A DNA stretch of 64,000 bases from an uncultured Candidatus Actinomarina sp. (GCA_902634185.1 CACPJC010000001.1:32001-96000), one strand, 5' to 3'; shown: positions 1 to 64,000, counted from the stretch's first letter. The notes: generated by a model not told the origin, from the letters alone. Made by a program: numbers and translations.

Positions 1-888
1 CTTTATGTCATCAAATTTTTCATTATTTTCAATCAATAATTTTTTAAAGTTTGAGCTCAAATGTTCTCTTATAACTTTTATTGATATATCTGGTTCTTCA
101 TGGATTAAAACTGGAGAACTACCAGAGTCTTTTGAAGAAGTCTTTTCCCATTCACTTATTAATTTATCTATATCGTTCTTAAGTGATTCTTCGCTTACTC
201 CCTCAGCTGCAGTCCTAACAATTACACCAAATCCTTCTGGCTTAATTTTTCGTATTATTTTATCTAATCTATTGCGTTCCTCATCCGGCAATCTTCTTGA
301 TATACCTTTTGTGTTTGAATTAGGAATTAGCACTAAATATCTACCGGGAAATGAAATTTGTCCGGTTAATCTTGCACCTTTTTCACCCATTGCATCTTTT
401 ACAACTTGAACTAAAATCTCTTGTTCTTGCTTTAAAAGATTCTCTATTTTTGAATTACGCTTTGCATTAGATACATCTGCGACATATAACACACCATTTT
501 TCTCTTCACCTATAGATACAAATGCAGCTTCCATCCCAGGAAGTATATTTTTAACCTTTCCAAGATAAATATTTCCAACAAGGGATTTTGACTTTGCCTC
601 AGCTGTATAATATTCAACTAATGTTGCTCCTTCCAAAATTGCAATCTTAGAGGAACCGCCTTTAAAACTTATAAGCATTTGTTTTTTATCGACAAAAGGG
701 ACTGGTAAAGGAGTCTCTCTAAACCAAGTTTGACGATTAGATTTTCTGTAATCTTCTCTTTTATTTCTGGACTTTGAAGTACCAGATTTAATTTTTACTT
801 TTTGTCCGTTATACCATTTTGTTTCGGTATTACTAAACTTATCTTCGCTCTTTCGTACTACCTTCGATTTTTTGAAAATACCAAACAT
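1..888 (-). CDS. rne: Ribonuclease E/G family (Rne/Rng); runs off the left edge
   Basis: Not in the ORF track; translated by hand from ATG 888 (GGAGG upstream). Contains SLVGNIYLGKVKNILPGMEAAFV (S1 domain) and KGARLTGQISFPGRYLVL...GFGVIVRTAAEG. Confidence 0.93.
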   Translation of the reverse strand, partial: MFGIFKKSKVVRKSEDKFSNTETKWYNGQKVKIKSGTSKSRNKREDYRKSNRQTWFRETPLPVPFVDKKQMLISFKGGSSKIAILEGATLVEYYTAEAKSKSLVGNIYLGKVKNILPGMEAAFVSIGEEKNGVLYVADVSNAKRNSKIENLLKQEQEILVQVVKDAMGEKGARLTGQISFPGRYLVLIPNSNTKGISRRLPDEERNRLDKIIRKIKPEGFGVIVRTAAEGVSEESLKNDIDKLISEWEKTSSKDSGSSPVLIHEEPDISIKVIREHLSSNFKKLLIENNEKFDDIK

Positions 889-960
889 TAAAACCTCCAT
901 AATTATGATGTGAAAATATACTTAAAAACTTCATAATCAGAGAATAATACGCTTTAAATA

Positions 961-2061
961 TTAAATTGTGATGTTATTTTCTATAAATATTCTGTTTGTA
1001 ATCCCAAAAATTACAGCTATTGAGACCATAGATGATCCTCCTAAGCTTAACAAAGGAAAGGGTAAGCCAGTAACAGGGATTAAGCCAACGACAGTTGATA
1101 TATTTATAATTATTTGAAAAGATAGTAGTGCAATAAATCCAGCAATCACAAACTTGTCAAAATCTGAGTCAGAGACTGTCAAGATTCTTCTAAGCCTACT
1201 AAATAATAAACCCCAGAGAGCAAGTAAGAATAAAATTCCAAAAAAACCAAAATTGTACGCGTATGCTGCAAAGATAAAATCTGTTGTCTCAACTGGAACA
1301 AATATTTTTTCAATATTTTCGGCTGCAAAATATTGTCCAAATAGTCCACCACTAGAAATTAATAGACGACTTTGAGATTGAGAGAAATCAAGCTCAGCAG
1401 AAAAAAACTCATTCAAGCGGCTGATTTGGTATTGAGTGACAATGTTTATATTGTCAACTCTTGACCCTATTTCTAAAAATATAAAAAATAGAGATACTCC
1501 TGTTAATAAAAGGAGTGACATATATCGTAACTTTATATTTGATAGAAGCAACATTGATAAAAAGACAAAAGAAATAATTAAAGCAGTTCCTAAATCTGGC
1601 TGAAAGTTTATAAGAAGTACTGTTCCAAATATTAAAGCTATCAAAATTCCTTTATTTAAGTTTCTTGAAAGGTAGTTAGCAACAAAAATAACAATGATTA
1701 CTTTTGCAAATTCAGATGGCTGTATGTCAATTGGACCAAGATCGAACCATCTACGTACTCCTAATCTTGGTTGTGTGAAATATAAAGAACCTAATAAACC
1801 TACAACTATAAAAAATAAAATATTGGCATAAGTTTGTAGATTATCAATTGATAAATATGTAAGGAGAAAAAATACAATAATTGAGGCTACTGAAAAAACT
1901 ACTTGTCTAGTCAAAATATTATCTACATCAAATTCAAGACCTTCAAAATCTGTAAGTGTATAAAGAGTAAACCATGATATAAATATAAAAAAAAGGAATA
2001 TCAATAAAATAAATATGTTTGTTCCCTGAGGTCCTAAAAGAGTAATTTTTCTTGTATTCAT
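961..2061 (-). CDS. rodA: SEDS family peptidoglycan polymerase RodA
   Basis: RRWFDLG..IQPSEFAK, QPDLGT, TDFIFA, GLIPVTGLPFPLLSLGGSS; directly downstream of PBP2. Confidence 0.92.
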   Translation of the reverse strand: MNTRKITLLGPQGTNIFILLIFLFFIFISWFTLYTLTDFEGLEFDVDNILTRQVVFSVASIIVFFLLTYLSIDNLQTYANILFFIVVGLLGSLYFTQPRLGVRRWFDLGPIDIQPSEFAKVIIVIFVANYLSRNLNKGILIALIFGTVLLINFQPDLGTALIISFVFLSMLLLSNIKLRYMSLLLLTGVSLFFIFLEIGSRVDNINIVTQYQISRLNEFFSAELDFSQSQSRLLISSGGLFGQYFAAENIEKIFVPVETTDFIFAAYAYNFGFFGILFLLALWGLLFSRLRRILTVSDSDFDKFVIAGFIALLSFQIIINISTVVGLIPVTGLPFPLLSLGGSSMVSIAVIFGITNRIFIENNITI

Positions 2062-3896
2062 TCGGTAATCTCTCCATATCTTACAGGAGTTAGTTCACTG
2101 CCTATTAAATGTTGAATTATTCTTCTACTAATTGGTGCTGCGATTGCACTTCCTGAACCCCCCTCTTCTACTACGGTGACAACAACATGCTGAGGATTGC
2201 TAACAGAGTCAATACCAACAAACCAAGAAGTATTATTTTTTTCTCCTGGATTTTGAGCAGTACCTGTCTTCCCACCAACATCACTTGCTTTTCTTCCCAT
2301 TACTTCAAATGCTGCATATGCCGTTCCATTTTTGTTTGTTACCAAATTTAAATCATTTTTTAAAAAATCAATAAATTCGTCAGACACATTGTATTTTCTT
2401 AACTTAAAGTTATCAGAAGCTTCAAGATTGAGATAAGGACTAGATGAAGTTGAGGTAAGTAATGTTTTATAGGCATTTGCTACTTGAATAGGTGTCACAG
2501 TTATTGCACCCTGACCAATAATTAAGTTCATAAGGTCACCACCCAGCCACCCCTCGGGTCTAACTAAATCAGGACGTGAGACTGTCCATTCTTCAAAAAC
2601 TTCTCTATCAGGTATTATTCCATTTCTCTCAAACGGAAGATCTATATTTGTGAGTTCACCAAAACCTAGGTCTTTTGCATAATTTTGTAAGATGGATTCA
2701 TTTTGTGTACCTTCATAGGTTCTCCAGATATTTAGCGCTATGTCCCAAAAATATACATTGCATGATTGTTGCATCGCCGAACTTAAATTTACTCTTCCAT
2801 GACCGTCTTCTTTCCAGTCTTGATAAACCTGTTGAGAACCATCATCAAATCCAAATGATAAACTTCCCTTGCAATCGACTCTTCCTCTCCTTGAATTTAA
2901 GCCTTCTGGAAAAAGTCCTTCATTTTCTGCTAGCCAATAGGATACAACTTTAAATACCGAACCAGGTGGATAGAGGCCCTGAATAGCAAAATTATTAAAT
3001 GCTTGTACACGATTAAGTTGTTCGAAATCTTGATTTGAAATTCCATCAATGAACTGATTTGGATTGAAATCTGGTAAAGATACCATGGAAACTATTGCAC
3101 CTGTATTTACATCAATAACAATTGATGCACTTCTAATCACTTCATCCTTTGTATCTTCATTTTCATTTGCAAGTTCTATTCCTTGTAAAAGAGATTCTTT
3201 TACGACCTTTTGGGTTTCAATATTTAGTGATATAGATATATCATTACCTTTTTGTGGAGGTGTGAACTCTAATATTTCACTTTCCTTAAAAATAATTTCC
3301 CCTGGAATACCGGTTAATGTATTTTCGTAATATTTTTCAAGACCGTTTTTACCAACTTGTAATGAATTTTTGGTATGTGGAAATTCTTCAAAATCATCAG
3401 AGGTAGGCTTTCCAACATATCCAATAACATGAGATGTTAAATTGTCATAATTATATTTTCTGATTGGAAAATCAAAGATTTCAAATGCATCCAGCTCTAA
3501 AAGTTTCTGTCGCTCAAGTGCAGAAAAGGTAGATATATTTCCAACAATTTCAAGATTATTCCTGTTTATAAATAGTTTGTTAAAGTCATCTTGATCTAAA
3601 TCAGGAAAATTATATTGTATAAACTGTTCATAAATCTCAATATTATTGTCATCAATTTTCCTTAAATTTAGAAAAAGATGAGGTTCCATAGAAGAAGTCG
3701 CTAATCTTTCATTTTGGTCATCAAAAATATCTCCTCTTGGTGCTGTTATATAAAATGTATCAGTAGTTTGGTTGTCTATTGCACTTAATGCCGTATCCCT
3801 TGATAAAACTTGTAAATCAAAAAGAAAAGAAACTATGTATATAAAGAAACCAATTAAAAATAGTGCAAAGAGGTTATATCTTTTGTTTAAGAACAT
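2058..3896 (-). CDS. mrdA: Penicillin-binding protein 2 (class B transpeptidase)
   Basis: APRGDIFD; SxxK (SVFK), SxN (SCN) and KTG motifs; within the mre operon. Confidence 0.92.
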   Translation of the reverse strand: MFLNKRYNLFALFLIGFFIYIVSFLFDLQVLSRDTALSAIDNQTTDTFYITAPRGDIFDDQNERLATSSMEPHLFLNLRKIDDNNIEIYEQFIQYNFPDLDQDDFNKLFINRNNLEIVGNISTFSALERQKLLELDAFEIFDFPIRKYNYDNLTSHVIGYVGKPTSDDFEEFPHTKNSLQVGKNGLEKYYENTLTGIPGEIIFKESEILEFTPPQKGNDISISLNIETQKVVKESLLQGIELANENEDTKDEVIRSASIVIDVNTGAIVSMVSLPDFNPNQFIDGISNQDFEQLNRVQAFNNFAIQGLYPPGSVFKVVSYWLAENEGLFPEGLNSRRGRVDCKGSLSFGFDDGSQQVYQDWKEDGHGRVNLSSAMQQSCNVYFWDIALNIWRTYEGTQNESILQNYAKDLGFGELTNIDLPFERNGIIPDREVFEEWTVSRPDLVRPEGWLGGDLMNLIIGQGAITVTPIQVANAYKTLLTSTSSSPYLNLEASDNFKLRKYNVSDEFIDFLKNDLNLVTNKNGTAYAAFEVMGRKASDVGGKTGTAQNPGEKNNTSWFVGIDSVSNPQHVVVTVVEEGGSGSAIAAPISRRIIQHLIGSELTPVRYGEITE

Positions 3897-4344
3897 TTTT
3901 ACCTATGGTAATGTTCAAAATTCTAAATAAAAAGTAATTGACCAAAGATGAAATCAATATTTGATATAAAAACTCAGGGTTTAGATATTCCAATGAATAT
4001 GTAAATTTATAAATAAAGATTCCTACCGTGAATGTAGCAAGGTCTAGATATGTATTATTTTGTTGGTTTGCAACTATGAAGTTCATCAAAATAATTGTTA
4101 TTAAAAATTTAGCACTTGAAAATCCTAGAAAATTTGAAGAATATAGTGCGTCGTAATAAATACCAGCAACCAAAAATACAGATATGTAAAAATTAGAAAA
4201 TCTTCGAGTTGAAATTACAAACATTCCAATGAAAAATGGCATTATTAAAAAATAATCAAAATTTAAAATTGTATTAATTAATAACTCGATAAACAAGAAG
4301 AAAACAAAAGCAATTATTGACAGTAGATTTCTAAGGTAAATCAT
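3874..4344 (-). CDS. mreD: Rod shape-determining membrane protein MreD (divergent)
   Basis: Multi-TM 156 aa with GIYYD...LG motif, located between mreC and mrdA. Confidence 0.7.
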   Translation of the reverse strand: MIYLRNLLSIIAFVFFLFIELLINTILNFDYFLIMPFFIGMFVISTRRFSNFYISVFLVAGIYYDALYSSNFLGFSSAKFLITIILMNFIVANQQNNTYLDLATFTVGIFIYKFTYSLEYLNPEFLYQILISSLVNYFLFRILNITIGKNVLKQKI

Positions 4345-5134
4345 TGGTCTTAACTATATATATATCAGTAAAGGAAAAACTTATTTCTTCTATATCTATA
4401 TTTGTAGATATTTTATTATCATCAACTGTGATTTTTGCATCTGAAAGAGATACAATGGGGAATCTTCCTGGCTGATCAAATATAGAAGCCGTAAATATGA
4501 AGTCAATATTTGCGGTTAATTCATTTACTGATGTTGTGTATACCGACAATTGGCTTCCATTGTTTTGTATTAAATATTCATTTCCAAACCTATCTAAACC
4601 TGGCATTGAAAAATCGACATCGTTTAAAAAAACAATTTCAGAGTGATTTTGAAAAATTTTATCTACGAATCCGACTACAAAGCCCTCTTCATTGATAACA
4701 ATGTCGTTCTTTTCAAAGTTTTTATCATAACCTCCTGATACGAGATATTTATTTTCATTATTTTTAATGAATGCTGTAGTTTTTATATAAAAATAATTTG
4801 TGGAATCAACAGATTCGATAAGATTTTTGTTAGCATCTAATTCCTCTTTCAAGAGATCATTTTCTATTTTCAGTTTTCTTAACTCTAAAACTTCATTCTT
4901 TAGACGTATGTTTTCATTTATCAAATTATTTCTTGTTTGGAACAATTCAGTATCAAAAAATTCCAAATAATCTGGAAAATTTACGCTTGAAGGAATCAGA
5001 AAATTCATTCTTTTTGATATAGTTGAGGATATTTCTTGGTTTGAAAAAAAGTCCAGAACCATGATAGAAAAGGAAAACAATATAAAAATAACGTAAATAA
5101 TGTAATTTCTTACTCTTAGATTGCCATCTTTCAT
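4331..5134 (-). CDS. mreC: Rod shape-determining protein MreC
   Basis: N-terminal TM, coiled coil (ENIRLKNEV..ENDLLKEEL), VINEEGFVVGFV; follows mreB. Confidence 0.8.
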   Translation of the reverse strand: MKDGNLRVRNYIIYVIFILFSFSIMVLDFFSNQEISSTISKRMNFLIPSSVNFPDYLEFFDTELFQTRNNLINENIRLKNEVLELRKLKIENDLLKEELDANKNLIESVDSTNYFYIKTTAFIKNNENKYLVSGGYDKNFEKNDIVINEEGFVVGFVDKIFQNHSEIVFLNDVDFSMPGLDRFGNEYLIQNNGSQLSVYTTSVNELTANIDFIFTASIFDQPGRFPIVSLSDAKITVDDNKISTNIDIEEISFSFTDIYIVKTNDLP

Positions 5135-5136
5135 AT

Positions 5137-6180
5137 TTAGTTAGGTTTTGGAGATGATTTGAGTACGGAATTGTAATCATCAAATCTCTCTAAACATATA
5201 CCTGAACCAACAACGACTGTACTTAATGGATCTTCTGTCATATTAATTGGAATACCAAGTTCTTCTGCTATCTTCCTGTCCAATTGCTTTAAGAGAGAGC
5301 CTCCCCCAGTTAACCATGCACCATATTTATCTATATCTGAAACTAACGCAGGTGGAGTTTGCGAAAGAGACATTCTTACTGCCTCAATAATATCTTGAAC
5401 CACTGGACTCAGTGCATTTCTGACATCTGAGGCCTCTAATAGAACTTGTTTTGGGACACCTTTTACAATATCTCGACCCGTTACTGTAACTTGTGGCTCT
5501 TTGTCGTATTGATAAGCAGATCCGATTGCATGCTTTAGAGATTCTGCAATTCCCTCATCTACCAACATAGAATGTTCTGTTCTTAACCACTCAATGAGTC
5601 TATCAGTCATATCCTCTCCACCAACTCTTACCGAGTTAGCATTTACTATGTCACCCATTGAAATAACAGCAATTTCTGTTGTTCCTCCACCAATGTCAAT
5701 TACCATATTTCCAAAAGGTTCATAAATTTGTAGACCTGCACCTATTGCAGCTGCCATTGGCTCTTCAACGGTATAAACTTCAGACGCACCTGTAGCGTGA
5801 GCAGCAGTTTCTATGGATCTTTGTTCAACGCTGGTAACACCATTTGGAACACACATAACAATTCTTGGTCTTGAATAGGACCTTCCTATTGCTCGTGTTA
5901 GTAAGGTTTTTACAAGTTCTTCTGCCATTTCGATTTCTGAAATCACACCATCTCTTAGAGGTTTAATTAATTTTATTGAATCGGGGACCCGACCCACTAA
6001 GTTTTTTGCCTCTTCACCAACAGTAAGGATTGAGCCATCCTCTTTATTTACAGCAATCAACGTAGGTTCATCAACCATCACTCCAACGCCTTTGACGTAT
6101 ATCAAAGTGTTGGCAGTTCCTAGATCAATAGCAATATCGTTGCCACCAAAAAGCGATCTTCTTAAATTAATTCCAGCCAT
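5137..6180 (-). CDS. mreB: Actin-like rod shape protein MreB
   Basis: IAIDLGTANT, EEPMAAAIGAG, DIGGGTTE, LTGGGSLL. Confidence 0.97.
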   Translation of the reverse strand: MAGINLRRSLFGGNDIAIDLGTANTLIYVKGVGVMVDEPTLIAVNKEDGSILTVGEEAKNLVGRVPDSIKLIKPLRDGVISEIEMAEELVKTLLTRAIGRSYSRPRIVMCVPNGVTSVEQRSIETAAHATGASEVYTVEEPMAAAIGAGLQIYEPFGNMVIDIGGGTTEIAVISMGDIVNANSVRVGGEDMTDRLIEWLRTEHSMLVDEGIAESLKHAIGSAYQYDKEPQVTVTGRDIVKGVPKQVLLEASDVRNALSPVVQDIIEAVRMSLSQTPPALVSDIDKYGAWLTGGGSLLKQLDRKIAEELGIPINMTEDPLSTVVVGSGICLERFDDYNSVLKSSPKPN

Positions 6181-6224
6181 GTATATCTAGATTAATAGAC
6201 TGAATAATCAAATTAAATAGAAAT

Positions 6225-6623
6225 TTAATTGTTAAAGAAAAGGCCTAATTCTCTCTCAGCACTCTCTTCTGAATCAGAACCATGCACTACATTTTCTTCT
6301 AGTTTGGTAGCAAAATCTGCTCTTATTGTGCCAGGGTCTGCGTCAGCTGGATTTGTGGCGCCCATTATTCTACGAACTTCACTTACAGCATTTTCACCTT
6401 CAACTTCCATGGCTACAACTGGGCCACTTGTTATGAAGGAAACTAAATCTTGGAAGAAAGGTTTATCTTTGTGTTCACCATAGTGTTGCTCAGCAAGCTC
6501 TGTAGTTATAGTCATCATTTTCATTTTTGTTATTTTAAATCCCTCTTGCTCAACGCGGTCAATTACTTGTCCAACAATATTTCTTTTTACACCATCTGGT
6601 TTTACCATAAAGAAAGTTTTCAT
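6225..6623 (-). CDS. ndk: Nucleoside diphosphate kinase
   Basis: MVKPDGV, PGTIRADF, NVVHGSDS. Confidence 0.97.
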   Translation of the reverse strand: MKTFFMVKPDGVKRNIVGQVIDRVEQEGFKITKMKMMTITTELAEQHYGEHKDKPFFQDLVSFITSGPVVAMEVEGENAVSEVRRIMGATNPADADPGTIRADFATKLEENVVHGSDSEESAERELGLFFNN

Positions 6624-7774
6624 GAATATTCCTTTTTGTATTTACCAACTAAATATAAACTTCCCGTCAATATAGATGGATTCTTTGAAGTATAAAAATC
6701 ACCGATAGTTGCTACCTTATAGGTAAGTCCATTTTCATTAAAGCATTTCTCAAAATCTGATGTTTTAGTTTGTTCAAAGAATGAATCATTTTCAATAAGA
6801 TAAATTTGATTAAATTTCTTTATAAAAATTTTATTCATAAATTCGATAATATTTTTTCCCTTTTTCATTCCAATGTATATATCAAAATCACCTGTTGTAT
6901 GGTTCTCCTCTATAAAACTAACTAATGTCTCTAAGCTTGAAGAATTATGGGCTCCATCAATAATTTTTAAGGGGTTTTTTGAGACTTCTTCAAACCTCCC
7001 TGGAACTTTGGGATAGCTTTCTACAGTACTGGTTTTGTCTTCATCAAAATTTGTAATGATTGATTCAAATATTTTTAATGCTGTTCCAAAATTAAGATTC
7101 ATCTTGTTTTGGCTTTCTAAATCATTCAAATATATATCTTTATCAGTTAAATCAAACTTATCATGCACATAAGTTTTATGAACTTCATATAAATTAGGAT
7201 CACCAAAAATAATACGTTTTGGATTGTCTGATATTTGGATTTTTTGATAGAAAATCTCTTCTAACGATTCACCTAACAAATCCATATGGTCGTAATTAAC
7301 GTTAGTAATACAGACTGTATCTACATTTAGTATCGAGGTCGTGTCATATAATCCACCAATACCTGCCTCCACAATAAAATAATCAGCTTTACTTTCTAAA
7401 AATAATTTACAACTTGTAAGAAAAAGTGTCTCGAAATATGCTAGTTCCATGTTATTTTCAGATTCAAATTGTTTTAAATCATCCGTGTACAATGAAATCT
7501 TTTCATCTGAAATTATTTCATTGTTTATCTTTATTCGCTCATTTACGTCAACCAAATGAGGAGAAGTAAATAAAACAGATGAGATATCATTTTTTGTGAA
7601 AATTTCATTTAAATAAAATGCGGAGGATGTTTTGCCATTAGTACCAACAATAGATATTGACTTTTCCTTTAAAATTTGAAGTTCATTACTTTCGAAAAAA
7701 GAAGCTAGGACTTCTAAATTTTTATTTCTTTTTCCTATTTTTGAATTTAGATATATCTTGAATTCATCAGACAC
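6620..7774 (-). CDS. folC: Folylpolyglutamate synthase/dihydrofolate synthase
   Basis: GTNGKTS, FTSPHL, EAGIGGLYDTT, PGRFE, IDGAHN; valS-folC-ndk order. Confidence 0.9.
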   Translation of the reverse strand: MSDEFKIYLNSKIGKRNKNLEVLASFFESNELQILKEKSISIVGTNGKTSSAFYLNEIFTKNDISSVLFTSPHLVDVNERIKINNEIISDEKISLYTDDLKQFESENNMELAYFETLFLTSCKLFLESKADYFIVEAGIGGLYDTTSILNVDTVCITNVNYDHMDLLGESLEEIFYQKIQISDNPKRIIFGDPNLYEVHKTYVHDKFDLTDKDIYLNDLESQNKMNLNFGTALKIFESIITNFDEDKTSTVESYPKVPGRFEEVSKNPLKIIDGAHNSSSLETLVSFIEENHTTGDFDIYIGMKKGKNIIEFMNKIFIKKFNQIYLIENDSFFEQTKTSDFEKCFNENGLTYKVATIGDFYTSKNPSILTGSLYLVGKYKKEYS

Positions 7775-10364
7775 TGAATTGATCCCGTGTCTGTTTTAGT
7801 AGCTCTATCTCGTTTTCAACTTCAATAACATTTTGTTTTTCTTTTTCAATTAATTCTTCTTTTGCATTTTTGATAAATTTTTCATTTTCTAATCTCGATC
7901 TAGAGACTGCTAGTGTTTTAGAGAGAACTTCAATTTTCTTGTCTAGCTTTTTAATTTCTACATCAATATCGATATAGTCTTCGGCTAGAAGATAAAATTC
8001 ATAGTTTCCTGATTGAAAAACTACTTGTTTTTTTACTTTATCCTCTGGTGAATTAAGATTTAATTCTACATTGCCAATGTTTTCAAGCTGTTTTGTAAAC
8101 CAAGGACCAACATCTTTACTTGAATTAAGTTTTAATATTTCTTTATTTTTTAATTGATAGGTAGCTTTGAAATTTCTTATTTGAGAAATAACTTCTTTCA
8201 AATTTTCAACGTCGTTAGCCTCGGGGTTCAACTCTTTGCCTTCAACTTCAGGCCAAGTGTTGTTTATTAAAAGATCATCTTCAAAGGTTGACCAAATTTC
8301 TTCAGTTATGTGAGGCATTGCAGGATTCAATATTTTTATGCTTTTTAAAAATGTAGTTCTAAGTACAAACATAGTCTCATCTTTTGTTTTATCATCATCA
8401 ATTAGGTTTTTGGAAAACTCAAAATACCAATCAAACAAATCTGACCAGACAAAATTGTAAATTAGCTTATATGCATCTGATATTTTATATTTTTCAAATA
8501 ATTCGTTAAATTCAGCTAGGACTTCATCAAATCTAGAGGCAATCCATACGTTTTCGGGACAAGTTATTTCTTTAATTTCATCAGTTCTTTTTTCTTCTGG
8601 GGAGTACAAGTGAACAAACTTTGCAGCATTCCATAGTTTGTTTCCAAATTTCTTTGCAGCAATTGTCCACTCTTCGTCAAAAGGAACATCTTGTCCTGGA
8701 GCTGCTTTCTCTATTAATGAGAAGCGCAATGCATCTGCACCATGTTTTTCAGATAGCTCCAATGGATCAATTGTATTTTTTAAACTCTTAGACATTTTTC
8801 TACCTTTAGAATCTCTTACCAGCCCATGAATCAATATATCCTTGAACGGGACATCGTCATTAAAATTCAGACCCATCATTATCATTCTGGCTACCCAAAA
8901 AAAGATTATGTCAAAACCTGTTACTAATAATGAGGTTGGATAGTATTTCTTTAAATCCGTACTTTCCTCAGGCCAACCTAGAGTGGAGAATGGCCATAAT
9001 GCTGATGAAAACCAAGTATCCAAAACATCTTTATCTTGCGATAGTTTCAAGTCATCTGAGAGTTTATATTTTTCTCTAACCTCTGATTCAGTCGTAGCTA
9101 CATAGATGTTTCCATCCTCGTCATACCATGCCGGAATCTGATGACCCCACCAAATTTGTCTAGAAATACACCAATCTTGTATGTTGTACATCCACTCAAA
9201 ATAAGTTTTCTCCCAATTTTTTGGAATAAACTTCATATTTTCATTCTCAACTTCAGCGATACCTCTATCAGCCAACTCTTTTGTTTTTACAAACCATTGG
9301 TCGGTGATCATTGGTTCAAGTATGCTTTTTGACCTATCTCCTTTTGGTAATTGGATTACGTGATCATCAGCAGAGACAAGGAAGCCTAATTCAGATAACT
9401 CATTCACTATCTGGTCTCTTGCTTCAAATCTATCTAAATTTTTATAATTTTCTGGCATAAAATCATCGTCAGACATTGTTCCATCTAACTTCATGCAAGA
9501 TATGACTTCTAGATCATGTTTCAAGCCGATCTCATAATCATTAAAATCATGTGCAGGTGTTATCTTTACACATCCAGAACCAAATTCTTTATCTACATAC
9601 TCATCAGCGATAATCGGAACCTCTCTATTTACGATTGGGATAATTGCTGTTTTTCCAATAAAGCTCTTATATCTTTCATCATCAGGGTTAACTGCAACGG
9701 CTGTATCAGCAAGAATAGTCTCTGGTCTAGTAGTAGCGATTGTGATAAATTCATCACCACATTTATATTTAACACTCCAGAGTTTGCCTGTTTGTTCCTC
9801 AAGATTGACCTCAAGGTCTGAGACTGCAGACATTAGTTTTGTATCCCAATTAACCATTCTTGAACCTTTATAAATAAACCCAGAGTCATAGAGGGTTACA
9901 AAAACTTGTCTAACAGCTGCTGATAAACCTTCATCCATTGTGAATCTCTCCCTTGACCAATCACAACTCATACCAAGTTTTTTCATTTGTCCTGATATAT
10001 TTTCACCTGATTTTTCTTTCCACTCCCATACTTTTGAAATGAAATTCTCACGACCAACATCTTCTTTCGATAGACCCTTCTCTAATAACTCATTTTCGAC
10101 AAGTAGTTGTGTAATTATCCCTGCATGATCGGTTCCAGGAACCCACAATGTTTCAAATCCCTGAAGTCTTTTTATTCGAACAATTACATCAATGATAGAA
10201 TGCTCTAAGGCATGACCCATATGTAATGAACCAGTTACGTTTGGCGGCGGTATTACAATCGAAAACTGCTTATGTGATTCAACTGGTTTGAATTGATTTT
10301 TTAATTCCCACTCTGATTGCCATTTTTGTTCAGTGCTTAATGGCTCATATGAATCTTCAAGCAT
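7767..10364 (-). CDS. valS: Valine--tRNA ligase
   Basis: PPPNVTGSLHMGHA, DWCISRQIWWGH, KMSKS, C-terminal coiled coil. Confidence 0.98.
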   Translation of the reverse strand: MLEDSYEPLSTEQKWQSEWELKNQFKPVESHKQFSIVIPPPNVTGSLHMGHALEHSIIDVIVRIKRLQGFETLWVPGTDHAGIITQLLVENELLEKGLSKEDVGRENFISKVWEWKEKSGENISGQMKKLGMSCDWSRERFTMDEGLSAAVRQVFVTLYDSGFIYKGSRMVNWDTKLMSAVSDLEVNLEEQTGKLWSVKYKCGDEFITIATTRPETILADTAVAVNPDDERYKSFIGKTAIIPIVNREVPIIADEYVDKEFGSGCVKITPAHDFNDYEIGLKHDLEVISCMKLDGTMSDDDFMPENYKNLDRFEARDQIVNELSELGFLVSADDHVIQLPKGDRSKSILEPMITDQWFVKTKELADRGIAEVENENMKFIPKNWEKTYFEWMYNIQDWCISRQIWWGHQIPAWYDEDGNIYVATTESEVREKYKLSDDLKLSQDKDVLDTWFSSALWPFSTLGWPEESTDLKKYYPTSLLVTGFDIIFFWVARMIMMGLNFNDDVPFKDILIHGLVRDSKGRKMSKSLKNTIDPLELSEKHGADALRFSLIEKAAPGQDVPFDEEWTIAAKKFGNKLWNAAKFVHLYSPEEKRTDEIKEITCPENVWIASRFDEVLAEFNELFEKYKISDAYKLIYNFVWSDLFDWYFEFSKNLIDDDKTKDETMFVLRTTFLKSIKILNPAMPHITEEIWSTFEDDLLINNTWPEVEGKELNPEANDVENLKEVISQIRNFKATYQLKNKEILKLNSSKDVGPWFTKQLENIGNVELNLNSPEDKVKKQVVFQSGNYEFYLLAEDYIDIDVEIKKLDKKIEVLSKTLAVSRSRLENEKFIKNAKEELIEKEKQNVIEVENEIELLKQTRDQFSV

Positions 10365-10368
10365 AGAT

Positions 10369-11637
10369 TCAGGCTGGTTTGGAGTCTTTTTTGTCTTTAC
10401 TTTGTTTTAAAACCATTTTTGGTTGGATATCATCAATTACATTTTCTTTATCAATTATGATTTTTTCAATATCTTTCCTTGAAGGTGCTTCAAACATTTC
10501 ATCAAGAAGTAATTTCTCGATTATTGACCTTAATCCCCTAGCTCCAGTTTTTCGTTCAAGAGCAAGTTCGGCCATTGCCTCAAGAGCACCGTCTGTAAAC
10601 GTAAGCTCAACATCGTCCAACTCAAAGATTTTCTTAAATTGTTTAGTAATTGCATTTTTTGGTTCAACAAGTATTTTGATTAATGCTTCTTTGTCTAATT
10701 CATTAACACTTGTTACAACTGGCAGTCTTCCGATGAACTCTGGGATCAATCCATATCTTCTCAGATCTTTTGGTTCAACATTATCAAATATTTTGCTTTG
10801 ATTAACTTTATCAATAATATTCAGGCTTGTATTGAACCCAATTGAGTTATCTCCAAGTCTTTTTCCAATTATTTGATCAAGACCATCAAATGCTCCACCA
10901 ACAATAAATAAAATATTTGTTGTATCTATTTGTAAATATTCTTGTTGTGGATGCTTTCTTCCACCTTGAGGAGGTACTTGCGCTGTAGTGCCTTCTAAGA
11001 TTTTAAGTAATGCTTGCTGAACACCTTCTCCTGAGACATCTCTTGTAATTGATGGATTATCAGACTTTCTAGTAATTTTATCAATTTCATCAATGTAGAT
11101 TATTCCCTTTTCAGCCTTCTTGATATCAAAGTCTGCAGCTTGTATCAAAGTTAAAAGAATATTTTCAACATCTTCACCTACGTAACCAGCTTCAGTCAAT
11201 GTTGTAGCATCTGCTATGGCAAAAGGTACTTGTAGTATCTTTGCCAAAGTTTGAGCTAATAACGTTTTACCGCTTCCAGTTGGTCCAAGTATTAAAACGT
11301 TAGATTTTTGGATTTCAAGATCATCATTTTTTGCGTCATCTTTATATATTCTCTTGTAGTGGTTATAAACAGCTACAGATAAAGTCTTTTTTGCTTCGGT
11401 TTGACCAATAACGAATTCGTTTAAAGCATGATCTATTTCTTTTGGAAGAGGAAGATGAGTTTCACTTGTAGCCTCTAGTGTTTCGACCTTTTCCTCTTCA
11501 ATAATTTCAACACATAGTTCAATACATTCATCACAAATGTAAACGCCTGGCCCAGCGATGAGCTTTATAACTTGTTTTTGTGATTTTCCACAAAAACTAC
11601 ATTTTAACGGATCAGTTGATGATTCTTTACTAGCCAT
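10369..11637 (-). CDS. clpX: ATP-dependent Clp protease ATPase ClpX
   Basis: CSFCGK Zn finger, [25 protein letters not shown] loop. Confidence 0.98.
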
Positions 11638-11652
11638 AACCTTACCCTGTTG

Positions 11653-12270
11653 TTATTTTTTGTCTGCTAACTCCCTTTGAGTTAGTACTTCATCTACTAT
11701 ACCGTATTCCAACGCTTCTTGCGCGGTCATCCAAAAATCTCTATCTGTATCGACTGAAATTTGCTCAATGTCTTTCTTAGTAAAATCTGCCAAAAGACCA
11801 TTAATTTGATTCCTCATGTCTGTAATCAATTTTGCTTGAATTTCAATGTCTTTAGAGGTTCCTTCAGCCCCTCCTGCTGGTTGGTGCAACATAATTCTTG
11901 CATGAGGAAGTGAGTATCTTTTACCTGGGGTTCCACCAGCTAAAATAACAGCACCAGCTGATGCAGCAAGTCCCATACAGACTGTTGCAACGTCTGGCTT
12001 AATGTATTTCATTGTGTCATAAATTGCAAACAAGGATGTAATTGAGCCACCTGGAGAGTTTATATATACGTAGATATCTTTATCAGGATCTTCTGACTCT
12101 AGGTGTAAAAGCTGTGCCATAATTAGGTTTGCGACTCCATCATCAATAGGAGTACCAAGAAATATTATTCTATCTTTTAAAAGCCTTGAATAAATATCGA
12201 AAGCTCTTTCGCCTCTATTTGTGTTCTCAATAACTGTAGGTACAACATAATTTGAAGGCTCTTTTTTCAT
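11653..12270 (-). CDS. clpP: Clp protease proteolytic subunit
   Basis: [35 protein letters not shown]. Start reassigned to ATG 12270 (MKKEPS) to avoid overlapping tig. Confidence 0.96.
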
Positions 12271-12271
12271 G

Positions 12272-13588
12272 TTATTCTTCCTCTCTTGTATCTGTATCTT
12301 GATTGTACACATCTTGAAGATATACTTTTTCACCATTTTGGTCAACTGAGCTTCCTGACTTCAAAACATGCAACATAGCCTTATTTCTCAGTGATTCAGC
12401 CTCTAAATTTAATCTACGAGTAGTAATTTCAACTTCATCATCACTTTCCAGAGTCTTTAAATGTTCCTCGATAAGATCGGTGTCTTCTTTTTCCAATTTG
12501 AGATCTAAATCCTCAATAACCTTATCCAATATAACTACCATTGTTAAATTTCTTGTTGCCTGCTTGTTCAAATCATCCCTTAAAGCTTCTTCAGTTAAGC
12601 CAGTGACTTGAAAATAGTCTTCCATTTTTATATTATTTTGAGCTAACTCAGCAATAAAATTTTGAAGAATACTGTCCATTTCAGCAATCACTAATTGTTC
12701 GGGTAAGGCTATTTTGGCCTCTTCAATCAATTTATTTGTTAGTTCGGCTTGATACTGAGAAGCAACTTGTCTTTTTTTTATCATCTCAATATTTTTTTCT
12801 AGTTCTTCCCTTAAGTGTTTAATATCATCAAATTCTGTCGTGTCAGAAACCCATTCATCGGTAAATTCAGGAAGAATCTTTTCCCTTACTTCTTTCACTA
12901 AAACTGTTATCTCAACATCTTCTAGCTGTAATTGTGGAATATTATCGTTAAATTTAACAATTGCTCCTGGCGAAACGCCAATCAACTTTGAATCAAGCTG
13001 TTGGGTAAGCATATTTGTACCAACTTCGTATAGGTAATCGTTGTATACAAAGTCTTTTACCTCTTCTCCATTTTTACTTCCTGAAATATTGACCAATCCA
13101 TAATCTCCATTATCTAAAGACCTTTCAACTTTTGATACTTCAGCAAATTGTGATCGGACTCTATCAATCTGATCATCCATTTCTTCATCTGTAGGTTTTA
13201 TGGATTCAACTTCAACTTCTTGATCTAATTTAGGAAGTTTTGATAGTACAGGCCAAAGAGTAATTAGTACCTCAATCTCATAATTTTTATCTTTCTTCTC
13301 TATCTTTTTAATAACCGGTCTTGTAGCTGGATTTATTTCTTCATCTTTTAAAATCGTGAAGAGATTTTCTGGAAGATACATCTCAATTGCCTCTTCATTG
13401 ATTGCATCTTCCCCAACCTCTCTGGTAACTATATTTGCTGGTATTTTTCCAGGTCTGAACCCTTTAATATTTAAATTTTTTGATATTTTATTAATTGCTT
13501 CATTCTTGTACTGTTCAAGATCTTGGAAATCAACTTTTATATCAAGTTGTTTTTCAAAATCGCCGGCATTCTTTACTTTATATTTCAA
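12272..13588 (-). CDS. tig: Trigger factor
   Basis: GFRPGKIP signature. Likely start TTG 13588 with AGGAG RBS; the ORF-track extension runs into tRNA-His. Confidence 0.93.
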
Positions 13589-13606
13589 TTGTTCTCCTAA
13601 ATAAGG

Positions 13607-13685
13607 TGGGGTGACCGACGGGATTCGAACCCGCGACCTCCTGGACCACAACCAGGCGCTCTAACCAAACTGAGCTACGATCACC
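13607..13685 (-). tRNA. tRNA-His(GTG)
   Basis: GGTGATCGTAGCTCAGTTTGGTTAGAGCGCCTGGTT-GTG-GTCCAGG...GGTTCGAATCCC..CACCCCA; G-1 and encoded CCA. Confidence 0.96.
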
Positions 13686-13689
13686 ACGG

Positions 13690-13763
13690 CGCTCTCGATA
13701 GGACTCGAACCTATAACCTACAGATTAGAAGTCTGTTGCTCTATCCATTTGAGCTACGAGAGC
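13690..13763 (-). tRNA. tRNA-Arg(TCT)
   Basis: GCTCTCGTAGCTCAAATGGATAGAGCAACAGACT-TCT-AATCTGT...GGTTCGAGTCC. Confidence 0.95.
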
Positions 13764-13769
13764 CTCTCG

Positions 13770-13840
13770 AGCGGGTGAAGGGAATCGAACCCTCATAGCC
13801 AGCTTGGAAGGCTGGAGCTTTGCCATTAAGCTACACCCGC
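13770..13840 (-). tRNA. tRNA-Gly(TCC)
   Basis: GCGGGTGTAGCTTAATGGCAAAGCTCCAGCCT-TCC-AAGCTGG...GGTTCGATTCCC. Confidence 0.95.
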
Positions 13841-13845
13841 GCTAG

Positions 13846-13920
13846 TCGGGCTGGTGAGATTCGAACTCACGACCTCCTGCTCCCAAAGCAGGCGCTCTAG
13901 CCAAGCTGAGCCACAGCCCG
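13846..13920 (-). tRNA. tRNA-Pro(TGG)
   Basis: CGGGCTGTGGCTCAGCTTGGCTAGAGCGCCTGCTT-TGG-GAGCAGG...AGTTCGAATCT. Confidence 0.95.
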
Positions 13921-14015
13921 CACGTCTAATTATTGTTCCATGATAACGCTTTTATGGAAACAATAAATCAAAAAATTTATAGTTAAGTATTATGAGTTAA
14001 GTTAATCTGTAAAAA

Positions 14016-14088
14016 GGGTCGCTAGCTCAATTGGCAGAGCAACGGACTCTTAATCCGCAGGTTCGGGGTTCAAGTCCCCGGCGACCCA
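14016..14088 (+). tRNA. tRNA-Lys(CTT)
   Basis: GGGTCGCTAGCTCAATTGGCAGAGCAACGGACT-CTT-AATCCG...GGTTCAAGTCC. Confidence 0.95.
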
Positions 14089-14099
14089 CGCGACATTTA

Positions 14100-14182
14100 G
14101 CGGATGTGGCGGAACTGGTAGACGCGCTAGATTTAGGATCTAGTGAGCTTTGCTCGTGGAGGTTCGAGTCCTCTCATCCGCA
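14100..14182 (+). tRNA. tRNA-Leu(TAG)
   Basis: GCGGATGTGGCGGAACTGGTAGACGCGCTAGATT-TAG-GATCTAG, long variable arm, GGTTCGAGTCC. Confidence 0.95.
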
Positions 14183-14186
14183 CAAA

Positions 14187-14675
14187 TTATGAGATTGCTA
14201 CAACAAGTTCAGTTGACGTAGCAGTAGCTAGAAGCTTTCCATTCATATCACGAAGTTCACCCGTTAAAAAAATTACTTTTCTTCCTAATTTATCAATCTT
14301 CCCCCGAGCTACAATCTCACCGGTGTCGGCACTTATCTGGCTTAAATAATTTACTTTTATATCAGTTGTTAATGCAATAAAACCCTTATCTAAATTACAT
14401 TGGGCAGAAATACTATTGCAAGAATCCAGAAGAGTAGCTGCTAATCCCCCATGAACACTACCAATTGGGTTGTAATGAAACTCTTCGGGTACGCAGTAAA
14501 ATGATGCCTGCCCTTTTTCATCGATTTCAATCTTGGTAAAACCCATTAATGAACCAATTCCAAAAGAATCTGGTTTTAATTCAGTGAATAATTTTCGCCG
14601 ATCTTCTTTATCTAAATTAAGCAGTTTTTCTGCGATATCTAATGGTGGATCCCAGGAGTGTGTTCTCTCATTCAT
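14187..14675 (-). CDS. PaaI family hot-dog thioesterase
   Basis: HYNPIGSVHGGLAATLLD motif. Confidence 0.9.
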   Translation of the reverse strand: MNERTHSWDPPLDIAEKLLNLDKEDRRKLFTELKPDSFGIGSLMGFTKIEIDEKGQASFYCVPEEFHYNPIGSVHGGLAATLLDSCNSISAQCNLDKGFIALTTDIKVNYLSQISADTGEIVARGKIDKLGRKVIFLTGELRDMNGKLLATATSTELVVAIS

Positions 14676-16614
14676 CGCTTGACTCAGATGATCTTGTTTG
14701 TAACTCAGAAACTATATCAGCATTTGCCAATGTGGTTACATCTCCTAATTTTCTTTCTTCAGAAATATCTTTCAACAATCTTCTCATAATTTTTCCACTT
14801 CTTGTTTTTGGAAGATCGTTTGTAATAACAATACTTTTAGGTTTAGCAATCGGACCAATTTTATCGCTCACATGTTGTCTTAGGGTGGATATAAGATCTT
14901 CATTCCCCTCAAAACCACCAATTAATGTTACGAATGCAGCAATAGCTTCACCAGATATCTCATCAGCTCTACCTATCACGGCTGCCTCAGCAACAGATTC
15001 ATGTGCAACAAGTGCGCTTTCTACTTCAGCGGTTGAAATTCTATGACCGGATATATTCATAACATCATCAACTCTTCCGAGAAGCCAAAAATATCCATCA
15101 TTATCATATTTTGCTCCATCTCCTGCAAAATACATACCATCATATTTTGACCAATAGGTGTCAATATATCTCTTCTCATCTCCAAACACTGTTCTAAGCA
15201 TTGATGGCCAAGGTGTTTTGATTGCTAAATATCCCCCTTCACCTTTTGAGACCTCATTTCCATTTTCATCAACAACAACTGCATCTATGCCTGGCATTGG
15301 ACCACATGCTGACCCTGGTTTTGTACTTGTAATGCCTGGCAGAGGTGTAATCATTATTGAACCAGTCTCCGTCTGCCACCATGTATCTACAATTGCACAT
15401 GATTCATTACCTATGTTTTCGTGGTACCACATCCAGGCTTCTGGATTAATTGGCTCCCCAACAGTACCTAACAATCTAAGTGAAGTTAAGTCATGTGCTT
15501 GGGGATGTTCAACTCCCCACTTCATGAAAGCTCTAATTGCAGTAGGGGCAGTGTAAAAAATATTTACTTTATATTTTTCAACTATGCTCCAAAGTCTTTT
15601 CTCATCTGGTGCGTTTGGTGCACCCTCATACATAACGCTTGTTGTTTTGTTTGCTAAAGGTCCATACACAATATAACTATGACCTGTTACCCAACCACAG
15701 TCTGCAGCACACCAATAGATATCATCTTCCTTTACGTCAAATACTGCGGAATGTGTTGTAGTTACACCAGTAAGATATCCAGCCTGTGTGTGGACGATTC
15801 CTTTTGGCTTAGCTGTTGTACCTGACGTGTAGAGGATATATAACATGTCCTCTGCATTCATTACTTCTGGTTCACAATCAGCTTCCTGCTTATCTACAAG
15901 TTCGCTATACCAATAATCTCTACCATCAACCATGGTTACTTCATTCTCAGTTCGCTTTACAACTATTACGCTCTCTATGTGATCGGTAAGCTTTAGGGAG
16001 TCATCCACATTTTGTTTTAAAGGAACTATATCTCCCCTTCTCCAAGCACCATCTGCTGTAATTACAACTTTTGCTTCAGCATCATTGATTCTGTCAGCGA
16101 GAGCTTCTGCGGAAAAACCTCCGAATACCACAGAATGGACGGCACCTATTCTTGCGCAGGCGAGCATAGAGATCACAATTTCAGGCGTCATACCAAGGTA
16201 AATTGCGATTCTATCACCTTTCTTAACACCAAGCTCTTTAAGGCCGTTTGAAAGCTTACAGACCCTCTCATAAAGATCTTGATATGTTATTTCTTGAGAG
16301 TCTCCTGGTTCTCCCTCCCAGTAAAAAGCAATTCTGTCTGCATCAGTTTCTAAATGACGGTCAAGACAATTGTAAGAAAGGTTGAGTTCTCCATCCTTAA
16401 ACCACTTATAGAAAGGTGCATCTGAGTCGTCCAAAATCTCTTTGGGTTCTTTATACCAGGTGATTCTCTCTAAAGCTTGTTTCTGCCAGTAAGCAAGTCT
16501 GTCTTCATTGGCTAGGTCAAACCATTCTTGTGTAGCGTTTGCATTCTCTACAATGCTCGTTGGAGGGTCAAAAGTTCTATCTTCTCCAAGTAAATTTTCA
16601 ATTTTTTCAGACAT
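14668..16614 (-). CDS. acs: Acetyl-CoA synthetase
   Basis: YTSGTTAKPKG, DTWWQTETG, PKTRSGKIMRR. Confidence 0.97.
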   Translation of the reverse strand: MSEKIENLLGEDRTFDPPTSIVENANATQEWFDLANEDRLAYWQKQALERITWYKEPKEILDDSDAPFYKWFKDGELNLSYNCLDRHLETDADRIAFYWEGEPGDSQEITYQDLYERVCKLSNGLKELGVKKGDRIAIYLGMTPEIVISMLACARIGAVHSVVFGGFSAEALADRINDAEAKVVITADGAWRRGDIVPLKQNVDDSLKLTDHIESVIVVKRTENEVTMVDGRDYWYSELVDKQEADCEPEVMNAEDMLYILYTSGTTAKPKGIVHTQAGYLTGVTTTHSAVFDVKEDDIYWCAADCGWVTGHSYIVYGPLANKTTSVMYEGAPNAPDEKRLWSIVEKYKVNIFYTAPTAIRAFMKWGVEHPQAHDLTSLRLLGTVGEPINPEAWMWYHENIGNESCAIVDTWWQTETGSIMITPLPGITSTKPGSACGPMPGIDAVVVDENGNEVSKGEGGYLAIKTPWPSMLRTVFGDEKRYIDTYWSKYDGMYFAGDGAKYDNDGYFWLLGRVDDVMNISGHRISTAEVESALVAHESVAEAAVIGRADEISGEAIAAFVTLIGGFEGNEDLISTLRQHVSDKIGPIAKPKSIVITNDLPKTRSGKIMRRLLKDISEERKLGDVTTLANADIVSELQTRSSESSDE

Positions 16615-16645
16615 TTTTTAATTACCTAACGTAATTATAAAAATT

Positions 16646-18208
16646 TTATGATGAACTTTCCATAAAATAATAATTAAAGCCATCACATAAAGCATTCCAA
16701 GATGCATTAATTATATTTTCGTGAACACCAATAGTGCTCCAATTTATCTCCCCATCTGTAAATTCAACAAGGACTCTTGTTCTTGCCTCAGTTCCATCTG
16801 AAGAGTCAATGATTCTCACTTTATAGTCAGTTAATTTAATCTTGTCTACATCCGGATAGTTCTTATTCAAGGCAGATTTCAAAGCTTTATTTAAAGCATC
16901 GACAGGACCAACTCCCTCTCCTGTTGTTACGAATCTTTCTTCACCTACAGATATTTTACAAACAGCTTCTGAAACAACATTTTCAGAGTTTCTTCTTTCC
17001 GAATACACTCTGAAGCTTTCAAAATCAAAAAAAGATGGCTCTTCTCCTTTGATCTTTTTCATTAATAAATATAGAGAACCATCAGCAGCCTCAAACTGAA
17101 ACCCTTGATATTCAAGATCTTGTACTTGCTCAATAAGATTTTTTGCATCATCATTTGTAAGTTCTATTCCAAATTCTTTTGCTTTAGTAATTACACTTGC
17201 TCTTCCAGCTAACTCAGAAACAGTAGTTCTGGTGTAATTTCCTACTTGACTTGCGTTTATGTGCTCATAGAGAGTATTGTCTTTTGACATACCAGAAGCA
17301 TGAAGTCCTGCCTTATGTGTGAAGGCAGATGAACCAACATAAGGATGTCTTGAGTCAATAGCGATATTTACTAATTCCGCAATGTGATTTGCTATAGGAG
17401 TCAGTTTTTCAAGTGACTCTTCAGGCACTGTCTCAAAGTCCATTTTTAAAGAGAGGTTAGGAATAAGAGTACAAAGATCTGCATTACCAGTACGCTCGCC
17501 ATAACCATTCATAGTCCCTTGAACATGTTCAACCCCAAGGTTCACTGCAGCTAGAGAGTTTGTAACTGCACAACCATTGTCATTTTGAAAGTGAACGCCA
17601 AATGATTGATTGGGGTACTCTTCCACAATTGGAGTTAAAAGATCGGTGACCTCATGAGGAAGTGTTCCTCCGTTGGTGTCACAAAAAATAAAACAATCAA
17701 CGCCTTCTTGTATTACTGCATCTAAAATTTTCAAAGTAGTCTCCGAATCCTCTTTCAAACCATCAAAGAAATGTTCTGCATCAAAAAATACTTTTCGTCC
17801 ATTATCTTTTAGATATTTAACGGTATCAGTAGCCATTAAAATCGCACTGTCTACATCAGTCTCTAGAGCCTTTGTAATGTGAAGATTTGATGATTTACCT
17901 ACGATGCAGACGTACTCTGTTTCAGAATCAATAAGTGCCTGTACTTGTGGATCGTCTTCAACTTTTACATTTAATTTTCTTGTAGAACCAAAACTAACTA
18001 ATTTTGCATTCTCTAGCTTTAAATCTTTTTTTGCTTTGTCAAAAAACTCTTTTTCCTTAGGTGATGCTCCAGGCCATCCACCTTCAATATAATCAACACC
18101 CAACTCGTCAATTAACTTAGCAATAGCTAATTTATCCTTTACTGATGGGGAGATTCCCTCCTGTTGAAACCCATCTCTAAGTGTCGTATCAAATATGTCT
18201 ATCTTCAT
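16646..18208 (-). CDS. cimA: Citramalate synthase (LeuA/CimA family)
   Basis: DTTLRDG.QQEG, YIEGGWPG, FDAEHFFDG, GYGERTGNA, GFQFEAADGS, LTDYKVRI (CimA-type features). Start ATG 18208. Confidence 0.88.
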   Translation of the reverse strand: MKIDIFDTTLRDGFQQEGISPSVKDKLAIAKLIDELGVDYIEGGWPGASPKEKEFFDKAKKDLKLENAKLVSFGSTRKLNVKVEDDPQVQALIDSETEYVCIVGKSSNLHITKALETDVDSAILMATDTVKYLKDNGRKVFFDAEHFFDGLKEDSETTLKILDAVIQEGVDCFIFCDTNGGTLPHEVTDLLTPIVEEYPNQSFGVHFQNDNGCAVTNSLAAVNLGVEHVQGTMNGYGERTGNADLCTLIPNLSLKMDFETVPEESLEKLTPIANHIAELVNIAIDSRHPYVGSSAFTHKAGLHASGMSKDNTLYEHINASQVGNYTRTTVSELAGRASVITKAKEFGIELTNDDAKNLIEQVQDLEYQGFQFEAADGSLYLLMKKIKGEEPSFFDFESFRVYSERRNSENVVSEAVCKISVGEERFVTTGEGVGPVDALNKALKSALNKNYPDVDKIKLTDYKVRIIDSSDGTEARTRVLVEFTDGEINWSTIGVHENIINASWNALCDGFNYYFMESSS

Positions 18209-18220
18209 TCGTCTTCTTCC

Positions 18221-18247
18221 AAAAAAAAACCCCTGCAACGCAAGGGT
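18221..18247 (-). terminator. Intrinsic terminator (attenuator) in the cimA leader
   Basis: Minus strand ACCCTTGC-GTT-GCAGGGGT followed by a T-run, 12 nt upstream of the cimA ATG. Confidence 0.85.
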
Positions 18248-18269
18248 AACAACGATAAGTTCGTTGTTC

Positions 18270-18296
18270 TTAAATAATAATTATGAAATTAATCAT
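18270..18296 (-). CDS. Ile-rich leader peptide MINFIIII (cimA attenuator)
   Basis: ATG ATT AAT TTC ATA ATT ATT ATT TAA; 5 of 8 codons are Ile; followed by a hairpin and the terminator. Confidence 0.82.
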   Translation of the reverse strand: MINFIIII

Positions 18297-18302
18297 GAAT
18301 TC

Positions 18303-18330
18303 ATAATAGTTTCGATAATTTGCTTGTCTA
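18303..18330 (-). promoter_or_regulatory. Putative sigma-A promoter giving a leaderless leader-peptide transcript
   Basis: TAGACA-16 nt-TATTAT, 6 nt before ATG 18296. Confidence 0.6.
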
Positions 18331-18342
18331 CAAAAAATATAT

Positions 18343-18915
18343 TTATTCTTTAAATGTCTCACTCAATAGCGTGAACATTTTCTCTGTTGCAATTTTCCTG
18401 TGACTGATCTTTGTCTTCTCCTCAAAACTTAGCTCAGCAAGAGTTTTACCATCTACTTCAAAAACTGGATCATAGCCAAATCCATTATCTCCTCTTGGTA
18501 ATGTCGTAATGGTACCTGGTAGAATTCCCTCAGTATCTAGACGATTGTTCCCATCAAAAAAATACAACACTGTTTGAAAAAAGGCATTTCTATTGTCTTC
18601 ATTTTCCAAATTATTAAGCAGTTTTTGAATATTGTCTTCGGCAGTTGCAGTTTCGCCTGCATATCTTGCTGTTTTTACTCCAGGCTCATTATTTAGAGCC
18701 TCTACAAATAATCCTGAGTCATCTGAGATAACAGGGACATTATGTTTTTCAAAAATCTCTTCTGATTTTTTCTGAGCATTACCAATGATCGTATCTCTAT
18801 CCTCGACAACATCTTCCAAACTATCATCGAAAATAATTTCAAAATCTGAATCTGAAAAGATTTCTTTGATTTCTTGGAATTTGTTTTTATTTTTACTGGC
18901 GAATAAAATTTTCAT
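18343..18915 (-). CDS. rdgB: Non-canonical purine NTP pyrophosphatase RdgB/HAM1
   Basis: ASKNKNK, SDDSGL, GFGYDPVF, ISHR. Confidence 0.95.
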   Translation of the reverse strand: MKILFASKNKNKFQEIKEIFSDSDFEIIFDDSLEDVVEDRDTIIGNAQKKSEEIFEKHNVPVISDDSGLFVEALNNEPGVKTARYAGETATAEDNIQKLLNNLENEDNRNAFFQTVLYFFDGNNRLDTEGILPGTITTLPRGDNGFGYDPVFEVDGKTLAELSFEEKTKISHRKIATEKMFTLLSETFKE

Positions 18916-19580
18916 ACATTTTTCTGTACGTCGAAAATTTTATTTACCTCATCTTTAGTCATCTCAAAAAGCTTGTCTAAGTCTTCCTTTGAGAATGGTT
19001 TCTGTTCAGCAGTTCCTTGAATTTCTAGAATTTCGAAATTGTCATTAAGAACCAAGTTTAAATCTACTTCAGCACTTGAATCTTTTTCATAATCCAGATC
19101 TGCGATGAACTCTCCATCGACAATCCCTACTGACAAAGCTGCAATCTGGTTCGTTAGTGGATTCTGGACTAATTTCTTTTGTTCAACGAGATTATTGAAT
19201 GTTTCATTAAGAGCGATCCAAGCACCATTAATTGAGGCAGTTCTTGTACCTCCATCAGCATCTAACACATCACAATCAACGGTTACTAAATAACCATTGA
19301 GTATTGCTAGGTCGCAAACTGATCTGAGTGACCTACCAATTAATCTTGAGATTTCTTTTGATCTTCCGCCTTCAAATGATTTCCTTGATATTCTCTGATC
19401 TGAAGATCCAGGCAACATATTGTATTCTGCTGTTAACCAACCCCTATCTGAGTTTTCAAGCCATCTTGGGACCTTATCCGCAATGGAAACTGTAATCAAA
19501 ACTTTTGTGTTACCAGACTCATAGAGCACTGAAGTGTTTTCTGAATTAATAAAATCTTTGGTTACTTTTATATCTCGCAT
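18912..19580 (-). CDS. rph: Ribonuclease PH
   Basis: GWLTAEYNMLP, EISRLIGRSLR, DADGGTRTASI; adjacent to rdgB. Confidence 0.95.
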   Translation of the reverse strand: MRDIKVTKDFINSENTSVLYESGNTKVLITVSIADKVPRWLENSDRGWLTAEYNMLPGSSDQRISRKSFEGGRSKEISRLIGRSLRSVCDLAILNGYLVTVDCDVLDADGGTRTASINGAWIALNETFNNLVEQKKLVQNPLTNQIAALSVGIVDGEFIADLDYEKDSSAEVDLNLVLNDNFEILEIQGTAEQKPFSKEDLDKLFEMTKDEVNKIFDVQKNV

Positions 19581-19591
19581 AAATCTATTTC

Positions 19592-20242
19592 TTAAGGTGA
19601 TAGTCTAGTTATTTCCCATGAATTATCATTTTTAACATAAATAAAGCGATCATGGGTTCTGCTTCTTCTACCCTGCCAAAACTCCCAGAAACTAATATCA
19701 ATTGTATAGCCACCCCAATTGTCGGGTCTTGGAATATCTTTTCCTTCAAATTCTATTTCCAACTCTTTAATCCTATCTTCAACCGTTTCTCTTCCTTCAA
19801 TTTCAGTGCTTTGACTTGATGCAATAGCACTTAGTTGTGCTCCCCTCGGTCTTGAAGCAAAGTAGTTATCAGATACCTCATCGGATGTTTTAGAAACTAC
19901 GCCCTCAAGTCGAATTTGACGATGTAACTCAGGCCAAAAGAATAATCCTGAAATATTTGGATTGTTTTCCATTTCCCGACCCTTGCTACTTTCATAATCT
20001 GAGTAGAAAACAAGTTTGTTATCGACAATATCCTTAAATAGTACGTACCTTGATCTTGGTGTTCCCTCTTCGCTGATAGTAGATATCGCCATTGCATTTG
20101 CTTCATTAACCTCTGCGTCAATAGCAATTTGAAACCATACATTAAATTGCTCTAAAGGATTAGTATCTAGATCTTCGATATTTAATGGCTTGTCTTCGTA
20201 TTCAACCCTAATTTTTTTAACTTTGTCAGATATACTGTCCAT
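19592..20242 (-). CDS. pdxH: Pyridoxamine 5'-phosphate oxidase
   Basis: RQIRLEG, YFASRPRGAQL, WEFWQGRRSRTHDR. Confidence 0.95.
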   Translation of the reverse strand: MDSISDKVKKIRVEYEDKPLNIEDLDTNPLEQFNVWFQIAIDAEVNEANAMAISTISEEGTPRSRYVLFKDIVDNKLVFYSDYESSKGREMENNPNISGLFFWPELHRQIRLEGVVSKTSDEVSDNYFASRPRGAQLSAIASSQSTEIEGRETVEDRIKELEIEFEGKDIPRPDNWGGYTIDISFWEFWQGRRSRTHDRFIYVKNDNSWEITRLSP

Positions 20243-22504
20243 TTATTTTGATTTGATATAGTTCAAGGCAGAACCAGCAAAAAACCAAGCAATCTGATCC
20301 TCAGATAGAGAATGATTTGCTTTGATTGTCTCTGTTTCACCATTTTCTTTTTCGAGGATAATCTCAACAGGTGTGTCAACTGCAATGTCTTTCAGACTAC
20401 CGATAGTCATTTTGTCGAACTGTTCAATCTTTTCATAATCGTTTTTGTCTTCAAAGACTAGAGGTAAAATACCTTGCTTCTTTAAGTTTGCTTCATGTAT
20501 TCGTGCAAAACTTTTTACCAACACGACCTTACAGCCTCTAAATCTCGGCTCCATTGCTGCGTGCTCTCTTGATGAGCCCTCACCATAGTTTTCATCCCCA
20601 ACAGCTACCCAGCTAACATTCTTTTCGCTGTAATTCTTTGCTATGTTTGGTAATGTATCGACTTCCTTTGTGAGTATGTTTACACCATCACCTGCTTTTT
20701 CAGCAAATGCATTATTGACTCCATTGAACAAGTTTTGTGAAATATTTTCAAGATGACCTCGGAACTGTAACCATTTACCAGCAGGAGAAATATGGTCAGT
20801 TGTACATTTTCCTTCTGCCTTCATTAAGACGCTCATTGAAACATAGTCTTCTTCATTAGGTGGAAGAAATGGGGTAAGTTTTTGAAGTCTATTTGATTCT
20901 GGATCAATTATTACTTCAACATCATCGCCTGGTGTTGGTTGAATAAATCCCTCGAGTGTTTCTTCAAAGCCTTTATTAGGTAATTCATCTGCAACAGGTG
21001 GATTTAGTAAAATTTCTTCCCCATCTTGAGTAGTAAGAGTGTCACTTAAGAAGTTAAAATCTAATGTTCCGCCAAGTGCCAAACCTATAACTGATTCAGG
21101 TGAACCAATAAATGATAGTGTCTCTGCATTTCCATCATTTCTAGCAGGAAAGTTTCTATTAAACGATGAGACGATTGAGTTACTCTCTCCTTCTTTGATG
21201 TCATCTCTTTTCCATTGACCGATACAAGGACCGCATGCATTCGCAAGAACAGTAGCTCCAATCGATTCTAAATCTTTTAAGTATCCGTCACGTTCTATAG
21301 TTGCTCTGGTTTGTTCTGAGCCAGGAGTAACCATCAAAGGTACTTTTGCCTTAAGACCGTGCTTTGCAGCTTCTCTAGCAATAAAAGCAGCTCTACCAAT
21401 ATCCTCATATGATGAATTCGTACAAGATCCAATCAATGCACTTGAGATTTTTACAGGATACTCATTGTCATTTGCATCCTTTTTTAATCCAGAAATTGGT
21501 CTAGCTAAATCTGGCGTGTGTGGTCCAACAATATGAGGCTCTAGTTCATCTAAATTAATCTCTATTACTTGATTGAAAAATTCTTCTGGGTTTTCTAAAA
21601 CTTCATCATCAGCTGTGAGTAAATCCATTCTAGAGTCTGCTAATTCAGCTATTTCATCTCTGCCGGTAGCATTTAGATAAGCACTTCCCTTTTCATCATA
21701 TGGAAATATTGAGCAAGTTGCACCAATCTCAGCACCCATATTTGTTATAGTTGCTTTTCCAGTGGTTGAAATGGTTTTTGTACCCTCTCCAAAGTATTCA
21801 ACTATTGCATTCGTTGCACCTTTAACCGTCAAGATTTCTGCAACTTTTAAAATAATGTCTTTAGGAGATGACCAGCCGCTCAAAGAACCAGTTAGCTTTA
21901 CTCCAATTAAGCTAGGTATTTTTGTGTTGAAAGGCATACCAGCCATTACATCAACTGCATCTGCACCTCCTACACCAATTGCAATCATGGATAGGCCTCC
22001 AGCGTTTGGAGTATGACTATCCGTACCGATCATCATTCCTCCTGGAAATGCATATTGTTCTAAAACTACTTGATGGATGATTCCAGCCCCTGGTCCCCAA
22101 AAGCCTATTTCATATTTTTCGGAAGCAGTTCTAAGGAAGTCAAAAACCTCTTTATGTGTCTTGTTAGCTACTTGAAGATCACTAGCTGCTCCTTCATAAG
22201 CTTGAATTAAATGATCACAGTGGACAGTTGTTGGCACTGCTGTTTCTGGAAGGTCTGCTTGCATAAATTGTAAAAGAGCCATTTGTGCTGTTGCATCTTG
22301 CATTGCAACTCTATCGGGTGCAAAGTCTCCGTAGTCTTCGCCTTTATTTAGAGAAACAGAGTTGATATCTGTTGCATGTCCAAAGAGAAGTTTTTCAGCC
22401 AGAGTGAGAGGAGCATTTTTTCTCTCTCTTAATTTCTTAATATTCTCAGTTAGATTCTCATAAACTGAAGAAACTAAACTTGCTGGTGTTACTGATAAAT
22501 CCAT
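20243..22504 (-). CDS. acnA: Aconitate hydratase, mitochondrial-like type
   Basis: DRVAMQDATAQMALLQF, VHCDHLIQA, IGSCTNSSYED, ANACGPCIGQW, GEGSSREHAA. Confidence 0.95.
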   Translation of the reverse strand: MDLSVTPASLVSSVYENLTENIKKLRERKNAPLTLAEKLLFGHATDINSVSLNKGEDYGDFAPDRVAMQDATAQMALLQFMQADLPETAVPTTVHCDHLIQAYEGAASDLQVANKTHKEVFDFLRTASEKYEIGFWGPGAGIIHQVVLEQYAFPGGMMIGTDSHTPNAGGLSMIAIGVGGADAVDVMAGMPFNTKIPSLIGVKLTGSLSGWSSPKDIILKVAEILTVKGATNAIVEYFGEGTKTISTTGKATITNMGAEIGATCSIFPYDEKGSAYLNATGRDEIAELADSRMDLLTADDEVLENPEEFFNQVIEINLDELEPHIVGPHTPDLARPISGLKKDANDNEYPVKISSALIGSCTNSSYEDIGRAAFIAREAAKHGLKAKVPLMVTPGSEQTRATIERDGYLKDLESIGATVLANACGPCIGQWKRDDIKEGESNSIVSSFNRNFPARNDGNAETLSFIGSPESVIGLALGGTLDFNFLSDTLTTQDGEEILLNPPVADELPNKGFEETLEGFIQPTPGDDVEVIIDPESNRLQKLTPFLPPNEEDYVSMSVLMKAEGKCTTDHISPAGKWLQFRGHLENISQNLFNGVNNAFAEKAGDGVNILTKEVDTLPNIAKNYSEKNVSWVAVGDENYGEGSSREHAAMEPRFRGCKVVLVKSFARIHEANLKKQGILPLVFEDKNDYEKIEQFDKMTIGSLKDIAVDTPVEIILEKENGETETIKANHSLSEDQIAWFFAGSALNYIKSK

Positions 22505-22542
22505 CGTTTTAATTATATTCTCATATAGTTCTTACTAAAACC

Positions 22543-24000
22543 TTATCTGTACTCTGGACAAGTTATTTGATAATCACAATTTGAGCACCAATCACCAACA
22601 TTAAATGATGGTGATAGTGAATCATTAGGATTCCAATTAGCAATTCTCTGCGCTTTATCCTCGAATTTGTTGATGATTGAATCAAACTCACTTTCTCCAA
22701 ATTTTCTTTTCTTAAGTTTTCCACCATCTTTATTTGTATATATATGAAAGACGTAGACCTCATCCTCTTTGAGTAACAATTTTGCACCTAGTGCATATAA
22801 TTCAGCCTCTGTTAGGTCATCATTGCTTTCTTGTCCTGTTTTGAGTTCAATAACAAGACCTTTTCCTTTGTACCTTCCAACAAGATCAGCCTGGCCCATA
22901 AATGTTACTGCAACTTTATCTTCTCTTAACTCCATTTTTGAATTTGAGACTATTCCATCTTTTAATATCGAAAATCCAAGACCATACTCTGATAGTTTTA
23001 TTTCTAATTCGTTTTGATCTTCAACCTCATCATCTAAGGCTTGGATGAGTTCTTCATATTTTTTGAGTATCTGAGACGCAAATTTTTCCTCTTCATCTAC
23101 AAGCAGCTTTTTTAATCTCTCAATTTCTTTATCTCCAAAGATATCTTTATTTTTTTCAAGCATCTTTTGTGAATATGAGTGAAATTTTTGTCCAAGTTCA
23201 GCTTCAAATGATTCGTTTTCAATATCTTTTGGTATTGCATATTGCGCTCTCCAAGACGTCCATCGCTCACACGTCTCAAGATTTAACAAGTTTGACTTAC
23301 TAATTAAAATTCCTCTATTATTCGACTTTGCTTCTTGTCCATCAACTACAGGATATTGACCACACCTTGATGGTCGAGAACACATATAGCAATGGAGTCC
23401 AGGAGTTGCTTGTTTTCTATTTGTTTCAAATTCTTGAATAATATTGAAATAGTTATCAATAATTTCTTTTGAATTTTCTGGTTCCTTAATCTCATCAAAG
23501 TCATCGTGAATGAGTTGAGCTGTTAGAAATGTTTCACCCTCTAACTTAGTTTCTGCCACAATAGCCCTATCGATATCTTCAATATCAGACACTCCTGCCT
23601 TAAGCTTTATGTATTCAGTGTTGTCTTCATCTTCAAGTTGATACTGAAAGGATGTGTACATACCTTTCTCTTCACCATCAATCTCTTTGATGATTTCTTG
23701 TCTGTAAAAATCTATATTGACCTGAGGTAGTGGTTTGGGAACCAAACTTCTAAATCGCTCAAAAAGTTCAGACATTATTTTTTTTTGTAATGGGTCATAA
23801 AATTGAAAATTTTCTTCTGCAACCTTAATAGCAACCTCATCATCTGCTTCATTAAGTAACCAATCAGATATTGCGTTATTTATACCGCTCCATCGATCTA
23901 AGCGAGAATTTGGTGTGAGAGTTTTTGGACCAATAGATTGATGACACTCTGAAATTTTTTTAACATCGTGTGTTTTATAGAACTTAATGCCCTGGTTCAT
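22543..24000 (-). CDS. PD-(D/E)XK nuclease, AddB/RecB/Cas4-like, apparently two tandem domains
   Basis: SKSNLLNLETC..., GQKFH, GQADLV...VIELKTG, ELYALG, C-terminal CSNCDYQITC; internal CYMCSRPSRC. Confidence 0.75.
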   Translation of the reverse strand: MNQGIKFYKTHDVKKISECHQSIGPKTLTPNSRLDRWSGINNAISDWLLNEADDEVAIKVAEENFQFYDPLQKKIMSELFERFRSLVPKPLPQVNIDFYRQEIIKEIDGEEKGMYTSFQYQLEDEDNTEYIKLKAGVSDIEDIDRAIVAETKLEGETFLTAQLIHDDFDEIKEPENSKEIIDNYFNIIQEFETNRKQATPGLHCYMCSRPSRCGQYPVVDGQEAKSNNRGILISKSNLLNLETCERWTSWRAQYAIPKDIENESFEAELGQKFHSYSQKMLEKNKDIFGDKEIERLKKLLVDEEEKFASQILKKYEELIQALDDEVEDQNELEIKLSEYGLGFSILKDGIVSNSKMELREDKVAVTFMGQADLVGRYKGKGLVIELKTGQESNDDLTEAELYALGAKLLLKEDEVYVFHIYTNKDGGKLKKRKFGESEFDSIINKFEDKAQRIANWNPNDSLSPSFNVGDWCSNCDYQITCPEYR

Positions 24001-24043
24001 ACTCTAAAGATAATTGAAAGTTTCTTGAGATCATGTATTTCAA
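23953..24043. repeat. 91-bp direct repeat, copy 1 (upstream region plus first 16 codons of the nuclease gene)
   Basis: Aligns without gaps to 24371-24461; 44-bp identical core 23972-24015. Confidence 0.95.
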
Positions 24044-24103
24044 TATAATTGTCTGTTTTTACAGGATAGTTATTAAATGTAATTTGACGTGTAAAAAAGG
24101 CAA

Positions 24104-24418
24104 TTAGCAACAAACTTGAGAATCAGAATTCACTTCTTCTAAAATCTCAGCGTTAGGATAATAACCATCTGGATAGGTAGGACAAACAGCTTGAATTGAG
24201 CCATCTTCAAGTTTTAGTACCATACCATCTAATTTTTTATCATTCATATATGTAACAGCATCATTTTTTGACTCAAATGGTTTTGAACAACGCTCAACTA
24301 TCCAGTCTTTTGAATTTAATGATTCATTCATAGATTTTTTATTATACTGTCGTTTAAATTTAATATCCTTAATTTTTTTAACTTCATACGTTTTATAGAA
24401 CTTAATGCCCTGGTTCAT
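24104..24418 (-). CDS. Hypothetical protein; N-terminus duplicated from the neighbouring nuclease. True gene may start at 24331 (75 aa, C-terminal CC)
   Basis: MNQGIKFYKT identical to the 22543-24000 start; internal ATG 24331 has TATAAT 9 nt upstream. Confidence 0.55.
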   Translation of the reverse strand: MNQGIKFYKTYEVKKIKDIKFKRQYNKKSMNESLNSKDWIVERCSKPFESKNDAVTYMNDKKLDGMVLKLEDGSIQAVCPTYPDGYYPNAEILEEVNSDSQVCC

Positions 24419-24461
24419 ACTCTAAAGATAATTCAAATTTTCGTAAGAGCATGTATTTCAA
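24371..24461. repeat. 91-bp direct repeat, copy 2
   Basis: Identical core GTTTTATAGAACTTAATGCCCTGGTTCATACTCTAAAGATAATT at 24390-24433. Confidence 0.95.
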
Positions 24462-24468
24462 ACTTTAT

Positions 24469-24708
24469 TTAAATCATGTCTTGTATAGGGGGAATAATTA
24501 AAAATACACCATTTGTGTTTATTTTTTTAATTTTACATTTCTTACCAAGAGCAAGTCCTGTAACTACATCTATAATTCTCTGTCGATCTTCTTTCTTTGT
24601 AACTCCTCGTATATCAAGAGAAGTATTTTTTTCACCTATCTTTGAAGAATTTAATTTATAAATATCATCAATGGAGTTCATTATTAAAATTTCTAGTTCA
24701 TCATTCAT
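24469..24708 (-). CDS. SepF-like small protein (C-terminal domain only)
   Basis: RQRIIDVVTGLALG..KIKKI...VFLIIP resembles the SepF RxIDFxxGxxxxxxGxIxKIxxxVFLxxP pattern. Confidence 0.6.
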   Translation of the reverse strand: MNDELEILIMNSIDDIYKLNSSKIGEKNTSLDIRGVTKKEDRQRIIDVVTGLALGKKCKIKKINTNGVFLIIPPIQDMI

Positions 24709-24770
24709 TATTGAATTATCTCACAAAATAAAAGTGAGCTTCATAGTGTAAAAATTTATATCAATAAAAT

Positions 24771-27209
24771 TTACTTTAAAGTTTCTATTTCATCCGGACA
24801 GAATTTTAAAGATTTTTGATTAGGAAGAGACAAGGTAATTGAGGATTTATCAACAAGTTCTTCAAATGTGGTTTTATTTTTTATTATGCCTACGGGATTA
24901 TCTGTATTAATAATTGTTTCAAGTGGTGTATATAAAAATTTTATGAGGGCTATCTCAAAATCTGTGAAGTTTACAGAATTATTTTTTGTTACGTTTTCTG
25001 TACTCATTAATCCACTTTTGATACATGATGAATGGTGCAGCCCTAGTGAGTGGCCTAGCTCATGAATTAAAACGTGATCTCTCTCCAAACCATATAGGTC
25101 AGCATCAATCCAAATGCTTTCCTCTATCAAGTTATAAAACCCTGTATAACCAGCACATGAGCCAGTCCCCCAAGCGTCACCATATGGTCTTCTGCTCAGA
25201 CATTCTCTAAGCTCAATAGGAATTGTTATTGCTTCACTGTTTGTTGAATAACTAAAGAAATCATAACCAATAATTTCGTTTATTACTCTGACGAACTCTT
25301 TTACAATTCTCTCATCTTTATCGGTAAAATCACCATCGAAACCGTACACAACAGGACTATCTTGCTTGAAAATGTCTCTATTTACATATCCGGAGTCTCG
25401 ACTGTATCCACCTGGATCGTATGTATGAGTTGAGCCAATTATAAGATCTTCAATGCTAAATTGTTTTACTAGTTCATCTGTGACTTCGGTTATATCCTCT
25501 TTGTAGTCATCGTGAATTATTGTATTTGGAAAAAACTCTTCTCTTTCTCTATTTTCCCAGTCACCCCAAATAAAGATATCCCAGAGATTTGCCCAACTAA
25601 TTGAGATTTCTGGCCAACCGTGAGCCCATCCTCTAACAACATATGGTTGGAATGAAAACGTTAATCCGTCATCATTTATCGATACAGCATTTAGATTTCT
25701 ATAACTCCAAGGCTGAGTTTTATCATCTTCTAAAGTGGGGATTTTTCCCTCATCTACTCTAAGAATATCTTCTAGCCTATTATCGAGTAATTCAAGCCAT
25801 AGTGGGTTATAACCATCTTTTTCAAAGCCTTGTTCATTTAAAAGCTTATCGGACATAATATCTTTGAGTTCAATTTTTGTACATGTAGAAAGATCATAAT
25901 TATAAGTTTTATAGAAATAGTCACCATGATTACCCCCTGTAAAAGTATGAATTTGGAAAATTACAGATATATAATTCATCCTTTCTTCAGGAACCATTCC
26001 ATATTCATATAAATAAAAACCATCCTCGGGTGGGTTGTTATGATGACCTAGATTTTTCCCATGGACTTCAAAAGAGGATTGACTACTGACTAAATAATTA
26101 AAAACAGAGTAAAAATCTGCCCATGTTGGGTGGTCCCAGGCGTTATCTGATATATCAAATCCAACAAGACGATAGTCGCCTGTTAAGCCTGAGGCCCAGT
26201 GGTCTCCCCACTCAAGATCATCATGAAAATTAAGAGTGGTTGATCGGGCATAGTCTTCAAATACAGTATTTATCTCTTCAAAACAGGATTCATACATGGA
26301 TGCATCGTCAATTGAGTTTTCGTATAGCTCGTTCCACACATTCAGATTCTCAATATTTAATACTGGATACCTAAATGTGTTATTCCAAGTTGTATTGGAA
26401 TCATAAGTCCCAACTTCACTTAAACAAAAAACGTCAGGCGTAAGTTCCTCTTCACCCTCTTCTTTTGAATATTCGTTCCAATCATCCACATGCCACTTTA
26501 AAATCCATTCATCTTCAAAACATTCCTCTGGAGAATCAAAATGTTGTTCCCAAATTAATCCAGATGGAGTCTTATACATTGTGATGTATCCATCTTCTAC
26601 CATTGGTGATCTAATGTGATCTCTTACGTAATCTCCTTCACCACTGATATTCATATTGAAAAGATTATTTTTACATGTAAATAAAGCCTCTTCGCCCTCG
26701 ACATCTTTTGCATATATTTCAATATTCAACATGTCTTTACCCTGTAGACCCTCTGCATAGGCATTGATTACAACTTCACCGTCCAATTTGTAACCAACAC
26801 CTTGATCTAATTCCATTCTTTTTTTGAGATTAATGTCTAAATCACCTGTGCTGTCGGTGAACTTGATATCAAATTTTTTAGGTCCATTTGGGAAAGAGTA
26901 TTGAATGACAAATTCATATGATTCATATAAACCAAGATTTTCATCACAAAGATTTAAATTAATGAGTGGTTTTTGATTTTCATCAAGAATAAACTCGTTT
27001 TGCTCTGCAGCAAGATCTGATAATTCGTTTATCATTTCATCTGCAAAATCTAAATCACTTTGTAATTGATAATTCTCTTCAATTAAATCTTCTATGATTT
27101 CATTTTCAAAAAGAGCAACTTGGACAATAAAAAAAATAAATAATGTGTAAAAAATAAATAATGATTTCCAAGAAGGTGGTCTTTTTAATGCATTAATAAA
27201 ACTATTCAT
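24771..27209 (-). CDS. Membrane-anchored RsiV/DUF3298-like domain plus C-terminal metzincin (M10/matrixin-like) peptidase
   Basis: N-terminal TM and coiled coil; YISV..HTFTGGNHG...TYNYDL...IELKDI and GLTFSFQPYVV..WAHG; HELGHSLGLHH followed by a GLMS Met-turn. Confidence 0.7.
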   Translation of the reverse strand: MNSFINALKRPPSWKSLFIFYTLFIFFIVQVALFENEIIEDLIEENYQLQSDLDFADEMINELSDLAAEQNEFILDENQKPLINLNLCDENLGLYESYEFVIQYSFPNGPKKFDIKFTDSTGDLDINLKKRMELDQGVGYKLDGEVVINAYAEGLQGKDMLNIEIYAKDVEGEEALFTCKNNLFNMNISGEGDYVRDHIRSPMVEDGYITMYKTPSGLIWEQHFDSPEECFEDEWILKWHVDDWNEYSKEEGEEELTPDVFCLSEVGTYDSNTTWNNTFRYPVLNIENLNVWNELYENSIDDASMYESCFEEINTVFEDYARSTTLNFHDDLEWGDHWASGLTGDYRLVGFDISDNAWDHPTWADFYSVFNYLVSSQSSFEVHGKNLGHHNNPPEDGFYLYEYGMVPEERMNYISVIFQIHTFTGGNHGDYFYKTYNYDLSTCTKIELKDIMSDKLLNEQGFEKDGYNPLWLELLDNRLEDILRVDEGKIPTLEDDKTQPWSYRNLNAVSINDDGLTFSFQPYVVRGWAHGWPEISISWANLWDIFIWGDWENREREEFFPNTIIHDDYKEDITEVTDELVKQFSIEDLIIGSTHTYDPGGYSRDSGYVNRDIFKQDSPVVYGFDGDFTDKDERIVKEFVRVINEIIGYDFFSYSTNSEAITIPIELRECLSRRPYGDAWGTGSCAGYTGFYNLIEESIWIDADLYGLERDHVLIHELGHSLGLHHSSCIKSGLMSTENVTKNNSVNFTDFEIALIKFLYTPLETIINTDNPVGIIKNKTTFEELVDKSSITLSLPNQKSLKFCPDEIETLK

Positions 27210-27816
27210 TATTTACCCACCTAACAATCTCTTTTGCAAATTTTTGTCCACCTCTATGACTTGGTTCTATGGGGTTAGCATAATCTTCAGATGTGACAAA
27301 AATTTCTCTTAACTCAAGCACCTCTATGTTGTATTTGCTCCCGATCCTATAAATAGAGTCATTAAAAAATGAGACCATCGTTCTTGCTGATTCTGCAATA
27401 GAATCAAATTCCTCTGAACCAACTAAATCCCCTTCATATACTGTGCATAGAAGTGGAGTTGCCCTGTAGTCAGTTAGTTTCTGCACAATGGTCTCATAAT
27501 TATTATTTATCGGAAGTAACATTTGCCTTAATTGTTCAAGAACAAGGTTTGGCGAATACCTAAAATCCTGAGTCAAAAAGCTGATATTGTTAAGAAGATC
27601 ATTTCCACCAACAGACAATACTGTATGAGTATCCTCTTCAGATACATGTTTTAGCTGGCTACTTAAAACATGATCTGTGGTTGCTCCATCAAGTGCTATT
27701 TGTAAAAATTCATCATTAGAAATATGTTCTAAATGTTCCAGTACAGAGAGCTCATCAGATTCAACATAAACCTTATTGTCAATGATGGAATCGCCTAAGA
27801 GTGTAACTTTGTTCAT
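27202..27816 (-). CDS. SGNH/GDSL hydrolase
   Basis: LLGDSIIDN, SVGGND, DYANPIEPSHRGG. Confidence 0.88.
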   Translation of the reverse strand: MNKVTLLGDSIIDNKVYVESDELSVLEHLEHISNDEFLQIALDGATTDHVLSSQLKHVSEEDTHTVLSVGGNDLLNNISFLTQDFRYSPNLVLEQLRQMLLPINNNYETIVQKLTDYRATPLLCTVYEGDLVGSEEFDSIAESARTMVSFFNDSIYRIGSKYNIEVLELREIFVTSEDYANPIEPSHRGGQKFAKEIVRWVNNE

Positions 27817-28046
27817 ATTCCTCTATGAACACGACCAATATGATAACCATCACAATATCTGCATTTGTAGTCTTTTATGAGTTCCTTAGCTCTAAAAGAA
27901 GCGAGTCTTGCAGATTGTAATGCGAGTAAAGGATTGTCGTATTTAGTTTTTCTTTTACAACTCCAACATTTATCACATAAACAATATGAATTTGAATACT
28001 CTGACCAGCAAATAGGTTGTTTTAGTGTGATACGTTGCCGGGGCAT
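27813..28046 (-). CDS. Small Cys-rich Zn-finger protein
   Basis: CKRKTKY...A...YKCRYCDGYHI; AAGGA RBS; 4-nt overlap with the SGNH gene. Confidence 0.65.
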   Translation of the reverse strand: MPRQRITLKQPICWSEYSNSYCLCDKCWSCKRKTKYDNPLLALQSARLASFRAKELIKDYKCRYCDGYHIGRVHRGI

Positions 28047-28055
28047 TTATTCCTT

Positions 28056-28076
28056 TTTTAGTAACTTTCACTATAA
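28056..28076. promoter_or_regulatory. NrtR-type operator box 1
   Basis: TTTTAGTAACTTTCACTATAA, a 21-bp pseudo-palindrome with a GT-N7-AC core. Confidence 0.8.
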
Positions 28077-28086
28077 ATATAGCGAA

Positions 28087-28107
28087 TAATAGTGAAAAAC
28101 ACAATTA
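28087..28107. promoter_or_regulatory. NrtR-type operator box 2
   Basis: TAATAGTGAAAAACACAATTA; GT-N7-AC core, 31 bp from box 1. Confidence 0.75.
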
Positions 28108-28118
28108 ATAAATTATAT

Positions 28119-28139
28119 TTTTAGTACTTTACACTATTA
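28119..28139. promoter_or_regulatory. NrtR-type operator box 3, overlapping the -35 of the nrtR promoter
   Basis: TTTTAGTACTTTACACTATTA; contains TTTACA (28128-28133), 18 nt upstream of TATACT (28152-28157). Confidence 0.8.
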
Positions 28140-28163
28140 AGATAATTTTTCTATACTTTGCAT

Positions 28164-28982
28164 ATGAGTAAAGGTTATCCCCTATCACTGAATGCAGTCA
28201 ACGTAGTCTGTTTTAAGATCGACTGGATTGAGATGGATTTAAAAGTTCTCTTAATCAAAAGAAGTATCTCCCCGCATAAAAACAAATGGTCTCTTCCTGG
28301 TGGTTTTGTGAATGAAAATGAAAGTATTGAAGAGGCAGCACATCGTAAATTTGTTGAGGAGACTGGCATTGCACCTGCATATATCAATCAGTTCAGAACG
28401 TATAGTGATGTTTCTCGTGATAAAAGACCAGTAAAAGGTCAAAAGGTTCGTGTTGTTACTACTGCATTTAATGCAATTTACACTAGTACTGACGATCCAG
28501 TACTTTCTGATGAAAGTTCAGATTATCGATGGTTTAAGATACCTAGAAGATTTATTGATAGATCAATTCCAAAATTGGCTTTTGATCATTACAAGATACT
28601 GACTGATGCAGCTAACCGACTAAGAGTTGATTTAGAATACAGTGGTCTTGCAACCAGATTTCTACCTCAACACTTTACATTAGGACAAATACAAGATGTC
28701 TATGAAATTATTTGGGAAGTTGAATTAGATCCAGCAAACTTTAGAGATAAATTAACAAATGTTGAGGGATGGATAAAAGAAACTAAATCTGGTCCAAAAG
28801 ACGCTGAACCTCGCAGAGGAAAACCTCCAACATGGTATAAAGAGCATGACATTCCAAAATTTGATAGGATGATATCTAATCCAAATGGAACTGTAATCAG
28901 AGAAAAAGAGTCTGAATATCAAAAAAACTTAGACAATTTAACTGGAGAAATCAAAATATCTGACATAAAATCGAAAGAGTAA
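28164..28982 (+). CDS. nrtR: NrtR-family Nudix-wHTH transcriptional regulator
   Basis: WSLPGGFV..Nudix box (RKFVEETG), QFRTYSDVSRDKR, LAFDH, FLPQHFTL..IQDVYE..LDPANFR wHTH. Start ATG 28164 lies 6 nt after TATACT. Confidence 0.9.
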   Translation: MSKGYPLSLNAVNVVCFKIDWIEMDLKVLLIKRSISPHKNKWSLPGGFVNENESIEEAAHRKFVEETGIAPAYINQFRTYSDVSRDKRPVKGQKVRVVTTAFNAIYTSTDDPVLSDESSDYRWFKIPRRFIDRSIPKLAFDHYKILTDAANRLRVDLEYSGLATRFLPQHFTLGQIQDVYEIIWEVELDPANFRDKLTNVEGWIKETKSGPKDAEPRRGKPPTWYKEHDIPKFDRMISNPNGTVIREKESEYQKNLDNLTGEIKISDIKSKE

Positions 28983-29221
28983 TGGAGATTATCCTTATTG
29001 CTTTAGTGATAACAATATATTTAATTAATTTTTCAAAAAATATAACTCCAGATACGAAGATAAAAAATACAAAAATAAAACAAAGACCTAAACCAAGGAC
29101 TTATAGACCAGGTCAATTAAAAAAGAAGCTCATAATAAGTCAAGAAAGCAAAGTTGAACCAATTACTTGGGAATCATTTGTTTTTTTGAATACTGTGGGT
29201 CCGAAAATCGTAAAGAAGTAA
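28982..29221 (+). CDS. Small hypothetical protein with N-terminal hydrophobic anchor and basic tail
   Basis: Overlaps the nrtR stop (TAATG); MEIILIALVITIYLINF followed by a Lys/Arg-rich region. Confidence 0.55.
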   Translation: MEIILIALVITIYLINFSKNITPDTKIKNTKIKQRPKPRTYRPGQLKKKLIISQESKVEPITWESFVFLNTVGPKIVKK

Positions 29222-29231
29222 GGTGTTGTAA

Positions 29232-31751
29232 ATGACTGAAGAAGAGAAATTGACTAACCAAAAAATTAGAGAGTTTAGAAAGCGAATCTGTGATAGAGAG
29301 AATATACGGTTAATGAAGTTGTTAAATAATATAGATATTAAGAATATTTCTACAAAACCTTGGCCTACATCAGAAGAGGATTTGATATCAAAGATAGAAA
29401 ATTTAGAAATTATAAAACAGTTTTGGAATGAATTTCTACAAGAACTATCAGAAATATATGGTTATCAAATAAGTGGATCAAGCGACATCATACAAAACTT
29501 TGTTGAGGACTTAGATATTGATCAGGCTTCAGAATCAGAGGAAAAAATAAATTTAGAACTTGAAGGTTCTCCTGAGTTTTTAGAAGAAGATCTAGAGGAT
29601 ATTGATTATTCAGGAGAGATAGGTTTTGTTAATGATGAAACTATTACAGATGAATATGAATTTGAACCTATTAAGAAAATTTATAGCGGCAACATTGATA
29701 TCGACACAAAAAACGCAAGATATTTTAATATTTTTAGTTCTATTTTTTTCGTAAAAATATGGTGGAAACTTTGGAAGGAAAAAGCTTTCTTTAATGAATT
29801 TAGTAAAGACTACCCGCTCACAAAACAGCAAAAAGTTTCTGTATTGTCTAATGAAAATAGAAACTTAGTTGTAGCTGGTGCTGGCACAGGCAAAACACAT
29901 CTAATGATCGCCAAAGCTGGTTATCTTTTGAAGAAAATGGGGATAAAAGAACAGGATATTTTGCTGTTGGCTTTTAATAACGATGCAGCTGAACAGCTGA
30001 GAAATCGCGGTAAAGAGAGGTTGGATGCTAATTTACATGCATATACATTCCACTCATATGGAAACAAGCTAAGCAAAAGTTTAAGCCCAAATAAAAATTT
30101 AAACCCTGATGAAGAAGATCAGAAAATTAAAAAACCTAAGTGGATACAAACAACTCTTGATACTTTACCTCTAGATCATCCAATAATGAAAAAAGTTCTC
30201 CGTTATTTTTCTGAGTATTTAGTACCACCACCCTCACCAAATATGGACTACAAATCTCTGAATGAATATCAATCGTATGTTAAAAATATAGAGAAACGTT
30301 CTCTTTCTGGAGATAAAGTAAAAAGCTATGGTGAATTGTTAATTGCTAACTTTTTAACAATAAATGGTATTGACTTCGAATATGAGGCAAAATTTAATTC
30401 CGAGAACATTAGATATACTTACAGGCCCGATTTCACGATATACAAAGACAGGGAAAGATCTGAAGAAATAGTTGTAGAGTTTTTCGGGATTGATAGAGAT
30501 GGAAATGTTAAACCAGGGATTTTGCCTGATAGATATAAGAATCTTACAACAAAAAAAATAGAGCTCCATAAAAATGAAAAAACCGACTTTATCGATTTGT
30601 ACTACTACGAACAGCAAGAGGGGTTATTATTGAAAAAACTTGAAACGGAACTTAAAAATAGAGGAGTTACTTTCAAGAAATTGGACGATGAAGAGTTGTT
30701 AAAGCGTTTTAACGATAGTCAATATTTCACCATCTTTTCCCAGCTGTGTAGTGAGTTTCTTGAGCAATACAAATCTAACCAACACAACATCAAAGATTTA
30801 TTGATTAAGGCTGAGGAAGATGAAAGAAGTATCGCATTTCTACATATCTTTGAATGGATTAAAAATCAATACAATGCCTATTTGGATTCAAATGATCTTA
30901 AAGACTTTTCTGACATGATAAACGATGGTACAAAAGCTTTGTTGGAAGCTAAGTATCAAACTGAGTGGAAATGGATCATTGTTGATGAGTTTCAAGATAT
31001 CTCTGCAGGAAGACTTAGGTTTATTAATGCGATATTGGAACAAAATCCTGATGCAAAACTTATGGTAGTTGGAGATGATTGGCAGTCTATATATAGATTT
31101 GCAGGTAGTGATATTAATTTAGTAACTAAATTCGAAAAATATTTTGGAAGATCTGTTGAATTTAAATTAACAAAATCTTTCAGGTTTAACAGTCAGATAA
31201 AAGATTTAAGTCAAAAGTTTATCCAAGCAAATCCAATGCAGAAAAGAAAAAATATAACTGTTGATCGTACAGTTGAACCATATAGGAATTGGGTTCACTG
31301 GTCAGACCAAGGTCTTATTCCAGAAAAGAGAAGTAAGAAAATTGTAGAGATTGTTAAGAAAATGAAAGAAGAATTAAAACTTCAAGGAGAGTTGCTTATT
31401 TTGGCAAGATACAATCATAATCTACCTAAAGGTCCTCAATTAAAAGAAATTGGTGAGGTATGGGGTGAGAACTTTAGATATATGACTGTACATAGAGCTA
31501 AGGGACAAGAGGCTGATTATGTTTTGTTGGTTGATTTGATTTCAGGGGTTTTTGGTTTTCCAGCAATACAATCTGAAGATCCTATTTTAAATCTAGTATT
31601 AGCTTCTGCAGGGCCTGAAGATTTATTAATGTATGGAGAAGAAAGAAGACTTCTCTATGTTGCAATGACAAGAGCCCGAGAAGAATTTCATGTTATATCA
31701 GATGTCCCACAACCATCTATATTTGTAAACGAGATTTTAGAGTATGAGTAA
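29232..31751 (+). CDS. UvrD/helicase IV (HelD)-like SF1A helicase with an inserted nuclease-like domain
   Basis: VAGAGTGKT, TFHS, VDEFQD, VGDDWQSIYRFAG, TVHRAKGQEAD, EERRLLYVAMTRA; insert KSYGELLIANFL..FEYE..YRPDF..VEFFG. Confidence 0.88.
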   Translation: MTEEEKLTNQKIREFRKRICDRENIRLMKLLNNIDIKNISTKPWPTSEEDLISKIENLEIIKQFWNEFLQELSEIYGYQISGSSDIIQNFVEDLDIDQASESEEKINLELEGSPEFLEEDLEDIDYSGEIGFVNDETITDEYEFEPIKKIYSGNIDIDTKNARYFNIFSSIFFVKIWWKLWKEKAFFNEFSKDYPLTKQQKVSVLSNENRNLVVAGAGTGKTHLMIAKAGYLLKKMGIKEQDILLLAFNNDAAEQLRNRGKERLDANLHAYTFHSYGNKLSKSLSPNKNLNPDEEDQKIKKPKWIQTTLDTLPLDHPIMKKVLRYFSEYLVPPPSPNMDYKSLNEYQSYVKNIEKRSLSGDKVKSYGELLIANFLTINGIDFEYEAKFNSENIRYTYRPDFTIYKDRERSEEIVVEFFGIDRDGNVKPGILPDRYKNLTTKKIELHKNEKTDFIDLYYYEQQEGLLLKKLETELKNRGVTFKKLDDEELLKRFNDSQYFTIFSQLCSEFLEQYKSNQHNIKDLLIKAEEDERSIAFLHIFEWIKNQYNAYLDSNDLKDFSDMINDGTKALLEAKYQTEWKWIIVDEFQDISAGRLRFINAILEQNPDAKLMVVGDDWQSIYRFAGSDINLVTKFEKYFGRSVEFKLTKSFRFNSQIKDLSQKFIQANPMQKRKNITVDRTVEPYRNWVHWSDQGLIPEKRSKKIVEIVKKMKEELKLQGELLILARYNHNLPKGPQLKEIGEVWGENFRYMTVHRAKGQEADYVLLVDLISGVFGFPAIQSEDPILNLVLASAGPEDLLMYGEERRLLYVAMTRAREEFHVISDVPQPSIFVNEILEYE

Positions 31752-32253
31752 CCGATTAGTTTCAGTTTGTCCATGTTGTTCAGAAAATGAACCAAAAAAA
31801 TGTCCTTCTTGTCATGATGGAAATATTAAAAAAGTTGATTTTGTTGAAAACATGTTTTTTTATGGTTGTTCAAATTATCCATTTTGTACTCATACTTACA
31901 AAGCATGTAACTATTGCAAAAAAGCTTTAAGTATTATTGACAGTAAAAAAAGTCTGTATTTATGTAGCGATGAAACCTGTAAAGGTAGCGTTGAAAAATG
32001 TAAAGTTGGTACAGGTTATTTGAGAAGGCTTGTAGGTCCAAATGGACCATTTTGGGGTTGCACTGATAATAGAGAAACTGATTGTAGTTCTATGAAACCA
32101 TACACTGATGAAAATGCAGAAACATGTCATCAATGCTCTGAAGGAAAAATTATAAAAAGTTGGAACAGAAGACAAAATAGACCTTTTTGGTCATGCAGTG
32201 AGTACTCAAATGGATGTAGATGGACTGAACCGTATGGAAACTCTTCTTCATAG
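31744..32253 (+). CDS. Stand-alone topoisomerase-I-type C4 Zn-ribbon repeat protein
   Basis: CPSC..FYGCSNYPFC; GPNGPFWGC; CHQC..FWSCSEYSNGCRWT. Confidence 0.8.
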   Translation: MSNRLVSVCPCCSENEPKKCPSCHDGNIKKVDFVENMFFYGCSNYPFCTHTYKACNYCKKALSIIDSKKSLYLCSDETCKGSVEKCKVGTGYLRRLVGPNGPFWGCTDNRETDCSSMKPYTDENAETCHQCSEGKIIKSWNRRQNRPFWSCSEYSNGCRWTEPYGNSSS

Positions 32254-32271
32254 CTATTAATATCTAAAATA

Positions 32272-33711
32272 ATGGCTAATTATTCAAAAGATCAGATAAA
32301 CGCAATTGAGAATTTTCAAGCATTCTTAGATCATGTTGCAAACGTCATGATTATTAAAGGAACTGCTGGTTCAGGAAAAACAACCCTTATTAAACAATTT
32401 TCCAAAATTTGCAAAGAACAGGGTTGGAGATTTATCCCTTTAGGTGTTTGGGGAAGGAGCTCAAGTGCTATTACCCAAATAACAGGGCTTCCTGCTGTCA
32501 CTGTGGCCAAATATATTAATGTTAATAAAAGAATAGAAAGCGGTGAAGAGGTCAAGCCTAATGGTGAGCCTTATGAAGACTTTAATGATTGGTTTAGAGC
32601 TCTTCATTTACGTCTTTTTTCAAGAGCAGTAGAAGCAATTCAAAAATTTTTTTCCAACGAAGAGGAGGAGTTGAAAGGAGATTTGCTAATTATAGATGAG
32701 GCTAGTTGCATTAATGATAGGGAGCTAGCAAATCTAACTGATCTCGCAATCAATAACTCAATGGATGACATAAAAATAGTATTTATAGGGGACGATTGTC
32801 AATTACCTCCTGTGGCACAGAGTGGAAACAAGAGCAATGGACTTGTCAAAGATTATATGGAGTCTGAGTTGGGACTTGTGTGTTATCCCGAAGTTGAATT
32901 AATTGAATCTCACAGAGCAGCCGAAGGTCCATTGTTTGAGTTAGGTCAAAAACTGAGACCTATGGCAAAATCAAATGGATCTGGTGAAGAGGCCAGAAGA
33001 AGTATTACAGGCAGCATAAATAATGAAGAAATCCTGGGTTATGGCGAAGATGCAATTAGAAAAGTTTGCAAAGAAGTATTTCAGGGCAGTCCAGATGATG
33101 TCATATTTATTACTGATAGCAATATGAGTTGTTTGGAGTGGGGAAGAAGACTCCGAAAAGAATATTTTTCTGATTCCTTTAGTGCCGTTGTTGTTGGAGA
33201 AAGGCTTCGATCTGATTCAAACGGATTAAAAGATGTGATATTAAAGGGTGACGAATTTGAAGTTTTAGAGATTTTAAATTCTGATGTTGGTGATTTTTAT
33301 ATCCTTAAAGTAAGAGAGGTGTCTAGAAGGCAAGAGTACTCAGGATGGAACATATTACAAAGATTAGATCAATTGTTTGATGTCTTTACACCCAATAGAG
33401 AATTTAATATTGCCGTTTATAAGCCAGTCTTTAAAGATGATGATGAAATGCTATCTAGGGGTTTGTGGAGAAAAGTTGAGGAAAAATGGGATGAGCTTGG
33501 TTGGGAGAATGAAGATGAAGGAAGAGTTGTTCAAGATATAACATGGTGCCGGTATTCATACACTTCAACTGTTTACTCTGCTCAGGGAGGCGAGTGGGAT
33601 ACAGTTGTTCTTAATGTTTCTCCACCAAGTCGTTCAACAAGTGATATTGCTCGATACTGGTATACAGCAGCTACTAGAGCAAAAAAACAATTACTAGTTA
33701 TGTTAGGTTAA
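32272..33711 (+). CDS. RecD/Dda-like SF1B helicase (AAA_30 + UvrD_C_2 type), divergent
   Basis: GTAGSGKTT, IIDEAS, IGDDCQLPPV, STVYSAQGGEW, WYTAATRAKKQL. Confidence 0.82.
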   Translation: MANYSKDQINAIENFQAFLDHVANVMIIKGTAGSGKTTLIKQFSKICKEQGWRFIPLGVWGRSSSAITQITGLPAVTVAKYINVNKRIESGEEVKPNGEPYEDFNDWFRALHLRLFSRAVEAIQKFFSNEEEELKGDLLIIDEASCINDRELANLTDLAINNSMDDIKIVFIGDDCQLPPVAQSGNKSNGLVKDYMESELGLVCYPEVELIESHRAAEGPLFELGQKLRPMAKSNGSGEEARRSITGSINNEEILGYGEDAIRKVCKEVFQGSPDDVIFITDSNMSCLEWGRRLRKEYFSDSFSAVVVGERLRSDSNGLKDVILKGDEFEVLEILNSDVGDFYILKVREVSRRQEYSGWNILQRLDQLFDVFTPNREFNIAVYKPVFKDDDEMLSRGLWRKVEEKWDELGWENEDEGRVVQDITWCRYSYTSTVYSAQGGEWDTVVLNVSPPSRSTSDIARYWYTAATRAKKQLLVMLG

Positions 33712-33793
33712 ACAGTTTCTCCAATCTTGAAGTTAAATGATAAAGGTTCAAGTTCAACATGCATACAGAAACCTACCTATTTAAAATAAGTTT

Positions 33794-35353
33794 ATGCCTA
33801 GAGAATCAAGTACAGACTTCAAACAGACTCTTTGGAAAACAGCAGACTCACTTCGTGCGCAAATGGATGCAGCCGAATACAAACACATTGTTCTAGGGCT
33901 TATATTCCTTAAATATATTTCAGACTCCTTTACAGAACAAAAAGAGAGAATTAAAGCATTAGTTACTGATCCAAAATCTGATTTCTTTATTTCAGAAAAT
34001 CTCTCAGATATCAATGAAAAAGACTTAGAAGACAGAGACTACTACACACAAGATAATGTATTTTGGGTACCAGAATCTGCAAGATGGGAGACACTAAGAG
34101 CACAGGGGAAACAATCAGATATTGGCGCGATTATTGATCGTGCAATGAGCGATATTGAGACAGAGAACAAATCACTGAAAGGAAAATTAGACAAACGTTT
34201 CGGAAGAACAGAGCTTGGTGCTGGTAAATTAGGAGAACTTATAGACCTTATCTCCACTATTGGATTTACAGAAGAACAAAATGCTGGAGATATGTTAGGT
34301 GAAGTCTATGAATACTTCCTAGGGCAGTTTGCTTCAGCTGAAGGTAAAAAAGGTGGACAGTTCTATACCCCACGTCATGTAGTAAAAACCTTAGTTGCTG
34401 TGCTCTCTCCACATAAAGGCAGAGTTTATGATCCATGTTGTGGATCAGGTGGAATGTTTATACAAAGCGAAGACTTTGTTACATCCCATGGTGGTAAACG
34501 AGATGATATCTCAATTTATGGACAAGAAAGCAATCCTACTACATGGAGACTTGCTGCAATGAACCTAGCTATAAGAGGTCTAGCTGCAGATTTAGGTAAA
34601 GAGCCAGGTGATACCTTTGGAAATGATCAACATCCAGATACAAAGTTTGATTATGTAATTGCAAACCCACCATTCAATATTTCTGACTGGGGTGGTGAAA
34701 AGTATGACGATGATCCTCGCTGGGTATATGGTAGACCTCCAGTTGGTAATGCGAACTATGCATGGCTACAACATATGTTATCGAAACTTGGTCCTGGTGG
34801 CCAAGCAGGAGTAGTGCTTGCTAATGGTTCTATGAGCTCAAATACTTCTGGAGAGGGTGAGATTAGAAAAGCTATGATTGAAGATGATGTTGTCGAAGTC
34901 ATGATTGCGCTTCCAGGACAATTATTCTTAAATACACAAATTCCAGTTTGTTTATGGTTTTTAACAAATGATAAAACTAAAAATGGAAGAAACAGAAAAA
35001 ACGAGACGCTTTTTATTGATGCTAGGAATCTTGGAACTATGGAAACAAGGGTACTCAAAGTTTTAACTGATGAAGATATAAGAAAAGTTCAAGATACCGT
35101 TTCTTCATGGAGAAGTGGAAAAGAATATAATGATGTTGAAGGGTATTGCATCAGTTCTACCACTGAAGAAATTAAAAATAAAGATTATATTTTAACTCCT
35201 GGAAGGTATGTTGGTTTTGCAAACAAAGAAGAAGATGGTGCTTCTTTTGATAATAAAATTAAATATTTATTGAATACTTTAAAAGAACAACAGGAAGAAT
35301 CGAAAAATTTAGACAAAAAAATAAATTTAATTAACAATCTGTTTGATGAGTAA
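33794..35353 (+). CDS. hsdM: Type I restriction-modification methyltransferase subunit (m6A)
   Basis: LWKTADSLR, GQFYTP, DPCCGSGG, ANPPFN. Confidence 0.97.
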   Translation: MPRESSTDFKQTLWKTADSLRAQMDAAEYKHIVLGLIFLKYISDSFTEQKERIKALVTDPKSDFFISENLSDINEKDLEDRDYYTQDNVFWVPESARWETLRAQGKQSDIGAIIDRAMSDIETENKSLKGKLDKRFGRTELGAGKLGELIDLISTIGFTEEQNAGDMLGEVYEYFLGQFASAEGKKGGQFYTPRHVVKTLVAVLSPHKGRVYDPCCGSGGMFIQSEDFVTSHGGKRDDISIYGQESNPTTWRLAAMNLAIRGLAADLGKEPGDTFGNDQHPDTKFDYVIANPPFNISDWGGEKYDDDPRWVYGRPPVGNANYAWLQHMLSKLGPGGQAGVVLANGSMSSNTSGEGEIRKAMIEDDVVEVMIALPGQLFLNTQIPVCLWFLTNDKTKNGRNRKNETLFIDARNLGTMETRVLKVLTDEDIRKVQDTVSSWRSGKEYNDVEGYCISSTTEEIKNKDYILTPGRYVGFANKEEDGASFDNKIKYLLNTLKEQQEESKNLDKKINLINNLFDE

Positions 35354-36575
35354 AAAAAATTTCAGGCTTTCAGAGATTATCAGTCTAATCGGAGGAGGAA
35401 CTCCCAAAAGGTCAATGAAAGAATATTGGAATGGGGATATACCTTGGTTAGTAGTTAGTGACTTTAATAATGACTCGAGATATGTTGAAAAGTCAAGTGA
35501 GAAAATTACACAGCTTGGCCTTGATAACAGTAGTACAAAATTACTCAAACCTGGAATGCTTATTATTTCAGCTAGAGGGACAGTTGGAAAGTTGGCTCAA
35601 TTAAATTCAGAGATGGCATTTAGTCAGTCTTGTTATGGAATCGACGCAAAGACAGAATTTACTAATAATGACTATCTATATTATCTCTTAAAAGTGAAAA
35701 TTAAAGAATTGCAGTCACTTGCTCATGGTTCAATTTTTGACACAATTATAAGATCGACTTTTGATAATATTTTTGTTGATATCCCCTCACATAAAGAACA
35801 AGAGCAGGTCGTAAGTATTTTAAGCAATCTTGATAAAAAAATAAAAAATAATGAAGAACAAAACAAAACTCTTGAACAAATTGCAAAAACACTCTTCAAA
35901 TCTTGGTTTATAGATTTTGATCCAGTAAGAGCAAAAGTAGAAGGAAGGCCTACAGGACTGTCAAAGGAAATAAGTGATCTATTTCCTTCTGAGTTGATTG
36001 ATTCAGAACTTGGGGAGGTTCCAAAAGGGTGGCATGCTACGGATCTGAAATCCGTAGCAAAAATTTCTGGTGGTAAGGTACTTGATAAGACAGAATTTGA
36101 CGAGTTAGGAGAGGTTCCGGTCTATGGAGGAAATGGAATTATGGGATGGACTAACAAATCAAACATCTCTGATTTTGCTATTTTATTCGGTCGTGTAGGA
36201 GCAAACTGTGGAAGCATTCACTGGGTCTATGAAACTGCTTGGGTAGGAAACAATGCCTCGTCTATTGTGCCGTTGAACCATGGTGAGTTTGTTTTACAAA
36301 CGCTTCTTATGAAGGATTTCGAGAATTTGCGATCTGGATCTGCTCAACCATTTATTTCAAATAGCGCTCTAGGTTCAATTCGCATCTTAATGCCGAGTGA
36401 TGATATTTTGGACCATTATTGTCGATTAATTCATAGTATTCGTCTTCGTCAGGTTTTAATTTCGAATGAAAACAAACTGCTATCTAAGTTAAGAGATACT
36501 CTGATGCCTAAACTCATTTCGGGTGAGTTGAAAATCCCAGATGCAGAGAGTCTTATTCAAGAGGCAAATATTTAA
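35346..36575 (+). CDS. hsdS: Type I RM specificity subunit
   Basis: Two TRDs, GGGTP, EQEQVVSILSNLDKKI, LFKSWFIDF..ELGEVPKGW, LRDTLMPKLISGE. Confidence 0.95.
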   Translation: MSKKNFRLSEIISLIGGGTPKRSMKEYWNGDIPWLVVSDFNNDSRYVEKSSEKITQLGLDNSSTKLLKPGMLIISARGTVGKLAQLNSEMAFSQSCYGIDAKTEFTNNDYLYYLLKVKIKELQSLAHGSIFDTIIRSTFDNIFVDIPSHKEQEQVVSILSNLDKKIKNNEEQNKTLEQIAKTLFKSWFIDFDPVRAKVEGRPTGLSKEISDLFPSELIDSELGEVPKGWHATDLKSVAKISGGKVLDKTEFDELGEVPVYGGNGIMGWTNKSNISDFAILFGRVGANCGSIHWVYETAWVGNNASSIVPLNHGEFVLQTLLMKDFENLRSGSAQPFISNSALGSIRILMPSDDILDHYCRLIHSIRLRQVLISNENKLLSKLRDTLMPKLISGELKIPDAESLIQEANI

Positions 36576-39500
36576 TGAATATAATCACTGAAGAGCAACT
36601 TGAACAATTATGCATTGATTGGTTTGTTGAACTTGGATATAAATACAAAGATGGTCATGATATTGCACCAGAAAGTAATAATCCTGAAAGAGATGATTTT
36701 AGAAAAGTTGTTCTTGAAGACAGACTGAAATCTTCTTTAATTAGAATAAATCCCGACATTCCGATAGAGACAATTAATAACGCTTCTTCTGAAATACTTA
36801 ACCCAAACCTACCTGGACTTCTGCAATCTAATCGTGAGATGCATAAATTGATGACAAAAGGATTAAAAATTACTTTTACTGAAGATAATCAAGAAGTTGG
36901 CAAGCAATTAAAACTTATTGATTATGACAATGTAGAAAATAATGATTGGTTAATTGTAAATCAGTTTGAAGTGCAGGGAGATCAGAGACTTCGAATTCCA
37001 GACGTTATAGTTTTTGTAAATGGACTTCCTCTAGGAGTAATTGAACTTAAAAACCCTGCAGATGAAAATACAGATATCTGGGCTGCATACAATCAACTTC
37101 AAACTTATAAAGATAATATTCCTGATCTATTTAATACCAATGGTGTACTGGTAATCTCTGATGGTATTCAAGCAAGAATGGGGTCATTGACAGCAAATCA
37201 AGAACGTTTTATGAGGTGGAGAACTATTGATGGTGAGACAGTTGATCCACTAGGAGAATATCAGGATCTAGAAACTTTAATAAAAGGTCTTTTTAATAAA
37301 GAAATATTTTTAAATTACATAAAATATTTTTGCATTTTTGAAGATGATAAATCAATTATTAAAAAAATTGCAGGATACCACCAGTATCATGCATCACAAA
37401 AAGCACTAGAAAATGTAGTAAAGGCATCAAAAGAAGACGGAGATAAAAAAGGTGGTGTCGTCTGGCATACACAGGGTGCTGGAAAAAGCTTAGAGATGAC
37501 CTGTCTTGCTGGACAACTACTTTCAGATATTCGACTTGGAAACCCAACCATAGTGATGGTTACAGATAGACAAGATTTAGATGGCCAACTCTTTGGTGTG
37601 TTTAATGATGCAGGAGATTTACTAGGTGAATCACCAAAACAAGCAAACTCCATCAAGGAATTAAAAGAACTGCTGTCAGATAGACCATCTGGTGGAATTA
37701 TTTTTACTACTATCCAGAAATTTAGATCAGAAAAAGATGAGGAGAGATTCTCTGTATTGACTGATAGACACAATGTTGTTGTGATGTGTGATGAAGCACA
37801 TAGAACGCAGTATGGTTTCAAAGGTGTAATTGACCAGAAAACAGGACAAATGAAATATGGACTAGCTCGAGCATTGAGAGATGCTTTACCAAACGCAACC
37901 TTTATAGCATTTACAGGAACCCCTATTTCTCAAGAAGACAGAGATACACAAGCAGTATTTGGAGAATATGTAGATGTCTATGATATTCAACAAGCAGTAG
38001 AGGATGGGGCAACTGTTCCAATTTATTATGAATCACGTCTTGCAAAAATTAAGCTTAATGAATCCAAAGCAACACTTATTGACGAAGAAGTAGAAGATAT
38101 TTTCGAAGACGGAATTGAAGATGATGAACAACAAGAGAAAGCAAAATCAAGATGGTCTCAGATAGAGGCTTTAGTTGGAGCTCAACCTAGATTAGAAGAA
38201 GTTTCAAAAGATCTAATTGAACATTATGAAACGCGATCAAAAACCCAACCAGGAAAAGCACTGGTTGTTGGCATGAGTAGAGATATCTGTGCAAGACTTT
38301 ATGATGAAATAATTAAGATAAGACCAGAGTGGCACAATGATGACAACAATAAAGGCTCTATAAAAGTAGTAATGACAGCATCAGCTGCAGATGAAAAACA
38401 TTTACAACCACACCATACTTCAAAACAGCAAAAAAAAGATTTAGAGAAAAGATTTAAAGACCCATCAGATGAATTAAAAATTGTAATTGTTAGAGATATG
38501 TGGTTAACAGGTTTTGATGCACCATGTTTAACAACCATGTATGTTGATAAGCCTATGAAGGGAGCTAACTTAGCCCAAGCTATAGCAAGAGTGAACAGAG
38601 TTTTTGCTGATAAACCAGGGGGCTTGATTGTTGATTATATAGGTATTGCACCTCAATTAAAAGAAGCTTTGGCAACATACAGTGCTGCAAAAGGTAAAGG
38701 TAGACCAACTGTAGATACAAGCGAAGCATTGAGAATATTAGAAGAAAAACTCATGGTGGCTAGAGACTTACTTCATCCAGTTGATTGGTCAGATTTTAAA
38801 AATAATGCTTTAAAACTTCTGCCAGAATGTATTGATCATGTTTTAGAACAAGAGGATGGAAGAAAAAGATACTGTGATACAGTACTAACCATTACAAAAT
38901 CATTTGCACTTTGTGGTGCTACTGATGAGGCAATGAAATTTTCAGAAGAAGTAGCATTTCATCAAGCTATTACGGCTCCCCTTATCAAGACTGAAAAGAA
39001 AGGTGGAAGAGGAGAATACAAGGATATAGATTTTGAGTTAAAACAATTAATTTCAGAATCCCTTGTTGTAGAAGATGTTGCAGATATTTTTAAAATTGCT
39101 GGTCTAGAAAAACTTGATATATCAATTCTTTCTGAGGAGTTTTTGAAAGAGGTACAAAAAATGCCTTATAAAGATTTAGCGGTAGAACTTTTACAAAGAC
39201 TTATTAATGATGAAGTTAAATCAAAGTTTAGAACCAACTTAGTTAAGCAAAGGAAATTTAGCGATCTGCTGACAAACTCATTAATTAAATATAACAATCG
39301 GTCTATTGAAGCTGCTCAGGTAATAGAAGAGCTAGTAGCTATGGCAAACGAATTTAAAAAAGACTTAGAGAAATCAAAAGAGCTAAATCTAAGTTCAGCG
39401 GAAAATGCTTTCTACGATGCACTCTCTAATAACAAATCTGCAGAGGAACTCATGGGAGAAGAAGTGCTTGTAAAAATTGCAGTAGAGATTGCAGAGAAGC

Positions 39501-39673
39501 TAAGAAATAATGTAACCGTAGATTGGTCAGTAAGGGAATCTGTCCGTGCAAGATTAAGACTTTTAGTAAAAAATCTATTGAGAAAATATAAATACCCGCC
39601 AGATAGCCAAGATGAAGCGGTTGAATTAGTTTTATCTCAAGCAGAAACTATTTCTAAAGAACTAGTTTCTTAA
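36575..39673 (+). CDS. hsdR: Type I RM restriction subunit
   Basis: RIPDVIVFVNGLPLGVIELK, WHTQGAGKS, DEAHRTQYG, DMWLTGFD, QAIARVNR. Confidence 0.97.
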   Translation: MNIITEEQLEQLCIDWFVELGYKYKDGHDIAPESNNPERDDFRKVVLEDRLKSSLIRINPDIPIETINNASSEILNPNLPGLLQSNREMHKLMTKGLKITFTEDNQEVGKQLKLIDYDNVENNDWLIVNQFEVQGDQRLRIPDVIVFVNGLPLGVIELKNPADENTDIWAAYNQLQTYKDNIPDLFNTNGVLVISDGIQARMGSLTANQERFMRWRTIDGETVDPLGEYQDLETLIKGLFNKEIFLNYIKYFCIFEDDKSIIKKIAGYHQYHASQKALENVVKASKEDGDKKGGVVWHTQGAGKSLEMTCLAGQLLSDIRLGNPTIVMVTDRQDLDGQLFGVFNDAGDLLGESPKQANSIKELKELLSDRPSGGIIFTTIQKFRSEKDEERFSVLTDRHNVVVMCDEAHRTQYGFKGVIDQKTGQMKYGLARALRDALPNATFIAFTGTPISQEDRDTQAVFGEYVDVYDIQQAVEDGATVPIYYESRLAKIKLNESKATLIDEEVEDIFEDGIEDDEQQEKAKSRWSQIEALVGAQPRLEEVSKDLIEHYETRSKTQPGKALVVGMSRDICARLYDEIIKIRPEWHNDDNNKGSIKVVMTASAADEKHLQPHHTSKQQKKDLEKRFKDPSDELKIVIVRDMWLTGFDAPCLTTMYVDKPMKGANLAQAIARVNRVFADKPGGLIVDYIGIAPQLKEALATYSAAKGKGRPTVDTSEALRILEEKLMVARDLLHPVDWSDFKNNALKLLPECIDHVLEQEDGRKRYCDTVLTITKSFALCGATDEAMKFSEEVAFHQAITAPLIKTEKKGGRGEYKDIDFELKQLISESLVVEDVADIFKIAGLEKLDISILSEEFLKEVQKMPYKDLAVELLQRLINDEVKSKFRTNLVKQRKFSDLLTNSLIKYNNRSIEAAQVIEELVAMANEFKKDLEKSKELNLSSAENAFYDALSNNKSAEELMGEEVLVKIAVEIAEKLRNNVTVDWSVRESVRARLRLLVKNLLRKYKYPPDSQDEAVELVLSQAETISKELVS

Positions 39674-39768
39674 TTTTTGCATATCCGCGGTAATAAAATG
39701 TTCTTTATAACTGCCAAAACTGCCAAAAGTAAATTAGGTCGTCTGAAAACAACCTGTACAATATATAT

Positions 39769-41610
39769 ATGGATAAAAGAATATCTAAATCATTCAGGGT
39801 CATTTTTTCCAGTTTGTACCCAAATTTCAATGAAGAAGAAGCAAAAAACTCTGAAAAATACTTTAATTTCATCCTTGCAAATTTTCCTGATAGATCAGAA
39901 ATCACATTACTAAAAATTGTCTTTTTTATCTTTTCTTTTGGAATAAGAAAAGTGTTCATAAAAGACAAAAATATTCCTAAATTTGTACAAAATCTACAAA
40001 ACTCGAACCTATCATTAATCAGAAAACTCGGTTCAGGTATGACAGCATTATTTGGATTGAGCACGGCCAGGTCACTTGATGGTGAGGGCTCTGTATATAA
40101 ACATCTTGATTATCCGATCTATAAAAATACAACAATTGAAAAAAAAGATATATCAATTCCAAAAAGTATCGAAGTAGCAGTGATTGGAAGTGGTTCTGGT
40201 GGAGGTGTAGCAGCCAATATTCTCAATGAAAAATATGAAGTAGGTCTCTTCGAAAAAGGAAGTTATGGCAATGGTCAGACAAATAATGAAACATTCGGAT
40301 ATCACAACTTCTATGACACTAACGGAATACAACAAACGAGAGGATATAAAGTCTTACTTTTAGCTGGAATGGGAATTGGTGGAGGTACCAGTGTAAATTG
40401 GACTACTTCTCTTCGAACACCTGACAAGATATTAAGTGAATGGGACTCGCTTACAGGACAAGACAACTATTTCAATTCCAGTGAATTTAAAAACAGTATG
40501 GATTATGTCTGTAAAGAATTAAATGTTGATGTAGAAAATAATCGAATCCCACAAAAAGAAGAGAAATTGGCAGAGGGTTTAGAGCTTAATGATCTAAGTT
40601 ATAAAATTATCCCGAGGAATACCAGTAATGCAGATTGCACAGAATCTGGCTTCAGTACTTTTGGTCGTTACGACGAAAGTATAAACTCCACTAACAAAGT
40701 TTGGTTTTCAGAAGATAAATTTGAACCCAACAATGTGTTCAGTGATACAAATATCAAAAGCCTTGATATATCAAATGGAAAAGCAACACACATTAATGTT
40801 GAAAATAATGGGACATTACATAAAGTTGGCGTTGATAAGGTGATTCTTGCTGCTGGTTCCCTCAATACACCTAAAATATTGCTTGATAGTGGATATAGAA
40901 ATAAACATCTTGGTCATAATTTAAAACTACATCCTGTTTCAGGTGTTGCCGGTAAATTCTCGGATGAACAGAAACCATGGGCAGGGACAATGCAGGGTAT
41001 TTATTCAGATGATAATTTGTTTATGAAAGATAATTATGGATACCTGTTGGAAGGGCTTCCAATGCATCCAAGTCTTTTCTTTCCGTTTTTTCCAAATAAC
41101 ACAGATAAATTTGATGATTTTGTTGAAAGTTACAATCATTGGTCTGGAGGAATAGTTCTAACATCAGACACAAGCTCTGGGTCTATCATCAATAAGAACC
41201 CCCAACATTTATGGGATTATAATTTAAACGATTTTGATCATAAGAATTTGATGCATGGAATTGAAAACCTTGTGCGAGCAAATTATTTAGCCGGTGCAGA
41301 AGAGATCATGGTTGCAGCCTCTCCTACAATGCATTGGAAAAAATCATCAAATATAGATATCGAAGCATTCATTAATGACATCAGAGCAATAAAAAATCAG
41401 CCTTTTAGAATGCTACTTGGTTCAGCGCACCAAATGGGAACTGCAAGAATAAATCCAGATCCAAATCTAGGAGTTACTGATATTGATGGAAAAGTACATG
41501 GATTAGATAATGTTTACATTGTTGACTCATCGGTGTTTCCTAGATGTTCTGGGGTGAATCCAATGGTGACTATACAGTCAACAAGTCATTTTTTAACGTC
41601 GAAAATTTAA
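39769..41610 (+). CDS. GMC oxidoreductase (long-chain alcohol oxidase-like)
   Basis: VIGSGSGGG, GGGTSVNW, NLKLHP, SAHQMGT, GVNPMVTI. Confidence 0.88.
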   Translation: MDKRISKSFRVIFSSLYPNFNEEEAKNSEKYFNFILANFPDRSEITLLKIVFFIFSFGIRKVFIKDKNIPKFVQNLQNSNLSLIRKLGSGMTALFGLSTARSLDGEGSVYKHLDYPIYKNTTIEKKDISIPKSIEVAVIGSGSGGGVAANILNEKYEVGLFEKGSYGNGQTNNETFGYHNFYDTNGIQQTRGYKVLLLAGMGIGGGTSVNWTTSLRTPDKILSEWDSLTGQDNYFNSSEFKNSMDYVCKELNVDVENNRIPQKEEKLAEGLELNDLSYKIIPRNTSNADCTESGFSTFGRYDESINSTNKVWFSEDKFEPNNVFSDTNIKSLDISNGKATHINVENNGTLHKVGVDKVILAAGSLNTPKILLDSGYRNKHLGHNLKLHPVSGVAGKFSDEQKPWAGTMQGIYSDDNLFMKDNYGYLLEGLPMHPSLFFPFFPNNTDKFDDFVESYNHWSGGIVLTSDTSSGSIINKNPQHLWDYNLNDFDHKNLMHGIENLVRANYLAGAEEIMVAASPTMHWKKSSNIDIEAFINDIRAIKNQPFRMLLGSAHQMGTARINPDPNLGVTDIDGKVHGLDNVYIVDSSVFPRCSGVNPMVTIQSTSHFLTSKI

Positions 41611-41611
41611 T

Positions 41612-42115
41612 TTACGGATAGTTCTTATCAGGTATAAAAAATGTCTGAGCCCTGGCTTGACCTAAGTTTATAAACAATCCAGAAGATTCAACATGCACTT
41701 CTTCACCAGAGAATATTATTGATTCGGTATAAACTTTTTTTCCATCAATCTCTTTAACCCAAGCACTTAATTCAAACTCTTCTTCAACTGGACATGGTGA
41801 TCTATAGTTCACTTCAAGATTGGCTGTCACACACCAGAGGTTGTGGGTAACGGTTGCATACCCCATCATTTCATCTAATACTGTTGAAAGTATCCCACCA
41901 TGTACCAGACCGGGTCCTCCCTCAAATCTTTTCTCAAATATATATTTAGCATATATTTTTTGATCTTTGATTACAGGAACCATTTTCATGCTCTGGGGGT
42001 TTTCTACGCCACTTACAAATGAAGAGTCTGGATATATATCTTGCAAAACAGTTCCCTCAGACCATCCAGGGCTTGTAATTTCTAAATTGTCTCCAGTTAT
42101 GAATTTATAGTCCAT
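41612..42115 (-). CDS. PaaI family thioesterase
   Basis: EGGPGLVHGGILSTVLDE, TANLEVNYRSP. Confidence 0.88.
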   Translation of the reverse strand: MDYKFITGDNLEITSPGWSEGTVLQDIYPDSSFVSGVENPQSMKMVPVIKDQKIYAKYIFEKRFEGGPGLVHGGILSTVLDEMMGYATVTHNLWCVTANLEVNYRSPCPVEEEFELSAWVKEIDGKKVYTESIIFSGEEVHVESSGLFINLGQARAQTFFIPDKNYP

Positions 42116-42729
42116 TATTTGTTTTTAAGTTCTTTTCTTAATGACTCACTAACTATAGCATTTGTTAGATCTGACCTTGTTCTCTCTATGATTGCTCTGG
42201 CGGTATCAGCGTACCTCCTAAGACCACCAGTCAAAGCATCCGGGTAATCTAGCTCGTTAAAGATTTCCATAGAGGCCTCCATAATAGCCAAATACTTCTC
42301 ACCTTCTTCAATCTCTAGTTTTCTGAGACTATCCAAGACTTTTCTTCTCCACTCTCCGATTGCATCACCAAGTCCCTGTATGTAGTTTGAGGCAGAGACA
42401 TTCATCCCCTCAAATTCGAGAAGTGCATTGGTTTTCTCGAATTCGAAAACTAAAAATGCCTCGATTAACTCCCTTTCCGAGTCATTAACATAACCTGCAA
42501 ATCGCAATTCTGGAATATCTTTCAAAGAAGAGCGTAAATCTTGATAATTTTTATTTGCCTCGTCTAAATGTTGTTTAGCCTCGTCTAGATTGTTACGATG
42601 GACGTTCCTTATCGACTTAGAACAAGATTTTATGATCTCTCTGGAGAGTTTTAGGGACTGTTCTCTAATATCGTTTAATTTATCAAACTCTTTAACGAGA
42701 CTATTGGTAATCTGCTCAGGTGTTTTCAA
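42115..42729 (-). CDS. Translin/Trax (C3PO)-family protein
   Basis: REQSLKLSREII, ELIEA, YIQGLGDAIGEWRR, GLRRYADTARAIIERTR; TTG start. Confidence 0.85.
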   Translation of the reverse strand: MKTPEQITNSLVKEFDKLNDIREQSLKLSREIIKSCSKSIRNVHRNNLDEAKQHLDEANKNYQDLRSSLKDIPELRFAGYVNDSERELIEAFLVFEFEKTNALLEFEGMNVSASNYIQGLGDAIGEWRRKVLDSLRKLEIEEGEKYLAIMEASMEIFNELDYPDALTGGLRRYADTARAIIERTRSDLTNAIVSESLRKELKNK

Positions 42730-42732
42730 GTT

Positions 42733-43107
42733 TTAAACAGCTTCTTTGAAGTAGCTTTCTTCCTCTACCGTATTTTCTACTTGATTGCCCATGGTTAGAT
42801 TATTTTGTACCTGCATGGATCTTCTTACCTGAAAGGAGAGGAACGCATAAATACCAAATACGCAATCAAGAACAAGATGAAAAATAAATAATGGGACAGA
42901 CATGGTCTGTATAGACACAAAGAAAGTGGAGACTGCAAGTAGTCCTAGTACTAGATACCCTCTTCTTTGCCTATTCACCATGGAGTCATATTCAGGAGAG
43001 ATAATATAGGCATAACTGTTTTGATTTTTGGAAATCTGAATCTCAGGAAGTATCACTGCCATCGATAGTGATAAAAGTAGCCCTATTAAAATTAATGTTG
43101 AACTCAT
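42733..43107 (-). CDS. Small membrane protein, possibly SepX/GlpR-like
   Basis: N-terminal TM, RQRR followed by two TM helices; family assignment weak. Confidence 0.4.
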   Translation of the reverse strand: MSSTLILIGLLLSLSMAVILPEIQISKNQNSYAYIISPEYDSMVNRQRRGYLVLGLLAVSTFFVSIQTMSVPLFIFHLVLDCVFGIYAFLSFQVRRSMQVQNNLTMGNQVENTVEEESYFKEAV

Positions 43108-43168
43108 TGCCCTGCCTCAACTCTTCTTAGAAATATATTACAACAAATCTAATTTATATTCTTAAGTT

Positions 43169-43768
43169 TCAGAATTTATTCTCGTCGCCTTTTGATAGTC
43201 GGGATAGATTTTCTCGATGCTGATAGAAAATTAGTAACAAAATAAATACTTGAAACCCAACGATGTAAATTTCTGGTGATTGAAAAATGACATAAAGTGC
43301 ACCAACTGAGCATGTAAACAGACTTGATATTGCTGAAATTCTAAAAATGAAGAATATTCCAAAATAAAGTGCGATAAATCCAAAAATTAGGGCAATTTCC
43401 CAAAATAAAAACCCTAAATCTGGTGCAAGAAAGACAATATATCCTATTACTGTCCCTAAATACGTTGCTACGCCCTTTCCTCCTTTAAATCCATAAAATA
43501 TTGGAAAACAATGCCCTATTACGGCGAGAGATGCATAGATTAATGTCTCTAATTCACCTCCAAAAATCATAAATGGAGCAATTCCCTTAAATAAATCTCC
43601 GACGAGTACGATTATCGCGTATTTTTTTCCGAGTGCTCGCAAAACGTTTGAGGAACCTGGATTTCCACTTCCAATTTCTTGAATATTGATATTTTTGAAT
43701 TTTGCAACAATATAAGCAAAATTGATTGAACCTATTAGATAGCTTGCAATTACGGGAACAATGCTCAT
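43169..43768 (-). CDS. plsY: Glycerol-3-phosphate acyltransferase PlsY
   Basis: SYLIGSI, GSGNPGSSNV, GHCFPIF..FKGGKGVAT, HRENLSRL. Confidence 0.95.
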   Translation of the reverse strand: MSIVPVIASYLIGSINFAYIVAKFKNINIQEIGSGNPGSSNVLRALGKKYAIIVLVGDLFKGIAPFMIFGGELETLIYASLAVIGHCFPIFYGFKGGKGVATYLGTVIGYIVFLAPDLGFLFWEIALIFGFIALYFGIFFIFRISAISSLFTCSVGALYVIFQSPEIYIVGFQVFILLLIFYQHRENLSRLSKGDENKF

Positions 43769-43848
43769 GATTAGATTCTACTTACTTAAATTTAAATAAG
43801 TTTTTATTCCATTGATGTATTTTTAATTTATTGTAGATATTGGTAAAG

Positions 43849-43998
43849 ATGAATATAGAGAGCTGTTCAAAAAGAAGATTTAAATCTGAAAATGAGGCAC
43901 GAAAAGAAAGAGGATGGGCTGAGTCAGAGTACAATCAGAAATTCAATATTTATAGATGTGGTGATTGCAACGACTGGCATTTAGCTAGTATAAAATAG
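43849..43998 (+). CDS. 49-aa Zn-finger microprotein (below the ORF-track cutoff)
   Basis: MNIESCSKRRFKSENEARKERGWAESEYNQKFNIYRCGDCNDWHLASIK; stop abuts the uppP ATG. Confidence 0.7.
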   Translation: MNIESCSKRRFKSENEARKERGWAESEYNQKFNIYRCGDCNDWHLASIK

Positions 43999-44754
43999 AT
44001 GCTTGAAATTTTAACTGGTGTTTTACAGGGACTAACAGAATTTTTACCGATATCATCAAGTGGTCACCTCGTCATTATTTCGTCATTAAGTTCTGAACTC
44101 GACTTAAACACAAATGACATTGCCTTCTTACACATTGGTACATTATTCTCAATAGTATTTTTCTACCGAAAGAGAATTTTCGAGATATTTGAAGATTTAG
44201 ATACTTTTGTCTTTTATTTCAAAATAATTCTTGCTGGTATTATTCCAGCGGTTCTCATCGGTTTACTGACACCTATACAAAATATCATCGATGATAGTCC
44301 CGACCTTATTCTTATCACAGGAGCTTCATACTTGATTTTTTCATTACTCCTAATTTTTTCAGGAAAAATAAATAATAGTGAGGCATTAAGCATCAGAGAT
44401 ATAACCGTCAGCCAAGCATTTGTTATTGGGATCGCTCAATCTATTGCATTACTTCCAGGAGTTTCACGATCTGGTGTAACTTTATTGACAGCTATTTATC
44501 TCGGGGTAAAAAAAGCCGATGCAATTTATTATTCACTCTTGCTAGGTATTCCAACAATATTTGGAGCATGGAGCTTAACCTTTATTAATGGTTCCTTTCA
44601 AGTAAACACAAATATTGTTCTTCCAACAATTGTTGCTATGTTTACTGGACTACTTGCGATAAGAGTTTTAATTAATTTTACAACCAGTTCAAAACTGCAA
44701 TATTTTGGTTATTACTGTCTATTACTTTCCGTGTTCTGTTTTATAGCTAATTAA
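43999..44754 (+). CDS. uppP: Undecaprenyl-diphosphate phosphatase
   Basis: QGLTEFLPISSSGH, PGVSRSG. Confidence 0.95.
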   Translation: MLEILTGVLQGLTEFLPISSSGHLVIISSLSSELDLNTNDIAFLHIGTLFSIVFFYRKRIFEIFEDLDTFVFYFKIILAGIIPAVLIGLLTPIQNIIDDSPDLILITGASYLIFSLLLIFSGKINNSEALSIRDITVSQAFVIGIAQSIALLPGVSRSGVTLLTAIYLGVKKADAIYYSLLLGIPTIFGAWSLTFINGSFQVNTNIVLPTIVAMFTGLLAIRVLINFTTSSKLQYFGYYCLLLSVFCFIAN

Positions 44755-45775
44755 TTTTTAGGTCAATTGGTTTTTTCTTAGGAGCAATGGCATTAATTGC
44801 ATTGACCATTTCCTCGACAACTTTGAAATCATTATCTGCACCAAATTCGAGAAGTTTTCCATCCTCTGAATATTTTGATACAGAATCATATAACGGAAGA
44901 CTACCAATAAATTCGACACCTAGGTTCTTTGAGAGTTCCTCTCCCCCGCCTTTACCAAACGGATATAGTTTCTCACTCCCATTCTCTAAATAAGACATAT
45001 TTTCAATAACACCAATGATGCTTGAGTTCACTTTCTTCGACATAATTCCTGCTCTCTCTGCAACGGTTGTTGCATTACTTTGAGGTGTCGTAACAATGAT
45101 CGTTTCATAAAAGTTAAGAAATTGAGAAAGGGATATCGAGACATCACCTGTTCCGGGTGGCATATCGATAAGTAAGATATCTATATCCTGCCATAAAACT
45201 TCATACAGGAATTGTTCAATAGCCTTATGAAGCATTGGCCCTCTCCAAATTACTGCCTCATCTTGTTTTACGAAGTACTCCATTGAGATAACGCTGAGAT
45301 CATTTATTTTTGATGGGAAAATTCTGTTATTGAATGGGATTGGAGGAAATTTTGCTCCCAACATTTTTGGTATTGAATATCCCCAGATATCAGCATCAAG
45401 AATTCCAACTTTTTTTCCTTGTTTTGCAAAAGCCATTCCAAGAAGAGATGAAATAGTTGATTTTCCAACGCCACCTTTTCCAGAAGAGATACCAATAATT
45501 CTCTTACCTTTGCTAAAGTCTTTTTTTGCATCCTCTACAGATAGATCTGCTTTCACTAATTTTGATGCAGATTCAATATCTATTGTGGTTGGCTCAATAA
45601 ACTTAATTTTTATCTTTTCATCAACAGTTTTTACAAGCTCTTCAACAGCTGAACGAACCCAATCTATATTGAAGTAATCAATAACCTCTAATTGATTACT
45701 TTTGTTTAATGTAAAGCACTCAAGCTCTCCAAATGTCTTATTGAATCCAGGATAAATAAGTTTTTCAAATTCCAT
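44747..45775 (-). CDS. mrp: Mrp/ApbC Fe-S cluster carrier ATPase
   Basis: SGKGGVGKS, DADIWGYS, VIWRGPM, DMPPGTGD, ENMS. Start 45775 assumed. Confidence 0.92.
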   Translation of the reverse strand: MEFEKLIYPGFNKTFGELECFTLNKSNQLEVIDYFNIDWVRSAVEELVKTVDEKIKIKFIEPTTIDIESASKLVKADLSVEDAKKDFSKGKRIIGISSGKGGVGKSTISSLLGMAFAKQGKKVGILDADIWGYSIPKMLGAKFPPIPFNNRIFPSKINDLSVISMEYFVKQDEAVIWRGPMLHKAIEQFLYEVLWQDIDILLIDMPPGTGDVSISLSQFLNFYETIIVTTPQSNATTVAERAGIMSKKVNSSIIGVIENMSYLENGSEKLYPFGKGGGEELSKNLGVEFIGSLPLYDSVSKYSEDGKLLEFGADNDFKVVEEMVNAINAIAPKKKPIDLKIN

Positions 45776-45816
45776 ACTTATGTATTGTATGTTCAATACT
45801 TTATTAAATTAAACTT

Positions 45817-46308
45817 ATGTTGAAAAGAAATTTTATCCTATTGTCCTTAGTCGGACTAGTTCTTGTAATCTCAACAACATTTGAAGAAGAAAATACTGAT
45901 GTCGAAGTGCTACCAAACAATGAAAATTTAGACCTATCTATTCCTTTTGAAAATCTAAATGCGAATATTGTGCTTACAAGCGAGGAATATATTGTTATAA
46001 ACCTCTGGGCGACTTGGTGCACGCCATGTATCGAAGAAGTGGGATATCTTCAAAAATTAAATGAACTGGGTGAATTTGTTGTAGTTGGATTGTTGGTCGA
46101 TGATTCTGAGACAAATGCAATTGAATTTATAAAAGAATATAACTTAACGTATGAAAATATTTTGTCGGAAGAAAAAGTTGAATTATTCATTGCTCAATTT
46201 TTCTGGAGTGGACTTCCTACAACTCTATTATTAAACAAAGACTTTGTTGTAATCAATACATTTAATGGTCCTATAACGGATGAGATGATTATTGATTATG
46301 TCAATTAG
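45817..46308 (+). CDS. TlpA/ResA-like thioredoxin
   Basis: N-terminal anchor, NLWATWCTPC, GLPTT. Confidence 0.88.
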   Translation: MLKRNFILLSLVGLVLVISTTFEEENTDVEVLPNNENLDLSIPFENLNANIVLTSEEYIVINLWATWCTPCIEEVGYLQKLNELGEFVVVGLLVDDSETNAIEFIKEYNLTYENILSEEKVELFIAQFFWSGLPTTLLLNKDFVVINTFNGPITDEMIIDYVN

Positions 46309-46339
46309 AACTAATACAGTTTCTGCTTATAATTAAATA

Positions 46340-46477
46340 ATGGATGCAATAATCATTTGGCGAATTGTCCTCGTTCTTGGGACACTTGGATTTTTAGGCG
46401 CAATGGGTATATTCACTTTAAAACTTATTGCTGCATCTACTGGAAGAAAACGACTTATAGATTTATTTATAAGATGA
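46340..46477 (+). CDS. 45-aa single-TM microprotein (not in the ORF track)
   Basis: MDAIIIWRIVLVLGTLGFLGAMGIFTLKLIAASTGRKRLIDLFIR; TATAAT 6 nt upstream; fills the gap up to tRNA-Met. Confidence 0.6.
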   Translation: MDAIIIWRIVLVLGTLGFLGAMGIFTLKLIAASTGRKRLIDLFIR

Positions 46478-46479
46478 TT

Positions 46480-46556
46480 TGGTAGCGGGGGTAGGATTTG
46501 AACCTACGACCTCTGGGTTATGAGCCCAGCGAGCTACCAGACTGCTCCACCCCGCG
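46480..46556 (-). tRNA. tRNA-fMet(CAT), initiator
   Basis: CGCGGGGTGGAGCAGTCTGGTAGCTCGCTGGGCT-CAT-AACCCAG...; C1-A72 mismatch, GGG/CCC anticodon stem, encoded CCA. Confidence 0.96.
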
Positions 46557-46600
46557 CTGAATACCAATAGTAATTAAGAATTTATTTAACTCAAGTTTTT

Positions 46601-49420
46601 TTATTGTTGATTGAGAATTTCCAGAGCTTTGTTTACAAGTTCCTCAACTTGAATAATTAGATCTTGATATTTTCCAAGATTTCCATCTGTTAACGCATTT
46701 TGAGCTTGATCAAATAAATCGCTAGCTTTATTTAATAAATCGATCGCACTTATATCTTCGGTATCGTCAACATCTAAATCGAGATCAATTTCTAGGTCAC
46801 CAAATACACCCTCAAGAGCAAGGCTAAGTGATTCGGCCATAATTATTCTGTCTTGGAAAACTACAACAACAAATTTAAATTCAGGCAATGGGTTTTGCTC
46901 ACCCTGTAGATATATCGGTTGATAATAAAGTACAGACTGATTGATTGGAACAACAAAAAGATTACCTTTAATAACACTTGATCCTTGTTGGTCTAACAAT
47001 GTAAATATTTGAGATATATCTGGATCCTGGTTAATCCTTGTAGCAACCTGAGTTGGTCCATCTACGAATTCACCTTTAGGTAATTTAAAGTCGATTATTT
47101 GTCCATAGTTTTCTGGATCTGCATCCGCAACAAGGAAGGACTGCATATTCGGTCTATTTTCCGGATTAAATGGCTGGAAGATAAGATAACTCAAATCACT
47201 CTCTCCTGGTAATGACATCAAAAGATAGTATGGAAGCATTGGTTTGAAACCAATTTCGCTGAACTCACCTCTCAAAGTTGCAAGTCTTGGTGTAGTGGAT
47301 GAGTCTGTAGGAATTACCCATGGATCCTCGTCAGCATAAAACACTCTTGGATCAGTCATGTGATAATCCCTGTACATGTCAGATTGAATCGTAAAGAGAT
47401 CTTCAGGGTATCTTATGTGATTCAACAAATCTTCAGACATATTTGATTTATCATCAAAAAGAGACGGGAAGATTTCAGCATATGACTTAATCAGTGGGTC
47501 ATTCTCATCAAAGACATAAAAATTCATCGTTCCGTCATAGGCGTTAACAACTGCTTTTACAGAGTTTCGAATGTAATTAAAGTTTATAGGCAGTCCAGAC
47601 CTGTCATTAATTCTTGTTGTGTCAGCTGGTTGAGCATAAGGATATCTATCACTCAAGGTATAAAGATCAATAATCCAGAATAGGTTGCCATCAATAAGTG
47701 CCAAATAAGGATCATTGTCAGTGTATAAGAAAGGAGCAGCTTTTTTAACCCTACTGATTATGTTTCTTTCCATAATTAGCTTTGAGCCATCACTCAACTG
47801 ATTTGATATAAGTAGGTTTAATTCGCTATAACGTAGTGCGAATCCAAGTCTTTTAAAGAACGAACCTATGCTTACTCCACCTTCACCTGAATAATTTGTG
47901 TATGCAACAGATTGGCCCTCTGTTGATAATGGGTAATCTACTTCATCTTGAAGTGAATTAACAACAACATATTCATCTGACTCTGCTGATTCTCCAAAAT
48001 ATATTCTCGGTTGGTCTACCTCAAGTTCAGCAACACTTGTATTTGCTGGCACACCCTTAACGTAAAAGTCTGGTTGTCCCTGACTAGCAACATTATTTGC
48101 AGGGCTGAATACAACACCAAAACCATGGGTGTACTGTAATTTTTGATTGACCCAACCTTGAGCAGGTAAGTTTGTTTGGTCTAATTCTCTTGCAGATACC
48201 ATAACCTGAGTCAATTGACCATCAATAATATATCTGTCTACATCAACTTCATCAAGGGCGTAATAGGCCCTAATTTCTTGAAGCTGGCTGTAAGTCTCGG
48301 CTAATACTGTCGGATCCCATAATCTAATATTGTCGACCGTTTGAGAGTTGTCATTTATGTCATTTTGAGAAAGATTGGGTGAAGCTTCGAACTGTTTTTC
48401 TTCTATGGAGTCAAGTCCATATGCCAATCTTGTGTAGTTAATATGATCTTCAACATAAGGCAATTCTTTATTCAACTCATCTGGTACAACTCTAAATCTC
48501 TGAATTGCTGCTGGAACAATTCCTCCAACTATGATGGAAACTGCTAACCATAAACCTATTGCCGTTGTAGGAAGTAGCCATCCTCTTCTTCTAATGTTTA
48601 CTAGTAAAAGAATTGCTCCAAATAATGAAATTAGAATCAAGAGATTTAAAGCGGGAAGATGAGCTACAACATCTGTATAGCTAGCTCCAAAAACTTTACC
48701 ACGTGGTGAATAAAGTAGTTCCAAAGCATCAAGCCTGTAGGCAACTGCTTTAAGTAAGGCTATGAATGCGAGTAAAACGGATAAGTGTGCTTTCGCTCCA
48801 CTACTAACCTCTGGTAAACGTCCAGGTCTTAATTGAAGAGCTCCAGTCGCAATAAAGTATAGAATTACAACAAGTGAAGTGAGCGTAACGAGTTGGAAAC
48901 CCCAAGAAACAAAAAGTCTGTAAAGTGGCAATCCATAAACATAACTTGCAACATCATAATTGAATACCGGATCACTTACACCGAATCCTTGTCGGTTAAG
49001 AAATAATAAAACCTGTTCCCATAGTGTTGAAGCGCCTGCACCTAAAAATAAAGAAAGAGCAACGGCACCAGTTAATCTAAATCGAGCAAATCGTTCACTT
49101 ACAAAGCTTCTGAACCTAGCAAGAGGGTCTTCAGAGTCAAATGCTTCAAAGATATCCATCACTGGAGTTGCTCTTGTTGCCAATCTTAGGTTTGTAAATA
49201 TAAATATAAATGCAATCAATGAAGTAGCACCGACAAGTGCAGTCCTAGTTATTAAGATTTTTATCCAAACACTTTCTAATGAAACAGAGTCAAACCAAAG
49301 GTAATTTGTATAAAAGTTAGCAATACCTCTGGCAAGAGAAAAACCAATAATTGCAATAAAAACAATAAAAGAGAATCCTCTTCTCTCTGAATTTGTATTT
49401 AAATTTCCGATATTAACCAT
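46601..49420 (-). CDS. UPF0182 family membrane protein
   Basis: YTNYLWFDS, GASYTDV, NIRLWDP, YTHGFG, QPRIYFGE, NYIRNSVK. Confidence 0.93.
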   Translation of the reverse strand: MVNIGNLNTNSERRGFSFIVFIAIIGFSLARGIANFYTNYLWFDSVSLESVWIKILITRTALVGATSLIAFIFIFTNLRLATRATPVMDIFEAFDSEDPLARFRSFVSERFARFRLTGAVALSLFLGAGASTLWEQVLLFLNRQGFGVSDPVFNYDVASYVYGLPLYRLFVSWGFQLVTLTSLVVILYFIATGALQLRPGRLPEVSSGAKAHLSVLLAFIALLKAVAYRLDALELLYSPRGKVFGASYTDVVAHLPALNLLILISLFGAILLLVNIRRRGWLLPTTAIGLWLAVSIIVGGIVPAAIQRFRVVPDELNKELPYVEDHINYTRLAYGLDSIEEKQFEASPNLSQNDINDNSQTVDNIRLWDPTVLAETYSQLQEIRAYYALDEVDVDRYIIDGQLTQVMVSARELDQTNLPAQGWVNQKLQYTHGFGVVFSPANNVASQGQPDFYVKGVPANTSVAELEVDQPRIYFGESAESDEYVVVNSLQDEVDYPLSTEGQSVAYTNYSGEGGVSIGSFFKRLGFALRYSELNLLISNQLSDGSKLIMERNIISRVKKAAPFLYTDNDPYLALIDGNLFWIIDLYTLSDRYPYAQPADTTRINDRSGLPINFNYIRNSVKAVVNAYDGTMNFYVFDENDPLIKSYAEIFPSLFDDKSNMSEDLLNHIRYPEDLFTIQSDMYRDYHMTDPRVFYADEDPWVIPTDSSTTPRLATLRGEFSEIGFKPMLPYYLLMSLPGESDLSYLIFQPFNPENRPNMQSFLVADADPENYGQIIDFKLPKGEFVDGPTQVATRINQDPDISQIFTLLDQQGSSVIKGNLFVVPINQSVLYYQPIYLQGEQNPLPEFKFVVVVFQDRIIMAESLSLALEGVFGDLEIDLDLDVDDTEDISAIDLLNKASDLFDQAQNALTDGNLGKYQDLIIQVEELVNKALEILNQQ

Positions 49421-49448
49421 GTAGATTTATTGTATTTATGTTTCGTCT

Positions 49449-50459
49449 TTAACGTGAACTAAAGTCAGAAATTACACCAAGCGCCTCTTTAAAAGAATCA
49501 ACTGCAATAATTGACGTATTTTCATCTGAATAAATATTTGCTTCCGAAAAATTAGCAGTTGGAACAAGAATTAAAGAAGCGTTTGCTTTTTTTGCAGCAA
49601 TCACTTTTTGTTTTACACCACCTACTGGTCCAACCGAACCATCGATTTCTATAGTTCCAGTACCGGCAATTTTATTCCCAGCAGTTATATCATTCTCCGT
49701 AAGTAAATTGTAAACATTTAATGCCATCATCATGCCTGCAGAAGGACCACCAACATTCCCCGTGTTAATATCAACTTCAAAAGGATATACAAATTTTTGA
49801 TTTGGGGTCGAAGCAAGAAATCCGACCATTGGCTCATTTTCATATTCTACATGTTCGATAAGTGTTGTTTTAATTTTTATGTCTTCTTCATTTCTAACCA
49901 ATCCGATTTCCACTACGTCGCCAATATCATAAGTTTTAAGTAAAGATATAAATTCAGTTGATGACTTTACGATCTGATCATTTATGGATGTAATGAGATC
50001 GTTTTTATAAAGTTTGTCTTTTACAGGTGAGTCATCGAGTAACCCTACTACTAAAACACCGTCACCTTCTGACTCAACATCATAACCCAAAGTGTCTAGT
50101 GCTACAGCTATTGCAACATTTTCAGAAGTTATCATATTCTGAATACTTATTTCTGAAAGTTCTTGTGGGGTGACACCATCAGGTAAAATAACCTCTCTTG
50201 GATACAAGTCAATTTGACTATTTAAATTTGCCCATGCGTACACAAAATAATTTGCTTCATCACGCCTGACAGTCAATTGATACAAATTACCATCAAAATC
50301 ATAAGTTTTCTGATCTAGTATTTCAATTTCCCACTGATAGGGTGGTCCTGGAGACATAAAATAATAATCAGTTTTTACAAATCCAAATGGGAAAATTGCA
50401 ACTAAATAAGCAACTAAGGCAATCTTTAAAACCCTGTTTTTTTCAAAAAAACCTTTCAT
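49449..50459 (-). CDS. YlbL-type PDZ/Lon-like S16 protease
   Basis: SPGP, PDZ domain, VGGPSAGMM, AGTGTI..GSVGPVGGVKQK. Confidence 0.9.
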   Translation of the reverse strand: MKGFFEKNRVLKIALVAYLVAIFPFGFVKTDYYFMSPGPPYQWEIEILDQKTYDFDGNLYQLTVRRDEANYFVYAWANLNSQIDLYPREVILPDGVTPQELSEISIQNMITSENVAIAVALDTLGYDVESEGDGVLVVGLLDDSPVKDKLYKNDLITSINDQIVKSSTEFISLLKTYDIGDVVEIGLVRNEEDIKIKTTLIEHVEYENEPMVGFLASTPNQKFVYPFEVDINTGNVGGPSAGMMMALNVYNLLTENDITAGNKIAGTGTIEIDGSVGPVGGVKQKVIAAKKANASLILVPTANFSEANIYSDENTSIIAVDSFKEALGVISDFSSR

Positions 50460-50487
50460 AGGTAAATATTAATTTATTTAAATAAAT

Positions 50488-50515
50488 AAAAAAGAGCCGG
50501 CATTGCCGGCTCTTT
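50488..50515 (-). terminator. Intrinsic terminator after the substrate-binding protein gene
   Basis: AAAGAGCCGGC-ATT-GCCGGCTCTTT stem with a T-run on the minus strand. Confidence 0.88.
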
Positions 50516-50537
50516 AATAATCTATATATTTTTTATA

Positions 50538-51917
50538 TTAATAACAAGATCCTGTAGTCCAATCATAAGCCTTAGCTGTAGGGCCTACATACTGTGATGC
50601 AAGGACTCTCTGACCACTACCAATTGATCCATCAGGTATGCCGATATAAGCTTGTGCGTCAGCTCTATCTTGACCCAATGTTCTTGATGGAAACATTCCA
50701 TCTGATTCTACTGTTACATTTGCAGCAGCTCTTCTAATTCCTGCTCTTGTAAGGTCTCCACCTTTAACAGCTGCTTCTAGAACACCTTTAAGGTGATACT
50801 GAGATGACCATCCTGCTACAAGGAATGAGTTTGCACTATCTACGATTTGACTCATAGTAGCTCTCATAACTGCATGACCTGGTGTATCTGCTTCATAAGG
50901 AGCAACACCAAGACCCATTGCATAAATGAGACCTGATTCAAATAATCCCTTAAGAGCAAATCCTTCTTGAACAAATGCATCATTGAATGATGGTCCAGCA
51001 AGTATGGCAAATGGAGTTATGCCTTGTTGAGCTGCTCCACCAGCGACTTGTGCCATAAATCCTGCATTTATAGCTGGAAAATATGCATCAACTGGTTGAG
51101 TTACCATCAAACCAACAGCTTGAGCAACATCAAATTCTGTTGATGGAGGTGTATATGTCCATGCAACTGTTAATCCGTTTGCTTCTGCTGCTTTTGCAAC
51201 GCCTGCAGCCCAGTCTGAGCCATAGTCACCGGCGAATCCCATAATTCCTACAGTCTTGATATCACCAAGATTTGCAAGAGACCAGTCAACAGCATTCATA
51301 CCATCAGCACAGTACTGACTTCCAAATTCAATAACTAATCCTCTGTCAACGTCTTTATAAGACCAACCTGAATACCAGCTCATTGGAACTGCAACCATGT
51401 TGTCTTTATCCATTTCATCCAAAATAAATAATGTCTGAACTGTTCCTAATGACATTGATAATGCCGCAACATTTTCTTTGAGTTGTGTATATCCTTCAAG
51501 ATGTTTTTGTGGGTTAAACCCAGCATCAAAACTTTCTCTAATGGCAACACTATAATCTCCAATTCCTCCAGCTGAGTTAGCCCATAGCCAAAAAGCTCTT
51601 TGAGCAACCTCTAGTCCTGGACCAGCTGGTGCAAATGGACCTGTAAAGTCGTTAATCATACCTAAATAGATACAACCTTTGCTTTGATCAGCGCCTGTAG
51701 GCACTCCACCAATTTCTGCTGGACATGGTTCTGCTGTAACACCGGTTCCGGTTTTTACAGCTGTTGCTGTTGTGACTGCTGGAGAATCTAGTGATTCAAC
51801 TACTGCTTCTTCTACGGTTTCTTCAACTACTTCTTCTTCAGCTGCTCCACCACATGCAACAATAACCAAGGAAAGAATTGAAAATATGATAATTCCTCGC
51901 TTACGCAATGAATTCAT
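50538..51917 (-). CDS. ABC transporter substrate-binding lipoprotein (LivJ/Peripla_BP_6-like)
   Basis: Lipobox IVAC, IYLGMINDFTGPFA, GDYG; last gene of the liv-like cluster. Confidence 0.85.
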   Translation of the reverse strand: MNSLRKRGIIIFSILSLVIVACGGAAEEEVVEETVEEAVVESLDSPAVTTATAVKTGTGVTAEPCPAEIGGVPTGADQSKGCIYLGMINDFTGPFAPAGPGLEVAQRAFWLWANSAGGIGDYSVAIRESFDAGFNPQKHLEGYTQLKENVAALSMSLGTVQTLFILDEMDKDNMVAVPMSWYSGWSYKDVDRGLVIEFGSQYCADGMNAVDWSLANLGDIKTVGIMGFAGDYGSDWAAGVAKAAEANGLTVAWTYTPPSTEFDVAQAVGLMVTQPVDAYFPAINAGFMAQVAGGAAQQGITPFAILAGPSFNDAFVQEGFALKGLFESGLIYAMGLGVAPYEADTPGHAVMRATMSQIVDSANSFLVAGWSSQYHLKGVLEAAVKGGDLTRAGIRRAAANVTVESDGMFPSRTLGQDRADAQAYIGIPDGSIGSGQRVLASQYVGPTAKAYDWTTGSCY

Positions 51918-51974
51918 TTTCTCCCCCTTAAATTATTAGTACTAATGTACTTAGATTACTAGAAAAATTTCAAG

Positions 51975-53078
51975 TTAGTAGGAAAAAGGCCAAGCTTTAA
52001 AATAATTACGTAACCTGAACCAAATACCCCATATTCCTCTTGGTTCAAATACGAGAAAAAAGATGATGAAAAAGCCAAAAACTATTCTTTCAATCTCACC
52101 AGCATTAAGAAAAAACCCAGTATCTGCAACCCCTACAGCATGTAATATAGTTTGGATAATACCAGGTAGCATTGTGAAGAAAAATGCACCATAAAAGGGT
52201 CCCATTACTGTTCCGACTCCACCAATAATCACAATTGCAATAAATGTAATAGAATATAATAAGCTGAAAGTCCCTGGTTCAATCCCTCCAGAAATAATAA
52301 ATAGAAGAGAGCCTGCTATACCTGCATAGAAACTAGAAAGTGCAAATGCATACATCTTGTATCTATATAAATTAATTCCTAAAGCTTCAGCGGCTATGTC
52401 TCTATCCCTAATTGCCGAAAATGCTCTACCAATTTTTGTCCTTGTTAAATTTTTGGCACCTAAACCAAGAAAGATACAAAGAATGAGTGAAAAATAATAA
52501 ATGACATCATTTTTTTCCAAAATCATACTTCCAATTGATAGTCCAGAGTCTAAATCAATCCCTAAGAATTTTAACTTTGCAGCTTTACGACCTAAACCCG
52601 CTCCGCCTGTGATGAATTTTAGATTTGAAAAAAAATGTGAACCAATAAATACAATCGCAAGAGTTACTAATCCTAGGTTTAATCCTTTTAGTCTTGCTGA
52701 TACTGGAGATATAATAATTCCAACTAAAGCTGCAATAATTCCTGATAGGGGAAGCCAAATGATCATATCTAGCTCAAATCCTATAACACTTGAAGTTGCA
52801 ACACCACCTATAACAGCAGAAGTATATGTTCCTATGCCGACAAAGACTCCGTGAGCAAGATTAATTTGACCAGCCATTCCTGATACAATATTTAATCCCC
52901 ATGACGCAATTGCAATTAATAATGAGGTTGTTACCAGTAACATCCAATAGGGTGAAAAATAAAATGGAACGATAAGAGACAGCAAAATTAGAAGTACAAA
53001 CCATACTTTTTGGGTTGATGTAGAAAATATTGCACTTTCACTCTTATAGTTTGTATAAAGGTCAGGTCTTTTTTTCAT
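51975..53078 (-). CDS. Branched-chain amino acid type ABC permease (LivM-like)
   Basis: GMAGQINLAHG, GRAFSAIRDRDIAAEALGI. Confidence 0.9.
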   Translation of the reverse strand: MKKRPDLYTNYKSESAIFSTSTQKVWFVLLILLSLIVPFYFSPYWMLLVTTSLLIAIASWGLNIVSGMAGQINLAHGVFVGIGTYTSAVIGGVATSSVIGFELDMIIWLPLSGIIAALVGIIISPVSARLKGLNLGLVTLAIVFIGSHFFSNLKFITGGAGLGRKAAKLKFLGIDLDSGLSIGSMILEKNDVIYYFSLILCIFLGLGAKNLTRTKIGRAFSAIRDRDIAAEALGINLYRYKMYAFALSSFYAGIAGSLLFIISGGIEPGTFSLLYSITFIAIVIIGGVGTVMGPFYGAFFFTMLPGIIQTILHAVGVADTGFFLNAGEIERIVFGFFIIFFLVFEPRGIWGIWFRLRNYFKAWPFSY

Positions 53079-53995
53079 ACACGCTCAACTTCTTCACGTC
53101 CAAAAAGACCATCTGGCCTAATAAGCAAAATAAAGAACATAATCAAATATGGGGCAATTAGAGAGAAACCGCTTCCTAACGGTATTCCTAGAAAATTTTC
53201 AATATTTATTTGATAGTAAGCAACGTAGCCTTGGGTAAGCCCAATAATTAGGGATCCAACAACTGCTCCAGGAATAGAGTCAAGACCTCCGATTACTACC
53301 GCGGGTAAGGCTCTAAGTGCAGAGACAAAACTTGCTTGAGTAAGGGTATTAAATCCTCCAGTAATAAAGAAGCCAGCAAACCCTGCCAATATTCCAGCTA
53401 TTAACCATACAAGACCAAAAATTCTTCCAACATTTATTCCTTGTGCCAGTGCAGCTTCCTGATCGTATGAGGTTGCCATCATTGCTACACCATATTTTGA
53501 TTTTTTAAAGAAAACAGTTAGTAATGAGATCATGATTATCGCAGTAAATAATGCAGCTAATTCAAGATATTTTAGAGTTACACCATTTAGCTCTAAAGAT
53601 CCAAAATTTCCAAAGCTTGGAAATGGGTCACCTAAATATCTTGGATTTAAACCTATCCAATTATTGAGAATCGTTCTTAGAAGAATATCAATACCAATTG
53701 TAAGAATAGCAACAGAAAATACTGGCTCCCCAACCATTGGACGTAAAAAGGTTCTCTCTACAATTAATCCGATTAAACCTGTAGCAATAATCCCTATAAT
53801 AAATGCAAGCCAAAAAGGTACACCTCGGTCTACAGCGAGTGCACTAATTAACCCAGCTCCAACAACAACAAGTGCTGGATGTGCAAAACTTAAAACATCA
53901 GTTGCTTTGTAAACTAAGACCAAGCCAATTGCAACTAATGAATATACAGAGCCCAGTGACAAGCCCTCAAATGTCGCTTGTAAAAAAATTGTCAT
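53075..53995 (-). CDS. Branched-chain amino acid type ABC permease (LivH-like)
   Basis: YSLVAIGLVLVYKAT, VIGGLDSIPGAVVG, RPDGLFG. Confidence 0.9.
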   Translation of the reverse strand: MTIFLQATFEGLSLGSVYSLVAIGLVLVYKATDVLSFAHPALVVVGAGLISALAVDRGVPFWLAFIIGIIATGLIGLIVERTFLRPMVGEPVFSVAILTIGIDILLRTILNNWIGLNPRYLGDPFPSFGNFGSLELNGVTLKYLELAALFTAIIMISLLTVFFKKSKYGVAMMATSYDQEAALAQGINVGRIFGLVWLIAGILAGFAGFFITGGFNTLTQASFVSALRALPAVVIGGLDSIPGAVVGSLIIGLTQGYVAYYQINIENFLGIPLGSGFSLIAPYLIMFFILLIRPDGLFGREEVERV

Positions 53996-55836
53996 TTATA
54001 CATATCTTCAATTAAGTCAGAAAATTTATCCATTATTACATTACGTTTCGCTTTTTGAGTTGCAGTAAGATCTCCATCTTCATGATCCAATTCTTTTGTC
54101 AACATTCGAAATTTTCTTATTGGTAACGAAGATGTATATTCATTTGATTTTTTTATCTCTTCCCAAATCAGATTTTGAACTTCTTCATTCTCTGAAAGAT
54201 TTCTATACGTAGTGTGCGCAATATTTTTTCTAAGTGCCCAGTTTGATACTATATCAAACTCAATACCGATTAAGGCAGATAGAAACTTTCTATCATCTCC
54301 AATAACAATTGCCTCTTTTATAAATGGAGAAGTTTTGATGTTATTTTCTAATTCAGACGGGGATACATTCTTACCTCCGCTAGTAATTATGATGTCCTTT
54401 TTTCTATCAACAATTTTCAGGAACTCACCATCGTACTCTCCTACATCTCCTGTATATAACCAACCATCATCGGTAAGAACTTCTTTAGTGGCTTCTTCGT
54501 TTTTATAATATCCAACAAATACACCGGGATGTCTGACCATAATTTCACCATCATCAGCTAATTTAACCTCTACCCCAGGCTGTGGAACTCCGACTGTTCC
54601 AAGCTTTACCTTATCCGGAGTATTACCTGTGGCAACAGCTGAGTTCTCTGTCATTCCATAACCTTCATAGATCGGTACTCCGAGAGACATAAAAAATCTT
54701 AAGATCTCTGGTGCTATAGGTGCTGCTCCTGATACAGCATTATCAACATTTAACAAACCTAATTTTTTTCTTAAAGATCGGAATGCTAGCCCTTGTGCAA
54801 TAAAATTTGTAACCTTTGCGATAAAATCATTCGAATTTTCCAGCCTTCTTTTCGCAGTTATATCTCCAAAAAAAGTAGCAACTGAAAAGAGTATTTTTTT
54901 AAGCCTTGAAGCATCTTTCATCCTGACTAATGTGCCTGCGTGCATTCGCTCTAAAATTCTTGGTACAGCTGGAAATATAGATGGCTGAATTTCTGCTAGG
55001 TCTCTTTGAACAGTGTCAATTGATTCAGCAAAATTAATAGTACCTATAGAGTTAATAGCTATGATTTCATCAACTAGCCTTCCAAATACATGACACAGTG
55101 GAAGATAAGATAAGTATTCTGGATTACTTATATTTGGAGTAAATGATAAATCAGGAATTATAGATGCAGTCCATTCCATATTTCCGTGAGAAAGCATTGA
55201 TGCTTTTGGAGGACCAGTAGTTCCAGAAGTATAAATCATGAGCGCTACATCTTCACTTTTTATTTCATCTATACAGAAATTTACAAAATCCTTGTTTTTT
55301 TCATACTCTTCTTTACCAATTTCAAGGAACTCATCCCACCTCATTAATTTTTCACTATCGTAACGAAATAAACCCTTTTCTTCAAAATAAATTATTTTTG
55401 ATAGGTTAGGAACTTCATCAAGAACCTCTAAAGCTTTATCTACTTGTTCTTGATCTTCTGCGAAGAGTATTTTTGATTCAGAGTGACTTAAAAGATACTG
55501 TACTTCTGCTGGTGGATTAGTTGGATATAGTCCAACAGTTATTCCCCCAATAGCTTGTACGCCTATATCAGCAATTAGCCATTCAGGTCTGTTTTCCGAA
55601 TGGATTGCAACTTTTTCAGTTTTCTGAATACCAAAATAATTTAAAGCGCAACCAACATATTGAACTTCCATCCAAAATTCTTTATAAGACATCTCATTCC
55701 AGATACCATACCTTTTATCCCTAAAAGCAATTTGCTCGGGAAATCTATTTGCAATATCTCTTAATCTTCGAGATGGTGTCATACCACCATTAGTTTCTAT
55801 TTCTTCAAATATTTCTTTCATTGTTTGCATAATCAT
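53992..55836 (-). CDS. Long-chain fatty acid--CoA ligase (AMP-binding)
   Basis: YTSGTTGPPK, SYLPLCHV, EGYGMTE, GWLYTGD, DRKKDIIITSGGKN. Confidence 0.92.
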   Translation of the reverse strand: MIMQTMKEIFEEIETNGGMTPSRRLRDIANRFPEQIAFRDKRYGIWNEMSYKEFWMEVQYVGCALNYFGIQKTEKVAIHSENRPEWLIADIGVQAIGGITVGLYPTNPPAEVQYLLSHSESKILFAEDQEQVDKALEVLDEVPNLSKIIYFEEKGLFRYDSEKLMRWDEFLEIGKEEYEKNKDFVNFCIDEIKSEDVALMIYTSGTTGPPKASMLSHGNMEWTASIIPDLSFTPNISNPEYLSYLPLCHVFGRLVDEIIAINSIGTINFAESIDTVQRDLAEIQPSIFPAVPRILERMHAGTLVRMKDASRLKKILFSVATFFGDITAKRRLENSNDFIAKVTNFIAQGLAFRSLRKKLGLLNVDNAVSGAAPIAPEILRFFMSLGVPIYEGYGMTENSAVATGNTPDKVKLGTVGVPQPGVEVKLADDGEIMVRHPGVFVGYYKNEEATKEVLTDDGWLYTGDVGEYDGEFLKIVDRKKDIIITSGGKNVSPSELENNIKTSPFIKEAIVIGDDRKFLSALIGIEFDIVSNWALRKNIAHTTYRNLSENEEVQNLIWEEIKKSNEYTSSLPIRKFRMLTKELDHEDGDLTATQKAKRNVIMDKFSDLIEDMYK

Positions 55837-56597
55837 CCAACTCCTAAATACGCATCTATTACTTTTTGATCTTTCGCAGCATCTTTCGGATCGCCTTGAA
55901 ATAATTTTTCACCAAAATCCATTGCCACTACCTCTGTGGCTATATCCATTACCATGTTCATGTCGTGGTCTATTAATATAACTGTGATTCCTAGTTCTTC
56001 GTGTATGTCTAAGATGAACCTTGCAATGTCTTCAGTTTCCTCATTATTCATTCCTGCTGCAGGTTCGTCTAACAAGAGCACTTTTGGCTCCATTGCGAGA
56101 GCTCTACCTAGTTCTATTCTTTTTTGAATACCATATGGAAGAGATAATATATATGAATATCTGTATTCCTCGATTTCTAAAAAATCAATTACATCTTCAG
56201 ATATTTTTCTTGCTTTTTCTTCCTCTATCCTTACTTTTTTTGAATAGATAAGACTTCGGATAGGTCCATAATTTACATGCTTATGAGCCCCAATTAAAAT
56301 GTTGTCTAACGTTGTCATATTTTCAAAAAGTTCTATGTTCTGAAATGTTCTTGATACACCTAGGTTTGCTATTTCATCTGGGTTTAAATTTGCGCTATCT
56401 TCACCAAATATGTTTATATTGCCATTCGATGGCTTATATATTCCATTAATGCAATTGAGTATAGAAGTTTTACCAGCACCGTTCGGCCCAATAATGGCAA
56501 ATAATGAACCTTCATCAATGTCGAACGAAATTTCTTTAAGGGCTTGAACACCACCGAATTTTAAACTTACATTGTCAAAAGAAATAATTTTACTCAT
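55833..56597 (-). CDS. ABC ATPase (LivG-like)
   Basis: GPNGAGKTS, RTFQN, LPYG, LLDEPAAGMN; ATGA overlap places the start at 56597. Confidence 0.92.
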   Translation of the reverse strand: MSKIISFDNVSLKFGGVQALKEISFDIDEGSLFAIIGPNGAGKTSILNCINGIYKPSNGNINIFGEDSANLNPDEIANLGVSRTFQNIELFENMTTLDNILIGAHKHVNYGPIRSLIYSKKVRIEEEKARKISEDVIDFLEIEEYRYSYILSLPYGIQKRIELGRALAMEPKVLLLDEPAAGMNNEETEDIARFILDIHEELGITVILIDHDMNMVMDIATEVVAMDFGEKLFQGDPKDAAKDQKVIDAYLGVG

Positions 56598-57382
56598 GAC
56601 AACCACCTTTTTTTTCTTTTGTAATGTTTTACGTCTTTAAATGATTTTCGATCTGTACCTTCAGTGTTTAGGCCTAAATAAAATTCTTGAACATCTTTAT
56701 CTTTCATAAGTTTTTCACTTGGATTATCCATTACAACATTTCCTGTTTCCATAATATATCCATGGGAAGAAATTTTAAGAGCCATATTTGCATTTTGTTC
56801 AACTAGTAAAACTGTTACACCTTGTGAGTTAATTTCTACTATTAGTTCTGAAATTTGTTCCACTAATTTTGGAGCAAGTCCTAAACTCGGTTCATCCAAA
56901 AGTAAGTATTTGGGATCTGACATCAAGGCTCTTCCTATCGCTAACATTTGTTGTTCACCACCAGACAAGTAGCCTGATATATTTTTTGCTCTTTTCTTTA
57001 ATATTGGAAATAACTCAAAAACCCTTTCAGTATTTTCTGGTACGCTACCGTCATTTGTGAATCCTCCAAGTCTTAAGTTTTCATTAACAGTGAGCTCTGA
57101 GAAAATTCTTCTTCCTTCTAATACTTGGGCAATTCCTAAATTAACAATTTTTGATGGTTCAGCATTTGTAATATCTTGATCCTCTACAGTTATTTGTCCC
57201 TTTGTAATATCTCCATTTTGAGTATCTAATAAACCAGTAATCGCTCGTAAAGCTGTAGTTTTGCCAGAACCATTACTACCAAGTAAGGAAACAATTTCAC
57301 CTTTTGGTATTTCAAAAGATATACCTCTAAGAACCAGAATTACATCTTGATAAACAACTTCTAGATTTTTTACCGCTAACAC
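56594..57382 (-). CDS. ABC ATPase (LivF-like)
   Basis: GSNGSGKTT, LSGGEQQMLAIGR, LLVEQN. Confidence 0.92.
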   Translation of the reverse strand: MLAVKNLEVVYQDVILVLRGISFEIPKGEIVSLLGSNGSGKTTALRAITGLLDTQNGDITKGQITVEDQDITNAEPSKIVNLGIAQVLEGRRIFSELTVNENLRLGGFTNDGSVPENTERVFELFPILKKRAKNISGYLSGGEQQMLAIGRALMSDPKYLLLDEPSLGLAPKLVEQISELIVEINSQGVTVLLVEQNANMALKISSHGYIMETGNVVMDNPSEKLMKDKDVQEFYLGLNTEGTDRKSFKDVKHYKRKKRWLS

Positions 57383-57479
57383 TTATCTAATTACTTTAAC
57401 TTATAAATATAGATTTTACTAAAAAAACCAGTAGTGATTTTAAAAACATGTACAACAGGAAGCTATTTAAGATATATGT

Positions 57480-58688
57480 ATGGAAGATAACGAATTTCAA
57501 CAACAGGAGCTTTTTGAAACAGAAAAATACATTTCTGATTTAGTTGAAGAAAAAACAAAAATGAAAACCTCTACATTTAATATTATTTTTTTATCATCTT
57601 TTTTTACAAGCACAATAGTTCTATCCTTCTTATTCTTTTTTGGAGTGTTTGATGAAGAAGAAATTGTTTTACCAGATCCGGTAACTATTACAGAAACAAT
57701 TAAAGAGAAGGAATTGGTAATGCCGCGTGTTGATTCCACTGAAGTTGTTTCTATAGCTGAAATTGCCACTAAAACTATTGTTCAGCTACAAGTTGGGGAA
57801 CGTAATCAAGATGATGAATTTATATCGATTGGTGGAGGCTCTGGTGTAGTAATTGATAAAAGAGGATTAATAATTACAAATCATCATGTTATAGAGGACG
57901 CAAGTGACGTTAGAGTAATTTTTGAAGATGGACGAATGTATGAAGCATCAATTGTTGGATCAGACAGACTTACAGATATAGGTGTAGTAAAAATTGAAAA
58001 TGAGAATTTAACACCCATCAATTTCGGAAATAGTGAAGGAGTTTTTGTTGGGGATCTAGCCGTAGCTATCGGTCATCCATTAACACTAGGAGCAGCTCCA
58101 ACTGTTACCACCGGTGTCATATCAGCACTCGATAGGAGATTAGATGTTGGAAGTGAGAGTATGAATAATGCTGTTACTTTATTTGGACTTATCCAGACCG
58201 ATGCTCCAATTACAAGAGGATCAAGCGGTGGTGCATTATTAAATCAAAAGGGTGAACTAATTGGCATCACAACTGCAATCGCAACTGCAGATGTTGGAGC
58301 TGAAGGATTAGGTTTCGCTGTACCTATAAATCTTGCTTTAGGAATCGTTGAAGATATTCTTGATGATGGAAAAGTCCTTCATGCATTTTTAGGAATCCTT
58401 GGTGCTCAGTATTTCGAAGTTGCAGATGATGGAGCAAGAATATTTTCAGGGGTATTAATTGAAGAACTCTATGGGCCTGCAAATGATATATATGCAATTG
58501 GTAAAGCAGGTGCCTTACCAGGAGATGTCATTAAGAAAATTAATGACATAGATATTTCAACACTTGATCAATTAATTACAATTTTAAGAAACAAAAGGGC
58601 TGGGGATGCCATTACAGTTGAAATATTAAGAGGTGAAAATACTATATTTTTAGATTTCACTCTTGATTTAAGACCATCTGATGTTTAA
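57480..58688 (+). CDS. htrA: HtrA/DegP-like serine protease with PDZ domain
   Basis: GSGVV, TNHHV, TDIGV, IQTDAPITRGSSGG, C-terminal PDZ. Confidence 0.92.
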   Translation: MEDNEFQQQELFETEKYISDLVEEKTKMKTSTFNIIFLSSFFTSTIVLSFLFFFGVFDEEEIVLPDPVTITETIKEKELVMPRVDSTEVVSIAEIATKTIVQLQVGERNQDDEFISIGGGSGVVIDKRGLIITNHHVIEDASDVRVIFEDGRMYEASIVGSDRLTDIGVVKIENENLTPINFGNSEGVFVGDLAVAIGHPLTLGAAPTVTTGVISALDRRLDVGSESMNNAVTLFGLIQTDAPITRGSSGGALLNQKGELIGITTAIATADVGAEGLGFAVPINLALGIVEDILDDGKVLHAFLGILGAQYFEVADDGARIFSGVLIEELYGPANDIYAIGKAGALPGDVIKKINDIDISTLDQLITILRNKRAGDAITVEILRGENTIFLDFTLDLRPSDV

Positions 58689-59740
58689 TGTCTGAGGATA
58701 TTTTCTCCCAATTCTTTAATCTTTTTAATAATGAAGAATCTGGTGTTAATTGGGAACTGGCAAAACAAATCAATAATCATATAACAAAAGATGAAGAAGT
58801 CTTACCGCTAGAACTATCCAATAATGACATAAATTTTGAGCAAATTTTTAGGGTAATTGAGCTTCAGTCTGAGGAGTTTTTAAGCTACGACTTTAGTCCT
58901 AAAGAAATAAAATTAATGACGCCTAGAGAATATGGACAATGGTTCATTGAATCGATAAAACATTTTGATTTTGAATCTATAGAATCTCCTGAATTATCTA
59001 TGTTTGGGGGGATTGGTGGAAATAATATGAAATCATCTATCTTAGGAATGCAATTTGGAAATCTTGCCGGATTGTTGGGTAAATTTTCTTGGGGATTAAG
59101 TCAATTTGGAATCATTCTTCCAAAGTCAAACACGCTTGCTGTAAATCATAAAACCTTTAATGCTAAAGTTAACAATTTTGAAGCAAACGAAAACGACTTA
59201 AGCCTTGCATACTTTACTGTCGAGTACATGGCTTTATGTCTAGGAGAATATACTCAGCCTTTCGAAAACATCATGAATACAATTTCAAAAAGTTCAGAGG
59301 ATATGATTAATAAACTCAAAGATCTAAATCTTGATATGGGTCCAGAAGCAATCAATAATCCTCAAGAAATGTTTTCAAATATTTCAGGAGTAGAGGGATT
59401 AGACCCAAATCAAATATTTGAGAGCATTGCAGCTCCTCTTAGTTTTTATAGATCAGTTATAAAACAAAAATCAAAAGAGCTTAATCTTTTACATGACAAC
59501 AGTATTTTTGATCTATTAATGGATTTGTCATTTTCAAATTACGAAAGCCCTACAAAAGACATTGAAACAAAAATTTCAGAATTAGATTTTTACTCTGACG
59601 GTTTCTTAGATTATCTTAAAGATTCTCAAGCTACGTTTACATTGGACGATATTCTTGGTTCGACAGAATTGATTCCAACTTTAGATGAATTGCATGATCC
59701 TATTTCATGGGCAGCCCGTACATCTTTACCTCCTATATAA
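58688..59740 (+). CDS. DUF2342/zincin-like protein (degenerate)
   Basis: GVNWELAKQI, ILGMQFG..AG.L....LSQF, C-terminal LIPTLDELHDPISWAAR; no HExxH visible. Confidence 0.6.
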   Translation: MSEDIFSQFFNLFNNEESGVNWELAKQINNHITKDEEVLPLELSNNDINFEQIFRVIELQSEEFLSYDFSPKEIKLMTPREYGQWFIESIKHFDFESIESPELSMFGGIGGNNMKSSILGMQFGNLAGLLGKFSWGLSQFGIILPKSNTLAVNHKTFNAKVNNFEANENDLSLAYFTVEYMALCLGEYTQPFENIMNTISKSSEDMINKLKDLNLDMGPEAINNPQEMFSNISGVEGLDPNQIFESIAAPLSFYRSVIKQKSKELNLLHDNSIFDLLMDLSFSNYESPTKDIETKISELDFYSDGFLDYLKDSQATFTLDDILGSTELIPTLDELHDPISWAARTSLPPI

Positions 59741-59779
59741 TCATTACTGTTAAAGTAAAAAGCAAAAGGAGAAAATAAA

Positions 59780-60238
59780 ATGAGCTTAAACATAGGTGAT
59801 CAAATTCCAGATTTTTCATTAGTAAATTATGACAAAGAGACTTTCAAGTCAGAAGATTTTCTTGGAAAAAAAACTATGTTTGTTTTCATGCCATTTCCTT
59901 TTAGTTCTGTATGTGATGGAGAAATATGTGAACTTAGAGACAATATGGATGCATTTAAATCTGCTGATACTGATACAGTAATGATTACTGTTGCAGCAGG
60001 CCCAACAAACAGAGCTTGGGCAAACCACTACAACATAGATTTCCCAATCTTGGCAGACTTTTGGCCACATGGTGAAGTTTCAAAAGAATTTGGATGTTTT
60101 CATGATGGAGTTGGAATCTCTTTAAGGTATACCTACATCACTAACGAAGAGAATGTAATAACTGAGATAATAAAAAGTGATGAAATTGGAGTTGAAAGAG
60201 ACTTCGAAGCTTATAAAGAAAAATTTAGTATTTCTTAA
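59780..60238 (+). CDS. ahpE: AhpE-type peroxiredoxin
   Basis: FMPFPFSSVCDGE, ILADFWPHGEVSKEFG. Confidence 0.85.
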   Translation: MSLNIGDQIPDFSLVNYDKETFKSEDFLGKKTMFVFMPFPFSSVCDGEICELRDNMDAFKSADTDTVMITVAAGPTNRAWANHYNIDFPILADFWPHGEVSKEFGCFHDGVGISLRYTYITNEENVITEIIKSDEIGVERDFEAYKEKFSIS

Positions 60239-60516
60239 CCAACGTCTCTAATGTCTGTGTCGTGAATTCTCTGACGTTTGATTCTTCTTCTTTCTCGTTC
60301 AGAAAGTCCGCCCCAGATTCCAAATTTTTCTGAGTTTTCAATAGCAAACTCCAAACAGTCTTCTTGTACAGAACAAGCTCTACAAATTGATTTAGCTTTT
60401 CTAGTCGAGGCACCTCTTTCAGGAAAAAAAATATCCGCATCGGCTCCTTTACAGTTTGCTTCTTCGGTCCAGGAGGGCATTCCACCTATAAGTTCTTCTA
60501 TTATTGAATTTTCCAC
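60235..60516 (-). CDS. whiB: WhiB-family Fe-S transcription factor (WhiB2-like)
   Basis: WTEEANC, FFPERGASTRKAKSICRAC..C, FGIWGGLSERERR. Confidence 0.95.
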   Translation of the reverse strand: MENSIIEELIGGMPSWTEEANCKGADADIFFPERGASTRKAKSICRACSVQEDCLEFAIENSEKFGIWGGLSERERRRIKRQRIHDTDIRDVG

Positions 60517-60556
60517 ATCACCCCTTTAACTATTGAAAACTAAATCACATATGTGT

Positions 60557-60585
60557 AATTTATTATTGTTATATCGTTATGTCAA
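60557..60585 (-). promoter_or_regulatory. Putative sigma-A promoter of whiB
   Basis: TTGACA-17 nt-TAAATT on the minus strand. Confidence 0.55.
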
Positions 60586-60641
60586 GGGGCTAATCTTCTA
60601 ATTAATTAACAGTAATATACCTTTTGTAGGATAATTAATTA

Positions 60642-61103
60642 ATGGCATATCAACGAATTGTTTCTACAGGTTCGATTTATAAAGGGAAGACTGGAATGTG
60701 GCTCTATATATTTCATAGAGTTACTGGTGTTGGTCTTTTTGGATATCTTCTCTTACACATAATATCAACAGCATTGATTCTTCTTGGACCAGAAATTTAT
60801 GAAGGTGCTGAAGCAATTTACAAAAACTTCTATTTTAGAGTTGCCGAAATTGGACTAATGGCTGCAGTCCTTGGTCATGCTATAAATGGATTAAGAATAA
60901 TTGCTGTAGATTTATGGGCTAAAGGTTCTGATTATCAAAAACAACTAAATTTTGCATCATTGTTTGTATTTTTGATAATTTTTGTACCAACCACCTACAA
61001 AATGACTACTTCATACTTTGACTTATGTCTTGAAAAAAGCTCAGAGGGCACCACCATAGTAGATTGTATGATTAGGCCGATACCAGATTGGAAGACAAAA
61101 TAA
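60642..61103 (+). CDS. sdhC: Succinate dehydrogenase cytochrome b556 subunit
   Basis: FHRVTGV, LLLHI, HAINGLR. Confidence 0.92.
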   Translation: MAYQRIVSTGSIYKGKTGMWLYIFHRVTGVGLFGYLLLHIISTALILLGPEIYEGAEAIYKNFYFRVAEIGLMAAVLGHAINGLRIIAVDLWAKGSDYQKQLNFASLFVFLIIFVPTTYKMTTSYFDLCLEKSSEGTTIVDCMIRPIPDWKTK

Positions 61104-61498
61104 TGCAGACAACAAGAACTGATTGGGGAAGACGTCAACCACCTGTTGGTGGATCTAGTTTTGAGCTCCAAGCGTGGTTTTTTATGAGGGTAAGCGGACT
61201 TGTACTTGTATTTCTTGCTGTTTGGCATATGTTCATTATGCATGTCTTTAACGACACGTTGAACTTGGATTATGATTTTGTGGCGGCAAGGTGGGAAACT
61301 CCTTACTGGAGAGCATTTGATTGGCTTTTATTAACATTAAGCCTTTTACATGGAACAAATGGATTGAGGGTAGTTATTCATGACAATCTAGCTGATAAAA
61401 CAATTCGAAAACTTGCACACAGTGCTCTTTACAGTACATCTTTAATTTTCTTTATAATAGGAACATATGCAATTGTTGCATTTGTAAGACAAGTATGA
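61103..61498 (+). CDS. sdhD: Succinate dehydrogenase membrane anchor
   Basis: WFFMRVSG, HGTNGLR; start at the TAATG overlap. Confidence 0.9.
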   Translation: MQTTRTDWGRRQPPVGGSSFELQAWFFMRVSGLVLVFLAVWHMFIMHVFNDTLNLDYDFVAARWETPYWRAFDWLLLTLSLLHGTNGLRVVIHDNLADKTIRKLAHSALYSTSLIFFIIGTYAIVAFVRQV

Positions 61499-63237
61499 AA
61501 ATAGTAAAACATTCATTTGATGGAGTAATCGTTGGTGCTGGTGGGGCCGGTCTTAGGGCTGCAATAGAAGCAGCACCTCACATGAAGCTTGCTGTCATAA
61601 CAAAACTTTATCCTACAAGATCTCACACAGGTGCAGCTCAAGGTGGGATGAGTGCCGCTCTTGCAAATGTTGAAGAAGATAACTGGAACTGGCATGCTTT
61701 TGATACCGTCAAAGGTTCAGATTACCTTGCTGACCAACCTGCAGTAGATATTTTATGTAAAGAGGCAATTGATGCCGTAATTGAATTGGAACACTGGGGA
61801 TTACCATTTAGTCGATTAGATAATGGAAAAATTGCGCAAAGGAGATTTGGTGGTCACACTGTAAAAGAAGGTGAGTCTCCTGCTTTCAGAGCTTGTTATG
61901 CAGCTGACAGAACTGGTCACATGATTCTTCAGACGCTTTATCAAAAATGTGTCTCTATGGGAGTAACTTTTTTTGATGAATTTCAAGTTCTAGATATCAA
62001 GATTGAGGATGGTATCTGCCAAGGTGTTATTGCCTATGAACTTGCAACTGGAGATATACATATTTTTGAAACCAGAGCAGTTACATTTGCAACTGGTGGA
62101 TTTGGTAAAATATTTAAAGTTAGCTCTAATGCTCACTCATTAACTGGTGATGGACCAGGGATTCTCTATCAAAAAGGTATACCTTTGGAAGATATGGAGT
62201 TTTATCAATTTCATCCAACTGGAATATATAGATTAGGTATTTTGCTTTCAGAGGCAGCTAGAGGTGAGGGTGGAATTTTAAGAAATAAAGATGGAGAAAG
62301 ATTTATGGAAAGATATGCTCCGTCAATTAAAGATTTAGCACCTAGGGATATGGTTTCAAGAGCTATAGCTACTGAAATAAGTGAAGGTAATGGTGCGGGT
62401 CCTGATAGCGATTACGTTTATTTAGATTTGACTCACCTCGGTGCAGAGACAATAAAGAAAAAATTACCTGACATAACTGATTTTGTTAGAACATATGTGA
62501 AAATTGAACCGATTGAAGAACCTATACCTGTTCAACCTACAGCACACTACGCTATGGGAGGCATCCCAACAGATGTTTATTCACGTGTACTTAGTGATGA
62601 AAAAGGAACAGTTCTACCAGGAGTTTATGCTGCTGGAGAAGCAGCATGTGTAAGTGTTCACGGTGCAAATAGATTAGGTACTAATTCACTCCTAGATATA
62701 GTTGTTTTTGGTAAAAGAGCAGGTCAAAGTATGGTTGATTACGTAACTCAAACAAAACCAAACAGCATAAGTGACAGTGCCTCTGATGATCTTTCAAAAA
62801 AGATACAAAATCTTATTGATAAAGAACATACTGATGAATTTTCTGTGGCAAATATTAGAAAAGACCTTCAAGAATCCATGGAAGAGAATGCAAAAATATT
62901 TAGAACTAAAGAGACTTTAGAAAAACAAACAGAGATATTGGAAGAATTAAGAGACAGATACGAAAATGTAACAATTTTCGATAAGAGTAAAGTTCACAAT
63001 TCAGAGCTTGTCGAGGCTATTGAGTTAGATTACCTATTAGATATGTCTGAGGCTACTGTTGCAAGCGCACTTGCTCGCAATGAGTCAAGAGGAGCTCACT
63101 CAAGACAAGATTTTCCTGATCGTGATGATACAAACTTTATGAAACATTCCTTTGCGTTTAAAAAAGATAACACAGCAAATCTTAAGTACAAAGATGTAGA
63201 ATTAGGAAAATATGAACCAATGGAACGTAAATACTAA
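61495..63237 (+). CDS. sdhA: Succinate dehydrogenase flavoprotein
   Basis: GAGGAG, RSHTGAAQGG, QFHPTG, HYAMGG, HGANRLG. Confidence 0.97.
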   Translation: MKIVKHSFDGVIVGAGGAGLRAAIEAAPHMKLAVITKLYPTRSHTGAAQGGMSAALANVEEDNWNWHAFDTVKGSDYLADQPAVDILCKEAIDAVIELEHWGLPFSRLDNGKIAQRRFGGHTVKEGESPAFRACYAADRTGHMILQTLYQKCVSMGVTFFDEFQVLDIKIEDGICQGVIAYELATGDIHIFETRAVTFATGGFGKIFKVSSNAHSLTGDGPGILYQKGIPLEDMEFYQFHPTGIYRLGILLSEAARGEGGILRNKDGERFMERYAPSIKDLAPRDMVSRAIATEISEGNGAGPDSDYVYLDLTHLGAETIKKKLPDITDFVRTYVKIEPIEEPIPVQPTAHYAMGGIPTDVYSRVLSDEKGTVLPGVYAAGEAACVSVHGANRLGTNSLLDIVVFGKRAGQSMVDYVTQTKPNSISDSASDDLSKKIQNLIDKEHTDEFSVANIRKDLQESMEENAKIFRTKETLEKQTEILEELRDRYENVTIFDKSKVHNSELVEAIELDYLLDMSEATVASALARNESRGAHSRQDFPDRDDTNFMKHSFAFKKDNTANLKYKDVELGKYEPMERKY

Positions 63238-63932
63238 TGGATATTAATTTAAAAATTCTAAGGTATGACCCAGAATCAGATAGAAAAGGGCACTGGGAAA
63301 ACTATATAGTAGATGCTGAACCTGAAGAAAGAATTCTGGATTTATTACACAAAATTAAATGGTTTGAAGATGGTTCGCTTTCATTTAGAAGATCTTGCGC
63401 TCACGGAGTATGTGGTTCTGATGCAATGGTTATCAACGGTGAAAATATGCTTGCTTGCCAGGTATTAGTTAAAGAAGTTGGAAATCCTATAAAAATTGAA
63501 CCGATACGTGGCCTTCCTGTTGTCAAAGATTTGATTGTTGATATGGAACCATTTTTTGATAGTTATAAAAAGGTGATGCCTTATCTAATAAATGAAAAAG
63601 AACCTGGAGATAGGGAAAGATTACAGTCTCCAGAGGATAGAGATAAGTTTGAAGATACTACAAAATGTATTTTGTGTGCAGCGTGTACAACTAGCTGTCC
63701 TGTATTTTGGACTGCAGACACATATGTTGGACCAGCAGCTATTGTAAATGCACACAGATTTGTTTTCGATTCTAGAGATGAAGGCACAAAGCAAAGGCTT
63801 GAAATTTTGAAAGATGTTAATGGTGCATTTAGATGTAGAACGGCATTCAACTGTACATCAGCGTGTCCACGAGGCATACAAGTAACAAAAGCAATTGAGG
63901 ACATCAAGCGAGAGACACTCCTAAATAGTTAA
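63237..63932 (+). CDS. sdhB: Succinate dehydrogenase iron-sulfur subunit
   Basis: SCAHGVCGSD, CILCAACTTSCP, CRTAFNCTSACP. Confidence 0.97.
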   Translation: MDINLKILRYDPESDRKGHWENYIVDAEPEERILDLLHKIKWFEDGSLSFRRSCAHGVCGSDAMVINGENMLACQVLVKEVGNPIKIEPIRGLPVVKDLIVDMEPFFDSYKKVMPYLINEKEPGDRERLQSPEDRDKFEDTTKCILCAACTTSCPVFWTADTYVGPAAIVNAHRFVFDSRDEGTKQRLEILKDVNGAFRCRTAFNCTSACPRGIQVTKAIEDIKRETLLNS

Positions 63933-64000
63933 TGACTGACCTAAATAGTGATATTGAAGAAGTCATAAAGAACTTAAAACTTTCTGAAAAAAAATCGTTA
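63932..64000 (+). CDS. Start of an unknown CDS, truncated by the window edge
   Basis: TAATG overlap with sdhB; open frame MTDLNSDIEEVIKNLKLSEKKSL. Confidence 0.5.
   Translation, partial: MTDLNSDIEEVIKNLKLSEKKSL

Follow-up and report, generated by a model that had tools for sequence, protein, structure and literature searches.

The five genes headed by nrtR in an uncultured Candidatus Actinomarina sp. lie in a variable defense island, and on balance we think it likely that the DNA from position 28952 to position 33718 is a mobile cargo module in a defense slot that starts at the 3' end of nrtR, is repressed by the NrtR protein, and is released by a ligand. The two helicases and the nuclease-like domain of this module probably serve anti-phage defense. 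All positions are those of the window, i.e., the whole 64,000-nt stretch of DNA that was analyzed (GCA_902634185.1 CACPJC010000001.1:32001-96000), which belongs to a 974-kb genome, 83% complete, from a marine bacterial genus with genomes of roughly 1 Mb.

The original prediction described five co-oriented genes with overlaps or gaps of at most 20 nt, and all five ORFs were confirmed in place and on the + strand. The regulator gene nrtR (28164..28982) shares 1 nt with p79 (28982..29221), the first gene of the cargo, and a 10-nt gap separates p79 from the gene for an 839-aa helicase-IV-like SF1A (UvrD/Rep-type) helicase (29232..31751). The latter overlaps by 8 nt with the gene for a 169-aa Zn-ribbon protein (31744..32253), which is followed after 18 nt by recD, encoding a 479-aa Dda/RecD-like SF1B helicase (32272..33711). 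Since each start was set as that of the longest ORF, the overlaps are perhaps overstated. The operon-like packing downstream of nrtR was borne out, as no + strand terminator-like site was found in 28164-33711; nor was there a strong promoter-like site between nrtR and recD. At a distance of 82 nt beyond recD, family profiles identify a complete type I restriction-modification (RM) system, hsdM-hsdS-hsdR (33794..39673, + strand), which we regard as neighboring defense cargo outside the module.

Variable cargo behind nrtR

Among 62 genomes of the family, 12 carry nrtR, one of them as a pseudogene, and the sister-genome proteins are 66-89% identical to the NrtR of the window. A co-directional first gene follows nrtR in 10 of the 11 intact loci that have downstream sequence, and nine of these 10 genes overlap nrtR or start no more than 9 nt away; a 63-nt gap follows nrtR in G003, and G062 is without co-directional cargo. 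The genes found in this position encode DarT and NADAR (G022), DarG and DarT (G051), a BglII-like type II restriction endonuclease (G055), an Mrr-helicase IIG-like restriction endonuclease (G070), a Schlafen AlbA_2 protein followed by an Hhe-like one (G003), and a RecD-like helicase beside DISARM (G065), while the cargos of G007 and G016 are of unidentified kind. As the sister nrtR loci carry other cargo, the helicase module is one cargo of an NrtR-headed defense slot. This argues against the earlier view of the five genes as a constant unit under NrtR, since at least eight cargos alternate there, the helicase block among them. The proposed defense setting, by contrast, gained in strength: the island is variable and sister nrtR genes stand directly upstream of recognized defense genes, including two ADP-ribosylating DarT systems, which reinforces the link between the regulator, defense, and ADP-ribose.

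The borders of the exchanged DNA are sharp. In blastn comparisons, homology to G070 and G062 stops 30-50 nt ahead of the nrtR stop codon, breaking at 28951 or 28933, and restarts at 39703; the swapped block (28952..39702, + strand) comprises the 3' tip of nrtR, the helicase module, and hsdMSR. Contigs from RNA libraries, which cannot reveal transcripts, diverge from the window at 28952 and 33718. The whole island interrupts a pair of genes that are direct neighbors in G008 and G009.

The helicase module was found in 1 of the 62 family genomes. To the extent that they cover it, all 10 marine metagenome loci share its gene order, and this identical order in every contig that reaches the genes indicates an arrangement beyond chance. 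The order is kept also in L100, with identities of 73% for NrtR, 55% for the SF1A helicase, 37% for the Zn-ribbon protein, and 44% for the RecD-like protein. In a wider survey, we examined helicase homologs of 21-40% identity at 80 loci each from genomes and viral contigs (15,690 ORFs). At an E value of ≤0.001, a RecD-like clade profile had no match around these 160 homologs, and at ≤10 it had a single chance-level match (E value, 0.16); NrtR-like proteins were near 2 of the 160. The predicted co-occurrence therefore holds for the metagenome contigs and L100 but not for distant helicase loci, and since it is not retained there, the five-gene set is specific to the clade. A RecD-like protein that is 89% identical to that of the window bears the name of a metagenome-assembled genome (MAG) from another phylum, which suggests horizontal transfer.

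The NrtR-family regulator and its predicted operators

Judged by its sequence, the 272-aa regulator is a genuine member of the NrtR family whose Nudix box is degenerate. Its start codon at 28164 is invariant across seven loci, and both family domains, NUDIX (PF00293; 2.8e-18) and NrtR_WHD (PF21906; 5.8e-11), score above the gathering thresholds, as expected of the Nudix-wHTH protein originally proposed. Over its full length and both domains, it aligns with SoNrtR (3gz5; 2.4e-21) and with BtAraR (5bs6; 1.4e-21), an arabinose sensor to which it is as near as to SoNrtR. The Nudix box reads R-K-F-V-E-E-T-G, which had been taken to indicate a sensor rather than an enzyme. The Glu of the "RE" pair is replaced by K or I in 25 of 25 aligned close homologs, and the canonical REUXEEXG is retained in all seven aligned distant homologs; SoNrtR likewise has R-K at this position. 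The change, general among close homologs, thus agrees with an impaired signature such as would be predicted for a sensor and not a hydrolase.

NrtR-family effectors include ADP-ribose, NAD, and arabinose (PMC4666351). When the structure alignment was mapped onto the SoNrtR residues given in that paper, the ADP-ribose contacts R41, the ribose Arg, and the ribose His were present in the NrtR of the window, and N43, K76, and R98 were changed to Ile, Glu, and Lys, respectively. NAD synthesis and salvage families had no matches among the 56 window ORFs scanned, as had been noted, and the classical NrtR regulon of such genes is thus missing here. While sharing with the family its two-domain architecture, degenerate Nudix box, GT-N7-AC palindromes, and autoregulation-type promoter layout, the locus differs in having neither NAD nor pentose genes in the regulon and variable defense cargo behind the regulator. 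The protein itself differs by a conserved, clade-specific C-terminal tail of about 50 aa and by its score of 108 bits against the NCBIfam NtrR equivalog, for which the cutoff is 400.

Three GT-N7-AC cores, all invariant in seven loci, lie between nrtR and the divergent cys77; PMC2330246 describes this core as the hallmark of NrtR operators. Box 1 (28059..28073) is a TAGT-N7-ACTA palindrome whose distance to the start codon of cys77 is 13 nt. Box 2 (28090..28104) is half-palindromic, with G28092, T28093, A28101, and C28102 invariant in the seven loci, and box 3 (28122..28136), again a TAGT-N7-ACTA palindrome, overlaps the -35 hexamer of a promoter-like site for nrtR (28128..28157, + strand). 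This site (TTTACA, 18 nt, TATACT; 10 of 12 positions matched) is the best on the + strand within 27700-40000, and its -10 hexamer is largely kept in the seven loci. As it ends 6 nt before the ATG, the nrtR mRNA would be nearly leaderless. Across the 974-kb genome, which is 83% complete, TAGT-N7-ACTA occurs 14 times: two copies lie 63 bp apart between nrtR and cys77, and the remaining 12 are in ORFs or at nonpromoter positions (10 inside long ORFs). Palindromes with the GT-N7-AC core, predicted operators of the family type, are thus conserved at the promoter of nrtR itself, a layout that implies autoregulation.

The constant partner of nrtR is the divergent cys77-GDSL-M10 operon. Its first gene, cys77 (27813..28046, - strand), encodes a 77-aa Cys-rich protein for which profile searches gave no family match; it is the most constant neighbor of nrtR, adjoining it in L100, G003, G007, G008, G016, G022, G051, G055, G062, G065, and G070. 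There follow genes for a 204-aa GDSL/SGNH hydrolase-like protein (27202..27816, - strand; Lipase_GDSL, 8.2e-7), found beside nrtR in nine sister-genome loci at 51-98% identity, and, as the last gene, for an 812-aa M10-like metallopeptidase (24771..27209, - strand; Peptidase_M10, 7.4e-7). The latter is 97-98% identical to the copies in G070 and G062, and shorter relatives (about 490 aa) are present at seven other nrtR loci.

Proteins of the helicase module

The 79-aa product of p79 has a hydrophobic N-terminal helix (mean Kyte-Doolittle value of 2.36 over the first 17 residues) and a basic middle, consistent with the small anchored protein that had been predicted. The ORF is retained in five related contigs, where its homologs are 84 aa long, about 60% identical, and carry a C-terminal Cys cluster.

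The 839-aa helicase combines an HRDC-like N terminus with a UvrD motor (PF00580; 2.7e-40) in which residues 196-638 span model positions 1-270, split by an insert. Walker A and the DEFQD motif are intact, and the SF1A motor residues G218, G220, K221, T222, and D585-D589 do not vary. Among curated models, NCBIfam DNA helicase IV matches best (5.5e-100), at 336 bits against an equivalog cutoff of 543; the family has matches in at least 596 species genomes, and some members carry Helicase_IV_N.

As modeled (pLDDT 85), the insert (30129..30731, + strand; residues 300-500) has a restriction-endonuclease-like fold, resembling Vsr and T7 endonuclease I, so the proposed UvrD/HelD helicase with a nuclease-like insert is supported at the level of fold. 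The model superimposed on I-Bth0305I (3r3p) with a Z score of 8.5, an rmsd of 2.5, and 97 aligned residues, and on Vsr (1cw0) with a Z score of 7.3, both in the middling range of the tool; most of the top matches have the restriction fold. Profile comparison with the PDB pointed to T7 endonuclease I (4.1e-5), and structure and profile comparisons also included Hjc. Further matches were to the C terminus of PADLOC PDC-S68 (6.7e-9) and to a PHROG "homing endonuclease" (4.5e-4). Within the insert, E368 and E416 are invariant; D400 and a nearby lysine, K364, are almost so. The catalytic set of T7 endonuclease I, in its own residue numbering, we take to be E, D, E, and K. Because the position equivalent to its K67 is Phe throughout the helicase family, nuclease activity of the insert is uncertain.

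The Zn-ribbon protein contains four Cys4 units and resembles Zn_ribbon_Top1 (1.2e-6), although its 28.6 bits fall short of the gathering score, 32. Elsewhere its matches are fused to the helicase in 51 of 52 cases, and by this comparison the gene is a split-off C terminus of the helicase. Of the topoisomerase Zn-ribbon protein originally proposed, the ORF and the ribbon similarity thus stand but its independence as a gene does not.

The 479-aa helicase, a member of a rare clade, has the SF1B RecD/Dda motor that had been assigned to it, with matches to AAA_30 (2.3e-20), UvrD_C_2 (5.8e-11), and, over residues 2-476, the PHROG Dda-like helicase (1.6e-35). It scores 79.7 bits against the RecD2 equivalog (cutoff, 500), and its match to PADLOC PDC-M16A (8.3e-42) involves only residues 3-335, the profiles of 690-930 positions being partly covered.

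Known systems, alternative explanations, and a model

No named defense system equal to the whole set was found when the window proteins were searched with PADLOC, which returned only generic GajB/RTasHel and candidate-family matches, in keeping with a set that is undescribed. Gabija was rejected: GajB models match the helicase generically (4.3e-33), and GajA is absent among the 11 proteins scanned. The single-protein helicase-nuclease defenses Hhe, Nhi, and Hna and the PADLOC candidates PDC-M16 and PDC-S68 resemble the module in joining SF1 helicases to Vsr or restriction-fold domains in defense islands. Among the PADLOC matches listed (for the 839-aa helicase, the best 25 of 42), Hhe did not match the window proteins, and the sole Nhi match was to a 30-residue P-loop stretch of the RecD-like protein (E value, 3.8e-4). 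Our literature search found no paper that names PDC-M16.

Helicases of both types, SF1A and SF1B, together with a domain of the restriction-nuclease fold, are common to the module and to RecBCD and AddAB, but in the module the nuclease-like domain is embedded in the SF1A motor and not C-terminal to it. No RecC- or AddB-like scaffold gene is present at the locus, and RecB, RecD, and AddA models score the module proteins far under their cutoffs; the two helicases are at most a putative pair of the RecBCD kind. Escherichia coli DNA helicase IV (HelD), the best curated match over the motor and C-terminal regions, differs in that the helicase of the window has an insert of about 200 aa with a nuclease fold, as well as Zn-ribbons, which are split off in this clade. 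As for the regulator, section 3.8 of Iyer et al. 2022 (PMC9503650) had already predicted Nudix-HTH regulators of ADP-ribose-linked conflict systems. For the ARG-centered systems described there, which have Nudix-HTH or WYL regulators, that paper proposes an immune operon that is turned on when its Nudix-HTH repressor senses ADP-ribose, and the variable add-ons include restriction-fold nucleases, helicases, and Macro and NADAR domains. The ADP-ribosylglycohydrolase, phosphatase, or chaperone core of such systems had no matches in the window or in nine sister loci. In contrast to them, the slot has cys77-GDSL-M10 as its constant partner, and its cargos are whole independent defense systems.

We considered whether nrtR might be a mere conserved flank, an anchor for homologous recombination that controls itself and the cys77-(X)-GDSL-M10 genes while all cargo, including the helicases, is expressed independently. 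The conservation of the cys77-GDSL-M10 side at nine sister-genome loci against a varying downstream side, the recombination junction within the nrtR 3' end, the closeness of box 1 to cys77, and the G062 locus, where co-directional cargo is missing, all favor this explanation. We nevertheless find it unlikely, given the co-directional first genes that nearly always follow nrtR so closely, the stretch from nrtR to recD free of terminator-like and strong promoter-like sites, and two cargos that are ADP-ribose enzymes, fitting the known ligand of the NrtR family.

Somewhat less likely still is that the helicase block serves DNA repair, recombination, or mobile-element maintenance in a flexible island, processing forks or junctions in the manner of E. 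coli helicase IV or RecD2. Its presence in just one family genome, in a slot otherwise occupied by RM, DarTG, Hhe-like, and DISARM-adjacent genes, speaks against such a role, as do the fast-evolving Zn-ribbon partner (37% identity, against 73% for NrtR) and the suggested horizontal transfer. In its favor are the helicase IV match, the very widespread helicase family, the likeness of the insert to the junction-resolving and repair nucleases T7 endonuclease I, Vsr, and Hjc, and the rarity near homologs of RM partners like those of the window (hsdR-like at 5 of 80 loci, hsdM-like at 3 of 80). Three different restriction systems adjoin the module, namely, the type I system of the window, an EcoEI-type type I system (L096), and GmrSD (L095), which weakens the repair reading further. 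They bear also on the idea that the adjacent type I system uses the helicases as accessory subunits in one extended RM machine, which shared strand and the 82-nt distance to hsdM might suggest. Behind helicase genes of 95-97% identity lie GmrSD (L095), an EcoEI-type system on the opposite strand (L096), or unrelated genes (L102), unrelated genes also follow the module in L100, and the RNA-library contigs part from the window 7 nt past the recD stop codon, making such a machine highly improbable. The adjacency of hsdMSR in the original prediction is real, but its link to the module does not hold. Overall, the regulator, operon-like packing, and defense setting of that prediction were upheld, and the fixed five-gene system, the separate Zn-ribbon gene, and the hsdMSR link were not.

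Returning to the NrtR-controlled cargo slot, we propose that NrtR dimers would repress transcription in both directions, of nrtR with its cargo and of the divergent cys77 operon. Binding of a ligand by the Nudix domain would then free the repressor from DNA and raise cargo expression. The ligand would most likely be ADP-ribose or a related NAD-derived nucleotide, arising from NADase immunity, phage ADP-ribosyltransferases, or the action of DarG or NADAR. More speculatively, the two helicases, for which opposite polarity is expected, might act jointly on the ends of phage or foreign DNA or on branched replication intermediates, joined in this by the Zn-ribbons and the junction-nuclease-like domain. 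We tentatively extend this to a broader scenario, which we hold to be possible but doubtful, in which NrtR is a general alarm switch, any cargo recombined into the nrtR 3' end falls under one NAD-breakdown signal, and the helicase block is a new inducible helicase-nuclease effector.

The locus offers a small repressor and an operator region of 130 bp as a directly testable pair, together with a natural cargo-swap series and an uncharacterized helicase family, present in at least 596 species genomes, with a junction-nuclease-like insert and Zn-ribbons. Even if the regulator were merely a flank, this would still be a clean defense-island hotspot with a defined recombination junction. If NrtR couples an NAD-derived signal to its cargo, it would provide a simple transcriptional layer of immunity, tying NADase and ADP-ribosylation conflicts to unrelated effectors. 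Should the alarm-switch scenario be true, a minimal genome would hold costly or toxic immunity silent until infection, which would explain how streamlined marine bacteria can afford toxic systems such as DarT.

A helicase block at a flexible genomic site

The five co-oriented genes of the original prediction are all present as + strand ORFs, in the order and at the coordinates claimed. The Nudix-winged-helix regulator gene nrtR (28164-28982), whose longest ORF begins at a TTG at 28158 and whose relatives invariably keep the ATG at 28164, is followed by p79 (28982-29221), without a family match in Pfam, NCBIfam, or PADLOC, and then by the genes for a UvrD/helicase IV-like helicase of 839 residues (29232-31751), a Zn-ribbon protein (31744-32253), and a RecD-like helicase (32272-33711). 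In the ORF listing, successive spacings are -1, +10, -8, and +18 nt. The stated absence of NAD-synthesis genes is likewise borne out: a scan of 56 window ORFs gave no match to such a family. The assembly comprises 974 kb in 16 contigs, is 83% complete, and has a G+C content of about 33%.

These genes occupy a flexible-island hotspot. A PD-(D/E)XK gene (22543-24000) and a GMC oxidoreductase gene (39769-41610) are adjacent in two sister genomes of the same family (G008 and G009) and about 15.7 kb apart in the window, and two further sister genomes carry at the same spot a different type I restriction-modification (RM) system (G010) or a C5 methylase (G013). Six tRNA genes (13607-14183) form a cluster between the trigger factor and thioesterase genes, those for His, Arg, Gly, and Pro being on the - strand and those for Lys and Leu on the + strand; a tRNA-Met gene is found at 46480-46556, and no window tRNA borders the island.

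The order from nrtR through p79, helicase, and Zn-ribbon gene to the RecD-like gene is kept, as far as each contig extends, in all 10 marine metagenome contigs with close relatives. L100, a contig of a divergent lineage, is 45% identical to the window in the divergently transcribed gene cys77, 73% in NrtR, 55% in the helicase, 37% in the Zn-ribbon protein, and 44% in the RecD-like protein; at the position of p79 it encodes a protein of 229 residues that carries two Top1 Zn-ribbons. The p79 relatives in contigs L093 to L101 have 84 residues and a C-terminal Cys cluster and overlap the helicase start codon, whereas window p79 has 79 residues, a different C terminus, and a 10-nt gap before the helicase; it is only about 60% identical to those copies, compared with 95% for the helicase.

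The hsdM, hsdS, and hsdR genes, 82 nt beyond the five-gene set, were considered as part of the module and rejected, since other genes lie downstream in relatives and RNA-library contigs leave the window sequence at 33718. The block is followed by GmrSD in L095, by an EcoEI-type type I system on the opposite strand in L096, and by unrelated genes in L102 and L100. The RNA-library contigs, which are short and come from two studies, match each helicase gene in part, with a likeness of 90-99%, and diverge from the window at 28952 as well as at 33718, borders also found in the genome comparisons; they leave nrtR (largely) and p79 uncovered, where they are uninformative, and such contigs prove neither transcription nor a single transcript. 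In 62 species genomes of the family, many of them incomplete, searches at E ≤ 1e-20 for the RecD-like protein and at E ≤ 1e-5 for the helicase insert gave matches in the window's own genome only. The expected co-occurrence of the block's genes elsewhere held for the metagenome contigs but not for other genomes of the family or for the surroundings of distant helicases.

The two helicases and the Zn-ribbon protein

The 839-aa helicase belongs to a large family: at least 438 database clusters match it, and relatives are encoded by at least 596 matching stretches of the species-genome collection. Most relatives at 35-40% identity contain Zn_ribbon_Top1 within the same protein. The separate Zn-ribbon protein of the window, itself a weak Zn_ribbon_Top1 match, matched 52 ORFs across 160 loci, 51 of which were the helicase ORF itself, and it aligns to the fused helicase tails while adding a fourth Cys4 unit. 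Because these matches are fused and the tails align, we regard the fourth gene as a split-off helicase domain; the gene is present as predicted, but its reading as a separate component is not upheld.

An insert (residues ~300-500) that had been described as nuclease-like splits the N-terminal helicase model, and the insert's fold has been borne out. Its profile matches phage T7 endonuclease I at 4.1e-5, and its AlphaFold2 model (pLDDT, 85; pTM, 0.85) aligns best with the catalytic domain of I-Bth0305I (Z, 8.5; rmsd, 2.5; 97 residues), next with Vsr (Z, 7.3), and then with Bax1, TnsA, VRR_NUC, and Hjc. A Foldseek search of the model against the PDB gave nothing at E ≤ 0.001, the best of its weak rows being 7.2e-3. 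Among 31 homologues, S365, E368, Y384, E385, Y397, P399, D400 (nearly so), and E416 are listed as invariant. The position aligned with the catalytic lysine of T7 endonuclease I is Phe in the whole helicase family. As modeled, the insert is shown to have a nuclease-type fold; nuclease activity is putative.

The RecD-like protein (AAA_30/UvrD_C_2; RecD2, 1.3e-22; PDC-M16A, a PADLOC candidate defense family, 8.3e-42) is Dda-like over its entire length (PHROG, 1.6e-35). Its clade is tiny: of 1.84 billion representatives searched with a profile, 10 match at E ≤ 1e-52, 4 of them over the full length; the next match is at 1e-39, and 123 have E ≤ 1e-30. One relative, 89% identical, is attributed by its name to a MAG from a different phylum, and no close relative was found in viral contigs. 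In the surroundings of 160 helicase homologues (15,690 ORFs), the clade profile had no match at E ≤ 0.001 and a single chance-level one (E, 0.16) at E ≤ 10. Complex prediction for the Zn-ribbon protein and the RecD-like helicase scored 0.00, which bears neither for nor against binding.

In agreement with the original prediction, neither PADLOC nor family comparisons matched the set to an already named defense system. Gabija and a DRT-associated helicase system were rejected, their matches being generic helicase matches only. Gabija, the helicase IV and RecD2 equivalogs, and ARG-centered systems each have a defining feature that is missing from the window set. A search of open-access full text on helicase IV, zinc ribbons, and defense islands gave nothing on this helicase family, and one for the term PDC-M16 gave no paper.

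The nrtR cassette and its variable cargo

In marine data the helicases are far outnumbered by close NrtR homologues, which form about 95 clusters, some of them having hundreds of members; nrtR was found at E ≤ 1e-60 in 12 of the 62 family genomes, in one of which (G008) it is a pseudogene. That decayed copy (L204:1455-2610) has nine stop codons and adjoins an intact cys77-like ORF; G011 retains a 44-residue nrtR fragment (G011:C9:33625-33756).

The divergent side of nrtR is constant, running from cys77 to a GDSL hydrolase and an M10-like peptidase gene. The most constant neighbor is cys77 itself (27813-28046, - strand; relatives in 11 loci), encoding 77 residues with CxxC pairs and no Pfam, PADLOC, or PHROG family; look-alikes in the ESM Atlas at 0.90-0.91 are small hypothetical proteins, mostly viral, and serve as a lead only. 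Seven nrtR loci (L200:6525-7973, L201:6738-8126, L202:6660-8123, L207:5772-7208, L208:5476-6879, L209:3345-4754, and L100:3-935) encode between cys77 and the GDSL gene a conserved protein of about 470 residues and no known family, for which the ESM Atlas gave nothing usable. In the window, G070, and G062 this protein is missing and the M10-like protein has 812 residues, compared with about 490 elsewhere. We therefore distinguish two cassette types.

The other side of nrtR varies. Downstream are a DarT (PF14487, 1.9e-13) overlapping the nrtR stop codon and a NADAR antitoxin (2.4e-78) in G022; DarG (PADLOC, 5.9e-54) and DarT (1.5e-24) in G051; a BglII-like endonuclease with a methylase in G055; a 227-aa protein and, accompanied by methylases, an Mrr-helicase enzyme that matches a type IIG model (8.5e-90) in G070; a Schlafen AlbA_2 protein in G003, followed by a type I RM system and an Hhe-like helicase-nuclease (1.1e-116); a 657-aa RecD-like helicase in G065, followed by DrmA, DrmB, and DrmE on the opposite strand; and proteins of 276 and 279 residues and no assigned family, followed by RM genes, in G007 and G016. 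In G062 no gene is co-directional; a PDC-M16A-like helicase (2.8e-57) lies there in convergent orientation. None of the first cargo genes is related to another. Counting the window and L100, the first gene is co-directional with nrtR in 10 of 11 loci, and in 9 of these 10 it overlaps nrtR or follows within 9 nt, with starts taken from the longest ORFs.

G070 and G062 share the window's hotspot, with a left flank of about 95% identical DNA. Homology to the window ends inside the nrtR 3' end, at 28951 in G070 and at 28933 in G062, and resumes in G070 at 39703. Together with the window's protein, the RecD-like helicases of G062 (L206:8445-10499; 684 aa with a C-terminal HRDC) and G065 (L209:5898-7871) mean that a PDC-M16A-type helicase recurs at this slot in three unrelated forms. 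Other candidate defense genes nearby are those for an HATPase_c_3 protein, a 242-aa protein, and a PLD-SNF2 helicase (PADLOC PLD_Helicase, 3.7e-56) in the G022 island (L202:12225-17917) and gene sets like DUF6339/PDC-M33, the latter another PADLOC candidate family, in G007 (L200:12534-16955) and G062 (L206:12131-16574).

Regulation and the proposed defense slot

The identification of NrtR as an NrtR-type regulator stands: it combines NUDIX and NrtR_WHD domains, both of which align with the structurally known SoNrtR (2.4e-21) and BtAraR (1.4e-21), and its Nudix box reads R-K-F-V-E-E-T-G as reported. In a 32-homologue alignment, the "RE" glutamate is missing from every member of the close marine clade (64-92% identity), in which the acidic position after it also varies, whereas distant homologues keep the canonical box. 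Beyond the winged helix, members of the marine clade share a highly conserved C-terminal tail of about 50 residues (28790-28982; residues ~210-272). This tail is absent from SoNrtR/BtAraR-like homologues, and the cargo recombination junction falls within its last ~10 codons.

Most NrtR motifs have in common a 21-bp palindrome with a GT-N7-AC core (Rodionov et al., PMC2330246). Three such cores, candidate operators between cys77 and nrtR (28061-28071, 28092-28102, and 28124-28134), are invariant in all seven intergenic regions compared (window, L100, G003, G007, G016, G022, and the G008 remnant; mean identity, 79%). Two of the three are full TAGT-N7-ACTA palindromes, a sequence with only 14 sites in the genome; 10 of the 12 elsewhere lie inside long ORFs. 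The third box overlaps the -35 element of the best promoter-like site, TTTACA-18-TATACT, which ends 6 nt before the ATG, and the + strand has no terminator-like site within 28164-33711. As cargos are co-oriented with nrtR and tightly spaced, we argue that they would be transcribed from its promoter.

The helicase block is probably one cargo of an nrtR-headed defense slot. In the sister-genome loci the slot is otherwise filled with recognized defense systems, which argues well, through guilt by association, for an immune role of the block. Both helicases may act together with the Zn-ribbons and the nuclease-like insert. Effectors of NrtR-family members are ADP-ribose, NAD, or arabinose (PMC4666351), and only some of the ADP-ribose contacts of SoNrtR, as the residues are named in that paper, are kept in the window protein. 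Two of the cargos act on DNA by making or removing ADP-ribose adducts, which fits the best-known ligand of the NrtR family as well as the Nudix-HTH-controlled, ADP-ribose-linked conflict systems predicted earlier (PMC9503650, section 3.8). ADP-ribose as the inducer of the cargo is a possibility that we hold tentatively and with some doubt. A prophage-like viral contig (L137:6902-10349) encodes a stand-alone Nudix protein of 147 residues in which the REUXEEXG box is canonical (3.7e-20 to the window NrtR Nudix domain) and whose gene overlaps the start of that for a 1,014-aa helicase IV-like protein with a fused Zn-ribbon, a distant homologue; a large ORF, phage-terminase-like by appearance, lies a few kilobases away. 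This would be an independent pairing and is a lone additional hint that Nudix proteins and helicases are linked.

A link between NrtR-type regulators and DarTG, RM, or helicase cargos was not found in the open-access full-text literature; among the papers listed for NrtR with defense, the one that names NrtR does so only in its introduction and references, and no NrtR-DarTG link is described in those listed for DarT, DarG, and Nudix, the Nudix mentions in PMC11543638 being unrelated. Within open-access full text, the gene combination is not described before. A ligand-sensing repressor heading defense genes and a helicase-nuclease module are each of a known kind, and the natural series of cargo swaps at nrtR is informative.
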